Assembly: GCA_001438605.1 (NCBI GenBank)
Contig: LIDE01000017.1
Location: 1,513 to 65,512 of the forward strand
Direction of reading: 5' to 3'
Origin: SAR92 bacterium BACL16 MAG-120619-bin48
GTDB taxonomy: Bacteria > Pseudomonadota > Gammaproteobacteria > Pseudomonadales > Porticoccaceae
DNA: 64,000 nt
Under the pieces are notes generated by a model. That model saw nothing but the letters and a program-made list of their open reading frames with translations. It was not told the DNA's origin and did not search any database. The position numbers and the translations under genes are program-made. Positions 1 to 64,000 of this stretch are shown piece by piece; the first letter of the stretch is position 1, and each line of letters begins with the position of its first letter.

Positions 1-412
1 TCGAGGAGAGTCCGTAGTTTACGGTGTGATAAAAAACATTGCCGACCAAGACGTCGCGCAGCATCGCCACCACAATCGTCGGGCGATGGAGCAGCTGCAC
101 TCCGCAGAATCTTGGAGTTTGGTCAACAGAGAAATGTTCTCTCTGCCAGAGCAACAGTCGATTGACCTGAGTTTAGCCACCGAAGTGATGCATTTTGGCG
201 CCTCTTATATCGGCGTAGAACATGAGTGGAAATACTGGTTAGAACAGTTTGAAGGGTTGCTGCGTAAAATGTACTGGGTGAGTGCCACGGTACATCTGGA
301 AACTGAGATGTCAGGTGTTCACTCCTTTGTATTTGCCACCAATGGCATGGGCCACAAGCCCAATCAATCGGATATTCAAATTCGCTGCGAATGGGTCAAA
401 GAGGCCGGTTAG
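1..412 (+). CDS. Hypothetical protein, probably 5'-truncated by the window edge
   Basis: The frame of ORF 26..412 stays open back to position 2. No recognisable motif. Confidence 0.55.
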   Translation, partial: RGESVVYGVIKNIADQDVAQHRHHNRRAMEQLHSAESWSLVNREMFSLPEQQSIDLSLATEVMHFGASYIGVEHEWKYWLEQFEGLLRKMYWVSATVHLETEMSGVHSFVFATNGMGHKPNQSDIQIRCEWVKEAG

Positions 413-470
413 CATAAGTCAGCCGCTTCGCACTGTCAGTGGCAAAGAGAAAACAGAAAGGGGAATCGGG

Positions 471-692
471 TTGAAAAAAACTGGACGAAACGCCATCAGG
501 CAGCGCTCAGCATGGCTCGCATCCATGTTTGGTTGCGCCGCATTTTTAGTGATGGCGGTAAAAATTTACCATGTTTCGCTCGGCGAATTATGGGGTAATT
601 TACTCACGGCACTGCTCGTGCTCGGCATAATTCTCGCCAGCGCCGCGACGCTTGTCTGGCTACTGGCGGCTATCCGCCGCTGGCGTAAATAG
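471..692 (+). CDS. Small membrane protein (~73 aa, two hydrophobic segments)
   Basis: TTG at 471 follows AAGGGGA, in frame with ORF 282..692. Two hydrophobic stretches and a basic C-terminus (IRRWRK). Abuts the MFS gene. Confidence 0.55.
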   Translation: MKKTGRNAIRQRSAWLASMFGCAAFLVMAVKIYHVSLGELWGNLLTALLVLGIILASAATLVWLLAAIRRWRK

Positions 693-1958
693 GTGGATTC
701 AAAAGCCTTTTCATTTCGCCATTATCTGGCAACCATCGGCACCAGCAACTTGGCTATGGGCCTGCACACCGTTCTCTACCCGTGGTTGGTGATAGGCGTA
801 CTCAACGAATCGCCGAGCCGCTTAGGTTTGGCGCAACTTGCCGTTCTATTGCCAAATTTACTCTTTATATTGCCCGGTGGTGTCATCTCTGACCGTCGTC
901 ATCGCGGCTCGTGGCTGTCGCGGCTGTATCTCTTGTACGCATTTCCAATTGCAATTTTGGCTGGGGCTGCAGCTTCGGGTGAACTGACATTTTCGCTCTT
1001 GCTGATGTTTGGTATGGCTTATGGCACTGTGTCGGCCTTTGTTCAGCCCGCGCGGGAGAGCCTGCTCGGCTATGCACCGCAAAATAGTATGCATCAGGCG
1101 GTGGCCAAGGCGGTCATGGTGCAATTTCTCGCGCAGGGTGTCGGTTTTATTCTGGCGGGACAGATCGATGAGATTGGCTTGACCACACTGTTGTGTGTGC
1201 AAATCAGTATGTTTGTGTTGAGTTCGTTGCTGATTAAGCGCAGCCACCCCGAGCAGGAAGTCGATGCGGAATTGTTGGCGACACTTGAGCGTCAACAGGA
1301 TGAGACAGAGGCGAATACTAAAGCGGTCAATAACAAGCAAACTCTGCGTGATCTACGCGCCAGTTTCGCACTATTTCTAACCGACAAACGGCTGCTGCAT
1401 CTCCTGCTGTTGGTCTCGGCGACCGGTTTTCTGGGGTTCGGTGTCTACCTCGTGGGCATGCCATTGCTCGCGAGCCAGTCCTACATGGGCGGCGCGGGTC
1501 TCTATGCGACATTTCAGGTCATTTTTACGCTAGGCATCGTCTCCGCTAACTTCCTCGTCAGTCGCCGAAAAGACACGTTCAAACGACCGGGTCGACTGAT
1601 GATTATCAGTTTTCTTGGCCGTGGCGCACTGGTCTGTGTTATCGCGACCGCGCCAAATTTTTGGTTACTGTTGCCCGCAATCTATATTTGGGGCGCGTTC
1701 TCAGGTATGTCCATGACGCTCGGGCGCACTATTTTACACAACCAAGTTCCCCATTCGCACCGCTCAAGAGCGGCGTCGGTCTATCAGCTGTGTCTGTTTG
1801 GGGGCGCGCCGATCGGCGCGTGGGCGTGTGGATTTGCCATCGAACATGTCGGTCTTACCCAGACATTTACCGCGATTGCTGTTATGACCATGGTCGTATC
1901 GATCGTCGCGGCGTTGGGCTCGCCGCTCTGGCATTTAAAGACCGTTAAAAGCGATTAA
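693..1958 (+). CDS. MFS transporter
   Basis: 421 aa with about 12 hydrophobic helices and an MFS motif-A-like GGVISDRRHR loop. Confidence 0.85.
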   Translation: MDSKAFSFRHYLATIGTSNLAMGLHTVLYPWLVIGVLNESPSRLGLAQLAVLLPNLLFILPGGVISDRRHRGSWLSRLYLLYAFPIAILAGAAASGELTFSLLLMFGMAYGTVSAFVQPARESLLGYAPQNSMHQAVAKAVMVQFLAQGVGFILAGQIDEIGLTTLLCVQISMFVLSSLLIKRSHPEQEVDAELLATLERQQDETEANTKAVNNKQTLRDLRASFALFLTDKRLLHLLLLVSATGFLGFGVYLVGMPLLASQSYMGGAGLYATFQVIFTLGIVSANFLVSRRKDTFKRPGRLMIISFLGRGALVCVIATAPNFWLLLPAIYIWGAFSGMSMTLGRTILHNQVPHSHRSRAASVYQLCLFGGAPIGAWACGFAIEHVGLTQTFTAIAVMTMVVSIVAALGSPLWHLKTVKSD

Positions 1959-2711
1959 TGCGGCTGTAATTGCCACATTCAGCGACTCAACACCGTTCGC
2001 CATAGGAATACCGACACGGTGATCACTGAGGGCCGCAACCTCGCGGCTTACCCCTTCAGTTTCATTGCCGAGGACATAGACAACAGGCGCTTTTGGTTTG
2101 AATTCTGTCAAGGGAACGGCCTGATGGGACGACAGCGTACAAATTTCAAAACCCTTCTGCTTAAACGCCTTCAGGGCAGCGACTAAACCGTCACAGCGCA
2201 AAATTGTCCCTTTAAAGAGAGTGCCAGCACTGGCTTTAATCACCAGTGGGCCAATATCCGCGCAGCCTTTACTCGGCAGCAATATGCCATGTGCGGGGCT
2301 GGCAGTGACACTGCGAATAATCATGCCTAAATTTTGCGGGTTAGTAATGCCATCGAGGGCAATAATAGGGCGCTGCCCCGCGTGAGGCATGTTCGCCAAG
2401 GCCTGTTCGTAGGGCTCGTAGCCCGCGCAATGAATATCGCAGGCAACGCCCTGATCCTGTTTGCTATTGCGGGAAATTCGCGCCAACTGCTCGCGGCTGT
2501 GATAGCAAATTTCTATATTGCGCTGACTCGCGGCAGCCTTAATTTGATCAATAATGCCGCCCGTGCGATTCGACTCCGCCAGATGTAAGCGAAATACTTG
2601 CAGCGATGTGTCAGTTAAAATCTCATAGACCGGATTGCGTCCATACACGGTAATAAGTCGATTAAAGAAGGATTTGCGAGCCAGATATTCGGCGCTATCA
2701 GGTTTATTCAT
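1935..2711 (-). CDS. SpoU/TrmH-family RNA 2'-O-methyltransferase (RlmB-like paralog)
   Basis: Motifs YGRNPV, LDGITNPQNLGMIIRS, VLGNETEGV and ESLNVA. Confidence 0.9.
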   Translation of the reverse strand: MNKPDSAEYLARKSFFNRLITVYGRNPVYEILTDTSLQVFRLHLAESNRTGGIIDQIKAAASQRNIEICYHSREQLARISRNSKQDQGVACDIHCAGYEPYEQALANMPHAGQRPIIALDGITNPQNLGMIIRSVTASPAHGILLPSKGCADIGPLVIKASAGTLFKGTILRCDGLVAALKAFKQKGFEICTLSSHQAVPLTEFKPKAPVVYVLGNETEGVSREVAALSDHRVGIPMANGVESLNVAITAALIAFNGL

Positions 2712-3606
2712 GGGGGCTGTCTCGATCTAATAAGCGGGCGATGGCATCTAATTGTGCCTTACTGGCATAGGGCTGTTGAGCGGCAATGCCAAGCGCTGCC
2801 GCGCCGAGGCTTGAGTAGATGGCACGCCAGTCTGGGTGCTGCTCAAGGCTCGCCAAATGACTGGCCACCGTGCTGCTGTCGCCCCTAGAAATAGGTCCGG
2901 TCAGCGCGGCAACAGGATTGCTCTTGAGATAATTAGAAAAAGTATTTTGCATCAGCGGCTGGAGAATCGTCCGACTCTCCTGTGCAGACACGCTTGCGGC
3001 TTCCAGCATTTGTTGGCTAACGGCCAGCAGACTGACAAGATTGTTAGAGGCCATTACCGTCGCGGCATGGTAGAGGGCTTTGTGCTGACGGTCGAGGGTA
3101 AAACAGCGGCCACCAATGGCGCTAAAAAGGCCCATCAAGCGCTGCGTGGCCACATCATCACCTTCCACCGCACAGGCGCTGCCGGCAAAGCTCAGCAGCG
3201 AGGCCTCTGGGTTGGCGAAGCTGTGGCTCGGATGAACAGAGGCGCGCAACACCTCTGTTGGTACCCCTAAAACCTCGGAGGAAAGCGCGCCCGAACAGTG
3301 CACAACAATATCGCCAGCCCGTAGCACGCCACTTTCGGTAAGTGCTGTCGCTACTGGTGCAATGGCGTGGTCCGGCGTAGCAATAAGCCAAATATCCGCC
3401 GGCAACAGGCTGTCAGTGCTAGTTGTAGGGGTGCCGCTGCCAATAAAAGCGACCGCAGATTCTGCGCTGCGTAGCGAGGTGTTGATAATTTGTTGCAGCT
3501 TGAGGGCAGAGCCCAACGCAGTTGCTGACATCAGTTTACACAGCGTTTTGCCGAGGCGGCCAGCGCCTATACACGAGAGAGTTAGCTGCGTTGGCGCGCT
3601 ACTCAA
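2704..3606 (-). CDS. Rossmann-like/DUF2520 oxidoreductase
   Basis: IGAGRLG, HCSGA, SVHP, YHAAxVMASN and LTGPISRGD motifs. Confidence 0.85.
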   Translation of the reverse strand: MSSAPTQLTLSCIGAGRLGKTLCKLMSATALGSALKLQQIINTSLRSAESAVAFIGSGTPTTSTDSLLPADIWLIATPDHAIAPVATALTESGVLRAGDIVVHCSGALSSEVLGVPTEVLRASVHPSHSFANPEASLLSFAGSACAVEGDDVATQRLMGLFSAIGGRCFTLDRQHKALYHAATVMASNNLVSLLAVSQQMLEAASVSAQESRTILQPLMQNTFSNYLKSNPVAALTGPISRGDSSTVASHLASLEQHPDWRAIYSSLGAAALGIAAQQPYASKAQLDAIARLLDRDSPHE

Positions 3607-3608
3607 GA

Positions 3609-4355
3609 TTAACCAAGCAGCGCTTTGTAGGCCCGCACTGCGCTGGCCATGCCCATCTCCAGCGAGTCGACGGTAAATGCGTGACCAATCGAGACCTCTA
3701 GCAGATCGGGAATAGTGGCGAATTTTCCGAGATTTAGCAGGTTAAGGTCATGCCCAGCGTTCACACCCATGCCCAATTCTGTGGCTAACATCGCTGCCGC
3801 AAAATGCTGTTGAAAAAGGGGCTCTAGCTGCTCAGTGCCCCACGCTGCGGCGTAGGGGCCGGTGTAAAGTTCGATGCGGTCGGCACCGACCTGCTTTGCG
3901 AGTTTTATCTGCTCAAGATCAGGGTCCATAAACAGGCTGACGCGCATGCCACGGTCTTGCAGTCGTTGGATAATTGGTTGCAGGGCATCCGCTGAATGGG
4001 TTAGATCAAAGCCGTGATCAGAGGTTAATTGGTCGTCGCCATCCGGCACTAATGTGCATTGATCCGGCTGCGTTTCTTCGACTAATTCAAGAAAGCCAGG
4101 ATAGCTGCCCATAGCCGGGGCGAAGGGATTGCCCTCAACATTGAATTCAATTCCCGCGACAGGGTTGACCAATGCTGCTAAGCGGCGCACATCGTCGGGA
4201 CGAATATGGCGCTGGTCTGGACGTGGGTGAACAGTGATGCCGTCGGCGCCATGGTCCATGCAGAGCTGCGCATACCTGACCACATCTGGATAATTACCCT
4301 CCCGCGAATTTCGAATTAGGGCTACTTTGTTGAGGTTAATACTTAAAGCAGTCAT
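3609..4355 (-). CDS. pdxJ: Pyridoxine 5'-phosphate synthase
   Basis: GITVHPRPDQRHI, RVSLFMDPD, ADRIELYTGPYA, VNAGHDL and EVSIGH motifs. Confidence 0.93.
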   Translation of the reverse strand: MTALSINLNKVALIRNSREGNYPDVVRYAQLCMDHGADGITVHPRPDQRHIRPDDVRRLAALVNPVAGIEFNVEGNPFAPAMGSYPGFLELVEETQPDQCTLVPDGDDQLTSDHGFDLTHSADALQPIIQRLQDRGMRVSLFMDPDLEQIKLAKQVGADRIELYTGPYAAAWGTEQLEPLFQQHFAAAMLATELGMGVNAGHDLNLLNLGKFATIPDLLEVSIGHAFTVDSLEMGMASAVRAYKALLG

Positions 4356-4399
4356 AGCGGTGGGGCCGTCTCAATCAGAAGTGAATGGTTACTGCGTGA

Positions 4400-5047
4400 T
4401 TATTTAATCGGAACAGGCATATTACGCGGTGGTTCAGGTTTTGGCTCTGGCAGCGCTTGCCAAGCGGCGGGATTGAGTAGGCGAGCGGTCAAAATACGCA
4501 CTGGTTCAACCGGTACATTTTGATAGTCACCAACAGTCTCAACATCAACTGCGGCAATCTTGTCGACCACTTGCATACCTGAAATAACAGCGCCAAACAC
4601 AGCATAACCGGCACTGGATTGGCTGCGATTGAGTGATTTATTGTTGCGATGATTGATAAAGAACTGCGCTTGAGCGCTGTCCGGATCAGCGGTGCGCGCC
4701 ATAGCAACGGTGCCGCGAGTGTTTTTTAGGCCATTCCCCGCTTCATTCACAATCGAAGGGCGACCCGATTCGCGATAGCTGAGATCGAATGTATGACCGC
4801 CAGTCTGAATCATAAAGCCGCGGATGACGCGATGAAAAATCAGGCCATCATAGTGAAAGTTATTGGTGTTTTTGATGAAGTTGTCGACAGTGACTGGCGC
4901 TTTATCAGCGTAAAGCTCTATCACAATATCACCCAAATCCGTGTGCAACAGCACCTGTGGGTTTTCCGCTTGCGCCTGTGTTAGAAAAACACAGCAGCTC
5001 AAAAACAGCGAGGCCGCCAGTCGAGTCACTTTGCGAATTACCATCAC
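4400..5047 (-). CDS. ppiA: Exported cyclophilin-type peptidyl-prolyl isomerase
   Basis: Signal-peptide-like N-terminus; FHRVIRGFMIQTGG, GTVAMART, QFFIN and GYAVFG motifs. Confidence 0.88.
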   Translation of the reverse strand: MMVIRKVTRLAASLFLSCCVFLTQAQAENPQVLLHTDLGDIVIELYADKAPVTVDNFIKNTNNFHYDGLIFHRVIRGFMIQTGGHTFDLSYRESGRPSIVNEAGNGLKNTRGTVAMARTADPDSAQAQFFINHRNNKSLNRSQSSAGYAVFGAVISGMQVVDKIAAVDVETVGDYQNVPVEPVRILTARLLNPAAWQALPEPKPEPPRNMPVPIK

Positions 5048-5066
5048 AAACTCCTTGGGTAGATTG

Positions 5067-5798
5067 CTACTGCCATTCAGAGAAACGTTTTCTGCCGCGC
5101 AGTTTTGGAATAAGAACCACTAAGATAGCGCCGAGAAACACAGTCAAACCGCCATACAAAAACGATTCATTGCGTTTGTCTTTTTGCAGGTCATCCACGT
5201 TGGCTTTCAGCGCGTCATTTTCACGCTGCAACATATGATTGTTTTTCACTAGCTGATCGTTCTGATTGTTTAGAGCAATCGCATCAGAAGAAATATTTTT
5301 AATCTCCGCTAACTCGCCGAACAACGCATCTTTGGCGCCTTCAGAGCTGTCCAGCTGACCGCGAATGGCTTTTATTTCCTCACGTGCTTCCGCCAGCATT
5401 TTCTCCAGTGCGGCATTGCGCTCGCCTAGGGTGCCCGACTGCGCTTCTATTTTGCTTAATTTAATGCGAGCGATAGGCTCTTGAACAAGGTATTGCTGCT
5501 CCATCCAGCCCTCAATACCCTTGTCGGTAATAACGTGTCCCCAGCCATCCACCGTCTCAATAAAGGTCATCTTAGTGCCGCTTTTAATTCCGCGATGAAC
5601 AATAGTGCAGCGTGAGCAGGGCGTTTCTCTCAGCGGTACGCGGAATACATCAGTCACATAAGCCACCGTGCCCTCTGGGTAGACAACTCTGGACGTGGCC
5701 TCGGCCACATCGTCATCGTCAGCCTCAGATTGTTGAGCAGTCGCGACAGAGGCCAGCGAGACAAAAAGCAGTGAAAATGCCAAAACAAAATAATTCAT
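5067..5798 (-). CDS. SH3-domain protein with coiled coil and C-terminal TM (TIGR04211/YgiM-like)
   Basis: Signal peptide, YVTDxFRVPLR, GxEGWM, coiled coil, C-terminal TM and RKRFSEW tail. Confidence 0.8.
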   Translation of the reverse strand: MNYFVLAFSLLFVSLASVATAQQSEADDDDVAEATSRVVYPEGTVAYVTDVFRVPLRETPCSRCTIVHRGIKSGTKMTFIETVDGWGHVITDKGIEGWMEQQYLVQEPIARIKLSKIEAQSGTLGERNAALEKMLAEAREEIKAIRGQLDSSEGAKDALFGELAEIKNISSDAIALNNQNDQLVKNNHMLQRENDALKANVDDLQKDKRNESFLYGGLTVFLGAILVVLIPKLRGRKRFSEWQ

Positions 5799-5883
5799 GA
5801 TTTTATCGGATGATCAGTTGAACGAAGGGGGATGATACCCTGATCAACGGCAAATGATAACCACTTGCCGCCTAAACAGAGTC

Positions 5884-6183
5884 TCAGGGTAAAACTTTCT
5901 TCAAGGGCTTCACGGTTACTTTTTTGTAGACCCCTGCGGCCATATAGGGATCGGCGTCAGCCCACTGCTGAGCATCGGCCAGCGAACTAAATTCGGCGAT
6001 CACCAAACTGCCGGTAAACCCGTCATCACCGGGATCCAGCGCGTCGATAGCTGGGTGCGGGCCTGCCACAAACAGTCGACCATCAGTTTTTAACTGCTGT
6101 AATCGTTCCAAATGTGCAGGGCGAGCCTGCATTCTCTTCGCGAGGCTGTTGTCAACGTCCTCACTCATAATCGCGTACCACAT
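5884..6183 (-). CDS. yciI: YciI family protein
   Basis: [22 protein letters not shown] and ADPY motifs. Confidence 0.92.
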
Positions 6184-6194
6184 AGGTGTCAGCC

Positions 6195-6908
6195 TTATTT
6201 TTGTTTAATAATCTCTTCTAGCGGAATGCCAGTAATGCGCTTGATCCCGCGAAATAGGTAAAACATGTCGCCAATCATAACGATCATGGCGGGCACGGCA
6301 ATCACCGGAAAACTGAGTGCTGTCATCTTCCCCAATTGTTCGTTAAATGCCTGTGTGCCGGGGTCGGCGGTTAACATATACACCGCGAGAAAATAATTCA
6401 GTGCCGCCGATAATAGAAATGATCCCGCCAATATCCATGAAGCGTTTACCAGCAGCCGATTAAATTCTGGTTGACGGTTATTGGCTTGCAGCGCCGCCGC
6501 AATTTTGTCGGTCTCAAGAATAGCGTCATTGAGCAGCAACGTGTGAATCAGCGGTTGCGATGTTTTCAGCGACACCAGTGTTGCAGCGCCAAAGAGCAGC
6601 GGGATGCTGGCCTCTTTAATCGCAATGTAAATAGCGTCTAGCTCCATCAAGCTAATGCCGCCCGTCATGCTGACGCTAACAATGCCCAGCGCGGAGAAAA
6701 AGTTGAAAGTGCCGCGACTCAGAAAATCCCTCACTCCGTAAATAATCGGGAACGACAGCGCCACAATAATCGCCAACTTGATACCGAGATACTCTTCGCC
6801 ACTCAGTTTCGTCAGCACCAGAGTAGGGATCAGAATATTGAAGGCCATGTTTAACAACAGGCTCTCTTTTTTCGCAGGTTTTGTCGCGCCGTCAATGGTG
6901 CTAGTCAT
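6195..6908 (-). CDS. Inner-membrane protein (VC0807-like; at the ispZ/yciB position)
   Basis: Multiple TMs, IKEA motif, [16 protein letters not shown]; lies next to yciI. Confidence 0.7.
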
Positions 6909-7117
6909 AATCGCAAATCATAAAAAGGGACCGGCATTGTAACCACTCATCGCGGTTTGTCGATATGGTTCCTAATTATCGGCAAAAAACAGCAGGCTCC
7001 ATTCTTGGTGTTGCCACCCTGCCATCGTCGCAGAGTAAATATCTTTGATAAGCGTCAATTCCTCATCTATTAATAAAAGTATCGCAAATGGCGTTCTAAG
7101 GTTATTGCCTCCTTGTA

Positions 7118-7155
7118 TTTGGTTTATTTATAAAGGTTTGGTTTATTTATAAAGG
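7118..7155 (+). repeat. Perfect 19-bp tandem duplication TTTGGTTTATTTATAAAGG x2
   Basis: Copies at 7118-7136 and 7137-7155, ending 9 bp upstream of the ATG at 7165. Confidence 0.92.
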
Positions 7156-7164
7156 CAAAAAGAA

Positions 7165-8988
7165 ATGAAAAAGCCTGAAACTCCTCTCGCTGACCAACCC
7201 TCCGTGATCTTCGGCCCAAAAATGGCCGACCTATTAGTCGCCTACCTTAACCAACTCGGTGTCGAATATGTTTTTGGCGTACCTGGTGGTGCCATAGAGC
7301 CCCTGTATGACGCGTTAGCACGCAGTGAGCGCGAAGGAGGCTGCCGCGCGGTGGTTGCCCGCCACGAAACCGGCGCTGCTTTTATGGCTGAAGGCTATGC
7401 GCGCAACACAGGCAAGTTAGGTGTTTGCTGCTCCACCACTGGCCCGGGCGCAACCAATATGATCACTGGCGTTGCCTCGGCGTATGAAAACAATATACCG
7501 ATGCTGGTTATTACGGCTCAGACGGCGATTACGGCATTTGGTCGCGGTGCATTACAGGACTCTTCCTGCACAGGTGTAAACACTGTTGGTTTGTATCAAT
7601 ATTTCACTCGATACAATACGTTGGTTTCTCACGTCGATCAGTTTGAACACAAACTAATAGCCGCAGTTATGTCGGCTATGGGATCGCAGAGCGGCCCCGC
7701 GCATTTAAGTATCCCTCGCGATGTGATGGCATCCCAGTTAACGGTTTCTCAAGTAAGTTATCAGTTAAACCACATACTCGATAAGCCGATGCTAATCGAC
7801 GAAAAAGCCGTCAGCAAGTTTTACTCCGAGTTAAGTAATGCCAAAAACCCCGTATTCATTGTTGGCGATGAGGGGAGTGTGGCGATTGTGAGTATTCTCA
7901 ATCTAGCCTCACTGGTTGACGCAAAAATACTGGTGATGCCTCATGGGAAAGGATTGGTTAGTCCCTACCACCCCCTATTTATGGGCGTGGTGGGGTTCGC
8001 TGGGCACGCCTCTGCTAAAAGGCTCCTTGCTGATCCCAAAGTTGATTTAGTTGTCGCTATTGGAGCGCGGTTTGGTGAGTTTTCAAGTAATGCATGGGAT
8101 ACCAAAAGTTTACTCAATGGCAAGTTAGTGCATATTGAATCCACCGAATCGAATTTGACGCAAACCCCTATGGCGAAGCTTCACGTGAGAGGCTGCCTAG
8201 CAACAATTTTTAGCCATATCGATGATCAATATCGAAACGATCCGTGTCATAGGCTCAAAGTCGTAGCGCGTACCGAGCAAGAAGAAAAAATTGCCACGCT
8301 GTCTGACGAAGAGTTTTCAGCCAGTCTTAAAATGCATTTTGAGCTTGATAATATTCAAGCCTACAACTCAGAAGCTACGCCGATTAAACCTCAGCGCTTA
8401 ATGCGCGACTTACCTCGTTTGTTTCCTCCACATACACGCTATCTCGCTGACTGCGGTGCGAGCTTTGCGTGGGCAACGCATTATCTTCACCCGTTTGATC
8501 GGCGGTTAACAGGCATGCGAGGCAGCGCAGGACTTTTCAACATATCTATCGACTTTGCCTCGATGGGTTGGGCTATCGGGAGCGCAGTGGGTACCAGCTT
8601 AGCGATGAGAGAAACGCCGGTAGTGTGTATTACGGGTGATGGAAGTTGGCTAATGAGCGGTCAAGAGCTTACCGTCGCGATCGAACAAAAGTTAACTGTT
8701 ATTTTTATTATTCTTAATGACAGCGGGTATGGCATGGTGCGACACGGTCAAGCGCTAACGGGTGCTGAGGTGACTGCCAATACCATTGCTAAGGTTGATT
8801 TTTGCGCGCTAGCAAAAGCGATGGGCGCCCCCGGGCACATCATTTCTTCACCGGAAGATCTCGCGCAATTAAAAATGGACACCATATGCGCTCGGAAGGG
8901 GCCGACGGTACTGGATGTTAGAATTGATCGCACTGAAGCACCACCCATCTCCATGAGAACAAATGTGTTGAAGCTGCAACATGCCTAG
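7165..8988 (+). CDS. Thiamine-diphosphate-dependent enzyme (acetolactate-synthase-like superfamily)
   Basis: FGVPGG, RHETGAAFMAEGYAR, TTGPGATN and the ThDP motif GDGSWLMSGQEL...LNDSGYGMV. Confidence 0.9.
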   Translation: MKKPETPLADQPSVIFGPKMADLLVAYLNQLGVEYVFGVPGGAIEPLYDALARSEREGGCRAVVARHETGAAFMAEGYARNTGKLGVCCSTTGPGATNMITGVASAYENNIPMLVITAQTAITAFGRGALQDSSCTGVNTVGLYQYFTRYNTLVSHVDQFEHKLIAAVMSAMGSQSGPAHLSIPRDVMASQLTVSQVSYQLNHILDKPMLIDEKAVSKFYSELSNAKNPVFIVGDEGSVAIVSILNLASLVDAKILVMPHGKGLVSPYHPLFMGVVGFAGHASAKRLLADPKVDLVVAIGARFGEFSSNAWDTKSLLNGKLVHIESTESNLTQTPMAKLHVRGCLATIFSHIDDQYRNDPCHRLKVVARTEQEEKIATLSDEEFSASLKMHFELDNIQAYNSEATPIKPQRLMRDLPRLFPPHTRYLADCGASFAWATHYLHPFDRRLTGMRGSAGLFNISIDFASMGWAIGSAVGTSLAMRETPVVCITGDGSWLMSGQELTVAIEQKLTVIFIILNDSGYGMVRHGQALTGAEVTANTIAKVDFCALAKAMGAPGHIISSPEDLAQLKMDTICARKGPTVLDVRIDRTEAPPISMRTNVLKLQHA

Positions 8989-9886
8989 CGAACCCCTCGA
9001 GACAATAACCAGCAAAATTTGGAGCGAAACCCCTCAGCCGGACAATCCCTTTGCCGCCGCAGAATGCTATTGCGGCGGCTACAACGTCTACGGCGATCTG
9101 ATAAAAAATGCCAGCTTTATCGATTACTTATTCCTCCTATTCAAATTGACGGCACCCAAGCCACACCAGTCAGCAATACTCTCATCACTTGCCGTTGCTT
9201 TGGCTAATCCTGGCCCCCGAGATCACAGTGTGCGTGCCGCCATGAATGCAGGCGTGGGCGGTTCCACTCATCCCGCCGCGCTAATTGCAGCCATCTCGGT
9301 AGGTTCAGGTAATCTGGGTGGTGCCCGCGAAGTGTTTCACTGCATGGAATATTGGCAACACTGTCAGATAGATCTTAGTTCGTGGCTGCAGGTGATCAAA
9401 GAGCCCCCGCAAGAAGGGCGCATGGATGTTTGGTCGCCCATGGAGCACACGCCAGGATTTGACCCTCATGGCGTGACCTGCCCCAAGCCAGTGCAGCAGA
9501 CATTGGCGCATCTTTTTGAGGTAGGTCAAACACCTTGTCTCACTTGGTTGCAGGCCAATCGTGAGCAGCTTGAGCGTGCGGTGGGTTATCCATTGGCCTT
9601 TTCAGGCGTTGCCGCAGCAGCGTTTTACGACGATTTGTTAAAAATAGATCGTTCGTTTATTCGCGATATTGAATCTGACCCCAGCGACGTGGCAATCGTC
9701 ACCGGCATTGTTGCCCTCGCAAAAAGCCTCACGTTAAAAACCGTTGCAGAAGGCGTTGAAACAGAATCGCAGCGGGCGATTTTGCAGCGCTTGGGCTGCG
9801 ATAATTTTCAAGGCTACCTCGTCAGCAAGCCGCTGCCCGCAGACCTCTTTGCCGACACCTTTTTGAATCGCGAAAAGGTCATCTAA
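8981..9886 (+). pseudogene. Chimeric ORF: citrate-synthase/citryl-CoA-lyase-like N-terminal part fused in frame to the C-terminal end of an EAL domain
   Basis: N-terminal part has NPGPRDHSVRAAMNAGVGG and GFDPHG. After ~9630 it reads LKIDRSFIRDI...VAEGVET...LGCDNFQGYLVSKP, the EAL C-terminus. Confidence 0.75.
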
Positions 9887-9959
9887 ATCAACGCATCGCA
9901 CTGTTGTTATGGGATAATGCGCCCTAAACCGATCAACATACTTTGAGCCGAAGATAATC

Positions 9960-10580
9960 ATGAGTGACTATTTATCGATCCATCCAGAAAATCCCCAGCA
10001 GCGGCTGATTGCCAAGGCCGCCGAGATTGTCCGCAAAGGTGGTGTGATTGTTTATCCGACAGACTCAGTCTATGCCATCGGGTGTCATATTGGTGACAAA
10101 CAAGCCCTTGACCGTATTCGCGCCATTCGCCGCTTAGACAGCAATCACAACTTCACACTGATGTGTCGCGATCTTTCAGAGCTGTCTAGCTATGCCAAAG
10201 TTGAGAACAGTGCCTTTCGCGCGATCAAGGCAAGCACCCCAGGGCCATTTACATTTATCTTAAACGCAACCTCAGAAGTGCCGCGTCGTTTACAGCACCC
10301 CAAGCGCAAAACAGTCGGTTTGCGCGTGCCCAACAGCCCGATTGCGCAGGCATTATTGCAAGAGCTGGGCGAACCGATGATGAGCGTTACGCTGATTATG
10401 CCCGGCGACGAGTACCCCCTGACCGATCCCTACGACATTCGTCAGATTATGGAGCCCCATATCGATGTCTTTATCGATGGCGGCTACTGCGGTTTGGAGC
10501 CATCAACGGTGGTTGATATGACTGGCGCAGCCCCGGAAATTATCCGTCAGGGAATGGGCGATTTTTCCGTTTACCTATAA
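9960..10580 (+). CDS. yciO: Sua5/YwlC family YciO protein (threonylcarbamoyl-AMP synthase-like)
   Basis: VIVYPTDSVYAIGC, TPGPFTFIL, KRKTVGLRVP and STVVDMT motifs. Confidence 0.92.
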   Translation: MSDYLSIHPENPQQRLIAKAAEIVRKGGVIVYPTDSVYAIGCHIGDKQALDRIRAIRRLDSNHNFTLMCRDLSELSSYAKVENSAFRAIKASTPGPFTFILNATSEVPRRLQHPKRKTVGLRVPNSPIAQALLQELGEPMMSVTLIMPGDEYPLTDPYDIRQIMEPHIDVFIDGGYCGLEPSTVVDMTGAAPEIIRQGMGDFSVYL

Positions 10581-10642
10581 TCATGATGGCTACAGGCGCC
10601 ATTGTGGTTATAATTGCGCTCTACTGATTAATTGAGTTCAAC

Positions 10643-11560
10643 GTGGTTAACGAAGCTACCTCTGTCCAAGACGACATTCAAGGCGACATTCAAGGCGAGA
10701 ATAGAGCGCAAGAGCAGTCTGCGAGCCTCGCTGAGCAGAGCCTTGAGAGTCGCAAAGGTGCGCGCAAGCTGCGTCCCGAGCAAGAGGAAATGCCCTTCGC
10801 CATGGTCTTGGGGAAAGAGTATACGGTTCTGCCGAAGGACCTTTATATTCCGCCCGACGCACTTGAAGTGTTTCTTGAAGCATTCGAAGGCCCACTCGAC
10901 TTACTGCTGTATCTTATCCGCCGTCAAAATCTAGATATTCTCGATATCAACGTGGCCGAGATCACCCGTCAGTACATGGGTTACATCGAGCTGATGAGTA
11001 CCATACAGCTAGAATTAGCAGCAGAGTACTTGGTGATGGCCGCCATGTTAGCTGAAATCAAATCGCGCATGTTGCTGCCCCGTCAAGTCATGGAAGAAGA
11101 CGGTGAGGAAGATCCTCGGGCAGAACTTATCCGCCGCTTGCAAGAGTACGAGCGTTTCAAAAAAGCAGCGGATGATATTGACGAAATGCCCCGACTTGGG
11201 CGCGACATTCATCAGGCCTCAGCCGACGCGCCAGAGCGCAACCTTGAAGTGCAACATCCGCCAGTCGATATGCGCGAATTATTGGCGGCGCTTGGTGACG
11301 TGTTGCGCCGGGCAGAGATGTTTGAGCACCACCAAGTAGAGATGGAAAAACTCTCCACCAGAGAGCGCATGTCCGACGTGTTGCAGGCACTGCGCGGTCA
11401 ACAGTTTGTGCCGTTTGTGAGTCTATTTAAATTTTCAGAGGGAAAGCTCGGCGTAGTGGTCACCTTTTTGGCCATTATGGAACTGATTAAAGAGTCATTG
11501 GTGGAGATCGTGCAGAGCGAATCTTTTGGCCCAATACACGTAAAAGCAAGAGCATCATGA
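10643..11560 (+). CDS. scpA: Segregation and condensation protein A
   Basis: FEGPLDLLLYLI, AAEYLVMAAML and VVTFLAIMEL. Exact start uncertain. Confidence 0.92.
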   Translation: MVNEATSVQDDIQGDIQGENRAQEQSASLAEQSLESRKGARKLRPEQEEMPFAMVLGKEYTVLPKDLYIPPDALEVFLEAFEGPLDLLLYLIRRQNLDILDINVAEITRQYMGYIELMSTIQLELAAEYLVMAAMLAEIKSRMLLPRQVMEEDGEEDPRAELIRRLQEYERFKKAADDIDEMPRLGRDIHQASADAPERNLEVQHPPVDMRELLAALGDVLRRAEMFEHHQVEMEKLSTRERMSDVLQALRGQQFVPFVSLFKFSEGKLGVVVTFLAIMELIKESLVEIVQSESFGPIHVKARAS

Positions 11561-12285
11561 ATTCCGATTTAATTAAAAAAATTATTGAAGGCGCGTTGTT
11601 AGCCGCCGGAAAACCCCTCGACATCGCCAGACTTGAAGGTCTGTTCGAAGATGAAGAGCGCCCGCCGCGCGATCAAATTGGCGCAGCCCTCGAAGAAATT
11701 GAAGCAGAGTGCCGAGACCGTGGCTTTGAGTTAATGCAGACCGCCAGCGGCTATCGCTTTCAAGTGCGCCAAGAACTCTCTACCTGGATAAATCGACTCT
11801 GGACTGAAAAGCCAAAGCGTTACTCCCGCGCCATGCTAGAAACCTTGGCCCTAATCGCCTATCGGCAGCCACTCACTCGCGGTGATATCGAACAGGTGCG
11901 AGGCGTTGCGGTAAGTTCAGACACCATAAAAACATTGCAAGAGCGCGACTGGGTCCGTGTGGTTGGCTATCGCGATGTGCCTGGCAAACCCTCGCTCTAC
12001 GCCACCACAAAAACGTTCCTCGACTATTTCAATATCAAAAGTCTGCAGCAACTGCCTGCCCTCAGCGAGATCAAAGATTTTTCAGAGCTCGATCCAGAGC
12101 TTGAGCTGGCTTTAACAAACGGCATGGACAAAGAAGCGCTTGCGCGCGTCGCAGCCAATGATGAGATTACCGTTAGCGACGATCTCGCCCCCGAACATTT
12201 TAGTCTCCAAAGCGAAAGCGATGGTGACGACGCCTCCGACACACTGGACAACGACGACTTACAGAGCAGCACCAACCATGAGTGA
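11557..12285 (+). CDS. scpB: Segregation and condensation protein B
   Basis: IIEGALLAA, LETLALIAYRQPLTRGDIE and YATTKTFLDYF. Confidence 0.93.
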   Translation: MNSDLIKKIIEGALLAAGKPLDIARLEGLFEDEERPPRDQIGAALEEIEAECRDRGFELMQTASGYRFQVRQELSTWINRLWTEKPKRYSRAMLETLALIAYRQPLTRGDIEQVRGVAVSSDTIKTLQERDWVRVVGYRDVPGKPSLYATTKTFLDYFNIKSLQQLPALSEIKDFSELDPELELALTNGMDKEALARVAANDEITVSDDLAPEHFSLQSESDGDDASDTLDNDDLQSSTNHE

Positions 12286-13114
12286 AAAACTACAAAAAGT
12301 GCTAGCCACAGCGGGATTGGGATCTCGTCGTGAACTTGAAAAATGGATTTCAGCAGGCCGCGTTTCAGTCAACGGCTCAGTCGCCAAGCTCGGCGATCGA
12401 GCCGAGTCCGACGACCGTATCCTCGTCGATGGCCGCCCCGTCAATATAGTCACCGACGAAACCCCGCGCGTGCTCATGTACAGCAAGCCAGAGGGCGAAG
12501 TGTGCACGACATCAGACCCCGATGGTCGGCCAACGGTTTTCGACCGTTTGCCAAGCCTCAGTAGAGGTCGTTGGATTGCAATTGGGCGCCTCGACATCAA
12601 CACCAGCGGACTCCTGCTGTTCACCAACCACGGAGAGCTGGCCAACCGCTTGATGCACCCCTCATACGAAGTAAAGCGCGAATATATGGCGCGCATCCAC
12701 GGTACAGTTGACGAAGCCATGATTAAACGGCTGACCGAGGGCGTGCTGTTAGAAGACGGCGTTGCGCGTTTCCAGTCGGTGAAAGCTCAGCATGCGCGTG
12801 GTGAGCACGACGAAGGCGGCAGCAATCGCTGGTTCAGAGTGATCCTAGCAGAAGGGCGCACCCGAGAAGTGCGGCGTCTGTGGGAATCTCAAGATGTGGA
12901 AGTCAACCGACTCAAGCGAATTAGCTACGGGCCTATCGATTTGCCATCCATTGTACGCAGCTCCGACTTTATCGAATTAGACCCTAAGCAAGTTATTTCC
13001 CTGTTTCACGCGGTCAACTTGCGCGCGCCGAGAATTAGCGAGAAGAGTGTGGTGCGAGAAATGCGTGAGCGCAAAGAGAAAAAATTGCGTGCCCGCGGCA
13101 ACACCTATAAATAA
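12278..13114 (+). CDS. rluB: 23S rRNA pseudouridine synthase B
   Basis: MSEKLQKVLA S4 domain and GRLDINTSGLLL. ATG at 12278 overlaps the scpB stop (ATGAGTGA). Confidence 0.92.
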   Translation: MSEKLQKVLATAGLGSRRELEKWISAGRVSVNGSVAKLGDRAESDDRILVDGRPVNIVTDETPRVLMYSKPEGEVCTTSDPDGRPTVFDRLPSLSRGRWIAIGRLDINTSGLLLFTNHGELANRLMHPSYEVKREYMARIHGTVDEAMIKRLTEGVLLEDGVARFQSVKAQHARGEHDEGGSNRWFRVILAEGRTREVRRLWESQDVEVNRLKRISYGPIDLPSIVRSSDFIELDPKQVISLFHAVNLRAPRISEKSVVREMRERKEKKLRARGNTYK

Positions 13115-13237
13115 AGATTTTCCGCTGTAACGCTTATGAATAGGCCTTGAGAGGAGCGTTTGAGAAGAGCCTCTTAACAGCCCTTTCTTATCCTGCCTAG
13201 AGTCAGCACAGTCAAGCCAGCAAAGTCGCGGCCGCAG

Positions 13238-14005
13238 TTAGCGGCGCGGCTGAGCGTCAATTGACTGACCATTAACCGCTTTACTATCACCACCCAACAG
13301 ATAGAGATACGTCGGCATAATCTCTGCCGCTGTGACCAAACTGTTTGGATCTTCCGCTGGAAAAGCCTGCATCCGCATACCCGTGCGCGTTGCCCCAGGA
13401 TTGATGCAGTTGACGCGCACAGGCCCCACGCCATCGAGCTCTGCGGCCCACACCTGCACCATGCCCTCCACCGCAAACTTGGAAACCGCATAGGCGCCCC
13501 AAAACGCACGACCCACGCGACCCACCCCAGACGATGTAAAAATCACCGACGCATCATCCGATTGCTCCAGAGCAGGCATCAGCGCCTGCGTCATTTGGAA
13601 GCCAGCCGTGACATTGACCTTCAGTACCTTATCCCACACATCGTCGCGATAGTTACTGAGCGGCGTGCGCTGTCCCAAAATCCCCGCATTGTGCAGCAGC
13701 CCGTCGAGACGACCAAACTGCTCACTAATATGCCCACAGAGTTCATCGTAGTCATCGCGAGTCGCGCCCATTAAATCAATCGGATAAATCACAGGCTCGG
13801 GCGCCCCCGCAGCAACAATTTGGTCGTAGACCTTCTCCAATTTCGCCACCGTGCGACCCGCCAAAATAACCGTTGCACCGTGTGCTGATGCACTGAGCGC
13901 GGCCGCTTTGCCAATACCGTCACCGGCGCCGGTGATCAGAATAACGCGACCCATCAACAAAGTGGCTGACGGCTGGTAAGCTGCAATTTCGATGGCTGAT
14001 AACAT
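13238..14005 (-). CDS. yciK: YciK family short-chain oxidoreductase
   Basis: TGAGDGIG, LLHNAGILG, YAVSK and NPGATRTGMR. Confidence 0.88.
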   Translation of the reverse strand: MLSAIEIAAYQPSATLLMGRVILITGAGDGIGKAAALSASAHGATVILAGRTVAKLEKVYDQIVAAGAPEPVIYPIDLMGATRDDYDELCGHISEQFGRLDGLLHNAGILGQRTPLSNYRDDVWDKVLKVNVTAGFQMTQALMPALEQSDDASVIFTSSGVGRVGRAFWGAYAVSKFAVEGMVQVWAAELDGVGPVRVNCINPGATRTGMRMQAFPAEDPNSLVTAAEIMPTYLYLLGGDSKAVNGQSIDAQPRR

Positions 14006-14074
14006 AGGTGGCTGCTCTTAAAATAGGCGTCGATAAACAATAAGTGTAAAAGGACAGATGCTAAAAGATAAGGG

Positions 14075-14731
14075 TTAAAACAAGAGTGAGTGCAACTGAT
14101 TAGACTGATTCACAATCCAATCAGCCCGCCAACCGACAATATCTTCGCCCGGCTCAATATAGCCCCAAGCGGCAGCAATATTGCGTGTGCCCGCTGCGCG
14201 GCCAGCCTCGATATCGCGCACATGGTCGCCCACATAAAGACAGTCACTCGGTGCGATAGAAATTTGCTGGCAGGCCAACAGAATCGCCTCAGGGTGCGGT
14301 TTTGGTTGCTTGACATGATCTGGACAAATCACTGTTGCGGCACCGGCCATCAAGTTCAATTGAGCTAGCGCAGCCTCCGTGTACTTCCACGGTTTGTTGG
14401 TCACGATGCCCCAGGGAATACCGCGAGCATCGCACTCGCTGAGCACTTGCTCCAGTCCGTCGAATAGCGCTGTTTTATCGGCCAGATTGGCAAAATAGAG
14501 GCTTAAAAATTCTTCCCGCAAAATCTCGAACTGTGGATGCTCGGGAGTGATGCCAAAGGCATCTTGAATTAAGCCAACCGAGCCATTTGTGACACTTGTA
14601 CGCACCGCAGAATCGGGCAGGGCGGCGCGGCCATGGCGCGCCAGTTGGATATTTAATGCGCTGATAAAGTCCGGCGCGGTGTCTAGTAGGGTGCCATCTA
14701 AATCAAATAGCAAAGCCTTGAAATCAAGCAT
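14075..14731 (-). CDS. gph: HAD hydrolase (phosphoglycolate phosphatase / MupP-like)
   Basis: DLDGTLLD, KPHP and VGDHxRD motifs; conserved position next to ubiG. Confidence 0.8.
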   Translation of the reverse strand: MLDFKALLFDLDGTLLDTAPDFISALNIQLARHGRAALPDSAVRTSVTNGSVGLIQDAFGITPEHPQFEILREEFLSLYFANLADKTALFDGLEQVLSECDARGIPWGIVTNKPWKYTEAALAQLNLMAGAATVICPDHVKQPKPHPEAILLACQQISIAPSDCLYVGDHVRDIEAGRAAGTRNIAAAWGYIEPGEDIVGWRADWIVNQSNQLHSLLF

Positions 14732-14755
14732 GAAAAATATCCGTCGGTCAGGCGT

Positions 14756-15481
14756 TTAGGCGGGTTTACGCGCACAAATCATATAGTTAACGTCCACGTC
14801 GGACTCGGTCAGGCGATAGGTCTTGGTCAAAGGGTTGTAGGTCAACCCCGTCATCTGATCAATCTCCAATCCCGCCTCACGAATCCACTTTCCCAACTCG
14901 GCAGGGCGGATAAACTTGCTGTATTCATGGGTGCCTTTTGGCAGCATACGCAAAATATATTCGACGCCAATCACCGCCAGCAGGTATGACTTAGGATTGC
15001 GATTAATGGTTGAAAAGAACACCGTACCGCCAGGCTTGGTCATCGCCGCACAGGCGTGAACCACAGAGCTGGGGTCGGGGACATGCTCCAGCATCTCCAA
15101 GCACGTGACAATATCAAAGTGCTCGGCATGGTCTTCAGCAAACGCCTCCGCTGTGGATTTTTGGTAGTTTACCGACACGCCAGATTCAAGACCGTGCAAT
15201 TTACCCACCGCCAGTGGTGCCTCGCCCATATCAATGCCCGTGACATTCGCGCCGCGCTGAGCCATGGCCTCACACAGAATGCCGCCACCGCAGCCGACAT
15301 CCAGCACCGTCTGTTCAGCGACTGGCGCCAGTTGATCTATCCAGTTGGCGCGCAGCGGGTTGATATCGTGCAGCGGCTTGAACTCGCTGTTGCGGTCCCA
15401 CCAGCGACTGGCAAGCGCTTCAAATTTGGCCACTTCACTGGGGTCGACATTTTGCTTGGATGTGCTTTCACTGTGAGACAT
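14756..15481 (-). CDS. ubiG: Ubiquinone biosynthesis O-methyltransferase
   Basis: [21 protein letters not shown] and EMLEHVPDP. Confidence 0.95.
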
Positions 15482-15494
15482 AGTGGATTACTAC

Positions 15495-16826
15495 CTAAGG
15501 CTGTGGGTCAGGGCTAATCTGATCGCGCCACTCATCGGCCATACGCATCAGTTTTTCTTCGTTTAGAGTGAGCAATTGACGGTCGCTCATAAGTGCTCTT
15601 CCGGCTACCCAGCTGTGGGTTACCTGGCTGCCAGAATTGGTGTAGACCAATTGCGACGCCGGATTATACAGCGGTTTTTGGCTTAGCGAGTTGATTTCCA
15701 CGGCAATAATATCGGCGGACTTACCCGCCTCAAGGCTACCGATTTGATCTTGCCAGCCAAGGGCTTTCGCACCGCTGATCGTCGCCATTCTAATCGCCTG
15801 ATGAGCGTTGAGCGCAGCGGCATTCCCGGAAACCACTTTGGCCAACAGGGCGGCTGTTTTCAGCTCACCGAACAGGTCTAAATCGTTGTTGCTCGCGGCG
15901 CCGTCCGTGCCAATCGCGACATTAATACCCGCATCGAGAAGTTTCGCAACGGGGCAAAATCCACTGGCAAGTTTCATGTTCGATTCGGGGCAGTGGACAA
16001 CGTGACAGTTATTGTCCTTCACCAGCTTGATATCCTGATCATCCATCTGCGTCATGTGCACCAGCTGGGTTTGCGGCAGCAGAATACCAAGGTCGTCCAA
16101 CCGCTGCAGAGGCCGACAGCTGTACAAATGCAGTGAGTCGCTAACCTCTTTAGCGGTTTCGTGGCAGTGAATATGCACCGCCATATCCAACTCATTGGCA
16201 AAAGTCGCAATGCGCCGCAGTGTCGCATCACCCACGGTATACGGGGCGTGCGGCGCGCAAGCAATCTTGATCAGGTCGTTATCTTTGTAGAGATCGCGCA
16301 GTTGCAGGCCTTTGTGAATATAGTCGTCAGCATCTTTGCCGCCCGCCGTGGGGAAGTCGAAAACAGTAAAGCCAATTTGGCTGCGAATACCGCTGATGCG
16401 GATTTGTTCAGCGGCATCCTCCGCAAAAAAGTACATGTCGGCAAAACAGGTCGTGCCGGTTTTGATCATTTCAGCGATAGCCAGCGCGGTACCATCGCGC
16501 ACAAATTTTTCGCTCAGAAAGCGCGATTCAGCCGGCCAGATATGCTCCTCCAGCCAAGACTCAGGGGGCAAGTCATCGGCAAAGCCGCGCAATAGGCTCA
16601 TCGCCGCGTGACCGTGAGCATTAACCAGACCCGGCATCAATATATGGTCGGCCAAATCCACCACCGAGGCCGGCGCAAAGCGAGTGGCCGCCTCCGCCTG
16701 CGGATAGATACCGACAATGCTTTTCTGATCAATTGCCAACGCGCAATTCTCGAACACGCTGTCCTCTGGAACAACCGGAATAATCCAGCGGCTATTGATC
16801 AGTAAATCGATTTTTATGGGCTGCAT
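15495..16826 (-). CDS. mtaD: TRZ/ATZ amidohydrolase (MTA/SAH deaminase-like)
   Basis: PGLVNAHGH, PHAPY, HIHCHET, HCPESNMKLASG and GTDGAASNN. Confidence 0.8.
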   Translation of the reverse strand: MQPIKIDLLINSRWIIPVVPEDSVFENCALAIDQKSIVGIYPQAEAATRFAPASVVDLADHILMPGLVNAHGHAAMSLLRGFADDLPPESWLEEHIWPAESRFLSEKFVRDGTALAIAEMIKTGTTCFADMYFFAEDAAEQIRISGIRSQIGFTVFDFPTAGGKDADDYIHKGLQLRDLYKDNDLIKIACAPHAPYTVGDATLRRIATFANELDMAVHIHCHETAKEVSDSLHLYSCRPLQRLDDLGILLPQTQLVHMTQMDDQDIKLVKDNNCHVVHCPESNMKLASGFCPVAKLLDAGINVAIGTDGAASNNDLDLFGELKTAALLAKVVSGNAAALNAHQAIRMATISGAKALGWQDQIGSLEAGKSADIIAVEINSLSQKPLYNPASQLVYTNSGSQVTHSWVAGRALMSDRQLLTLNEEKLMRMADEWRDQISPDPQP

Positions 16827-17091
16827 GGAGCCTCCTTCGCGAGTGTCGGGAGTATAACCACTTTTTACGCTGGTTTAAGCATTACAGTGACTTTCAGGGC
16901 AATAAAAGCGACCCACTGTGGGGATATATATGGTAATATTTCGACCTTTAAAAGGGCTACTTTTTAAGCCTATTGGCATGTCGCAACGGCTGCTCTTTAG
17001 TAGTTGTAGTACTTGCAGCTAGTACTTGCAGCCGAGCACTAGCAGCGCACGTCAGTCAACCGCAATAAAAACCAAGGTACAGTAGAGATTT

Positions 17092-19698
17092 ATGGGTGAT
17101 TTAGCGAAAGAAATTGTTCCAGTAAATATTGAAGACGAGCTCAAACAGTCTTACTTAGCCTACGCCATGAGCGTGATTGTTGGACGTGCATTGCCCGACG
17201 TCCGCGATGGTCTCAAACCGGTTCACCGTCGCGCGCTGTTTGCCATGCGAGAGCTCGGCAACGACTGGAATAAAGCCTACAAAAAATCTGCCCGTGTGGT
17301 GGGTGACGTTATCGGTAAATACCACCCTCACGGTGACTCCGCCGTTTATGAAACCATTGTTCGCATGGCTCAGCCTTTCTCGCTGCGCTACATGCTAGTC
17401 GATGGTCAGGGTAACTTCGGTTCCGTCGACGGCGACTCTGCGGCCGCCATGCGTTACACCGAAATCCGCATGACCAAGATCGCCCACGCGCTGATTGAAG
17501 ACTTGGAAAAAGACACGGTTGACTTCGTCCCCAACTACGACGAGACAGAACAAATACCCGTGGTAATGCCGACACGCATCCCCAATTTGCTGGTCAACGG
17601 ATCCTCGGGCATCGCCGTAGGTATGGCCACCAACATCCCGCCGCATAATCTTACTGAAGTGGTAAAAGGTTGTTTGGCAATGATCGAAAATCCAGAGATC
17701 ACTGTCGACGAGCTGATGGAATATATTCCCGGCCCCGACTTTCCCACTGGCGCAATCATCAACGGTCGAGCAGGCATTATTCAAGCCTACCGCACCGGCC
17801 GAGGACGCATCTATGTGCGCGCCAAAGCCACAGTTGAAGTCGATGAAAAGACCCGTCGCGAAACCATTATCATCACCGAAATTCCGTATCAGCTGAACAA
17901 AGCGCGTTTGATCGAGCGCATCGCTGAACTGGTAAAAGAGAAAAAGATTGAAGGTATCTCCGAGCTGCGCGATGAGTCTGACAAAGACGGTCTGCGCGTG
18001 GTCATTGAAATCAAGCGCGGCGAAATGGGCGAAGTGGTGCTCAACAACCTATTTGCACAGACCCAGCTGCAAAGCGTGTTTGGTATTAACGTAGTAGCCC
18101 TTGTGGACGGCCAGCCCAAGATCCTCAATCTGCAACAGCTGATCAAAGCGTTTTTGCGCCACCGCCGCGAAGTGGTTACGCGCCGCACGATTTACCTCTT
18201 AAAGAAAGCCCGTGAGCGCGCCCACACATTGGAAGGCTTCGCTATTGCGCTGACCAATATCGACGAAATTATTGCCCTAATCAAACAGTCTCCGACCGCT
18301 GCCGACGCCCGCGAAGCCCTTGTAGCCCGCGGCTGGAACCCAGGCAGTGTGGTGCAAATGCTCGAGCGCGCCGGTTCCTCGGCCACCCGTCCAGAGTGGT
18401 TGGAAGAGCAGTACGGGTTGCGCGACGGCAAGTACTACCTGTCACCCGAGCAGGCCAAAGAAATTCTCGAGCTTCGTCTACACCGCCTGACCGGCATGGA
18501 ACACGACAAGATTATTGAAGAGTTCGCGCTGAAATTAGAAGAGATTGCCGAGTATCAGGATATTTTGGCCGACCTAACCCGTTTGATGGGTGTGATTCGC
18601 GAAGAGCTCGAAGCCGTCATCACTGAATTTGGCGATGTCCGCCGCACAGAGATTATTGAATCGCAGCACGACCTCACCGTCGAAGATTTAATCACCGAAG
18701 AAGACCGCGTCGTGACCATTTCCCACGGTGGCTACGCCAAAACTCAGCCACTCAGCGACTACCAAGCGCAGCGTCGCGGCGGTATGGGCAAATCCGCGAC
18801 AGCGGTTAAAGATGAAGATTTTGTTGAGCACCTGCTCGTTGCCAGCACCCACGCCACCATTCTCTGCTTTACCAATTTAGGCAAAGTGTATTGGCTCAAG
18901 GTCTACCAGATTCCCGTTGCTGGCCGCAATTCGCGCGGCCGCCCCGTGGTCAACTTACTGCCGTTAGACGAAGGCGAGCGCATTAGCTCCATTCTGCCCG
19001 TCGAAGACTACAGCGCCGATAAGTTTGTCATCATGGCCACCGCCAACGGCACCGTTAAGAAAACCTCGCTCGACCAGTACTCACGGCCGCGCAGCGTCGG
19101 CTTGCGGGCTGTCGATCTGGCTGACGGAGATCATCTGGTTGGCACCGCCATTATTGATGGCAGCAAGGACATTATGCTGTTTAGCAGCGAAGGCAAGGCC
19201 GTGCGTTTCTCTGAAACTGACGTTCGCGCCATGGGTCGCGTCTCCACCGGTGTGCGCGGCATGCGCTTGTCTCAAGAGCACAAAGTGATCTCCATGGTTG
19301 TGCCAGAAGAAGACGGCTTCCTGCTCACAGTTTGTGAAAACGGTTATGGCAAACGCACCAAAGTGACCGAATTCCCAACCAAAGGCCGCGGCGGCAAAGG
19401 CATGATCGCCATCCAAGCAAGCGATCGAAACGGCCCACTTGTAGGCGCAACCCAGCTGTTCTCTGGCGACGAGATCATGCTTATTTCAGATCAGGGCACC
19501 ATGGTGAGAACCCGCGGAGACGAAGTTTCCGTGGTTGGCCGCAACACCCAAGGTGTGCGCATTATTCGTTTAAAGGACAGCGAAAATTTAGTGAGTTTGG
19601 CGCGTATCGCCGAGCCAGAAGAAGAGTTACCTTCAGAAGATGCTTTGGCCGGAGAAATTGCTGATGACGCGACACCAGCCGATGGCTCTGAAGAATAG
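17092..19698 (+). CDS. gyrA: DNA gyrase subunit A
   Basis: [17 protein letters not shown] and GyrA-box QRRGGMG. Confidence 0.98.
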
Positions 19699-19712
19699 AT
19701 TAAAGGTGCAAC

Positions 19713-20798
19713 ATGGCTGACAAAAACCCACTCCTTGAGCTGAGAAAGCAGATAGATGCCCTCGACCAGCAGATTATGGAAGGCATCAGCGCTCGCGCAC
19801 GCTGCGCGCAACAGGTAGCTCTGGTTAAAAAAGGGCAGGGCGACACCGCCTACTACCGTCCGGAGCGCGAAGCACAGGTGCTGCGCTCGGTCATGGAAAA
19901 GAATACCGGGCCCCTCGACAACGAAGTAATGGCACGCTTATTCCGACAGATTATGTCTGCCTGTTTGGCTCTTGAACAGCCCATTAAAGTTGCCTTTCTG
20001 GGGCCCGAAGGCACCTTCACCCAAGCAGCCGCCCTCAAGCATTTCGGCGACTGCGCGATTACCGTGCCGAAAACAGCCATCGACGACGTCTTTCGAGATG
20101 TTCTCGCCGGTTCTTGTAACTACGGCGTTGTGCCCATCGAAAACTCAACCGAAGGCGTGATTAATCACACCCTCGACAGCTTTATCGATTCCTCCGTCAA
20201 GATTTGTGGTGAAGTTGAACTGCGCATTCACCACCACTTTATGATTGGCCCCAACACCAATAAGAACACCATTACCCGTGTCTACTCCCACGCCCAGTCG
20301 CTCGCCCAGTGCCGCAAGTGGCTCGACGCCAATTACCCCAGTATCGAGCGCGTCGCCGTCAGCAGCAATGCCGAAGCAGCGCGTCGGGTCAAAGGAGAGT
20401 GGAACTCGGCAGCCATCGCTGGCGACATGTCCTGTGAGCTCTACGAACTCGAAAAGCTCTATGAAAAAATTGAAGATCGCCCCGACAACTCCACCCGATT
20501 TTTAATTATTGGCAATGATTACGTCGCCCCCAGCGGTGACGACAAAACATCTATTGTGGTGTCCGTGCACAACAAACCGGGTGCCCTGCACGATTTGCTC
20601 GAACCTTTCAGACGCCACAACCTCGATATGACCCGACTGGAATCGCGCCCCTCGCGCACCAGCAAATGGTCATATGTGTTCTTTATCGACTTTGCCGGAC
20701 ATTTGGAAAATCCCGCCGCCATCAAAGTGCTCGAAGAGTTGACCGCACAGGTCGTCGACATCAAGATCTTAGGCTCCTATCCTCGCGGCGTGCTCTAA
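19713..20798 (+). CDS. pheA: Chorismate mutase/prephenate dehydratase
   Basis: LRKQIDALD, FLGPEGTF, PIENSTEG, NSTRF and ACT domain LESRPS. Confidence 0.95.
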   Translation: MADKNPLLELRKQIDALDQQIMEGISARARCAQQVALVKKGQGDTAYYRPEREAQVLRSVMEKNTGPLDNEVMARLFRQIMSACLALEQPIKVAFLGPEGTFTQAAALKHFGDCAITVPKTAIDDVFRDVLAGSCNYGVVPIENSTEGVINHTLDSFIDSSVKICGEVELRIHHHFMIGPNTNKNTITRVYSHAQSLAQCRKWLDANYPSIERVAVSSNAEAARRVKGEWNSAAIAGDMSCELYELEKLYEKIEDRPDNSTRFLIIGNDYVAPSGDDKTSIVVSVHNKPGALHDLLEPFRRHNLDMTRLESRPSRTSKWSYVFFIDFAGHLENPAAIKVLEELTAQVVDIKILGSYPRGVL

Positions 20799-20836
20799 GT
20801 GAGCCCGCTACCCATTTAAATTAAAGTGAAGTGCTG

Positions 20837-23086
20837 ATGCTGGAAAATTCGCAGACAAATCAGCCAGTTGTCAAACGACTGGTGGTTATCGGACTCGGTC
20901 TTATCGGCTCGAGTCTCGCGTTGGCGGCGCGCCAGCATGGTCTCGCCATCGAAGTTGTCGGCATATCTCGGCGCACATCCACCCTAGACCTCGCCTTAGA
21001 GCGCGGCATTATTGATCGCGCCGAAGAGAGTCTCGCCGCCATCGCAGACAGCTTGGGTGCAGGCGACGTAGTCGTGATTGGCGTACCAACGCTCACCGTC
21101 CCAGCTATTTTGCAAGACTGCGCCGACCTCCTATCCAGCGACGTGACCATTACCGATGTCGCCAGTGTAAAAGGCAGCGTTGTCCAGGCCGCCGCCACGA
21201 TTTACGGTGCGCTGCCGCCACAATTTGTGCCCGGACATCCGATTGCTGGCTCAGAAAAAAGTGGCGTCACCGCCGCGAAAAGCGATCTCTTTGTCAATCA
21301 TCGCGTAATACTGACACCCCACGAGCACACCGCACAGCAGCACATCAACCTCGTCGAAAAACTCTGGCAGTCCGTCGGCGCCGCCGTCAGCAGCATGCCC
21401 ATTCGCGAACACGACGAAGTACTTGCCGCCACCAGCCACTTACCGCACTTTCTCGCCTACTCGCTGGTCGACACACTGGCCAATATGCGGGAAAATCGCG
21501 AAATTTTCCGCTACGCAGCCGGAGGATTCCGCGACTTTACGCGCATAGCCGCCAGCGATCCCGTTATGTGGCGCGACATTGCACTGGCCAATCGCGACGC
21601 AATACTCAGCGTGCTCGACCAAGTAATGGCCGATTTTAACCAGCTGCGCGGCGCCATCGACAGTGGCGACGAAACCTACTTGATGGACGTTTTCACCCGC
21701 GCTCGCGACGCGCGAAACCATTTTGGCAAACTTATTGAAAGCAAGGTGTTAGAACAACCCATGTCTGAAAAAACAATTAATTACAGAGTCTCCCCAGGGG
21801 GAGTTGCGCAGGGCGACATTCGTGTACCCGGCGACAAATCAATGTCCCACCGCTCAATCATGCTCGGATCTATCGCAGAGGGCATGACCGAAGTGACAGG
21901 TTTCCTTGAAGGCGAAGACAGTCTCGCCACACTACAAGCGTTTCGCGACATGGGCGTGGTTATTGAAGGTCCAGACCAAGGCCGCGTAGTCATTCACGGC
22001 GTCGGTCTGCACGGATTAAAAGCACCGAACAAGCCCCTCTACTTGGGCAATTCAGGCACCTCCATGCGCCTATTGAGCGGCTTATTGGCGGGGCAAACGT
22101 TTGATGTCGAACTCACCGGCGATGCCTCCCTGACCGGACGGCCAATGGCCCGTGTCGCAAATCCACTCACCGAAATGGGTGCAGTCATTGAAACGGCAGC
22201 CGGTGGCAAGCCGCCACTGCGTATAAAAGGTGGCAACAAGCTCAAAGCTATCCATTACGTCATGCCCATGGCCAGCGCGCAGGTTAAATCCTGTGTCTTA
22301 CTAGCAGGACTCTACGCCGACGGTGAGACCTCCACAGTTGAGCCAGCGCCTACCCGCGACCACAGCGAGCGCATGTTGCGCGGCTTCGGTTACGACGTCA
22401 CCACCGACGGCAGCAAAGCCTCACTCCGTGGCGGCGGCGCACTCACTGCCACACGAATCGATGTCCCCGCAGATATCTCCTCCGCAGCGTTTTTCATGGT
22501 AGCCGCAGCCATCACCCCCGGCTCCGATATTATGTTGCGCCATGTCGGCGTCAATCCCACACGCATCGGCGTGATCAACATCTTGCGCCAGATGGGCACC
22601 CTTATCGAACTGTCCAACGAGCGCGAAGTTGGCGGCGAGCCAGTGGCCGACATTCGCATACGCCATGCAGAGTTGCTCGGTATTGTGATTCCTGAAGACC
22701 AAGTACCCCTCGCCATCGACGAATTCCCCGTACTCTTTATTGCCGCCGCCTGCGCCAAGGGCGAAACCGTACTTACCGGCGCAGAAGAGTTGCGAGTAAA
22801 AGAGAGCGACCGCATTCAGAGCATGGCTGACGGCCTGCTAACGTTAGGCATTGACGCCCAAGCCACCCCAGACGGCATCCGCATACAGGGCGGTCAGATA
22901 GGTGGCGGCGTGGTCCATAGTCATGACGACCACCGTATAGCCATGGCGTTCTCCATTGCAGCACTGCGCGCGCAAGACGAAATTTTCGTGCAGGACTGCA
23001 ACAACGTTGCAACATCCTTCCCTGACTTCGTCGCCTTAGCGCACCGCGTAGGCTTACAGATCACCCCAGAAGTAGCAGGGCATTAA
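20837..23086 (+). CDS. aroA: Bifunctional prephenate dehydrogenase / EPSP synthase
   Basis: TyrA part: GLGLIGSS, HPIAGSE, SHLPH. AroA part: PGDKSMSHR, GNSGT, RVKESDR, DDHRIAM. Confidence 0.95.
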   Translation: MLENSQTNQPVVKRLVVIGLGLIGSSLALAARQHGLAIEVVGISRRTSTLDLALERGIIDRAEESLAAIADSLGAGDVVVIGVPTLTVPAILQDCADLLSSDVTITDVASVKGSVVQAAATIYGALPPQFVPGHPIAGSEKSGVTAAKSDLFVNHRVILTPHEHTAQQHINLVEKLWQSVGAAVSSMPIREHDEVLAATSHLPHFLAYSLVDTLANMRENREIFRYAAGGFRDFTRIAASDPVMWRDIALANRDAILSVLDQVMADFNQLRGAIDSGDETYLMDVFTRARDARNHFGKLIESKVLEQPMSEKTINYRVSPGGVAQGDIRVPGDKSMSHRSIMLGSIAEGMTEVTGFLEGEDSLATLQAFRDMGVVIEGPDQGRVVIHGVGLHGLKAPNKPLYLGNSGTSMRLLSGLLAGQTFDVELTGDASLTGRPMARVANPLTEMGAVIETAAGGKPPLRIKGGNKLKAIHYVMPMASAQVKSCVLLAGLYADGETSTVEPAPTRDHSERMLRGFGYDVTTDGSKASLRGGGALTATRIDVPADISSAAFFMVAAAITPGSDIMLRHVGVNPTRIGVINILRQMGTLIELSNEREVGGEPVADIRIRHAELLGIVIPEDQVPLAIDEFPVLFIAAACAKGETVLTGAEELRVKESDRIQSMADGLLTLGIDAQATPDGIRIQGGQIGGGVVHSHDDHRIAMAFSIAALRAQDEIFVQDCNNVATSFPDFVALAHRVGLQITPEVAGH

Positions 23087-23087
23087 T

Positions 23088-23786
23088 ATGCACAAGCCAA
23101 AAGACGTAGCGGTCATCACCATAGATGGCCCGAGTGGTGCTGGAAAAGGCACCATCAGTCGCATCGTGGCGAAAAAACTGGGTTTCCACTACCTTGATAG
23201 CGGCGCGCTATACCGCTTGCTAGGCCTCTGTTCCCAGCGCCACCACGTCAGCGTCACCAATGTTAAAAGCCTCGCGGCGCTCGCCGAGCATATGGATGTT
23301 GAGTTTAAAACCACCAAGAGCGGCGAGTTCACCATTCTGCTTGAAGGGGAAGACGTCACTCGTGAAGTGCGCACCGAAGAGACCGGCGCATTAGCCTCTC
23401 AAGTTGCGCAGTACCCCGAAGTTCGCGAAGCGCTGCTCAAACGCCAGCGGCTGTTTGCGCGCGCGCCAGGGTTAGTCGCCGATGGGCGCGATATGGGCAC
23501 CGTTATTTTCCCCGACGCGCCGGTCAAAATTTACCTCACCGCCTCCGCTGAAGAGCGCGCCAGCCGGCGCTACAAAGAGTTGATTGCAAAGGGTGAAAAT
23601 GTTAGTCTGCCCGCCCTCGTAGAGCAGGTACGCTCGCGAGATGAACGCGACATGACGAGAGAATCGTCGCCACTGCGACCCGCAGCCGGCGCGATCAATA
23701 TAGACACCTCCTCACTGTCCATTCAAGAAGTGACGGATACCGTGCTAAATCTCCTCACTGTGAAAGGATTTTCCACACACTCTTAG
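23088..23786 (+). CDS. cmk: Cytidylate kinase
   Basis: IDGPSGAGKGT and DGRDMGT. Confidence 0.96.
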   Translation: MHKPKDVAVITIDGPSGAGKGTISRIVAKKLGFHYLDSGALYRLLGLCSQRHHVSVTNVKSLAALAEHMDVEFKTTKSGEFTILLEGEDVTREVRTEETGALASQVAQYPEVREALLKRQRLFARAPGLVADGRDMGTVIFPDAPVKIYLTASAEERASRRYKELIAKGENVSLPALVEQVRSRDERDMTRESSPLRPAAGAINIDTSSLSIQEVTDTVLNLLTVKGFSTHS

Positions 23787-24048
23787 GCCGCGCTCTCCGA
23801 CAAGAGATAGGCAGAAGAGACGGCTGATGCTTTAAGGCACGTGTTAAAGCAAGTGTTAAAACAAGTATCAAGCCACGCAGTAAACGAAGTAGATGTAGTT
23901 TAGACCAATGGGCAGAGCAGCAATCGCCAGCGAATTTTGTTGCATGTCTTTAATTTAACCGACCCGCGTAAACTGGCCACGCGGAAAAAAGAGAGCAGCG
24001 CAGACAACATCATCCTGCTGTATCTCTGTCAATATTCAGGTATTTTCC

Positions 24049-25722
24049 ATGTCCGAAAGTTTTGAATCCCTATTTGAAGAAAGCCTAAAAACCGTCGAAA
24101 TGAACCCCGGCGCCATCATCACTGGCGTAGTTATCGATATCGATAAAGACTGGGTTACTGTTCACGCTGGACTCAAGTCCGAAGGCGTTATTGCCATTGA
24201 TCAGTTTTACAACGACAAAGGCGAAGTTGAAGTCTCCATCGGCGACGAAGTTCAGGTTGCCCTAGAAGCCGTAGAAGACGGTTTCGGTGTGACACGCCTG
24301 TCACGTGAAAAAGCACGTCGCGCAGAATCTTGGATCGAACTTGAAGCAGCCCATAAAGCTGACGAAGTTGTGATCGGTATTATCAGCGGCAAAGTTAAAG
24401 GTGGCTTTACAGTTGAAGTTCGCGGACTCCGCGCCTTCCTGCCAGGCTCACTGGTTGATGTTCGCCCATTGCGCGAAATCACCCACCTCGAAAACATTGA
24501 ACTCGAATTCAAAGTTATCAAGCTCGACCCTAAGCGCAACAACGTCGTTGTTAGCCGTCGCGCCGTCATGGAGAGTGCAAACTCGTCCGAGCGCGAAGAA
24601 TTACTGGCCAACCTCGAAGAAGGCGCATCATTGAAGGGCGTGATCAAGAACCTTACCGATTACGGCGCGTTCGTTGATCTCGGCGGTATTGATGGCCTGT
24701 TGCACATCACCGACATGTCTTGGAAGCGCATCAAGCATCCATCAGAGATGATCAGTGTTGGCGACGAAATCGACGTTAAAGTACTCAAGTTTGACCGCGA
24801 GCGTAACCGCGTATCTCTGGGTATGAAGCAAATGGGCGAAGATCCTTGGGGCGACATCAAAGCGCGCTACCCAGAAGGCGCTCGTTGTAAAGCCAAGATC
24901 ACCAACCTCACTGACTACGGCTGTTTCGCCGAGTTGGAAGATGGCGTTGAAGGTCTGGTACACGTTTCAGAAATGGATTGGACAAACAAAAACGTTCACC
25001 CATCTAAAATCGTTGACCTCGGCCAAGAAGTTGAAGTTATGGTTCTGGATATCGACGAAGAACGTCGTCGTATCTCTCTAGGTATCAAGCAGTGTCACAC
25101 CAACCCATGGGACGATTTCGCAACCACTATGGCCAAAGGCGATAAAGTATCTGGCAAGATCAAGTCGATCACCGACTTCGGTATCTTTATTGGTCTGGAC
25201 GGCGGCATTGACGGCCTGGTTCACCTGTCTGACATCTCTTGGGATGAGACTGGCGAAGAAGCCGTTCGCAACTTCAAGAAAGGCGAAGAAGTTGAGACTG
25301 TTGTACTCAGCATTGATGCAGAGCGCGAGCGCATCTCTCTGGGTATCAAGCAGCTTACCGACGACCCATTCAACAACTATGTAACTGACAACGACAAAGG
25401 CGCTATCGTCACTGGTACCGTCAAAGAAGTTGACGCCAAAGGTGCGATTATCACTTTGGCAGACGGCATCGAAGGCTACCTGAAGGGCTCAGAACTGGGT
25501 CGCGACAAAGTCGAAGACGCTCGCCATGAGTTACAAGAAGGCCAAGAAGTTGAAGCCAAAATCATTAACGTAGATCGTAAAACGCGCGCAATTACATTGT
25601 CTATCAAGGCAAAAGACGTTGCAGACGAAAAAGCAGTAGTGAAAGCTCACCGCAAGACCGAAGCTGAAACTGCCGCACCAACGACTATTGGTGATTTGAT
25701 CAAGGCGCAAATGGACAAGTAA
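24049..25722 (+). CDS. rpsA: 30S ribosomal protein S1
   Basis: Six S1 repeats (e.g. [16 protein letters not shown]) and [12 protein letters not shown] start. Confidence 0.98.
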
Positions 25723-25740
25723 TGTTCAGTTGAGTAAGTG

Positions 25741-25769
25741 AAAAAGGGTGGCTTTGCCACCCTTTTTTT
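25741..25769 (+). terminator. Intrinsic terminator after rpsA
   Basis: AAAAAGGGTGGC-TTT-GCCACCC-TTTTTTT. Confidence 0.85.
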
Positions 25770-25900
25770 ATGCACAAAACTCTAATCCACCATCTTTTGC
25801 TTGTATAAATTTAAAACTTCAATAAAATCAACGAGTAATCGCGGTCACGGACGATATTCAGCAGAAACCCCCAACCCCTAATAAAACAACGAAAAAAAGC

Positions 25901-26185
25901 ATGACTAAATCTGAATTAATCGAAAAAATTGCCGCCAGCCAAGACCAACTCCCCCCCAAGGACGTTGAACTCGCCGTAAGAATGATTCTAGAGCGCATGA
26001 CCCAAGCACTGGTCAACAACCAGCGCACAGAAATCCGTGGCTTTGGCAGCTTCTCCCTCCACTATCGCGCCCCACGCGTTGGCCGCAACCCAAAGACCGG
26101 CGACGCCGTCGATCTCACCGGCAAATATGTACCGTACTTCAAGCCTGGCAAAGAACTGCGCGCCCGCGTCAACGACAGCCTCTAA
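25901..26185 (+). CDS. ihfB: Integration host factor beta
   Basis: [16 protein letters not shown] and GRNPKTG; follows rpsA. Confidence 0.95.
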
Positions 26186-26278
26186 CCGCAGACTAGACCG
26201 CCCATCCACAAACTTTAACAGCGGCCCCGCAACTATTTCGGTTACTATGCCTAGGCACTAAATACCGGAGAGTAGAAG

Positions 26279-28420
26279 ATGCCCGCAGAGATAAAAACCC
26301 ACTACCGCGCCTGCAACCTATGTGAAGCCATCTGTGGCCTTGAGATAAAAACTCAGGGCGACCAAGTCCTCTCCATCAAAGGCGACAAAAACGACCCCCT
26401 CAGTCGCGGATATCTGTGCCCCAAGGGCACCGCCATGGAAGACATCTACACCGACCCCGATCGACTGCGGCAGCCCGTCAAGCGCGTCGGAGACACCTGG
26501 CTCCCCATTAGTTGGGACGAAGCCTTTGCCACCGTTGCGGAAAAAATTGTCGCCGTCCAACAGCAGCACGGCGCAGACAGCGTCGCCTTTTATGCCGGCA
26601 ACCCCAACGTCCACAACTATGGCAGCATGACCCACGCCAGCGTGCTGCGCAAAGCCGTGCAGAGTAAAACGCACTTCTCCGCCACCAGCCTCGACCAGCT
26701 ACCGCACCACCTAACCTCATTTACGATGTACGGTCATCAGTCATTGATACCCGTGCCCGACATTGACCACACCAACTACATGCTGATCATCGGCGGCAAC
26801 CCGCTCGCCTCAAACGGCAGCATCATGACCGTCCCCGACGTTCCCAAGCGACTCAAAGCCATTCAGCAGCGCGGCGGCCGCTTTATCGTCATCGATCCAC
26901 GGCGCAGCGAAACCGCCGAAATAGCCGACCAGCACCTCTTTATACGCCCCGGCAACGACGCCTACCTGCTCATGGCCATGATCCACACATTATTTGCAGA
27001 AAACCTCGTCAACACCGGCCACCTCAGCCACCTCCTAGTCGGACTCGACGACGTACGCAGCCTCAGCCAACCCTTCACCCCAGAACTCGCCGAACAGCGC
27101 ACCGGCATCGCCGCCGACCAAGTTCGCCAGCTCGCCCGCGACATGGCCACCATCGACGGCGCCGTCTGCTACGGCCGCATGGGCGTCTCCGTGCAAGTGT
27201 TTGGCACCCTCTGTCAGTGGGCCATCCAAATCATCAACATACTCACCCACTCGCTGGACGTGCGCGGCGGCCTCATGCTGACATCCCCAGCCTTTGGTTA
27301 CGTCAAACCGGGAGAATCCGGCGCCGGCCACTTCGCCGCCTTCCACAGCCGCATCAGTGGCCTGCCAGAATTCGCCGGCGAACTGCCCAGCACCGTCATG
27401 GCCGAAGAAATGCTCACTGAAGGAGAAGGGCAGATCCGCGCCCTCATCACCACCGCCGGCAACCCCGTACTCTCAGCACCCAACGGCCAGCAAATGGACG
27501 AGGCCCTGAGCGGACTCGACTTCATGGTCTGTCTCGACTTCTACATCAACGAAACCACCCAACACGCAGACATTATTCTGCCGCCCACCAGCGCCCTCGA
27601 ACACGACCACTACGACCTCGCGTTTCACCGCCTCGCCGTGCACAACACCGCCCGCTTCAACGAGCCCGTGTTCCAACCCGCCCCGGGCGCACTGCACGAC
27701 TGGGAAATTTTTAACGGCCTCGGCCTCGCCATCGCCGCGCGCAAAGGCATAGAGCTCAAGCCGCTGCCCTCACCAGACAAACTAATCGACATGGGCATAC
27801 AGCGCGGCCCCTACAGCGCCGCAGCAGGGCACCCCCTCGCACTCACCCTCGACAAAATCAAGCAGCACCCCCACGGCATCGACATTGGACGCCTCGAACC
27901 CAGCCTCCCCGAGCGCATCTGCACCCACGACGGGCAAATACAACTGCTCGCAGACTACCTGCGACAAGACATCGCCCGCCTTGAAAACACCCCAGCGGCC
28001 ACCGACAAAGACGAACTCCTGCTCATCGGACGCCGCCACATCCGCAGCAACAACTCCTGGATGCACAACGCCCATCGACTCGTCAAAGGCAAACCGCGCT
28101 GGCAACTGCTCATGCACCCCGACGACCTCGCCGCCCGCAACCTCACCCACGAATCACAGGTGCGCATCGAGTCCCGCGTAGGCAGCGTGCAAACCCAAGT
28201 ACTCGCCAGCGACGAAGTTATGCGCGGCGTCGTCAGCCTGCCCCATGGTTGGGGACACAAACGCAAAGGCGTCAGCCTAAGTATCGCCACCGAGCAGGAC
28301 GGCGTCAGCTGCAACGACCTAACCGACAACAAACTTATCGACCAAGCCAGCGGCAATGCAGCCCTCAACGGCGTCCCAGTTAAAATTTATCCAGTACAAG
28401 CACGAGGCGCACAAGCATGA
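26279..28420 (+). CDS. Cytoplasmic molybdopterin (bis-MGD) oxidoreductase with a [4Fe-4S] site
   Basis: CNLCEAICG...CPKG, DPDRLRQP, VIDPRR and C-terminal GRRH...MHPDD...VSLPHGWG. No Tat signal. Confidence 0.88.
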   Translation: MPAEIKTHYRACNLCEAICGLEIKTQGDQVLSIKGDKNDPLSRGYLCPKGTAMEDIYTDPDRLRQPVKRVGDTWLPISWDEAFATVAEKIVAVQQQHGADSVAFYAGNPNVHNYGSMTHASVLRKAVQSKTHFSATSLDQLPHHLTSFTMYGHQSLIPVPDIDHTNYMLIIGGNPLASNGSIMTVPDVPKRLKAIQQRGGRFIVIDPRRSETAEIADQHLFIRPGNDAYLLMAMIHTLFAENLVNTGHLSHLLVGLDDVRSLSQPFTPELAEQRTGIAADQVRQLARDMATIDGAVCYGRMGVSVQVFGTLCQWAIQIINILTHSLDVRGGLMLTSPAFGYVKPGESGAGHFAAFHSRISGLPEFAGELPSTVMAEEMLTEGEGQIRALITTAGNPVLSAPNGQQMDEALSGLDFMVCLDFYINETTQHADIILPPTSALEHDHYDLAFHRLAVHNTARFNEPVFQPAPGALHDWEIFNGLGLAIAARKGIELKPLPSPDKLIDMGIQRGPYSAAAGHPLALTLDKIKQHPHGIDIGRLEPSLPERICTHDGQIQLLADYLRQDIARLENTPAATDKDELLLIGRRHIRSNNSWMHNAHRLVKGKPRWQLLMHPDDLAARNLTHESQVRIESRVGSVQTQVLASDEVMRGVVSLPHGWGHKRKGVSLSIATEQDGVSCNDLTDNKLIDQASGNAALNGVPVKIYPVQARGAQA

Positions 28421-29265
28421 GCAACCAACTGAGAATCTTTAAAGACGCCACCGCCATCATGACCGGCGGCGCCTCCGGCATAGGTCGCGCCATGGCCCTC
28501 GAACTCGTCAGCCGCGGCTGCACCGTCGTCCTCGCCGACCGCCAAATCGCCCTCGCCGAAGAACTTGCCGCCAGCATCGTAGCCAGCGGCGGCAACGCCT
28601 GGGCCAGAGAACTCAACGTCTGCGACTACAACGCCGTAAAAGTCCTCGTCGAAGAAACCGTCGCCAAAACCGGCCGACTCGACTACATGTTCAACAACGC
28701 CGGCATCGCCGTCGGCGGCATGACCCATGAATACCAAGTCAGCGACTGGGACACAACCATGGACGTCAACGTGCGCGGCGTCACCAACGGCGTCCAAGCC
28801 TGCTACAGCCTCATGGTCGAGCAGGGCTTCGGCCACATCGTCAACACCGCCTCCATGGCCGGCCTCGTCCCCGCCACCAACGCCGTCGCCTACAGCACCA
28901 GTAAATTTGCCGTCGCAGGCCTCTCCCAGTCCCTGCGCATCGAAGCCGAATACCGCGGCGTGCGGGTCAGCGCCCTCTGCCCCGGCGCCATTCAAACCCC
29001 CATTTTAACCGGCGGCGAATTTGGCAAACTCGGCTCAGGCATCACCAAAGAGCAAGCCGAAAAATTCTGGGTTGCCCTAAAACCCATGGCCCCCGAAGCG
29101 TTTGCCCGCCAGGCCATCGACAAAGTCGCGAAAAATCACGCCCTCATTATCGTGCCCAGCTGGTGGCAAAAAGCCCACCTCGTATTCCGCCTATTACCAA
29201 GCCTCTGGTTTGCCTGGTCCAAGAAAGAAATGATTCGCTCAATGCGAATTTTTCAGCAGAAATAA
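28417..29265 (+). CDS. Short-chain dehydrogenase/reductase
   Basis: TGGASGIG, NNAG and YSTSK; ATGA overlap with the upstream gene. Confidence 0.9.
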   Translation: MSNQLRIFKDATAIMTGGASGIGRAMALELVSRGCTVVLADRQIALAEELAASIVASGGNAWARELNVCDYNAVKVLVEETVAKTGRLDYMFNNAGIAVGGMTHEYQVSDWDTTMDVNVRGVTNGVQACYSLMVEQGFGHIVNTASMAGLVPATNAVAYSTSKFAVAGLSQSLRIEAEYRGVRVSALCPGAIQTPILTGGEFGKLGSGITKEQAEKFWVALKPMAPEAFARQAIDKVAKNHALIIVPSWWQKAHLVFRLLPSLWFAWSKKEMIRSMRIFQQK

Positions 29266-29339
29266 TCGCCAGTCACCGCATAACCCCCGTCAAAACACCC
29301 CAGTCGCCTCCCAGCTAACCCCACGGAGCGACTGGCCAA

Positions 29340-29381
29340 CACCCAACATCAAGCACCCAACACCCAACATCAAGCACCCAA
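29340..29381 (+). repeat. Heptamer mosaic repeat, (CACCCAA CATCAAG CACCCAA) x2
   Basis: Six consecutive 7-mers read directly. Confidence 0.85.
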
Positions 29382-29511
29382 TTCCCACACTAGCGCCCAA
29401 AGCCAACAATCGTCGGCATCCCCATATGCTATAACTTAACCATTCACGGAACCGCTCTGGGGGAAAAGCCTGGCCAAGTCGTCTACTACTGTCCGGGCTC
29501 ACGATAAAATC

Positions 29512-29943
29512 ATGGATGAAGACCAACCAGTGAACAGCAAAGACAGCATTCACAGCGTATTTATGGCACTGCGCAGCAGCCTCGCCCGCGCCGTCATGGG
29601 CATGGTGCCGCCCCGCGAAGTTGAAGACATCGTGCAAGAAACCTACGTTCGCGTCTGCCAAGTCAAAGACTGGGATCAAATACGCCAGCCGCGCTCCTAC
29701 CTATTCCGCACCGCCCGCAACCTCGCCCTCGACTACCGCAAACGCTTCGAAACCAAATACACCGACAGCATTGACGACGAAGGCGTCGAAGCCCTCGTCG
29801 ACGGATTAAACGTCGCCGACGGCACCTTCGAACAAGCCGCCTCCAACCAAGAGTTCGCCATCTTTTGCGAAGCCGTGCCAAATCTGGTCGCTCCTTCACA
29901 GGAGCGTGGATTGAAACCGCGAACTGTGGGGCGCGCCAGTTGA
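29512..29943 (+). pseudogene. FecI-like ECF sigma factor truncated before region 4; the ORF reads through into the CRISPR array
   Basis: Region-2 motifs EDIVQETYVR and YLFRTARNLALD. Sigma-like sequence ends at EFAIFCEAV (29877). The last 21 codons come from the junction, repeat 1 and spacer 1. Confidence 0.8.
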
Positions 29944-30047
29944 ATTATCGCGTCGCTCCTTCACAGGAGCGTGGATTGAAACACTAGAATATCGAGAAGC
30001 ATCTGAGTTTGATCAGGTCCCTCCGTCACAGAAGTGAGGATTGCATC
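29887..30047 (+). CRISPR. Orphan mini CRISPR array with a type I-C-like repeat (GTCGCTCCTTCACAGGAGCGTGGATTGAAAC)
   Basis: Identical 31-nt repeats at 29887-29917 and 29952-29982; degenerate third copy at 30017-30047 (7 mismatches). Two 34-nt spacers. Internal stem CGCTCC/GGAGCG and ATTGAAAC 3' end. Confidence 0.92.
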
Positions 30048-30131
30048 GCCGTAACTCAACTTTACCCGCGAAATAGTTTTTGAAGAGCTGGTCCCTGTCC
30101 GCCTGACGTCGGCAAGCCGAACACCAACCAC

Positions 30132-32162
<2,031 letters not shown>

Positions 32163-32169
32163 TCAGCGG

Positions 32170-35052
32170 TTATGCCATTTCAGCGATAACGGTGCGCTTC
32201 TCTTTCAACTGGATAACCGAGCTTTCGAATTCACTGAGTTTTTGGCGCTCTTTGGCGACGACGTCGGCGGGTGCGTTGTCGACAAATTTTGCGTTGCTCA
32301 GTTTGTTGGCGAGTTTGGCGGCTTCGGTTGAGTTCTTTTCAATTTCGCGATCGAGACGCGCGAGTTCTGCGCCGATGTCGATTGAGCCGGCCATGGGTAC
32401 GAGTATTTCGAGGTCACCGGCGAGCGCTGTGGCTGAGGGCGGTGCGTCGGCGGGGTTGTCGAGCCATGTGACGGATTCAAGATTGGCCAGTTTGCTGAGG
32501 AATTGGCGGTTGTCTTGCAGTCGCTGCTGGTCGTTTTTGTCGCCTTTGGTGAGGTAGAGCGGCAGCGCTTTGGCGGGGGAGATGTTCATTTCGCCACGAA
32601 TATTGCGCACGCCGAGGATAACTTTCTTCAGCCATTCAATATCGGCCAGTGCGGCGCTGTCGATTTTGCTGTGATCGGCGACGGGGAATCTCTGCAGCAT
32701 AATGGTGTCGCCGTCTGCCTTGAGTTCAACGCCGGCGAAGGGGGCGATGGTTTGCCAGATCTCTTCGCTGATAAATGGCAGCATTGGGTGGGCGAGGCGG
32801 AGGGTGGATTCGAGTACGCGCACGAGGGTGCGGCGGGTGCCTTTTTTCAGTTCGGGGTCGCCATTTTCGTCCCACAGTACTGGCTTTGAGAGTTCGAGGT
32901 ACCAGTCGCAGTAGTCGTTCCAGACAAAGTCGTAGAGTGCTTGTGCGGCGAGGTCGAAGCGGTAGCTGTCGATGGCGGCGCTGACGTCGATTTCGGCTTG
33001 TTGCAGGCGTGAGACGATCCAGCGGTCGGCGAGGCTGAGTTTGTAATCGGTGCTGCCGTCTTGACCACAGTCTTGGCCTTCGGCGTTCATCAATACGTAG
33101 CGCGAGGCGTTCCAAATTTTGTTGCAGAAGTTGCGATAGCCTTCGAGTCGCTTCATGTCCCAGTTGATGTCGCGCCCGGTGGAGCAGAGGGCGCAGAGGG
33201 TGAAGCGCAGTGCGTCTGAGCCGTGGGGTTCGATGCCATCGGGGAATTGCTTGCGGGTGCGCGCGGCAATTTTTTCGGCGAGCTGGGGCTGCATCATGTT
33301 GCCGGTGCGTTTTTCAACCAGTGTGGCGATGTCGATGCCGTCGATCATGTCTAAGGGGTCGAGTACGTTGCCCTTGGATTTGGACATTTTCTGACCCTGT
33401 TCGTCGCGAATCAAACCGGTGACGTAGACGGTTTTGAAGGGGACTTGCGGGGCGCCGTTCTCGTCTTTGATCAGGTGCATGGTCATCATGACCATTCGCG
33501 CTACCCAGAAGAAGATAATGTCGAAGCCGGTGACGAGCACGCTGGTTGGGTGGAAGGTTTTTAGGCGCTCGGTTTGCTCGGGCCAGCCTTGGGTGCCGAA
33601 GGTCCAGAGGGCGGATGAGAACCAGGTGTCGAGGACGTCTTCGTCGCGGGTCAGCGGGGTGTCGCCGAGGGCGTATTTTTCGCGCACATCGGCTTCGCTG
33701 TTGCCGACATAGGCTTTGCCTGCGTCGTCGTACCATGCGGGAATTTGGTGGCCCCACCAGAGTTGTCTGGAGATGCACCAGTCTTGAATATTGCGCATCC
33801 ACGAGAAGTACATGTTTTCGTACTGTTGGGGAACAAATTTGATGCGTCCATCTTCGACGGCTTCGATGGCGGGGCCGGCAAGTTTTTTGGCGTCGACATA
33901 CCATTGGTTGGTGAGTAGGGGTTCGATCACTACGCCGCCACGATCGCCATAGGGGACGGTCATGTCGTTTTCTTCTATGCGTTCGAGCAGGCCCAAGGCC
34001 TCAAAGTCGGCGACGATTTCGCGGCGGGCGGCAAAGCGTTCCATGCCGCGGTATTTTTCAGGCAGGCTGTTGTCGATATCGTGGTTGTCGCTGCCGTCGC
34101 TGTTGACGCATTCTGCGGTTTGGCGAATGTCGGCGTTGATGGTCAGAATGTTGATCATCGGCAGCTTTTGGCGCTGGCCAACTTCGTAGTCGTTGAAGTC
34201 GTGGGCGGGGGTTATTTTTACGCAGCCGGTGCCTTTTTCCATGTTGGCGTATTCATCGGCAACAATTGGAATTAGGCGGCCGAGCAAGGGCAGTTCGACG
34301 TGTTGGCCAACCAGATGGACGTAGCGTTCGTCTTCTGGATTCACGGCAACACCGGTGTCGCCAAGCATGGTTTCTGGGCGTGTGGTGGCGACGATAATAT
34401 AGTCTTTGCCGTCGAGGGTTTTGGCGCCGTTGGCGAGGGGGTAGCGCAGGTACCACATCTTACCTTTGACTTCGCGGTTTTCAACTTCGAGGTCGGAGAT
34501 GGCGGTGTGTAGTTTGGGGTCCCAGTTGACGAGGCGTTTGCCACGGTAGATGAGGCCGTCGTTGTAGAGGCGCACAAAGGCTTCTTGAACGGCGGCGCTG
34601 AAGCCTTCGTCCATGGTGAAGCGTTCGGTGTCCCAGTCAACGGAGTTGCCGAGGCGACGCATCTGTTTGGTGATGGTGCCGCCAGATTCTTCTTTCCATT
34701 CCCAGATTTTTTCAATAAATTTTTCGCGGCCTAAGGCTTCGCGTCCGGGCTGGCCTTCGCCGTCGAGTTTGCGTTCGACGACCATCTGTGTGGCGATGCC
34801 GGCGTGGTCGGTGCCCACTTGCCAGAGTGTGTTTTTGCCTTTCATGCGGTTGTAGCGAATTAGGGCGTCCATAATGCCGTTTTGCAGTGCGTGGCCGATG
34901 TGCAGACTGCCTGTGACATTGGGTGGTGGAATGACGATGCTGTAGGCTTCAGTGTCGTTTCCGGCTGGGGCTTTGGGGGCAAAATAGCCGCGCTTTTCCC
35001 AGATCTTGTACCATTTGGTTTCAATGTCTTTTGGCTGGAATGTCTTTTCCAT
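32170..35052 (-). CDS. valS: Valine--tRNA ligase
   Basis: [13 protein letters not shown] and KMSKS motifs; C-terminal coiled coil. Confidence 0.98.
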
Positions 35053-35170
35053 TATGGTTTTCTATTTCCGATTTTGATGGCCAGCTGTCGATGGCGATTG
35101 GCAATTTTGGGGTAGCCGTGGATTATAGGTGCTGGGGGCTTTTGTCGCTAGGGTCTGTTGCTGTTTTGCG

Positions 35171-35581
35171 TTAACTGTCTTGCTTAAAACGTTCGATGAC
35201 GATGGTGCGCAACTTCTCGCGCAGCAATTGTTCGACTTTCGGGCGCAGGCGGCTGAGGAGTTTGTTGACGACGATGTCGATCTGCTCGTCGCTCACGGGT
35301 TGGCCAGTGGGCTGGCGGTCAAATAAATGCTGTTGCGCTTGGTTGAAGGAGTCGCGCAGCTGCTGTTCGGCGTGTATTTCTTTGTCGACAGTGTCGGTGA
35401 GAATGGGTATTTCTAAATTGTGTATGCCGTCGTCGGTGAGGCTGTGGGGTAGGCTGTCGAGATCAAACGTTGTTGGGTTTGCGTTGGGCAACAAATTGGT
35501 TTGCAGAGAGTAGAGGTCGTCGAGAAGATCGTCGAGATCGGGTATATCGGCTTCGCGGTGTTTTTTTTCGTCTGCGCTCAT
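35171..35581 (-). CDS. Hypothetical acidic protein (typical holC-valS intervening gene)
   Basis: 136-aa ORF overlapping the holC stop; EIPILTDTV and C-terminal helix. Confidence 0.65.
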   Translation of the reverse strand: MSADEKKHREADIPDLDDLLDDLYSLQTNLLPNANPTTFDLDSLPHSLTDDGIHNLEIPILTDTVDKEIHAEQQLRDSFNQAQQHLFDRQPTGQPVSDEQIDIVVNKLLSRLRPKVEQLLREKLRTIVIERFKQDS

Positions 35582-36006
35582 GGCTTAAACGTGTTGCTCA
35601 AATCATGGAAGTTCAGAGGATAGCCGCGTTCTTTGTAAAAGGCGAAGTTTTCGCGTTTGACTTGCGCGTACTCGGGTTCGCTGTAAATCACTTCCATCAC
35701 GCGGTCGAAGCGGCTGAACCAATTGGGAATTGCTGCCTGCAGATTTATCAAGATGCCGTGATGATCGCTGGGTGTTGCCTCGGCGCTAATGGCGACAGGG
35801 TGATGCTGGCTGCCAATGCCGTGGGGTATAAACGCGCTCGCTTGAAAGCTCCACAGCAGTTTGTCGAGCTGTTCGGCGGTGTCGCTGTCGGGAACGAGAC
35901 AGAGGACGGTTTGTTTTGCGTTGACGGCCTTTTGCACGAGCTGACAGACAAGTGCCAAGGCTACGGTTAGGTCACCTTGGCACTTGTAGAACGAGACATT
36001 AGTCAT
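35578..36006 (-). CDS. holC: DNA polymerase III subunit chi
   Basis: LDKLLWSF...FIPH and FSRFDRVME; located between pepA and valS. Confidence 0.92.
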   Translation of the reverse strand: MTNVSFYKCQGDLTVALALVCQLVQKAVNAKQTVLCLVPDSDTAEQLDKLLWSFQASAFIPHGIGSQHHPVAISAEATPSDHHGILINLQAAIPNWFSRFDRVMEVIYSEPEYAQVKRENFAFYKERGYPLNFHDLSNTFKP

Positions 36007-36022
36007 TGATTGGGCGCTGTCC

Positions 36023-37480
36023 TTAACCGACTTTGCTGCGCAGATAGTCCATCAGCATTGGTACTGGACGGCCAGTGGCGCCTTTCTCACCGCCGGAGAC
36101 CCACGCGGTGCCTGCGATGTCGAGGTGCGCCCAGCGATACTTTTTGGTAAAGCGCGCGAGGAAGCAGGCGGCGGTAATGGTGCCGGCCTGTGGGCCGCCG
36201 ATGTTGGCTATGTCGGCGAAGTTACTTTTCAGTAAGTCGTCGTATTCGTCCCACAGTGGCAGGCGCCATGCGCGGTCGCCGCTGCGTGTTCCGCTGTTGA
36301 GAAGCTCTTCCGCGAGGCTGTCGTCGTTGGACAGTAAACCGGCCCCAACTTTGCCCAGTGCGCCGATCACGGCACCCGTGAGGGTGGCTATGTCGATAAC
36401 GGAGTCGGGCTTGAAGCGTTCGGCGTAGGTGAGGGCGTCACAAAGAATTAGGCGGCCTTCGGCGTCGGTGTTGAGCACTTCAATGGTCTGACCCGACATG
36501 CTAGTCACAACGTCGCCGGGCTTGGTGGCGTGGCCGTTGGGCATATTTTCAACGGCAGGGATAATGCCGACAACGTTGATGGGCATTTGTGTTTCGATCA
36601 GCGCGTTGATCACGCCGATCACAGAGGCGCCACCACACATGTCGTATTTCATTTCGTCCATACCGGCGCCTGGCTTGAGGCTGATACCGCCAGAGTCGAA
36701 GGTGACAGCTTTGCCGACCAGTACAACCGGTTTGGCGGTGACTTTGGCACCTTGATATTTGATCACAATTAAGTGGCCGGGCTGGTCGGATCCAGCGCTC
36801 ACAGAGAGCAGTGATCCCATTTTTAACGTTTTCATCTGCGCTTCGCTGAGCACTGTGGTAGTCACTTTCGGTTGACCTTTGGCCAGTGCTTTGGCCTGTG
36901 TCGCGAGGTAGCTGGGGGTGCAGATATTGGCTGGCAGGTTGCCGAGCTGTCGCGCAGCGTTCATGCCGTTGCCGACGGCAGAACCGTAGCTGAGGCCTTT
37001 GTTGGCGGCTGCGGTATTGGCTTTACTGGTTGTCCAGTAGGTGAGGCCTTTGAATTTTTTCGCGTCGGCTTTGCGGCCGTTGTCGTATTTGTAGCTGGCG
37101 GTTTGCAGGCTGCGCGCGACGATGCTGGCTTCCCACTCTGCGTCGTCAGATAGGCCTTCACCGACCCAAACTGCTTTTGCGCTGGGTGTTTTTAACAGCG
37201 CTGAGGCACCGGCTTCAATCACTTTTATCATTTTTTGCGGGCTGTCTGCACCGTCGGTGCCGAGCAGGATAATGCGCTTGCCGTTGACGCCGGGAATGTG
37301 CAATACCAAGGTTTCTGCGCTCTTGCCTTTGAAGTCTCCAGACTTGATTAACGAGGAGATGGCGCCGTCCAACGATTTGTCGAGGGCGTCTGCGCTCGCT
37401 TTTAGTTGTGGGCCTGTCGGTAGAATGAGAGAATCGGCTTTAATGTTTAACAGCTGTGCGGAAGATGCGGTAAAATCCAT
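36023..37480 (-). CDS. pepA: Leucyl aminopeptidase
   Basis: GKAVTFDSGGISLK, MKYDMCG and NTDAEGRL. ATG start at 37480. Confidence 0.95.
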   Translation of the reverse strand: MDFTASSAQLLNIKADSLILPTGPQLKASADALDKSLDGAISSLIKSGDFKGKSAETLVLHIPGVNGKRIILLGTDGADSPQKMIKVIEAGASALLKTPSAKAVWVGEGLSDDAEWEASIVARSLQTASYKYDNGRKADAKKFKGLTYWTTSKANTAAANKGLSYGSAVGNGMNAARQLGNLPANICTPSYLATQAKALAKGQPKVTTTVLSEAQMKTLKMGSLLSVSAGSDQPGHLIVIKYQGAKVTAKPVVLVGKAVTFDSGGISLKPGAGMDEMKYDMCGGASVIGVINALIETQMPINVVGIIPAVENMPNGHATKPGDVVTSMSGQTIEVLNTDAEGRLILCDALTYAERFKPDSVIDIATLTGAVIGALGKVGAGLLSNDDSLAEELLNSGTRSGDRAWRLPLWDEYDDLLKSNFADIANIGGPQAGTITAACFLARFTKKYRWAHLDIAGTAWVSGGEKGATGRPVPMLMDYLRSKVG

Positions 37481-37585
37481 GTTTGCTCCGAGATAGTGTA
37501 GTGAGTAAAGTGTTTTACTAAGTTTGAGTGCGTGTCGAACGATACCATTTTGTCCTACAACACCCAAGGGTTATAACCTTTTCCT

Positions 37586-38680
37586 GTGATTATTTTTCGC
37601 TATCTTTTCCGTGAGATTTTCTCTTCGACCATCGCAGTCTGCGCAATATTGCTGCTGGTTTTGATGAGTGGTCGCTTTGTTCGCTACCTTGCTAAAGCGG
37701 TCACGGGTGATATGGAATCGGGCGTTATTTTTGCGGTGATCGGCTATCGGATTCCTGGCTTTCTCGAGACAACCTTGCCATTGGCGTTTTTTCTTGCGGT
37801 ACTGCTCTGCTTTGGCCGCCTCTATGTGCAGAATGAAATGACGGTGCTGAAGGCGTGCGGTGTGTCTGAAAGACGTTTGCTGGGCTACGCCTTGGTGATG
37901 GCGACATTTTTTGCGCTGATTGCAGGGTGGTTTAGCCTGTATTTGGCGCCCTCGGGCATGGCGAAGGCCGAGACCCTGTTTAAGGCTGAGCGCTCGCGCA
38001 GTGAGCTGGATAAGTTGATGCCGAAGAAGTTTTATTCCCTTGGTGGTGGTCGCGGTGTCACCTATGCCGAAGCTGTCACTGAAAATCGTGAGCTGGACGA
38101 TCTCTTTTTAGCTATGACTGCGGGTAGCAATGCAACCTCGGATCGCCGTTTAGTGCTGGTGGTGGCGGATAGAGGGCGGCAGCAAGATGCTATTGATAGT
38201 AAGGCGCGCTATTTAGTGCTCGACCGAGGCTACAGAATTGAGGGTATTCCGGGCAAGAACGATTACCAAATTACCCATTTTGAAGAGTATGGCTCTCGTC
38301 TGGAAGACAGTGAATCTGATGAGGAGAGAATTGAGATTGATGGAGTGACATCCTCTGCATTGCTGGCGTCGGACGACCCACAGTGGCAGGCGACCCTGCA
38401 GTGGCGGCTGTCGATTCCGCTGATGTTGATTGTGGTCACGATGTTGGCGGTGCCATTAAGTCGCGTGAATAACCGGCAAGGCCGATTTGGCAAGTTAATG
38501 CCGGTGATCTTTTTATACTTTATCTATTTGGTGGCACTTAATGCTATGCGCGACGCGATTGAGTCTGGCGCGGTGCCGGTGGCAGTGACGATGCTGCCCG
38601 TCCATTTGTTATTTTTGGCAGTTGCGGGTTTATTGTTTATCTCGGGTCAACCGAGGAAAGTTCGCGGGGTGAAAGCCTAA
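37586..38680 (+). CDS. lptF: LPS export ABC transporter permease LptF
   Basis: IIFRYLFRE, NEMTVLKACG and QWRLSIP; divergent from pepA. Confidence 0.93.
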   Translation: MIIFRYLFREIFSSTIAVCAILLLVLMSGRFVRYLAKAVTGDMESGVIFAVIGYRIPGFLETTLPLAFFLAVLLCFGRLYVQNEMTVLKACGVSERRLLGYALVMATFFALIAGWFSLYLAPSGMAKAETLFKAERSRSELDKLMPKKFYSLGGGRGVTYAEAVTENRELDDLFLAMTAGSNATSDRRLVLVVADRGRQQDAIDSKARYLVLDRGYRIEGIPGKNDYQITHFEEYGSRLEDSESDEERIEIDGVTSSALLASDDPQWQATLQWRLSIPLMLIVVTMLAVPLSRVNNRQGRFGKLMPVIFLYFIYLVALNAMRDAIESGAVPVAVTMLPVHLLFLAVAGLLFISGQPRKVRGVKA

Positions 38681-39747
38681 TGCGTCGTCTTTATTGGCAT
38701 GTGGGCTCCACTATTTTTGGCGCCATCGCCGTGGCTATGATTGTCTTGGTGGGGCTGGATGCGGTTGGGGCATTAATCGATGAGACGGGCGATATTACGG
38801 CCAACTATCGGTTTATCGATGCGCTTATTTATGTTGTTACCTATCTTCCTTCGAGAATGTATGAGTACACGCCCTTTGCCGCGTTGATTGGCTGTTTGGT
38901 GGGGCTTGGCTTGTTGGCGGGTAACAGTGAAATTATTGTGATGCGGGCGGCGGGCGTGTCGCCATTGCGTATTGTCGGTTTTGTGTTGCGGCCGGTAATG
39001 TTGGTTATTGCGGTCGTGATGGCAGTTGGTGAGTATTTTTCACCCTACCTCGATCAGCTCGCCGAAGGGCGGCGTGAGTATTTAATTAAGGGTGAGCAGG
39101 CCGCGGATTCGACGTCGGGTTTGTGGAGTCGAGAGGGCAACGAGTTTTTGCACTTTAATGCGGTGTTCCCCGGCGGTGTGCTCTATGGTGTTAGCCGTTA
39201 TGCGTTTGATGACGATAAAAAAATTGTGTCGGCGAGCTTTGCGTCGCGGGCTACCTTTAATGTGCGGGAAAAGTATTGGACGGAAGAAAACGTCTCGATT
39301 ACGCGCTTTTTAGAGGATAAAACAGAGACAGAAAAACAGGTAACGCGACGCTGGGACTCTGAGCTGACACCGGTGGTGTTGTCTTTACACGTGCTCCCTG
39401 AAGACTCGTTACCTATTTCGATCTTGTACAACTATATCCATTTCTTGAAGCAGCAGGGTGCTGACACCGTGGGCTATGAGGTTGCGTTTTGGCGCAAGGT
39501 TTTGCAGCCGCTGGTGATTTTGGGGTTGGTTGTTCTGGGTATTTCGTCGGTCTTCGGCCCGCTGCGGGACGCTACCATGGGGTTCCGAATTTTTATTGGC
39601 GTTATTGTGGGCGTCTCCTTCCGCATGATTCAGGATGTGCTTGGCCCGCTGAGTGTCGTCTTTGAGTTTCCGCCGCTGTTGGCAGTGATGCTGCCTATTG
39701 TGTTCTGTTTTGTCGTTGGGATTTATTTGCTGCGACGCAGTGGTTAA
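38680..39747 (+). CDS. lptG: LPS export ABC transporter permease LptG
   Basis: SEIIVMRAAG and FGPLR; follows lptF. Confidence 0.93.
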   Translation: MRRLYWHVGSTIFGAIAVAMIVLVGLDAVGALIDETGDITANYRFIDALIYVVTYLPSRMYEYTPFAALIGCLVGLGLLAGNSEIIVMRAAGVSPLRIVGFVLRPVMLVIAVVMAVGEYFSPYLDQLAEGRREYLIKGEQAADSTSGLWSREGNEFLHFNAVFPGGVLYGVSRYAFDDDKKIVSASFASRATFNVREKYWTEENVSITRFLEDKTETEKQVTRRWDSELTPVVLSLHVLPEDSLPISILYNYIHFLKQQGADTVGYEVAFWRKVLQPLVILGLVVLGISSVFGPLRDATMGFRIFIGVIVGVSFRMIQDVLGPLSVVFEFPPLLAVMLPIVFCFVVGIYLLRRSG

Positions 39748-39834
39748 TGGCTGTTAGTGACGGGCTGTTAGTGAATGCCTGCTAGTGAATAAAAAGTTTG
39801 GCCAATCGGTAGCCCCTCCCCACACACAAGTCAC

Positions 39835-39865
39835 CGTTAACCTAATTGTATTATTATGGTTGACA
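39835..39865 (+). promoter_or_regulatory. BirA biotin operator
   Basis: GTTAACC-N15-GGTTGAC about 56 bp upstream of bioB, resembling the gammaproteobacterial BirA consensus TGTAAACC-N14/15-GGTTTACA. Confidence 0.8.
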
Positions 39866-39921
39866 GTCAGTTTCGCCTCTCTATGATAGCCCCCTGTATT
39901 AACCACAGGTGGAGCAGAACA

Positions 39922-40977
39922 ATGGCAGGGCATGACAAGGACGCAATTCGACACAATTGGACGCACGAAGAGGTTCTCGCGCTGTTTGACCAACCCTTCA
40001 ATGATCTGCTATTCGACGCGCAGGTCACCCATCGTCGCTATTTTAATCCCAACCGAGTGCAGCTCAGTACGTTACTGTCTATCAAGACTGGCGCCTGCCC
40101 AGAAGACTGCAAGTACTGTCCCCAGAGCGCGCGTTACGACACGGGCCTCGAAAAAGAGAAATTACTGCAAATTCAGCAAGTGATTGGGGCTGCCAAAGTT
40201 GCGAAAGAGAGCGGCTCAAGCCGTTTCTGCATGGGGGCGGCATGGCGCTCGCCGCACGACCGCGATATTCCGGCGGTGGCGGAAATGGTCCGTGAAGTTA
40301 AAGCCCTTGGCCTTGAAACCTGCATGACCCTTGGGATGTTGTCAGAGAGTCAGGCCGACGCGTTGGCCGAGGCGGGGTTGGATTATTACAACCACAACCT
40401 CGACACGTCGAAAGAATTTTACGGTGAGGTAATCACCACTCGCACCTATCAAGACCGTTTGAATACTCTCTCCCATGTGCGCAACGCTGGCATGAAAGTG
40501 TGTGCGGGCGGCATTGTTGGGATGGGTGAAGAGCAGCGCGATCGTGCGGGGTTGTTGATGGAGCTGGCGAACTTGCCGCGCCATCCTGAATCGGTGCCCA
40601 TCAATATGTTGGTGAAGGTAGCGGGAACGCCTATGGCCAATGAGGAGGATCTCGATCCTTTCGAATTTATCCGCACTATCGCTGCAGCGCGGTTGATGAT
40701 GCCACAGTCCTATGTGCGGCTGTCGGCGGGTCGCGAGGCGATGAATGAACAGATGCAGGCGCTGGCATTTATGGCGGGTGCCAATTCTATTTTTTACTGC
40801 GACAAATTACTCACCACAGCCAATCCCAAGGCCAATACCGATATGCAATTGTTCAGCCGTCTGGGCATCAAACCTGAGAGCTTCGAAGAGCGTCAGGGTC
40901 CCGCGGAGCAGGAAGCCGAGCTGGTGCAGCGCCTCGATGAGGCAAAAACCGATTCGCTGTTTTATCGGGCTGGCTAG
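39922..40977 (+). CDS. bioB: Biotin synthase
   Basis: CPEDCKYC radical-SAM motif, YNHNLDT and SVPIN. ATG at 39922 follows GGAG. Confidence 0.97.
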
Positions 40978-40985
40978 CGCAAATA

Positions 40986-42155
40986 ATGCCAGCTATGGAC
41001 GCCTTACTGCAGGCGCAATTAGATCAGAGGCGTGAACAAAACCTCTACCGCACGCGCCTCAACGTGGCGTCGGGTTGTGCGGCTACATTGCAGTTAGGGG
41101 GTCGTCCGTTGCTGAACTTTTGCAGCAACGACTATTTAGGGCTGGCCAGCCACCCGGATGTCAGTCGCGCCCTCAAGCAGGCCGCCGATCGTTTCGGTAC
41201 CGGCAGTGGCGCCTCGCATCTGATCAGTGGCCATTCAACCGTTCATCACGCCCTTGAAGAGCAGTTGGCTGATTTTACCGGTCGGCCGCGAGCGCTGCTC
41301 TATTCGACGGGTTACATGGCCAATATGGGTGTGATCAACGCGCTGGTGGGGCGCCGTGATCTTGTGCTGCAAGATCAGCTGAATCATGCGTCGCTGCTGG
41401 ATGGTGGACGTTTGTCTCAGGCCGAATGTCGGCGCTATAAGCACGCTGATTATGCGGCCCTTGAACAGCGGCTGACCCAGTCCAGCGCGCCACGGAAACT
41501 AATTGTCACAGATGGCGTGTTCAGTATGGACGGTGATTTGGCGCCGCTTGCGCAGCTCTGCGCGAGTGCTGAGCGTCATCAGGCGTGGTTGATGGTCGAT
41601 GACGCGCACGGGTTTGGCGTGCTTGGCAAACAGGGTGGCGGGCTGGTCGAAGAACTCAATTTGTCGATTGATCAGGTGCCGGTGTTAGTGGGTACGCTGG
41701 GTAAAAGTGTCGGTACGTTTGGCGCGTTCGTCGCTGGCAGCGAGGCCCTTATTGAAACGCTGATTCAGTTTTCCCGCAGCTACATCTATACCACCGCAAT
41801 GCCGCCGGCCATTGCTGCGGCCACGCTGGCGAGCTTGCAGATTCTGCGCCGCGAAAATTGGCGCCGCGAAAAACTGCAGCAGTTGGTTGGGCAATTTCGC
41901 CGCGGCGCTGAACAGATTGGCTTATCGCTAATGGCCTCTACCACGCCTATTCAACCGCTGCTGATTAACGACGATCAAAAAGTTATGCAGGTGAGTCTTG
42001 CCCTGCGTGAGCGGGGTATTTGGGTCGGCGCCATACGCCCGCCGACGGTGCCGTCGGGCAGTGGGCGCCTGCGTATTACTTTTTCTGCCAGTCACAGTGA
42101 AGAGCAGGTTGATCAATTACTGGATGCCCTCGATCGCTTAGGCATTAGCCAATGA
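40986..42155 (+). CDS. bioF: 8-amino-7-oxononanoate synthase
   Basis: [14 protein letters not shown] and GTLGKS. Confidence 0.96.
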
Positions 42156-43750
42156 GTCAGGGCGTCACATGCCTTAGTGAGAGTCCTGCGACGCAACTCT
42201 CTGCGGCTCTAACCCATTACCCCTGTTGCGACATCAATCTGTTGCCGGCGCCAGTGGTGCTATTGCATGGCTGGGGCGCAGACAGTCAAATTTGGCAAAC
42301 ACTGCCCGACCGATTATCTCAGCGGGCAGACGTATTCACTGCGGATCTACCGGGCTTTGGCACATCGCCAGCGCTTTGCGGCTATGCCCTCGCGGATCTA
42401 CTGGCATGGCTCGATCAGACACTTCCACAGCGCTGTTTTCTGGTAGGTTTGTCTCTGGGTGGCATGCTTGCTTGCGCCTTTGCTGCGGCCTATCCGCATC
42501 GCATCGCTGGCTTGATTACCCTTGCCAGCAACAGCCGTTTTAGTGCAGATACCGATGCAAATACCGCCATGCCGTCGGCTCAATACCAACAATTTTTAAC
42601 AGGGTGGCAGGACAGCAGTGATGATTGCCTATCGCGCTTCTGCGCGCTGCAGGCGCAGGGCGATACGCAGCAGCGCAGCCTTTTGCGGCTGTTGCGGGCC
42701 ATGCCCGTGGTGATGGATGAGTCCAGTGCTGGCTCGCTGCTCAGGCTGCTCGGCAGTATCGATAATCGCGATGCACTGAGTCATTTAGCCAGCCCAACAC
42801 TCGCCATTTTTGGCGACCGCGATCCCTTGGTGCCGGTCGCCTGTGCGCAGCCGATTGGCCGGCTCAACCCGCTGATTGAAGTGGCGGTGATCGACGGGGC
42901 AGGGCATTTGCCGCAGATAAGCCAACCGGACAGGGTGGAGGCGTTAATTGTTGAGTTTCTCCAGCGCCAGCAGTATCGGTTAAATAAAGAGAAAGTCGCT
43001 GAATCGTTTGGTCGTGCGGCGCCGCGCTATGATGCGGCGGCGCAGTTGCAGCATCGTGTCGGCGAACAATTGGTTGCAGATATTGACCGCTCGATCCCTG
43101 TTGAGCGGATTATCGATTTAGGCTGTGGTACTGGCTATCACTGCCCGCAACTGCAGCGCGCTTTTCCCGCGGCGCAGGTGGTCGGTGTCGATTTGTCCGA
43201 GGCGATGTTGGCCCACGCTGCGAGTTCTCGTGGGGCGGGGTATTGGCTCTGCGCCGATGCTGAGCGACTGCCATTGGCCGATCACTCCCAAGACTGCATT
43301 TTTTCCAATTTTGCTCTGCAGTGGTGCACTGATCTTACCACCCTTGCCGGCGAGCTTTATCGGGTGCTCAAGCCCTCTGGCCAGCTGCGTATTGTCGTGC
43401 CGGGGCCGGCAACGCTGATCGAGCTACGCAGCGCCTGGGCGAGTGTGGACAATCATGTGCATGTGAACCATTTTGCCAGCGCCGACGACTGGCGGCGGGT
43501 TCTGTGGATTGCGGGGTTTCAGCGCGTGGAGATTCGCAGCGAAAAAACCGTTGAGCAGCATCAAACGGTGCGTGAGTTACTGCTCGAATTAAAAACCATC
43601 GGCGCCCACAATAATAATTCAGGCAAACCAACGACACTCACCGGTAAGCAGCAATTAAAAGCACTGTATACTGCCTATGAGCGTTTTCGCACCGTGCAGG
43701 ATCATCTGCCTGCGACATGGGAAATACTGTCTCTCAGCGCCTACAAATAA
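42152..43750 (+). CDS. bioC: BioH-BioC fusion (pimeloyl-ACP methyl ester esterase + malonyl-ACP O-methyltransferase)
   Basis: N-terminal HGWG, GLSLGG, GDRD and GHLP. C-terminal [21 protein letters not shown] and SNFALQW. Single uninterrupted frame. Confidence 0.88.
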
Positions 43751-43774
43751 ATTCGATTTAAGGATGTTCACAGC

Positions 43775-44467
43775 ATGGCTAAACAGTGGTTGTTTGTCAC
43801 TGGCACCGACACTGATGTGGGTAAAACGGTGGTCGCGACGGGTCTTCTTGCGGCAGCGACTCAACAGGGTTTGCGCACCGCGGCGATCAAGCCGATTGCG
43901 GCAGGATGCGAGCGCAGCGACGATGGTTTGATCAACAGCGATGCGCTGCAGTTACAGGCCGCGGCTAGCCATCAATTGGCGTATCAGCAGGTCAATCCGG
44001 TCGCGCTAGAACCGGCGATTGCTCCCCATATTGCCGCCCAAGAAGCGGGGCGACAACTGTCGGCGTCGAGATTGGTTGGCTTTTGTCGCGGGTTGTCGTT
44101 GCTGCCGGTCGATTGCATTCTTTTGGAGGGCGCTGGTGGCTGGCGTGTGCCACTAAATTCACGAGAAACACTTGCCGATGTGGCCCGCGAGCTTAATTGC
44201 GCCGTAATAGTGGTGGTTGGCATGCGTCTGGGTTGTCTCAACCACGCCTTGTTGACCGTTGAAGCGATTCGCCGCGACGGTCTGCAAATAGCGGGTTGGG
44301 TGGCCAATATTATTGATGCGGATATGCCGCGTTTAACTGAAAACATTGATACACTGAAGCAGCGCATCGCCGAGCCATGGCTGGGCACTGTGCCGCGGTT
44401 AGACGATGTGACGCCGCAGCGGGTTGCGGCGTATTTAACCTTTCCTGTGATGAGTGCGGGTTCTTAA
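43775..44467 (+). CDS. bioD: Dethiobiotin synthetase
   Basis: TGTDTDVGKT, EGAGG and LGCLNH. Confidence 0.96.
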   Translation: MAKQWLFVTGTDTDVGKTVVATGLLAAATQQGLRTAAIKPIAAGCERSDDGLINSDALQLQAAASHQLAYQQVNPVALEPAIAPHIAAQEAGRQLSASRLVGFCRGLSLLPVDCILLEGAGGWRVPLNSRETLADVARELNCAVIVVVGMRLGCLNHALLTVEAIRRDGLQIAGWVANIIDADMPRLTENIDTLKQRIAEPWLGTVPRLDDVTPQRVAAYLTFPVMSAGS

Positions 44468-44492
44468 TAACAGTTTATAAAGAGCATAAAAA

Positions 44493-44678
44493 ATGACTGA
44501 ACATAATCAACTTTCTGAAGAAGACCTCGAGCGCGTTCGCTCGGTCACTTCCAGTGGCTTTAACACAACGGAGCGCAAGCCTTTTCGCGGTTTAGTTCTG
44601 CTGGGCGTGCTTTGGGTTGTGGTCGCTATACTGGGCGGAATTAGTTGGCTGATCGGTAAAAATTCCGGCTTTATCTAA
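44493..44678 (+). CDS. Small membrane protein (DUF3094-like)
   Basis: LSEEDLERV...ERKPFR followed by a TM helix. Confidence 0.7.
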   Translation: MTEHNQLSEEDLERVRSVTSSGFNTTERKPFRGLVLLGVLWVVVAILGGISWLIGKNSGFI

Positions 44679-44815
44679 CTCTGGGATCGCTGTGCGCACT
44701 TGCGCCTTGCTCAGTGCCCTGTCGTACCGAGTGATTTCTCACACGGGCCCTCACGCTATTTAGCGCAGCGCGGGCCAATGCTTGCAGTACTCCAGAATCA
44801 ACCCATAGAGAGCGT

Positions 44816-46546
44816 ATGTTAATCGAAGCGCGTTTATTTGACGCCGCAATAGGCGACTTTCCCGAACACCTCGACCCGCTGTTGAAACGTATTTTTCAGG
44901 CCCGCGGTATTGTCGATAGCGCCGCCCTTGATCGACAGCTCAGCTGTCTGCCACAACCGGCAAAAATGCAGGGTATTGCAGCCGCCGTGGCGCGACTCTG
45001 TCGGGCCTTGGCTGCCCAGCAGCGGGTGCTGATTGTGGGCGATTTTGATGCCGACGGTGCGACCAGTTCTGCGTTGATGGTTTTGGCACTTGGGGCGATG
45101 GGTTATCAGTATGTCGATTTTTTAGTGCCCAATCGCTTTGACTATGGCTATGGGCTGACCCCTGAAATTGTCGATTTAGCCCAGCAGTCCGCCCCTGATC
45201 TGATTATTACCGTTGATAACGGTATTTCCAGTGTTGAAGGTGTGGCGCACGCCAATCGGTTGGGTATAGACGTTATTGTCACTGACCATCATTTGCCCGG
45301 CGCTGTGCTCCCGGCGGCGGTGGCTATTGTTAATCCGAACCAGCCGGGCTGTGACTTTCCCAGTAAGAGTCTCGCCGGTGTCGGTGTTGCCTTTTATCTT
45401 CTCAGTGCATTGCGCGCCAAATTGCGAGAGGAAAATTGGTTTCAGCAACAGAATATTGCCGAACCCACCATGGCAACGTGGCTTGACCTTGTGGCTCTTG
45501 GCACGGTTGCCGATGTGGTGCCTTTGGATCAAGTGAATCGCGCGCTGGTCTATCAAGGTATTCAGCGTATTCGGGCAGGGCACTGTCGCCCTGGGATTAA
45601 AGCGCTGCTCACTATCGCGGGTAAAATGCCCCAGCGAATAGCTGCGACGGATTTAGGCTTTGCCCTTGGCCCGCGTTTAAATGCCGCCGGCCGTCTTGAT
45701 GATATTTCCCTCGGTATTCAGTGTTTGCTGACGAATGATCCCGATCAGGCCATGCGCAGCGCCCGCGAGCTTGATGAGTTAAATCAAAACCGCAAAATAA
45801 TCGAGCAGGATATGCAGCGCGAGGCGCTGGCTATTGTCGACAAAATTCCACTATCGCTAAATGGCGATGTGCCTGTGGCGCTGTGTCTTTTTCAAGCCGA
45901 TTGGCACCAGGGGGTGGTGGGGCTGCTGGCGTCGCGGATTAAAGAAAAATACCATCGCCCAGTTATTGCGTTTGCGCGCGGTGATAACGGTCAGTTGAAA
46001 GGCTCATCGCGGTCAATTCCCGGTTTGCATATTCGCGATGTATTGGATGCAGTGGCGACGAAAAACCCAGGTCTCATCAGTAAGTTTGGCGGTCACGCGA
46101 TGGCTGCCGGTCTGAGTTTGGACGAAGAAAAGCTTCCCGCCTTTGAACAGGCGTTTTGTCAGCAGGTGAGTCAGTCTCTGCATGTGGATGACCTGCAATT
46201 AAAAATGCTCACCGACGGTGAATTGCAGCCGCAGCAACTGTCTCTGCAAACCGCTGCACTGTTGCGCGACAGTGGCCCTTGGGGACAGCTCTTTCCAGAG
46301 CCTTGTTTTGAGGGTATTTTTCGCTTGCAGCAGCAGCGCATTGTCGGGGAAAAGCATTTAAAACTGACGCTTTCGCCCGAGTCTGATCCTGCAAAAAGTA
46401 TTGATGCTATTTACTTTAATATTGACCCTGCCGATTGGCCTAATTTTCAGGCAGAATGGGCGCGCTGCGTCTACCGCTTAGATATCAATGAATATCGCGG
46501 CGTAGAAAAAGTGCAGTTGATGGTGCAATTTATGCAGGCGCTATAG
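44816..46546 (+). CDS. recJ: Single-stranded-DNA exonuclease RecJ
   Basis: GDFDADG, TVDNG, TDHH, GPRLNAAGR and GGHAMAAG. Confidence 0.97.
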   Translation: MLIEARLFDAAIGDFPEHLDPLLKRIFQARGIVDSAALDRQLSCLPQPAKMQGIAAAVARLCRALAAQQRVLIVGDFDADGATSSALMVLALGAMGYQYVDFLVPNRFDYGYGLTPEIVDLAQQSAPDLIITVDNGISSVEGVAHANRLGIDVIVTDHHLPGAVLPAAVAIVNPNQPGCDFPSKSLAGVGVAFYLLSALRAKLREENWFQQQNIAEPTMATWLDLVALGTVADVVPLDQVNRALVYQGIQRIRAGHCRPGIKALLTIAGKMPQRIAATDLGFALGPRLNAAGRLDDISLGIQCLLTNDPDQAMRSARELDELNQNRKIIEQDMQREALAIVDKIPLSLNGDVPVALCLFQADWHQGVVGLLASRIKEKYHRPVIAFARGDNGQLKGSSRSIPGLHIRDVLDAVATKNPGLISKFGGHAMAAGLSLDEEKLPAFEQAFCQQVSQSLHVDDLQLKMLTDGELQPQQLSLQTAALLRDSGPWGQLFPEPCFEGIFRLQQQRIVGEKHLKLTLSPESDPAKSIDAIYFNIDPADWPNFQAEWARCVYRLDINEYRGVEKVQLMVQFMQAL

Positions 46547-46730
46547 AGTGACAGTCTAAGCGACAGTGTAAACCGACAGTTTTGAAGGATAGTGCCGAGC
46601 GATTGCGTCAAGGGCGCGCCCCCCACCGTCACTGAGGACAGCTGAAACCAAGCGACTTTAAAGCTAATAACAAAACCAATAACAAAACCAATAACAAGAA
46701 CTACACCACTAACACTAAAAAGACGATTTT

Positions 46731-47639
46731 ATGAGTATTAAAAACGACCTGCGGGCTGACTTAATCCTGTTATTGACCGCCGCTATCTGGGGTTTGGCGT
46801 TTGTGTTTCAGCGCACGGGGATGGACCATATCGGTCCAATTACTTTTGTCTTTGGCCGCTTTTTTATTGCTGCCATCGCTATTTTGCCGATCTGGTACCT
46901 GATGGAAAAACCACAGAAAGTGCTAGAAATTACCGCTGTCGATAAAAAAGCCATGCTACTGGGTGTGCTGATTGCTGTGGGCGCGGTGTTGCAGCAAGTT
47001 GGACTGCTTTATACCAGTGTCAGCCGAGCCGGGTTTTTAACCGGAATCTATATTGTGTTTGTGCCGCTGATTGGGCTGCTCTTGGGCAATCGAACAGAGT
47101 GGCCAACCTGGCTTGGCATTGCGCTGTCTATTTTGGGCCTCTATTTCCTCGCGCAGATCGAGAGTGATGAATTCCTGCTCGGCGATGGTTTGATTTTGAT
47201 CAGCACAGTGGTGTGGGCGCTGCATGTTGTCTACACCGGTCGCCGCGCCAATGAAATATCGGTCTACCGCCTGATGTTTATCCAGTTTTCAGTGGCTGCC
47301 GTGATTAGCTGGGTGATTATGGTATTTGTTGAAACATGGAGCTGGCAGGCAGTGCTGGATGCAGGTTGGGCGCTGCTGTACGTGGGTGTGTTCTCCTCGG
47401 GTGTCGCTTTTTCCTTGCAAGTGGTTGGTATGCGCACAGCGCCAGCGTCTCACGCGGCAATTATTCTGAGCTTTGAAGCCGTTTTTGCCGCAATCGGCGG
47501 TTGGTGGTTGCTGGATGAATACTTAACCGTTGCTGAATTAATTGGCTGTGGGTTGATTCTGTTTGGCGGTCTCGTGTCACAGCTGAAAGTGTTTTTGAAA
47601 CAGTCAGAGATGATTCAGCACCCATCGGGTGTGAACTAA
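46731..47639 (+). CDS. DMT/EamA family transporter
   Basis: About 10 TMs with duplicated EamA repeats (AIWGLAF, FEAVFAAIG). Confidence 0.88.
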   Translation: MSIKNDLRADLILLLTAAIWGLAFVFQRTGMDHIGPITFVFGRFFIAAIAILPIWYLMEKPQKVLEITAVDKKAMLLGVLIAVGAVLQQVGLLYTSVSRAGFLTGIYIVFVPLIGLLLGNRTEWPTWLGIALSILGLYFLAQIESDEFLLGDGLILISTVVWALHVVYTGRRANEISVYRLMFIQFSVAAVISWVIMVFVETWSWQAVLDAGWALLYVGVFSSGVAFSLQVVGMRTAPASHAAIILSFEAVFAAIGGWWLLDEYLTVAELIGCGLILFGGLVSQLKVFLKQSEMIQHPSGVN

Positions 47640-47666
47640 GGCCTTCTTGCTGTTCCCCTGTGACGT

Positions 47667-48326
47667 TTAGGGGAGCAGGGCCTTTAGCTGAGCGAGAACC
47701 GCCTGTTTCAGTATGGGCTGTGCGGGCTCCGTGGGGTGAATGCCGTCCGCTTGAATCATTCCTTCAGTTTGTAACAGGGCTTCAAACTCAAACGGCACTA
47801 AGCCTATGTCATGCTGCTCTGCAAGCGCGGGAAAAAGTTCAGCAAAGCCAGCGGTGTAGCGTTTGCCATAGTTGGCGGGCAGGCGCATACCGAACAAAAT
47901 CGGTGTCGCGTTGTGGGTGCGGCACAGTGCGATCATTTCTGTTAGGTTGCCTTTTAGCAAACTCAGCGGGTAGCCGCGCAGGCCGTCATTGCCGCCCAGT
48001 TCAAGCAGAACAATATCGGGCTTAAATTTTTCCAGCAGCATGGGCAAGCGATCGAGACCGTTGCCACTGGTATCTCCGCTGATACTCGCATTGATAATAG
48101 TGTGTTGCGGTCCGACATCGGCGCGCATCAAATTAACCCAGCCCTTATCGGGGTCAATGCCGTAGCCTGCACTCAGACTGTCGCCGAGCACCAATAAGGT
48201 TGCCGAATTAGCGTTGCCAGCAAGCAGTAAAAAAACGCTCACTAATGTAGTCAGGGGCTTAGTTAATAATCGAGAAAGACGCATAAATACCAGTCTGTGG
48301 TCATAGTGAGTAGATACAAATGTCAT
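47667..48326 (-). CDS. tesA: Arylesterase / acyl-CoA thioesterase I (SGNH)
   Basis: GDSLSAGYG, ELGGNDGLRG and DGIHP. True start may be 48284. Confidence 0.9.
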   Translation of the reverse strand: MTFVSTHYDHRLVFMRLSRLLTKPLTTLVSVFLLLAGNANSATLLVLGDSLSAGYGIDPDKGWVNLMRADVGPQHTIINASISGDTSGNGLDRLPMLLEKFKPDIVLLELGGNDGLRGYPLSLLKGNLTEMIALCRTHNATPILFGMRLPANYGKRYTAGFAELFPALAEQHDIGLVPFEFEALLQTEGMIQADGIHPTEPAQPILKQAVLAQLKALLP

Positions 48327-48400
48327 TACACTGCGTAGTGTAAGTTATTTCACGTGATAAAACAGACAGCCAAACCACGCGCCAGTTAGGGACGTTCACC

Positions 48401-49081
48401 ATGATAGATGTGAGTAATATCAGCAAGCAGGTTTCAACCTCAGAGGGTACGCTGTGTATCCTTGATCAGATTAATCTGTCTGTGAAGGCTGGAGAAACTC
48501 TCGCGATTATTGGCTCCTCGGGGTCAGGTAAATCGACTCTGCTAGGTATTTTGGCGGGGCTCGATACGCCCAGTTCAGGCACTGTGATGATTGGTGGCCA
48601 AGATATTACTGCTATGGATGAAGAGGGTCGCGCCGCGGTGCGCGCAGGCCATGTCGGATTCGTCTTTCAATCATTTCACCTGCTGCCAGGGCTAACCGCC
48701 CTTGAGAACGTTGCCCTGCCCCTTGAATTGCAGGGTGTCAGCGATGCGCTAAAGACTGCAGAACATTATTTGCAGCGCGTTGGGTTGGCCGCTCGAGTTA
48801 CCCACTATCCGCGGCAGCTCTCCGGTGGTGAGCAACAGCGAGTGGCTCTCGCCAGAGCTTTCGCCTGCAGACCGACCATTTTGTTTGCCGACGAACCCAC
48901 CGGTAATCTCGATACCGGAACGGGCGAAAAAATTAACGATCTGCTGTTCGCCCTGAACGAAGAAGAGGGCACCACTCTGGTATTGGTCACCCATGAAAAG
49001 AACCTTGCCGCGCGCTGTCAGCGCACCCTTGAGCTGCAAGCGGGACGGCAGATTGCGTTGACCAACGGTAGCCAACACTAA
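48401..49081 (+). CDS. ybbA: ABC transporter ATP-binding protein (YbbA-like)
   Basis: GSSGSGKST, LSGGEQQR and DEPTGNLD; divergent from tesA. Confidence 0.85.
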   Translation: MIDVSNISKQVSTSEGTLCILDQINLSVKAGETLAIIGSSGSGKSTLLGILAGLDTPSSGTVMIGGQDITAMDEEGRAAVRAGHVGFVFQSFHLLPGLTALENVALPLELQGVSDALKTAEHYLQRVGLAARVTHYPRQLSGGEQQRVALARAFACRPTILFADEPTGNLDTGTGEKINDLLFALNEEEGTTLVLVTHEKNLAARCQRTLELQAGRQIALTNGSQH

Positions 49082-51597
49082 TGTTAGCGATAAAGATGTT
49101 GTTGCGCGGATGGCGCGGTGGACAGTTGGGACTTATCTTCTGGTCGCTGGTACTGGCCGTCGCGGTAGTCACCTCGGTTGCCCTGCTCGCCGAACGTGTG
49201 GAGCGCGCGCTGGTCAATCAATCGAGCGCATTTTTGGCCGCTGACCTTGTGGTGTCGAGCAGCGTACCGGCGAACAGTGAGTGGCTCGAGCGAGCCGCCG
49301 TAGACGGTATTAGAACGGCGCGCACGGCATCCTTTGCGTCAATGACCTATGCCGGTGAGCAGATGCACTTAGCCTCGGTAAAAGCGGTCGAGTCCACCTA
49401 TCCCTTGCGCGGCGTGGTAAAGCGTTCGCAGATACCATTTGCCACCGATGCCAGTGTTATAGAGTCGGTTATGGCGGCCCCGCAGCCCGGCGAACTCTGG
49501 GTTGATTCACGTCTGCTACCACTGCTCAATATTGAGTTGGGCGACAGCATTGATGTGGGTGATGGCACTTTTACCGTCAGCCAAATTCTGATCGAAGAGC
49601 CTGACGGCGGCAGCTCTTTCTCCATGTACGGCGCGCGTATTTTAATGAATTGGCAGGACTTACCTGTCGCCGCAGTGATTCAGCCCGGAAGTCGCGTCAG
49701 CTACAGGTTTCTGATGGCGGCAAGTGACACTGATGACGGCAGTCAGTTTGCGCGTTTCAGTGAATGGCTCGGCGATGAGTTGACAGTTCATGACCGCATT
49801 ATTACGCCCGACGAGGCGCAGGCGAATATCGCTAAAACCATGGACAAAGGCCGCCGCTTTTTATTGCTGGCCGGCAGTATTGGCGTGGTATTAGCAGGCA
49901 TTGCACTGGCCTTGGCCAGCCACCATTTTGCCAATGGCCAACTGTTGCAAGTGGCGCTGTATAAAAGCTGGGGTGTTTCGGCGCGACGTGTCAGACAGCT
50001 CTATCTGCAACAAATTTTAGCGTTGGGTGCGGTCGGTTCAGTGGCCGGACTCATCATTGGTTGGGGCTTTCATCAGCTTTTGCTCTCCGCCGTGCGCGAC
50101 TGGTTGCCCCTCGATTTGCCAATGGCCGGGGCTCGGCCGTGGATCACCGGTTTTGCCACCGGCTTGCTCTGCTTGATTGGCTTTACCCTGCCTGCGCTGT
50201 GGCATTTGCCCGCGCAGTCGCCGCTTGCGGTGTTGCGTCGCGATATTCAAGTCGCCTCGCTGAATAGCGCTGTGCGCGGCGCGCTCGGGGTTATCACCAT
50301 TGCCGTGTTGCTCTTTTGGTACAGCAATAATGCGTACTTAACCCTCGCCATTCTGCTTGGCTTTGCCGTCACTGGCGGCGCCTCGATTATCTTTGGGCTG
50401 CTATTGTTGCGGCTGGGCAAAACCTACGGGCAGAAAATGGGCAGTATTTGGCGTTTAGCGCTGGCCAATTTGTGGCGGCGGAAAAAGCCCAGTTTGATAC
50501 AGATGGCAGGATTCTCAGGTGCCATCGCGCTGCTGATGATTATGACAGTGGTTCGCACATCCCTTATTGATGAGTGGCGCTGGCAGTTGGCGGACGATGC
50601 GCCCAATCACTTTTTAGTCAATGTCGCCAGTTATGAACTCGATGGTGTAAAAACGCTTATTCAGCGCCGCGAGCTCAATACCGCGGGCTGGTACTCCATG
50701 GTGCGTGGGCGTCTGACCCATATTAATGATGCGCTGCCCAACGAAGACCTCAAACGCAGCCATGAATCGCTCAATCGCGAGTTGAACTTAAGTTGGACGA
50801 GTGCGTTGCCTGAGGGCAATAAAATAATTCAGGGGCAGTGGTGGGACAGTGCAGCTCTCGAGGGCCCCGTCGCGGAGAGTGGTGGTCTGGCACCCGTGTC
50901 GATTGAGGAAGATATAGCTCGCGAGCTGGGCCTAACGCTCGGCGATCAATTGCGATTTAGCGTGGGCGGCTTGGTATTTGATGCGGTGATTACCAGTACG
51001 CGCAGTCTCAATTGGGACAATATGACGCCCAATTTCTATTTTCTCTTTCCAGAGGGTTATCTGGAAGAGTATCCGCGCACCTATATGACGAGCTTGTACG
51101 TGCCCAGCGACAAAAAGCTGATGGTCAATGAGCTGTTGCGAAAGTACCCCACGGTGCAGGTGATAGAGTTGGATAAAATTATTGATCGTATTCGCAGTAT
51201 TGTGACGCAGATTACCCGCGGCTTAGAGATGATGACCCTGCTGATTCTCGGCTGCGGGGTGTTGGTGATGTTTGCTGCCGTGAGTTTGTCCATGAGCGAG
51301 CGTCTGCAAGAGAGCGCAATACTGCGTACCTTGGGCAGCTCGAAGCGTCTCATTTTAGGGGTACAGTGGGTTGAATTTAGCACCCTTGGTTTAGCCGCGG
51401 GTCTGCTGGCTGCGCTTGGAGCAGAGTTTGCCATCGCCATGTTGCAGCACTTTATGTTTGATCAGGCGTTCACTTGGCACCCATGGCTCTGGTTTGTCGG
51501 CCCATCGGCTGGCGCATTATTAGTGGGAGTGCTGGGTGTTGCCTACAGTCGCAAGGCTGTGACGCAACCACCGCTGCAGGTTCTCAATAGTTTGTGA
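49081..51597 (+). CDS. ybbP: ABC transporter permease (YbbP-like, FtsX duplicate)
   Basis: 838 aa with two FtsX-type halves; RELNLSW and conserved tesA-ybbA-ybbP synteny. Confidence 0.85.
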   Translation: MLAIKMLLRGWRGGQLGLIFWSLVLAVAVVTSVALLAERVERALVNQSSAFLAADLVVSSSVPANSEWLERAAVDGIRTARTASFASMTYAGEQMHLASVKAVESTYPLRGVVKRSQIPFATDASVIESVMAAPQPGELWVDSRLLPLLNIELGDSIDVGDGTFTVSQILIEEPDGGSSFSMYGARILMNWQDLPVAAVIQPGSRVSYRFLMAASDTDDGSQFARFSEWLGDELTVHDRIITPDEAQANIAKTMDKGRRFLLLAGSIGVVLAGIALALASHHFANGQLLQVALYKSWGVSARRVRQLYLQQILALGAVGSVAGLIIGWGFHQLLLSAVRDWLPLDLPMAGARPWITGFATGLLCLIGFTLPALWHLPAQSPLAVLRRDIQVASLNSAVRGALGVITIAVLLFWYSNNAYLTLAILLGFAVTGGASIIFGLLLLRLGKTYGQKMGSIWRLALANLWRRKKPSLIQMAGFSGAIALLMIMTVVRTSLIDEWRWQLADDAPNHFLVNVASYELDGVKTLIQRRELNTAGWYSMVRGRLTHINDALPNEDLKRSHESLNRELNLSWTSALPEGNKIIQGQWWDSAALEGPVAESGGLAPVSIEEDIARELGLTLGDQLRFSVGGLVFDAVITSTRSLNWDNMTPNFYFLFPEGYLEEYPRTYMTSLYVPSDKKLMVNELLRKYPTVQVIELDKIIDRIRSIVTQITRGLEMMTLLILGCGVLVMFAAVSLSMSERLQESAILRTLGSSKRLILGVQWVEFSTLGLAAGLLAALGAEFAIAMLQHFMFDQAFTWHPWLWFVGPSAGALLVGVLGVAYSRKAVTQPPLQVLNSL

Positions 51598-51620
51598 CGA
51601 AACCAGTCGCCACGGGGTTG

Positions 51621-51658
51621 AAAAAAGCGCGGCCGGTCGTGTTAGACCGGCTCTTTTT
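51621..51658. terminator. Probable bidirectional terminator between convergent genes
   Basis: AAAAAA...GCCGGTC-GTGTTA-GACCGGC-TCTTTTT. Confidence 0.65.
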
Positions 51659-53081
51659 GCAGAGGCAGTTGAATATGGAAGGTGGTGCCAATATCAATAT
51701 CGGAGGTTACTGCAAGCTGTCCCTGATGTTGCTCGGTAACAATATAGTGGGCAAATGAGAGGCGCTTGCCAGCGCTGAATTCCCCTTCATCGGAATTGTT
51801 GCTGGAAAACGGTTCAAATATAAACTGTTGGTCTTGAGCGCTAATCCCCACGCCATTGTGCTGCACGCGCACCCAGATGGCATCGTAAAACGCAGTAATT
51901 TCAATATTGATGGTGGGGGTGTAGTCCGCCTCTTTTATCTTGCCCAGCGCATAACAGGCGTGGCGGAACAAACTTAAAAATACTTGCTGCAGTTCGGGGA
52001 CATGACAGGCTAACTGCGGCAGCTCGTCGGCGTAACTCTTTTTCACCACCACATCTTTGAAACGCAATCCTGAGGTCACCGACAGCACGCTGGCAGCCAG
52101 CTCGATGCTGTGATCCATCACTGAGGTGATACTGGCCAACTGCTTCTCACCGCTGTCGCCTGCGGAGAAAGCCAGTAGATTGCGAATAACAGAGGATGCC
52201 TGTTGGCCGCGAATAAGAGCGTCTTCCAACAGTTCGCTGAGACCTTCAGGATCAAAATGCTCGTGACCGAGATCCTGACGCACCGTTTGCACATCTTTCA
52301 TAATCGCCTGCAACGGCGTGTTGATATCGTGGGCCATAACTGAGGCCATCTCACCCATGGAGGACATCTTATCGCGCTGAATCAGCTTGTTGGCTGTCTG
52401 CACTTGCTGCGTGACATCGTCAATCAAAATAACCACGCCGGTCTCTTTCTGATCCTGCAGCGGGTAAACCGTGATATTGAAATGGTACTGCCCGCGCTGA
52501 CTGTACTTAATCGTCATGGGCTTGTTATCTTTCTCGGCTTTTTTAATTTGCGCCTCAGTTACCGTTATTTTTGGGTACACCTGCCAGAGATTCTTACCTA
52601 AAACCGCAGCATTACCCAGACCGCTAATTTCTTCTGCGCGATGGTTCCACTGGGTAATTTCGCCACGCTTATTTAAGCCAATCAGCATCAGCGGCATAGA
52701 GCGTAAAATACTGTTGATGTAAGACTCCGACATGCGCAACTGCGAGGTGGTGTCGCGGTGCTCGGCTATCTCTTCTTCCAGCGCCTCATTACTTTGTTGT
52801 AACAGCACATTTGCCTGATCCAGCGTTGCCGTGCGCTCGATAACGCGGTTCTCTAAGTCGGCGCGAATTTCCTCCAGCTGGCGGTTGTAGCGCTGTGCTC
52901 GGCGTCGCGTAAAGGCCAGCCAGACGGCCAGCAGAGACAGCACAATAATTAAGATGCCACTGGAGAAATTCGCCACATACTGCCAATTGGTATAGCCATT
53001 TTCGTCGCGCACAAACCAAAAAATATCGGCGCTGGCAAAATTGCTGATCGAGAGTAGGGCAAGAGATATCAGTTTTTTCAT
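51642..53081 (-). CDS. PAS-domain sensor histidine-kinase-like protein with a degenerate ATP-binding domain
   Basis: Signal/TM segments, coiled coil, PAS (WNHRAEEISG) and H-box AHDINTPL. N, G1 and G2 boxes are substituted. Confidence 0.8.
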   Translation of the reverse strand: MKKLISLALLSISNFASADIFWFVRDENGYTNWQYVANFSSGILIIVLSLLAVWLAFTRRRAQRYNRQLEEIRADLENRVIERTATLDQANVLLQQSNEALEEEIAEHRDTTSQLRMSESYINSILRSMPLMLIGLNKRGEITQWNHRAEEISGLGNAAVLGKNLWQVYPKITVTEAQIKKAEKDNKPMTIKYSQRGQYHFNITVYPLQDQKETGVVILIDDVTQQVQTANKLIQRDKMSSMGEMASVMAHDINTPLQAIMKDVQTVRQDLGHEHFDPEGLSELLEDALIRGQQASSVIRNLLAFSAGDSGEKQLASITSVMDHSIELAASVLSVTSGLRFKDVVVKKSYADELPQLACHVPELQQVFLSLFRHACYALGKIKEADYTPTINIEITAFYDAIWVRVQHNGVGISAQDQQFIFEPFSSNNSDEGEFSAGKRLSFAHYIVTEQHQGQLAVTSDIDIGTTFHIQLPLQKEPV

Positions 53082-53213
53082 GGTGTCCGTTCGCTAAGGT
53101 CTAGCCGCTATTATAACGCTGAAATTTGAGATGTCAGTTTCCAGCACACAGGTACATGTTTTAAGCTAATACTTCCTCAAGAGCAATTTATTTATGATTG
53201 GACTGAAAAGACT

Positions 53214-54353
53214 ATGAGCGATTGTTGCAAGCCAGGACCTGTTGTCACCACCACGCCGGCGTGCTGCGCCAGTCAGCCGCCGACGCCTGTGCAAAAAAGC
53301 CGTCCCGACTATCTTTTGTGGGGTTCGGCCAGCATTGTGGCTGTGGGCTATCTCATTCATCTGCTGGTCGGTGGGCAGTCCGCGCTGCCAGAATGGCTGA
53401 CGGTGATGAGCTCGGGCGCCTATGAACTGATCAATAAAATGTGGTGGGGTCTGCTTATGGCCGTGGCTTTTGTTGGCCTGCTCGAGCGTATTCCGCGTGA
53501 GCTAGTCATGTCTGCCCTCGGCCAAGGCGGGACACCGCGAGGTGTTATCCGCGCTACCTTTGCCGGTGTTCTGCTCGACCTGTGCAGTCATGGCATTTTG
53601 ATGGTTGGAACAAAGCTCTACGAGCGCGGCGCCAGCCTCGGTCAATTGATGGCCTTTCTGATTGCCAGCCCGTGGAATTCACTGTCGCTCACCGTGGTAT
53701 TGATCACATTAATTGGCTGGGGTTATACCCTCGCCTTTGTTGCGCTGTCTATGTTGATTGGTATTGTCACGGGACTTATTTTTGATCGCCTTGTCGCGCG
53801 CAATATTTTGCCTGCCAATCCCAACTCTGCTAATCCAAACTCTGCCAATCCCAGTTCAGCAGCCAATGACGACAGTCTTCAAGAGCAGGCAAACAAACCT
53901 GTCTGGCCACAAATTGTCAGTGCTTTAAAACAGGCAAGCTTTACGCCTAAAGGTCTTGTTGCCCTGTTGTGGGATGGCTTGCGTGATTCGCGCATGGTGT
54001 TCCGCTGGTTACTTTTCGGCATTGTCTTAGCCACTGCTATCCGTGCCTTTGTGCCCATGGACACCTATCAAACCCTCTTTGGACCAACGGTTGCAGGCCT
54101 ATTTCTTACTCTGCTGGCGGCAACCATTATTGAAGTGTGCTCCGAGGGCTCGACGCCTATTGCCGCCGATATCCTCACCCGCGCTGGAGCGCCTGGCAAC
54201 GGCTTCACGTTTTTAATGGCGGGTGTCGCCACCGATTACACCGAAGTGATGGTGATTAAAGACACCACCAAGTCGTGGAAGATTGCCTTGTTCCTGCCGC
54301 TGATAACATTGCCTCAGGTGTTGGTGATTGGCTGGTTGCTCAATCAAGGTTAA
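53214..54353 (+). CDS. DUF318/ArsP-type permease
   Basis: Cys-rich N-terminus, DLCSHG, FLIASPW, EVCSEG and FLMAGVATD. Confidence 0.85.
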   Translation: MSDCCKPGPVVTTTPACCASQPPTPVQKSRPDYLLWGSASIVAVGYLIHLLVGGQSALPEWLTVMSSGAYELINKMWWGLLMAVAFVGLLERIPRELVMSALGQGGTPRGVIRATFAGVLLDLCSHGILMVGTKLYERGASLGQLMAFLIASPWNSLSLTVVLITLIGWGYTLAFVALSMLIGIVTGLIFDRLVARNILPANPNSANPNSANPSSAANDDSLQEQANKPVWPQIVSALKQASFTPKGLVALLWDGLRDSRMVFRWLLFGIVLATAIRAFVPMDTYQTLFGPTVAGLFLTLLAATIIEVCSEGSTPIAADILTRAGAPGNGFTFLMAGVATDYTEVMVIKDTTKSWKIALFLPLITLPQVLVIGWLLNQG

Positions 54354-54558
54354 GCGATGGTTGTTGGAGTTGGAGCGCTGGCCTGAGGATGGGGTAGGCG
54401 GCTGAATAATCCTGTCGAAATAACCTTGCTTGCGGCTCTCGAGGTCGGTTTTTGGCCGTTAAAGCTATGTAAAAGTGATTTGGCTCACTTAAAAGAGAAA
54501 AGTTTATTTTTATTTTTGATTTAGGGTAGGGATTTTTGTCGCTTCTGAGTCTTATAGG

Positions 54559-54688
54559 CACTGACGTTTGAAACGCTGACTCTGGTTGTTCTCAGTGGAG
54601 CCAGTCGTTCGAAATCAGTGTATTTATAACACTTTTATAGCCCCTGCTGGTTTGTAACACTCCCCCTCCTTACAGCAGGGGTTTTTTA
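54559..54688 (+). ncRNA. Candidate structured small RNA (long hairpin + AU-rich linker + terminator hairpin)
   Basis: CACTGA/TCAGTG closes an irregular hairpin (54559-54620). AU-rich linker at 54621-54640. CCCCTGC...GCAGGGG is followed by T6. Confidence 0.45.
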
Positions 54689-54725
54689 ATTCTCTTGTGC
54701 TCTTCTCCGTTTGTGCCGTTCTCCC

Positions 54726-54780
54726 TTTGCCCCCCCTCCGTTTGCCCCCCTCCGTTTGCCCCCCCTCTGTTTGCCCCCTT
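54726..54780 (+). repeat. Four imperfect 14-15-nt tandem units TTTG-C(5-7)-TCCG
   Basis: Read directly; gives four G-tracts on the minus strand. Confidence 0.85.
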
Positions 54781-54822
54781 CTCCATGGAGGGCTCAGGTA
54801 GTGCCATGGCTTGCCTAAACCA

Positions 54823-56346
54823 TCAGGACGAGCAACTCACGGAAATATGATCAGCCCAATCTGGCGGCAGTCCGGCGTACTTTTCTGCTTCGGGGTGTTC
54901 ATCAAAGGGGTTTTGCAAAACTCTCAGCAACAGATTTACTTCGCTGTAATCTCCCTGTTGGGCTTTTTCAATGGCGGCCTGGGCCATGTAGTTGCGCAGC
55001 ACATACTTGGGGTTGGTGCGCAACATTTGTGCGCAGCGCTGCTGATCGGTGAGTGGTTGTTGGACTAGGCGCTGAAGGTATTGTTCAGCCCACAGGTCGA
55101 ACGCATCGCGATCAATAAAGTGGTCGCGGACTGATTGGTCGGTGGCGCTAAAGGTGCACAGTTGGCGAAAGAATAAACTGTAGTCCACGGCATTTTTTTG
55201 CAGCAATTCGAGCAGTGAATTGAGTAGTTGTTCATCGTCGTCGCGGTACTCAAGTAAGCCCAATTTGGCGGCCATTAACGCGCGGTAATGGGCTAAATAG
55301 TGAGGCTCGTAGGTTTTTAGTACGGCAATGAGTTCGTCGCTGGAGAGCAGCGACATAAGCGACGTGGCCAGCGCATTTAAATTCCACAGGCCGACAGAGG
55401 GTTGGTTCTTAAATGAGTAGCGGCCATGGCTGTCTGAGTGGTTGCAGATAAAGTTCGGGTTGTAGCTGTCTAGAAAGCCAAATGGCCCGTAGTCGAGTGT
55501 GTCCCCTAAAATCGACATATTGTCAGTGTTCATAACACCATGGGAAAACCCAACCGCTTGCCACTGGGCAATCATTTTTGCCGTATTTTCCACGGTTTGG
55601 GTGAACAGCTTTAAATAGCGATTATGCTCTGCGGCCCATTCGGGAAAATGGCGGTCGATAACATAGTCGGCCAGCGCGGCGACGCCTTCTGGTTGATTGC
55701 GGTAGTGGAAGTGTTCGAAGGAGCCAAAGCGAATATGACTGCGGGCGACTCGGCAGACAATGGCGCCGGACTCGACGTCTTCACGATAAATGCGGGTTTT
55801 ACTATCGAGCAGATAGAGTGCCCGTGTGCTGGCAATGCCAAGCCCATGCATCGCCTCTGAACAGAGGTATTCGCGAATGCTGGAACGCAAAACGGCGCGA
55901 CCGTCAGCGAACCGTGAGTAGGGTGTTGGGCCCGCACCTTTTAGTTGAAGATCCCAGAGTTCGATTTTGCCGTCAGCGCCGGTTACCGGCAGCTCACCAA
56001 GGGTCATGGCGCGACCATCGCCCAGCTGTCCAGCCCAAACGCCAAACTGGTGACCGGAATAAACCAGCGCTATCGGCTTGATATTGGCGGTGCCAAAATT
56101 ACCGCTGACAAGGTCGAGCATTGTCTGGCTCTCGAGGGCGGCGGGATCAATGCCGAGCTGAGTGGCCAACAGGGAATTGCTGCTGACCTTCGTTGGTTGA
56201 TCAAGCCGGCTTGGCACCACTGGGCTAAAGTGCAGATCGCCACGGTCTTTAAAGGTATCAAAAAAACTGTGGTGCAATTTTGCCGTTAGCGATAATTCAG
56301 GTGATGCCATGTGCTGCTGTCCATTGATTAAAAGTATCGACTGCAA
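54823..56346 (-). CDS. selO: Protein adenylyltransferase SelO (YdiU)
   Basis: YSGHQFG...LGDGRA, QLKGAG.TPYSR, HGVMNTDN and C-terminal SCSS. Start may be 56310. Confidence 0.93.
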   Translation of the reverse strand: MQSILLINGQQHMASPELSLTAKLHHSFFDTFKDRGDLHFSPVVPSRLDQPTKVSSNSLLATQLGIDPAALESQTMLDLVSGNFGTANIKPIALVYSGHQFGVWAGQLGDGRAMTLGELPVTGADGKIELWDLQLKGAGPTPYSRFADGRAVLRSSIREYLCSEAMHGLGIASTRALYLLDSKTRIYREDVESGAIVCRVARSHIRFGSFEHFHYRNQPEGVAALADYVIDRHFPEWAAEHNRYLKLFTQTVENTAKMIAQWQAVGFSHGVMNTDNMSILGDTLDYGPFGFLDSYNPNFICNHSDSHGRYSFKNQPSVGLWNLNALATSLMSLLSSDELIAVLKTYEPHYLAHYRALMAAKLGLLEYRDDDEQLLNSLLELLQKNAVDYSLFFRQLCTFSATDQSVRDHFIDRDAFDLWAEQYLQRLVQQPLTDQQRCAQMLRTNPKYVLRNYMAQAAIEKAQQGDYSEVNLLLRVLQNPFDEHPEAEKYAGLPPDWADHISVSCSS

Positions 56347-56395
56347 AAGCCTATTTGGTCGATATGTTAGTGCCTGAGTTTGACAGCGGAGAGCG

Positions 56396-57484
56396 CTACT
56401 CCTCGGTCACCGACAATCCAGCATTGACGCGGCTGATACGACCAAGATTGGCGGCGTGCAAGCTGCTGATATAGAGCCAGTTGTCAGTTTCTAGCGCACC
56501 GGTGTTGGTGTCATAACTGCCGTTTGGATCTTGCAGTGATAGTAGCACTTCGCCGTTCTCATCCATGGCAAAAACGTGACTGTAGGGAACTGCTTGCGGG
56601 CGCATAAAGGCCGGCATGCGCTGCACAATTTTACGCACAAAAGGTGAGTCGGAGAGGTTGTCTAAGGCTTCGCTGCGCGGTGAAACCAATCCCACCCAGT
56701 AGCGTCCATCGCGACCGCGAACAACATTGTCGGGAAAGCCTGGCAGGTTGTCGATCAATACTTCTGATTGGCCTGCTTTGTCCCCTTGTAACCAGTATTT
56801 GTGGACCCGATATGAGCCGGTTTCATTGACCAGAACGAAACTGCTGTCAGCGGCGACGGCGACGCCATTGGCAAAGTTGAGTCCGTCCATGACCACTGCG
56901 GTGGTCTTGTCGGCTGGGTTGTAGACCAACAGGCGGCCATGTCCGCCATGCTCCATGGTGTCGAGCAAGCTTGCGGCGTAAGTGCCGCCATTACTTTTTG
57001 CGCCGAACTTAGTCGATGCGTCGCTAAAGTATATTTTCCCGTCTGCGGCAACGTCTACGTCGTCAGCATAATCAATTGGCGTGCCGTCAACCTCATTGCT
57101 GAGAACACTGATTTCGCCGCTGGGGGCGATGCTCAGCAGTCCAAGATAGGCGTCGGCGACTAGCAGGTTATTGTCGCCATCAAATACAATACCCAGCGGG
57201 CTGCCTTCGGTATTGACCCAGCGAGAAACCTCGCCAGTCTCAGGATTGTGACGCACAATCCATCCCTCGCGCGTGGCTGCATAGACTTCCCCATCAAGCA
57301 GTGCGAGGCCTTCAGGGCCGTGCAGACCTTCGGTGACAACGGTTTCTAGGGAGTTCAGTTTGGTGTTGCTGGCAAAGGCGCCAACATAGCCTTGATCAAC
57401 GGGTGCATCCCAGCTGACAGGGTCGACGGGGACTGGCCAAAAAAGCATATAGGCAATAAAGCAGAGGAAATAAATTTTTAACAT
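56396..57484 (-). CDS. Strictosidine-synthase-like / SMP-30 family protein
   Basis: GPEG, DGKIYFSDAS, FANGV and NLPGFPDN. Confidence 0.87.
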   Translation of the reverse strand: MLKIYFLCFIAYMLFWPVPVDPVSWDAPVDQGYVGAFASNTKLNSLETVVTEGLHGPEGLALLDGEVYAATREGWIVRHNPETGEVSRWVNTEGSPLGIVFDGDNNLLVADAYLGLLSIAPSGEISVLSNEVDGTPIDYADDVDVAADGKIYFSDASTKFGAKSNGGTYAASLLDTMEHGGHGRLLVYNPADKTTAVVMDGLNFANGVAVAADSSFVLVNETGSYRVHKYWLQGDKAGQSEVLIDNLPGFPDNVVRGRDGRYWVGLVSPRSEALDNLSDSPFVRKIVQRMPAFMRPQAVPYSHVFAMDENGEVLLSLQDPNGSYDTNTGALETDNWLYISSLHAANLGRISRVNAGLSVTEE

Positions 57485-57625
57485 GGCGACGACCTTTTAT
57501 AGTTTTTATAGTCGTATGTTGCTCTACTGATTGATCATTAGCAACTTTGGTTGTTTTGCTTGGTGTGACTAGGTTGCTGAGGTAAAATGCCGACCCTTTA
57601 AATGCTGGTCAAAAGATATACTGCT

Positions 57626-58721
57626 ATGGAAGTTAATCCACTCTACAACTCTCTCGATGATCTTCAAGCGCGCACCGACGTCTTGAGGGGGTATCTTTGA
57701 CTACGCTAATCGCAAAGATCGACTGGCTGAGGTTGAGCTAGAACTCGGCGAGGCGGATGTTTGGAACAAACCTGAACGCGCCCAAGAGCTAGGTCGCGAG
57801 CGCGCATCGCTTGAGGCTGTGGTCAAGACCATTGAAAACTTAGATGCCGGTGTTGCCGATGCCCGTGAGCTGCTGGCGATGGCGGTCGAGGAAAATGACG
57901 AAGCCACTGTTGTCGATGTTCAGTCTGAAATTGACGGTCTCGAAGCGCTGTTGGCTAAGCTTGAATTTCGGCGCATGTTTTCCGGCGAGATGGATCCCAA
58001 CAATGCCTATCTTGATATTCAATCTGGCTCTGGCGGCACTGAAGCACAGGATTGGGCCGAGATGCTGCTGCGCATGTATTTGCGCTGGGCCGATGACAAA
58101 GGATTTAAAGCCGAGCTGCTCGAGTGTTCCGCAGGTGATGTCGCGGGTATTAAAGGCGCTACTGTGCAGATCACCGGCGAGTATGCCTACGGTTGGTTGC
58201 GCACAGAAATTGGTGTTCATCGGTTAGTGCGCAAATCGCCGTTTGATTCGGGCAATCGTCGTCATACCTCTTTTTCTGCGGTGTTTGTCTCTCCGGAAAT
58301 TGACGACAATATTGAAATTGATATTAATCCGGCGGATGTTCGCACCGATACCTATCGCGCGTCCGGCGCAGGTGGTCAGCACATCAACAAGACTGACTCT
58401 GCGGTGCGTTTAACCCACGAGCCATCAGGCATTGTGGTGCAGTCGCAGAGCCAGCGCTCACAGCATCAGAACCGCGACAAGTGCTGGCAAATGCTGCGTG
58501 CAAAGTTGTATGAGGCGGAGATGCAGAAGCGCCAGGCCGCAGCGCAGGCGACGGAAGATACTAAGTCGGATATTGGCTGGGGCAGCCAGATTCGCTCCTA
58601 TGTGCTCGACGATGCACGGATTAAAGATTTGCGCACCGGTGTTGAAACACGCAATACGGGTGCTGTACTAGACGGCAAGCTTGACCAGTTTATTGTGGCT
58701 TCGCTAAAGGCCGGACTGTAA
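57626..58721 (+). CDS. prfB: Peptide chain release factor 2 with programmed +1 frameshift
   Basis: ATG at 57626, 24 codons, then CTT-TGA-C at 57695-57701 with upstream AGGGGG. The +1 frame continues into SPF and GGQ motifs. Confidence 0.96.
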
Positions 58722-58767
58722 CCGCCGCCCCGACATTGACATAACTAAAGACGACAAAGACCAGACT

Positions 58768-60261
58768 ATGACTGAACAACACGACGAAAATAAGCTTATT
58801 GCGGAGCGCCGCGCCAAACTCACTGCGTTGCGCGAGCAAGATGGCCCGACGTTTCCCAACGATTTCCGCCCTCAGCACAGCGCTGCCGAACTCCAGGCTG
58901 GTTTTGCTGACCAGACTAAAGAAGCGCTTGAGCAGTTGGGCAAAGTGGTCACCATCGCTGGTCGTGTGATTCGCAATCGCGGTGCGTTTATCGTTGTTCA
59001 AGATAGCTCTGGCACAATTCAGCTCTATGTTACTGCCGACGCGCGACCCTTTGCCAAGGCGTTGGATTTGGGTGATATCGTGGGTATTAGCGGCGCCTTG
59101 CACAAGTCTGGAAAAGGCGATCTCTACGTGCAAATGGACAACTACCAACTGCTAACCAAAGCGTTGCGCCCGCTGCCGGACAAGTTTCACGGATTGGCGG
59201 ATCAAGAGATTCGCTATCGCCAGCGCTATGTTGATCTGATTGTGAACCCCGATGTGCGCAACACATTCCGTATTCGCTCAAAAGTGGTTGATTTTATCCG
59301 TCGCTATTTAAATGGCGCTGACTTTTTAGAAGTCGAGACGCCGATGTTGCAGGTGATCCCAGGGGGTGCAGTCGCGCGTCCGTTTGTCACTCATCACAAC
59401 GCCCTCGATATCGATATGTACTTGCGCATTGCCCCTGAACTTTACTTAAAGCGCCTTGTGGTAGGTGGCTTTGAGCGAGTCTACGAGATCAATCGCAACT
59501 TCAGAAACGAGGGGTTATCGACCCGTCACAATCCTGAATTCACCATGCTAGAGTTTTATCAGGCCTATGCCGACTACAAAGATCTGATGAATCTCACCGA
59601 AGATATGCTGCGCAAAATGACCACAGAAGTGCTGGGGTCGACCAAGGTTGTCACCACGGTCAAAAATGCCGAGGGCGAGGTTGAGAGCGAAACCCATTAC
59701 GACTTTTCGCAGCCGTTTGCTCGCCTGTCGGTCTTTGATTCGATTCTTAAATACAACCCGACGATTGATGCTGACACACTCGCTGATGAGCAGGGTGCGC
59801 GCGATATTGCTCGCGGCCTAGGTATTGCTGTGAAAGATATTTGGGGCTTAGGTAAAGTTCAAATCGAAATCTTTGAAGAGACCGTCGAACACCTATTAAT
59901 ACAGCCGACCTTTATCACCATGTACCCAGCGGAAGTCTCTCCTCTGGCTCGTCGCAATGATGACAATCCGTTTGTCACCGATCGTTTCGAGTTCTTTATT
60001 GGCGGGCGCGAAATTGCCAATGGCTTCTCGGAGTTAAACGACGCCGAAGACCAAGCTGCTCGGTTTAAGCAGCAGGTTGCGGAGAAAGATGCCGGCGATC
60101 TCGAAGCGATGCATTACGATGCGGATTATGTTCGCGCTCTCGAGTACGGAATGCCGCCAACTGCGGGTGAAGGGATTGGCATTGATCGCTTGGTGATGTT
60201 GCTGACCGACTCGCCCTCGATCAGAGATGTGCTGCTCTTCCCGCATATGCGTCCCGAATAA
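58768..60261 (+). CDS. lysS: Lysine--tRNA ligase (class II)
   Basis: [13 protein letters not shown] and GIGIDRL; follows prfB. Confidence 0.97.
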
Positions 60262-60274
60262 AATAGAACGCAAG

Positions 60275-60311
60275 AAAAAAGCCCGGACTGAAAACAGTGC
60301 CGGGCTTTTTT
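60275..60311. terminator. Bidirectional intrinsic terminator between lysS and glpK
   Basis: AAAAAA-GCCCGG...CCGGGC-TTTTTT. Confidence 0.85.
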
Positions 60312-60348
60312 ATGGGCCACGATATCTAGTGCCCGCGCAGGTCTCGTC

Positions 60349-61842
60349 CTAGGGCGCCAGAACTCGGCGCACAGCAGTATTCCAGCCAGCGACTTTTGCA
60401 TCCCGACGGTCGCGAGGCATCTCTGGGGAAAAGTTCTTGTCCAGTCGCCAACCCTCGGCAAACCCCGCTTGATCGGGCCAGACACCGGTAAAGGAGCCCG
60501 CCAGCCATGCGGCGCCCAGGGCGGTGGTCTCGGCAATAACGGGTCTGTCGACAGGGGCTTGAAGAATGTCAGCCAGTCGCTGCATTGTCCAATCGCTGTT
60601 TACCATACCGCCGTCGACGCGCAACACAGTCTCCACTGGTTGACCCCAGTCGGCGTGCATCGCATCGAGTAAATCCAGTGTCTGAAAACAGACAGATTCG
60701 AGGGCGGCACAGGCAATTTCTGCGGGTCCGGTACCGCGGGTGAGACCGATAAGCGCGCCGCGCGCGTCGGCATCCCACCAGGGGGCGCCGAGACCGGTAA
60801 AGGCAGGGATCATATAAACCCCTTGGCTTTCATCCGCGGTTTTCGCAAGTTCGCCAGATTGCTGTGCCGATTGAATAATGCCCAATCCGTCGCGCAGCCA
60901 TTGCACTGCCGCCCCTGCAATAAAAATCGAGCCTTCGATGGCATAGGTTACGTTGCCGTCGAGCTGGTACGCGATGGTGGTGAGTAGACGGTGTTTCGAG
61001 GTAACGGCAGTTGTGCCTGTATTCAGCAGCGCAAAACAACCTGTGCCATAGGTTGACTTGAGCATGCCCGTTTCAAAACAGGCTTGCCCAAGGGTGGCAG
61101 CTTGTTGGTCGCCGGCAATACCAGCGATGGTAATGGGGTTGCCGAACAATGTAGTGGCGCCAAAATCTGCCGCGCAGTCTTTCACTTCAGGCAACAGCGA
61201 CGCAGGAATATTAAACAGAGATAGCAGTGTCTCATCCCATTCCCCGCGGTGAATATTGTAGAGCAGGGTGCGCGACGCGTTGGTGGCATCGGTGGCGTGA
61301 GATCTGCCCTCGGTCAGGTTCCACAGTAGCCAAGAGTCAATTGTGCCAAAGGCTAACTCGCCGCGGTTGGCTTGGTCCCGTGCGCCCGGAATATGGTCAA
61401 GCAACCACGCAATTTTTGTCGCTGAAAAGTAGGGGTCGAGCAGCAGGCCGGTTTTACTGCTGACCAGCGCCTCGCGTCCCTGCTCTTTGAGTGAGTTGCA
61501 ATAGTCCGCTGTGCGGCGATCTTGCCAGACAATCGCATTGTGTATTGGAGTGCCGGTTTTTCTGTGCCAAATAACGGTGGTTTCACGCTGATTGGTAATG
61601 CCGATACCGGCGATCTGCTGTGCCTCGATACCCGCTTTGCCGATGGCTTGTTTAGCGGTATCGAGAGTGGTTTGCCAGATATCCATTGGGTTGTGTTCGA
61701 CCCATCCAGCCGCGGGAAAGTGCTGAGCAAACTCACATTGCGCTTGCGCGACAATCTTGTACTGACGATCAAATAGAATGGCCCGCGATGACGTGGTGCC
61801 TTGGTCGAGTGCGAGTATAAATTTGTCTGTAAGGCTGCTCAT
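60349..61842 (-). CDS. glpK: Glycerol kinase
   Basis: [23 protein letters not shown] and STYGTG. Confidence 0.93.
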
Positions 61843-61870
61843 GGTGTTCGCCCTGCTCGTGATAAATGCA

Positions 61871-62350
61871 TTACTTTTCTTTGGCAACAACGACCACTTG
61901 TGTGCCGGTTAATAGGTCGTGCATACAGGCTCTATCGGGCAGGAGACAGCGAAGGTAACCGAGGCCAAAAACTGCCAGTGACAGGGGGGCGAGCAGGCTG
62001 CGTTTGATGCATTGCTCAGGGCTAGCCAGCGTGCCATCGGGCTGTTGCAGTTTGAGACGCCACGATTTCATACCGAGCGTTTGGCCCTGTTTACGCCAGC
62101 ATATATAGTAGTAACTGATCAGAGCAGCAATCCAACCGGCAAAGCTCAACCACTGCAACACTGGGCCAGGTTGGACATCTTCGAGGTGGTCAGTGCCGTT
62201 GAAAATAACTTTTATCAGCAATAAAAGTAGTCCGTAGGCCAATGTTATAGCGAACAACAGAAAGGCATCGTAAATAAACGCAGCCAAGCGTCGCCCAATA
62301 CCGGCAATTGGAAGTGGGTCATTCAGCGGCTTTGTTTCAGGCTTAGTCAT
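61871..62350 (-). CDS. RDD family membrane protein
   Basis: [19 protein letters not shown] and HDLLTGT. Start uncertain. Confidence 0.85.
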
Positions 62351-62440
62351 AAAATAGTCGTCGTCCTCGTGAATCATGTTCGGATTCTGCCGAAAGCCAG
62401 TACAATGCGCAATCAATAGAAAATTCATTAGGAGAGTTTC

Positions 62441-63172
62441 GTGGATTGGATTTATGGCATCCATGCAGTGCAGACCATGCTCAAGTCGGCCCCACAGCGG
62501 GTGCGCGAGGTGCATGTGCAGAGAGGGCGCGAGGATGAGCGGCTACAAAAGATTCACAAGCTTGCCGAGCAGCACGGTGTCACCCTGCAATGGGCCACGG
62601 TGAAAAACCTCGATGCAAAGGTGGAAGGTCGCCATCAGGGGGTGATTGCTCTCTGTGAGTCGGGCCAGACCTTTGATGAGCACTATCTGCTTCAGGTCGC
62701 TGAACAGCAGGGTAGCAATGCACTTTTTTTAGTGTTGGATGGTGTCACTGACCCGCACAATCTCGGCGCCTGTCTCCGCTCTGCGGATGGTGCGGGCGTG
62801 CATGCGGTGATTGTGCCAAAGGACAATTCGGTGGGATTAACACCGGTTGTACAGAAAGTGGCCTGCGGTGCCGCAGAGTCAGTGCCGCTAGTGATGGTCA
62901 CCAACTTGACGCGAACCCTTGAGAAACTTCAGCAGCAAGGCGCGTGGGTGGTGGGTGCAGCCGGCGAAGCGGAACAATTAATTTATGATCTCGATCTGAA
63001 GGGCGCACTGGTATTGGTGATGGGCGCTGAGGGAAAGGGTATCAGGCAGTTGACGCGCAAGCAGTGTGACTATTTAGTTAAGCTGCCGATGGCCGGTGAA
63101 GTGAGTAGCTTAAACGTCTCGGTGGCTACAGGGGTCTGTTTATTTGAAGTCGTCAGACAGCGTCGAGGTTAA
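62441..63172 (+). CDS. rlmB: 23S rRNA (Gm2251) methyltransferase
   Basis: YGIHAV, HQGV, LDGVTDPHNLGA, GAEGKG and SLNVSVA. AGGAG RBS precedes the GTG. Confidence 0.92.
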   Translation: MDWIYGIHAVQTMLKSAPQRVREVHVQRGREDERLQKIHKLAEQHGVTLQWATVKNLDAKVEGRHQGVIALCESGQTFDEHYLLQVAEQQGSNALFLVLDGVTDPHNLGACLRSADGAGVHAVIVPKDNSVGLTPVVQKVACGAAESVPLVMVTNLTRTLEKLQQQGAWVVGAAGEAEQLIYDLDLKGALVLVMGAEGKGIRQLTRKQCDYLVKLPMAGEVSSLNVSVATGVCLFEVVRQRRG

Positions 63173-63338
63173 GAAATAACAGGCGTAAATAGCATTAATT
63201 GTGTTGCCTGAAGAATTGTAAACTATGCTTCTAAGTCTTGCCTGCGACGCTAAATCGAAAAATAATACGCTGGCCAAAGAAACATGAGTTAGATAAGAAC
63301 ATCGATAAATCAACGAACCTCGTTGCAGAACGTAAAAA

Positions 63339-63914
63339 ATGACTTACACGATTCCAAATATTTTGAGTATCTCCAGGCTGGCGCTTGTTCCAGTACTGGT
63401 TGCCTTAGCTTATTTTGGCGAAGCCCAGGCATTTTTAGCCGTACTGGCGGTGTCGCTGCTCAGCGATGCCTTCGACGGTTATATTGCGCGCAAACTCAAT
63501 CAAACCACTGAGCTCGGCGCGCGTCTCGACAGTTGGGGTGATGTACTTACCTACGGCGCGATGATACTCGGCCTGTATTGGGTGTGGCCTGAGGTTTTCG
63601 ACGCACAGGTGTGGTTTCTTGTCGCAGCGACACTCTCTTTTGTTGTGCCAGTGTTAGCCGCGCTGATGAAGTTTGGTGTGTACCCAAGTTATCACACATG
63701 GGCGGCGAAAACCGCCGCTGTGCTTATGGCCCCCGCCTTTTATTGGCTCACACTGGGCGCGGAAGAAGGGTTTTTCCAAGCGGTGATTGTGTTTCATATC
63801 ATAGTGGCTTGTGAAGAACTGGCCATCACCTTGGTATTAGACGAGCCTCGCGCCGATGTGCGCTCAGTCTTCAGTCTTTCGTCTATCGCAAAAAGCGACG
63901 ACAAACAGCGCTGA
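63339..63914 (+). CDS. CDP-alcohol phosphatidyltransferase family protein
   Basis: IPNILSISR and SDAFDGYIAR...GARLDSWGD. Confidence 0.88.
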   Translation: MTYTIPNILSISRLALVPVLVALAYFGEAQAFLAVLAVSLLSDAFDGYIARKLNQTTELGARLDSWGDVLTYGAMILGLYWVWPEVFDAQVWFLVAATLSFVVPVLAALMKFGVYPSYHTWAAKTAAVLMAPAFYWLTLGAEEGFFQAVIVFHIIVACEELAITLVLDEPRADVRSVFSLSSIAKSDDKQR

Positions 63915-64000
63915 AAAGCGCTGAAAATGTCGGTTGCAACCAGCAAGTCAACTCACTACAATAGCGCGCCTTACAGCGTCCGGGCCTAGCTCGGGCACTC

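What the first reader, a model, noticed from the sequence alone, without database searches (positions are those of the whole stretch)
29887..30047. Cas-less, leaderless type I-C mini CRISPR array about 160 bp from the skew pivot
Seen in sequence: two identical 31-nt repeats, one degenerate trailer repeat (GTCCCTCCGTCACAGAAGTGAGGATTGCATC) and two 34-nt spacers (CGCGAACTGTGGGGCGCGCCAGTTGAATTATCGC and ACTAGAATATCGAGAAGCATCTGAGTTTGATCAG). There are no cas genes in 64 kb and no AT-rich leader; a sigma-factor fragment occupies the leader side. Established: GTCGC...GGATTGAAAC hairpin repeats are typical of type I-C and are processed by Cas5d. Inference: this is the trailer end of a once larger array left by a deletion, or a retained mini-array supplying guides in trans. 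Its position beside the skew pivot suggests a recombination or integration hotspot.
Basis: partly seen in the sequence, partly recalled or inferred. Interest (0 to 1): 0.7.

Follow-up and report, generated by a model that had tools for sequence, protein, structure and literature searches.

The report
Orphan type I-C CRISPR remnant
This is a real but stranded piece of a CRISPR immune memory (two spacers) in a marine SAR92-clade bacterium with no cas genes; a deletion left it behind and it is still shrinking in wild strains, so it is an ordinary relic, though its decay is unusually well documented.

Summary
Window 29887-30047 holds two identical 31-nt repeats, a degenerate third repeat and two 34-nt spacers. 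The repeat is letter-for-letter that of arrays in Alteromonas sp. a30, which carries a canonical type I-C cas operon. The window's genome (99.6% complete, SAR92 clade, Porticoccaceae) has no Cas1, Cas5, Cas9 or any I-C Cas protein, and no other array.

The left edge is a deletion scar. Conspecific strains (about 99% identical flanks) carry an intact 198-aa FecI-type sigma gene followed by fecR and a TonB-dependent receptor. Here the sigma gene stops at codon 122 and is joined, through 8 foreign bases, to a repeat.

The same junction occurs in hundreds of independent assemblies with 3, 2 or 1 spacers. A flank tree puts the 3-spacer form at the base, so units are being lost rather than gained.

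In sister species the same site, just downstream of rep, holds type II-C or I-E CRISPR-Cas (some decaying), AbiE, toxin-antitoxin pairs, or nothing. It is a defence-island hotspot.

No spacer target was found. Verdict: an inert, decaying orphan array, a new member of a known kind. That a I-C cas operon once lay here is inferred, not shown.

The parts
29512..29878 (+). 5' part (codons 1-122) of a FecI-type ECF sigma factor gene: region 2 only, region 4 lost
   Evidence: Pfam finds Sigma70_r2 only. It is identical over these residues to the 198-aa intact alleles P0010 and P0015 of conspecific strains, which add Sigma70_r4_2 and are followed by fecR and a TBDR. DNA identity ends at 29878.
29879..29886 (+). 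8-nt stub CAAATCTG, foreign to the sigma gene: the end of a lost spacer, or less likely of a leader
   Evidence: Alignment with the intact alleles L067 and L077. It does not resemble the ends of the Alteromonas I-C leaders (...GAAGGGGCA|GTCGC).
29887..29917 (+). CRISPR repeat 1 (canonical, 31 nt)
29918..29951 (+). Spacer 1 (34 nt), absent from the commonest allele of the species
   Evidence: No target in the own genome, phages, plasmids or IMG/VR.
29952..29982 (+). CRISPR repeat 2 (canonical, 31 nt); some strains carry a C>T change in the loop
29983..30016 (+). Spacer 2 (34 nt), the oldest spacer, present in every allele
   Evidence: No target found.
30017..30047 (+). Degenerate trailer repeat (24 of 31 bases kept, hairpin lost)
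30048..30131 (+). 84-nt trailer between the array and the rep stop codon; unlike the post-rep sequence of sister species
29512..29943 (+). Chimeric 143-aa ORF: sigma' read in frame through repeat 1 into spacer 1; a likely pseudogene product
   Evidence: Polymorphism in sigma' is 4 nonsynonymous to 1 synonymous, against 2 to 15 in rep.
30132..32162 (-). rep helicase gene, the conserved right anchor of the variable defence island
25901..26185 (+).
   Evidence: Pfam Bac_DNA_binding in the gene tables; for G109

Best explanation
The 161-bp element is the trailer-proximal remnant of a type I-C CRISPR array in a SAR92-clade species that no longer has any cas genes.

How it arose. Shown: conspecific strains carry the undeleted left side, sigma(198 aa)-fecR-TonB receptor. 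Inferred: one deletion ran from codon 122 of the ECF sigma gene to a point 8 nt before a repeat. It removed sigma region 4, fecR, the TonB-dependent receptor, whatever lay beyond them (presumably the I-C cas operon and the leader), and the younger part of the array.

What happened next. Shown by alleles and a flank tree: the remnant began with three spacers and has since lost repeat-spacer units, most likely by recombination between identical repeats. This gave the 2-spacer form seen in the window and a 1-spacer form that is now the commonest.

Function. With no Cas5c, Cascade, Cas3 or Cas1-Cas2-Cas4 it can be neither processed, nor used, nor extended. At most it is transcribed passively as the 3' end of the truncated sigma transcript (inferred, untested). 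It persists because it is small and neutral.

Site. It lies in a hotspot just downstream of rep where defence systems come and go in this genus.
For: - Repeat identity and type: the exact 31-mer occurs in two arrays of Alteromonas sp. a30. That genome's cas3-cas5c-cas8c-cas7-cas4-cas1c-cas2 operon passes all NCBIfam cut-offs. The fold is as expected for I-C.
- No cas genes in a 99.58%-complete genome: PF09704 none, PF01867 none, TIGR01876 none. tblastn with seven I-C Cas proteins and with Cas9 found nothing below E = 0.5. There is no second array.
- Deletion scar: the 198-aa intact sigma alleles are identical over residues 1-121 and are followed by fecR and a TBDR, on contigs 98.7-99.2% identical in the shared flank. 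The breakpoint is at 29878/29879. The lost segment is nowhere else in the genome.
- Fixed junction with nested alleles: (spX, sp1, sp2), (sp1, sp2), (sp2) and one (spX, sp2) all share the same junction.
- Flank tree (5.7 kb, 24 strains): deletion-bearing strains sit on one side of a branch (support 91/88). The 3-spacer state is basal and paraphyletic. The 2-spacer and 1-spacer forms are each one clade. Rep variants agree.
- No new spacer appears in any strain, only SNPs in a repeat loop and in spacer 1.
- Same site and same geometry (trailer end facing rep) in sister species: II-C in G024; II-C with truncated cas9 in G109; II-C lacking cas1-cas2 in G035; I-E in G036.
- Orphan arrays are common and tend to be short (PMC7145637, PMC5294841).
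Against: - No I-C cas gene was found in any conspecific strain or in any of 79 species of the genus. That a I-C operon once lay here is therefore inferred.
- All 20 contigs with the intact sigma-fecR allele end inside or before the TonB receptor gene, so what lies between it and rep in those strains is unknown.
- The (spX, sp2) allele rests on one 1.2-kb metagenome contig and could be an assembly path error.
- Tree supports are moderate (82-93), and recombination is not excluded.
- The genome is a 111-contig draft, so a cas locus hidden in a gap cannot be strictly excluded.
Confidence: 0.85

Rival explanations
1. The array fragment never had a resident cas operon in this lineage. It arrived as a piece of foreign DNA (a partial array from a I-C carrier) through illegitimate or flank-homologous recombination that replaced the sigma 3' end-fecR-TBDR segment.
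For: No I-C Cas1 or Cas5c in 79 genus genomes, and I-C in only 1 of the sampled genomes of the same family, with a different repeat. The repeat is identical to that of a distant genus, Alteromonas. This I-C lineage is widely transferred: Cas5c is 75-87% identical across Legionella, Nitrincola, Alteromonas and Methylophilaceae. The trailer is unlike the post-rep sequence of sister species.
Against: The same site hosts complete CRISPR-Cas loci with the same trailer-to-rep geometry in sister species, and two of them show cas genes being deleted piecemeal. In-situ decay is therefore directly observed in the genus. Import of an array end without cas genes needs a more contrived event.
Confidence: 0.08
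2. The mini-array is kept because it works in trans: its transcript is processed and used by I-C Cas proteins encoded elsewhere (an unassembled locus, a plasmid, or a transiently acquired mobile I-C operon), or it acts as latent memory.
For: Two (in some strains three) repeats are still perfect and fold correctly. The sigma' promoter could drive read-through (inference). Compatible I-C operons circulate widely. There are zero segregating sites in repeat 1, spacer 2, the degenerate repeat and the trailer among 16 strains, though only about 1.8 were expected.
Against: No I-C protein in a 99.6%-complete genome or in the genus. There is no leader. The commonest allele has already lost two of three spacers. 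No spacer matches any phage, plasmid, IMG/VR contig, cas gene or the host genome.
Confidence: 0.04
3. Assembly artefact: a longer array with adjacent cas genes was collapsed, or the sigma/array junction is chimeric.
For: The genome is a fragmented draft (111 contigs). Arrays often break or collapse in metagenome assemblies; L044 has an N gap here, and Logan contigs L155 and L156 stop in the repeat.
Against: The identical junction occurs in several hundred independent assemblies made with different assemblers, on contigs up to 596 kb that run through to both flanks. The alleles differ by whole 65-bp units.
Confidence: 0.01
4. The element has been put to a new use: the repeat hairpins serve as a terminator or stabiliser between the convergent sigma' and rep genes, or the 143-aa sigma'-repeat fusion protein has a function.
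For: It sits between convergent genes. The fusion ORF is open and conserved in many strains.
Against: No terminator-like site was scored in or after the array. The fusion's C-terminus differs between alleles (143, 141 and 136 aa). sigma' shows 4 nonsynonymous to 1 synonymous polymorphisms. It lacks region 4, which an ECF sigma needs to bind the -35 element (established knowledge).
Confidence: 0.02

Closest known systems
Orphan (cas-less) CRISPR arrays regarded as remnants, such as the isolated array of Streptococcus pyogenes with no spacer turnover, and orphan arrays in general (PMC5294841; PMC7145637). From my own knowledge: the E. coli I-F CRISPR3/4 arrays and E. faecalis CRISPR2.
   Same: No cas genes in the genome. 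A short array. The same spacers across strains with no acquisitions. A degenerate terminal repeat. Interpreted as the leftover of a lost system.
   Different: Here the creating deletion is mapped to the base, because the undeleted allele still segregates in the same species. The loss of units (3 to 2, and 3 to 1 spacers) can be followed in natural populations. The array is also fused in frame to a truncated gene.
Canonical type I-C (Dvulg) CRISPR arrays, processed by Cas5c/Cas5d
   Same: A 31-nt repeat GTCGC...ATTGAAAC with a 7-bp stem and an 11-nt 3' tail; 34-nt spacers; identical to repeats in a genome with a full I-C operon.
   Different: No Cas5c, Cas8c, Cas7, Cas3, Cas1, Cas2 or Cas4 and no leader, so none of the three stages of immunity can run.
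Mini-arrays carried by phages and other mobile elements that borrow host Cas proteins (discussed in PMC7145637)
   Same: Very short arrays away from cas genes.
   Different: There are no mobile-element genes around it. It is chromosomal between housekeeping genes, it has no compatible host system to borrow, and its spacers have no identifiable target.
Defence islands and integration hotspots at conserved chromosomal sites
   Same: The ihfB-rep interval holds I-C (remnant), II-C or I-E CRISPR-Cas, AbiE, HigBA, HepT/MntA, or nothing in different SAR92 species and strains.
   Different: No integrase, tRNA gene or attachment repeats were seen at the borders. The right border is the rep stop codon itself.

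Membership tests
CRISPR array (generic) | Two or more near-identical direct repeats of 23-55 nt, regularly spaced by unique spacers of similar length | tested here: met
   Two identical 31-nt repeats and one degenerate repeat at a 65-nt period, with two unique 34-nt spacers.
CRISPR array (generic) | AT-rich leader with a promoter upstream of the first repeat | tested here: not met
   The upstream sequence is a coding fragment of an ECF sigma gene. No promoter-like site was scored in 29200-30250.
CRISPR array (generic) | Spacer content differs between strains through polarised gain | tested here: not met
   About 30 strains show only subsets of the same three spacers. The tree indicates loss rather than gain.
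Type I-C repeat class | Repeat sequence shared with arrays that accompany a I-C cas operon | tested here: met
   31 of 31 identity to arrays L003 and L004 of Alteromonas sp. a30. That genome's cas operon passes the Cas5c, Cas8c, Csd2 and Cas1c models.
Type I-C repeat class | Stem-loop followed by an 11-nt 3' tail that becomes the crRNA 5' handle | tested here: met
   The predicted minimum-free-energy fold is a 7-bp stem, a 4-nt loop and an 11-nt tail. Cleavage itself is not testable here.
Functional type I-C CRISPR-Cas system | cas3, cas5c, cas8c and cas7 present in the genome | tested here: not met
   PF09704 and TIGR01876 absent; tblastn with all four proteins found nothing below E = 0.8.
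Functional type I-C CRISPR-Cas system | Adaptation module cas1-cas2-cas4 | tested here: not met
   PF01867 absent; tblastn negative.
Functional type I-C CRISPR-Cas system | Array transcribed and processed into crRNAs | not testable with these tools
Functional type I-C CRISPR-Cas system | Spacers match mobile elements next to a 5'-TTC PAM | tested here: inconclusive
   No protospacer was found for any of the three spacers in IMG/VR (exact 34-mers and 22-mers), INPHARED phages, PLSDB (sp1 and sp2 only; spX not searched there) or the host genome. The PAM could therefore not be checked.
Orphan / remnant CRISPR array | No cognate cas genes anywhere in the genome | tested here: met
   on a 99.58%-complete draft.
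Orphan / remnant CRISPR array | Evidence of decay: a truncating rearrangement, degenerate repeats, loss of units | tested here: met
   Deletion breakpoint; degenerate third repeat; 3-, 2- and 1-spacer alleles with 3 ancestral.

The most novel reading that the evidence does not exclude
The orphan array is not simply junk. Its perfect repeats, read through from the sigma' promoter, would be a latent immune memory that becomes usable whenever one of the widely circulating, compatible I-C cas operons re-enters the rep hotspot. A related population-level reading is that the deletion allele swept through the species because a single event removed a TonB-dependent receptor (a possible phage entry port) together with a costly CRISPR-Cas system.
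Probability: 0.07. Interest if true: 0.6.

Novelty: new member of a known kind. Interest (0 to 1): 0.3.

Why it matters
Orphan arrays are common, but how they arise is usually guessed. Here the steps can be read from natural populations of an abundant marine bacterium:
- the undeleted allele, the exact breakpoint, and the later unit-by-unit shrinkage;
- sister species caught at other stages of CRISPR-Cas decay at the same chromosomal hotspot.

This makes a tidy case study of CRISPR-Cas turnover in streamlined bacterioplankton. It also warns annotators that a well-formed I-C array does not imply immunity. It reveals no new mechanism.

Tried and rejected
- Spacer targets. I searched exact 34-mers and 22-nt 5' segments of sp1, sp2 and spX in IMG/VR, blastn against INPHARED phages and PLSDB (the query covered sp1 and sp2, not spX), the host genome, and cas loci to look for anti-cas spacers. 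Only chance-level hits came back.
- Walking from the intact sigma allele to rep. All contigs end in the TonB receptor. Full-length homologues are at most 75% identical and sit in other contexts.
- Walking from the rep side through Rep variants. P0268 contigs stop in the repeat. P0265 turned out to be a sister species with AbiE or an empty site.
- Finding SAR92 I-C Cas proteins through Cas5c homologues. The search returned thousands of 75-87% identical hits across classes, none labelled SAR92 or Porticoccaceae.
- L044 looked like a shorter allele, but the difference is a scaffold gap of Ns.
- The 'ATC' seen 3-5 nt before each repeat is not seen in the Alteromonas arrays, so I treat it as chance.
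- The 8-nt stub is not a I-C leader end, judged against three Alteromonas leaders.
- Rfam gives only sub-threshold CRISPR-DR9 hits.

Full report
**1. The observation.**
- The two canonical repeats are identical. No 31-mer within 3 mismatches occurs in 100 shuffles of the window.
- The third copy keeps 24 of 31 bases in exact 65-nt register.
- The canonical repeat folds into a 7-bp stem, a 4-nt loop and an 11-nt 3' tail; the degenerate copy has lost the stem.
- These are the only copies in the 2.53-Mb, 99.58%-complete genome. A k-mer scan of all 111 contigs found no other array.

**2. Type.** The exact 31-mer occurs in only one other species-representative genome of the 185,579-species collection searched, Alteromonas sp. 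a30, in two arrays.
- That genome carries cas3-cas5c-cas8c-cas7-cas4-cas1c-cas2 beside a third array with a near-identical repeat. All seven proteins pass the NCBIfam cut-offs, including the I-C-specific Cas5c, Cas8c/Csd1, Cas7/Csd2 and Cas1c models.
- Together with the fold and the 34-nt spacers, this places the repeat in the I-C class. Rfam gives only sub-threshold CRISPR-DR9 hits.

**3. No machinery.** The window's genome has none of the following:
- a match to PF09704 (Cas5), PF01867 (Cas1) or TIGR01876 (Cas5c);
- a tblastn hit below E = 0.7 to any of the seven Alteromonas I-C proteins;
- Cas9.

The positive controls (Alteromonas, G024, G036) were found by the same searches.

**4. The organism.** Source names on homologues ('Porticoccaceae bacterium', 'SAR92 clade bacterium H231/H246'), and the match of G024's contig length to H231, place the genome in the SAR92 clade. 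It is an abundant marine gammaproteobacterial group with genomes of about 1-3 Mb in this set.

**5. The left edge is a deletion scar.** ORF 29512-29943 starts as a FecI-type ECF sigma factor with region 2 only. It then runs in frame through repeat 1 into spacer 1.
- Its 90%-identity cluster holds 198-aa members (P0010, P0015). These are identical over residues 1-121 and continue with a normal region 4.
- They lie on contigs from ENA, Logan and NCBI assemblies with the same left neighbours (cmk, rpsA, ihfB, molybdopterin oxidoreductase, SDR) at 98.7-99.2% nucleotide identity. That is the same species. On these contigs the sigma gene is followed by fecR (339 aa) and a TonB-dependent receptor.
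- DNA identity between the two alleles ends at window 29878. The next 8 nt (CAAATCTG) belong to neither the sigma gene nor the repeat.
- They do not resemble the ends of I-C leaders in Alteromonas. The likeliest reading is the tail of a lost spacer, which means the array was once longer.
- The lost sigma 3' end, fecR and receptor are nowhere else in the genome.

**6. Not an artefact, and frozen.** The chimeric 143-aa ORF occurs letter for letter in 90 index blocks of public assemblies, on contigs up to 596 kb.
- All 14 loci fetched through Rep or through the 143-aa ORF show the same junction, and all but L044, which has a gap there, the same two spacers. The only differences are SNPs: C>T in the loop of repeat 2, and C>T at spacer 1 position 1.
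- One apparent shorter allele (L044) is only a scaffold gap.

**7. An allelic series.**
- A metagenome scan for an extra repeat upstream of spacer 1 found L065. It has the same junction but three spacers, with a new leader-side spacer spX.
- The protein cluster shows the same thing by its C-termini. The 141/140-aa forms are spX, sp1, sp2 (about 22 contigs). The 143-aa forms are sp1, sp2. The 136-aa forms are sp2 alone, listed in 349 index blocks and therefore the commonest.
- One short contig carries spX, sp2, an internal loss that polarised acquisition cannot produce. The caveat is that it is a 1.2-kb MEGAHIT contig.

**8. A maximum-likelihood tree** of 5.7 kb of left flank from 24 strains was rooted on the intact-sigma strains.
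- All deletion-bearing strains sit on one side of a branch (support 91/88).
- The 3-spacer state is basal and paraphyletic: L065 branches first, and a 3-spacer clade is sister to the 1-spacer clade.
- The 2-spacer strains form one clade (93/93).
- The simplest history is one deletion, a 3-spacer remnant, then two independent losses of units. Gain would require the same spacers to be acquired several times. Rep protein variants agree.
- Polymorphism in sigma' is 4 nonsynonymous to 1 synonymous, against 2 to 15 in rep. This fits a pseudogene, although the numbers are small.

**9. The site is a hotspot.** In the genus (79 species) only four genomes have Cas1, and three of these loci lie directly downstream of rep with the degenerate (trailer) repeat facing rep, as here.
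- G024: type II-C (cas9 1069 aa, cas1, cas2, 36-nt repeats). Its orthologue of this sigma gene lies about 22 kb further along the same interval.
- G109: the same II-C array with cas1-cas2, but only the last 285 residues of Cas9.
- G036: a complete I-E operon, a two-repeat array and a HepT/MntA pair.
- G035 has four II-C repeats next to rep, abutting a Cas9 C-terminal fragment, and no Cas1 in the genome.
- G016 has HigBA and an in-frame fusion of the TonB receptor N-terminus to an aldehyde dehydrogenase C-terminus, then fecR and the sigma gene.
- The nearest sister species (Rep 92.6% identical) has either AbiEi/AbiEii plus a 95-aa aldehyde dehydrogenase fragment, or an almost empty 585-bp rep-ihfB spacer.

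Defence systems of several kinds therefore enter this interval and are eroded by deletions. The window's array is one such erosion product. The I-C type itself is sporadic in the order (23 of 401 genomes) and found in one other genus of the family, with a different repeat and not next to rep. Its Cas5c is 75-87% identical across several orders, as expected for a frequently transferred module.

**10. The skew pivot.** The composition profile shows mirror-image GC and AT skew on either side of about 30000. Genes left of the array run on the + strand and rep and valS on the - strand. An earlier follow-up on this genome concluded that the flip is neither origin nor terminus. The hotspot is shown by comparison of genomes, not by the skew.

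**11. Spacers.** None of the three spacers has a credible match in IMG/VR (full length or the first 22 nt), INPHARED phages, the host genome or the cas loci collected here; sp1 and sp2 were also searched in PLSDB without a match, spX was not. The TTC PAM could not be tested.

**12. What remains inferred.** No I-C cas gene was seen in this species or genus. What lies between the TonB receptor and rep in intact-sigma strains could not be reached, because the look-ups were exhausted and every contig ends in the receptor gene. A foreign array fragment imported without cas genes is therefore not excluded (about 8%).

**13. Verdict.** This is a genuine type I-C array remnant, orphaned by a mapped deletion, inert and still shrinking. 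The literature already describes orphan arrays as frequent, short and probably degrading (PMC7145637, PMC5294841). It is a new member of a known kind. Its value lies in the unusually complete natural record of its decay and in the rep-adjacent defence hotspot.

Noticed in passing
window 25901-30131 (ihfB to rep) and loci L038, L060, L061 (G024), L062 (G109), L064 (G036), L136 (G035), L039 (G016), L157-L162: The ihfB-rep interval is a defence-island hotspot in the SAR92 genus. Different species hold type II-C, I-E or I-C (remnant) CRISPR, AbiE, HigBA, HepT/MntA, or an almost empty site. The right border is at the rep stop codon, and no integrase was seen.
   Followed up: partly
L062 (G109) 3351-4208 and L136/L154 (G035:C68:9108-9554): Two sister species carry type II-C loci in decay. 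G109 keeps the array, cas2 and cas1, but only the last 285 residues of Cas9. G035 keeps four repeats abutting a Cas9 C-terminal fragment and has no cas1 in the genome.
   Followed up: partly
L039 (G016) 4874-6694, minus strand: A 606-aa in-frame fusion of a TonB-dependent receptor N-terminus (STN + Plug) to the C-terminal third of an aldehyde dehydrogenase. It is another deletion scar in the same island. A 95-aa Aldedh fragment sits at the same place in the nearest sister species (L157-L159).
   Followed up: partly
window 26279-29265: The molybdopterin oxidoreductase and SDR genes next to sigma' show unusually many nonsynonymous polymorphisms among strains (9 of 21 and 5 of 11 segregating sites, against 2 of 17 in rep). 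This may mean relaxed constraint on the whole island.
   Followed up: no
window 29336-29377: A perfect 21-nt tandem duplication, CCAACACCCAACATCAAGCAC, in the SDR-sigma intergenic region. Some strains differ from the window by a 17-nt length difference within the 5.7-kb flank; where it lies was not determined.
   Followed up: no
own genome C12:50158-50298: A 143-bp patch in a paralogous TonB-dependent receptor is 95% identical to the receptor gene lost in the deletion, while the rest of the two genes is only about 40% identical at protein level. This may be gene conversion between paralogues, and it may be why assemblies of the intact allele break there.
   Followed up: no
L039 3920-3990, L062 850-900, L064 (just after the rep stop), L135, L139: A REP-like palindromic element (TGTCATCCCGACAG...GAGGGATC) follows the rep stop codon in several sister species and forms tandem arrays in G023 and G026. 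It is absent from the window.
   Followed up: no
L062 (G109) 1580-1711: One repeat-spacer unit of the II-C array is duplicated exactly, including a repeat variant (C>A).
   Followed up: no
L003, L004, L006 (Alteromonas sp. a30): One I-C cas operon serves three arrays on three contigs, with two repeat variants (31 nt and 32 nt). All three have highly similar roughly 150-nt leaders.
   Followed up: no
window 26000-40000: The coding strands of the genes on both sides of the array are strongly C- and A-rich (GC skew about -0.25/+0.2, AT skew about +0.22/-0.25), more than in the rest of the window. The cause was not examined here.
   Followed up: no
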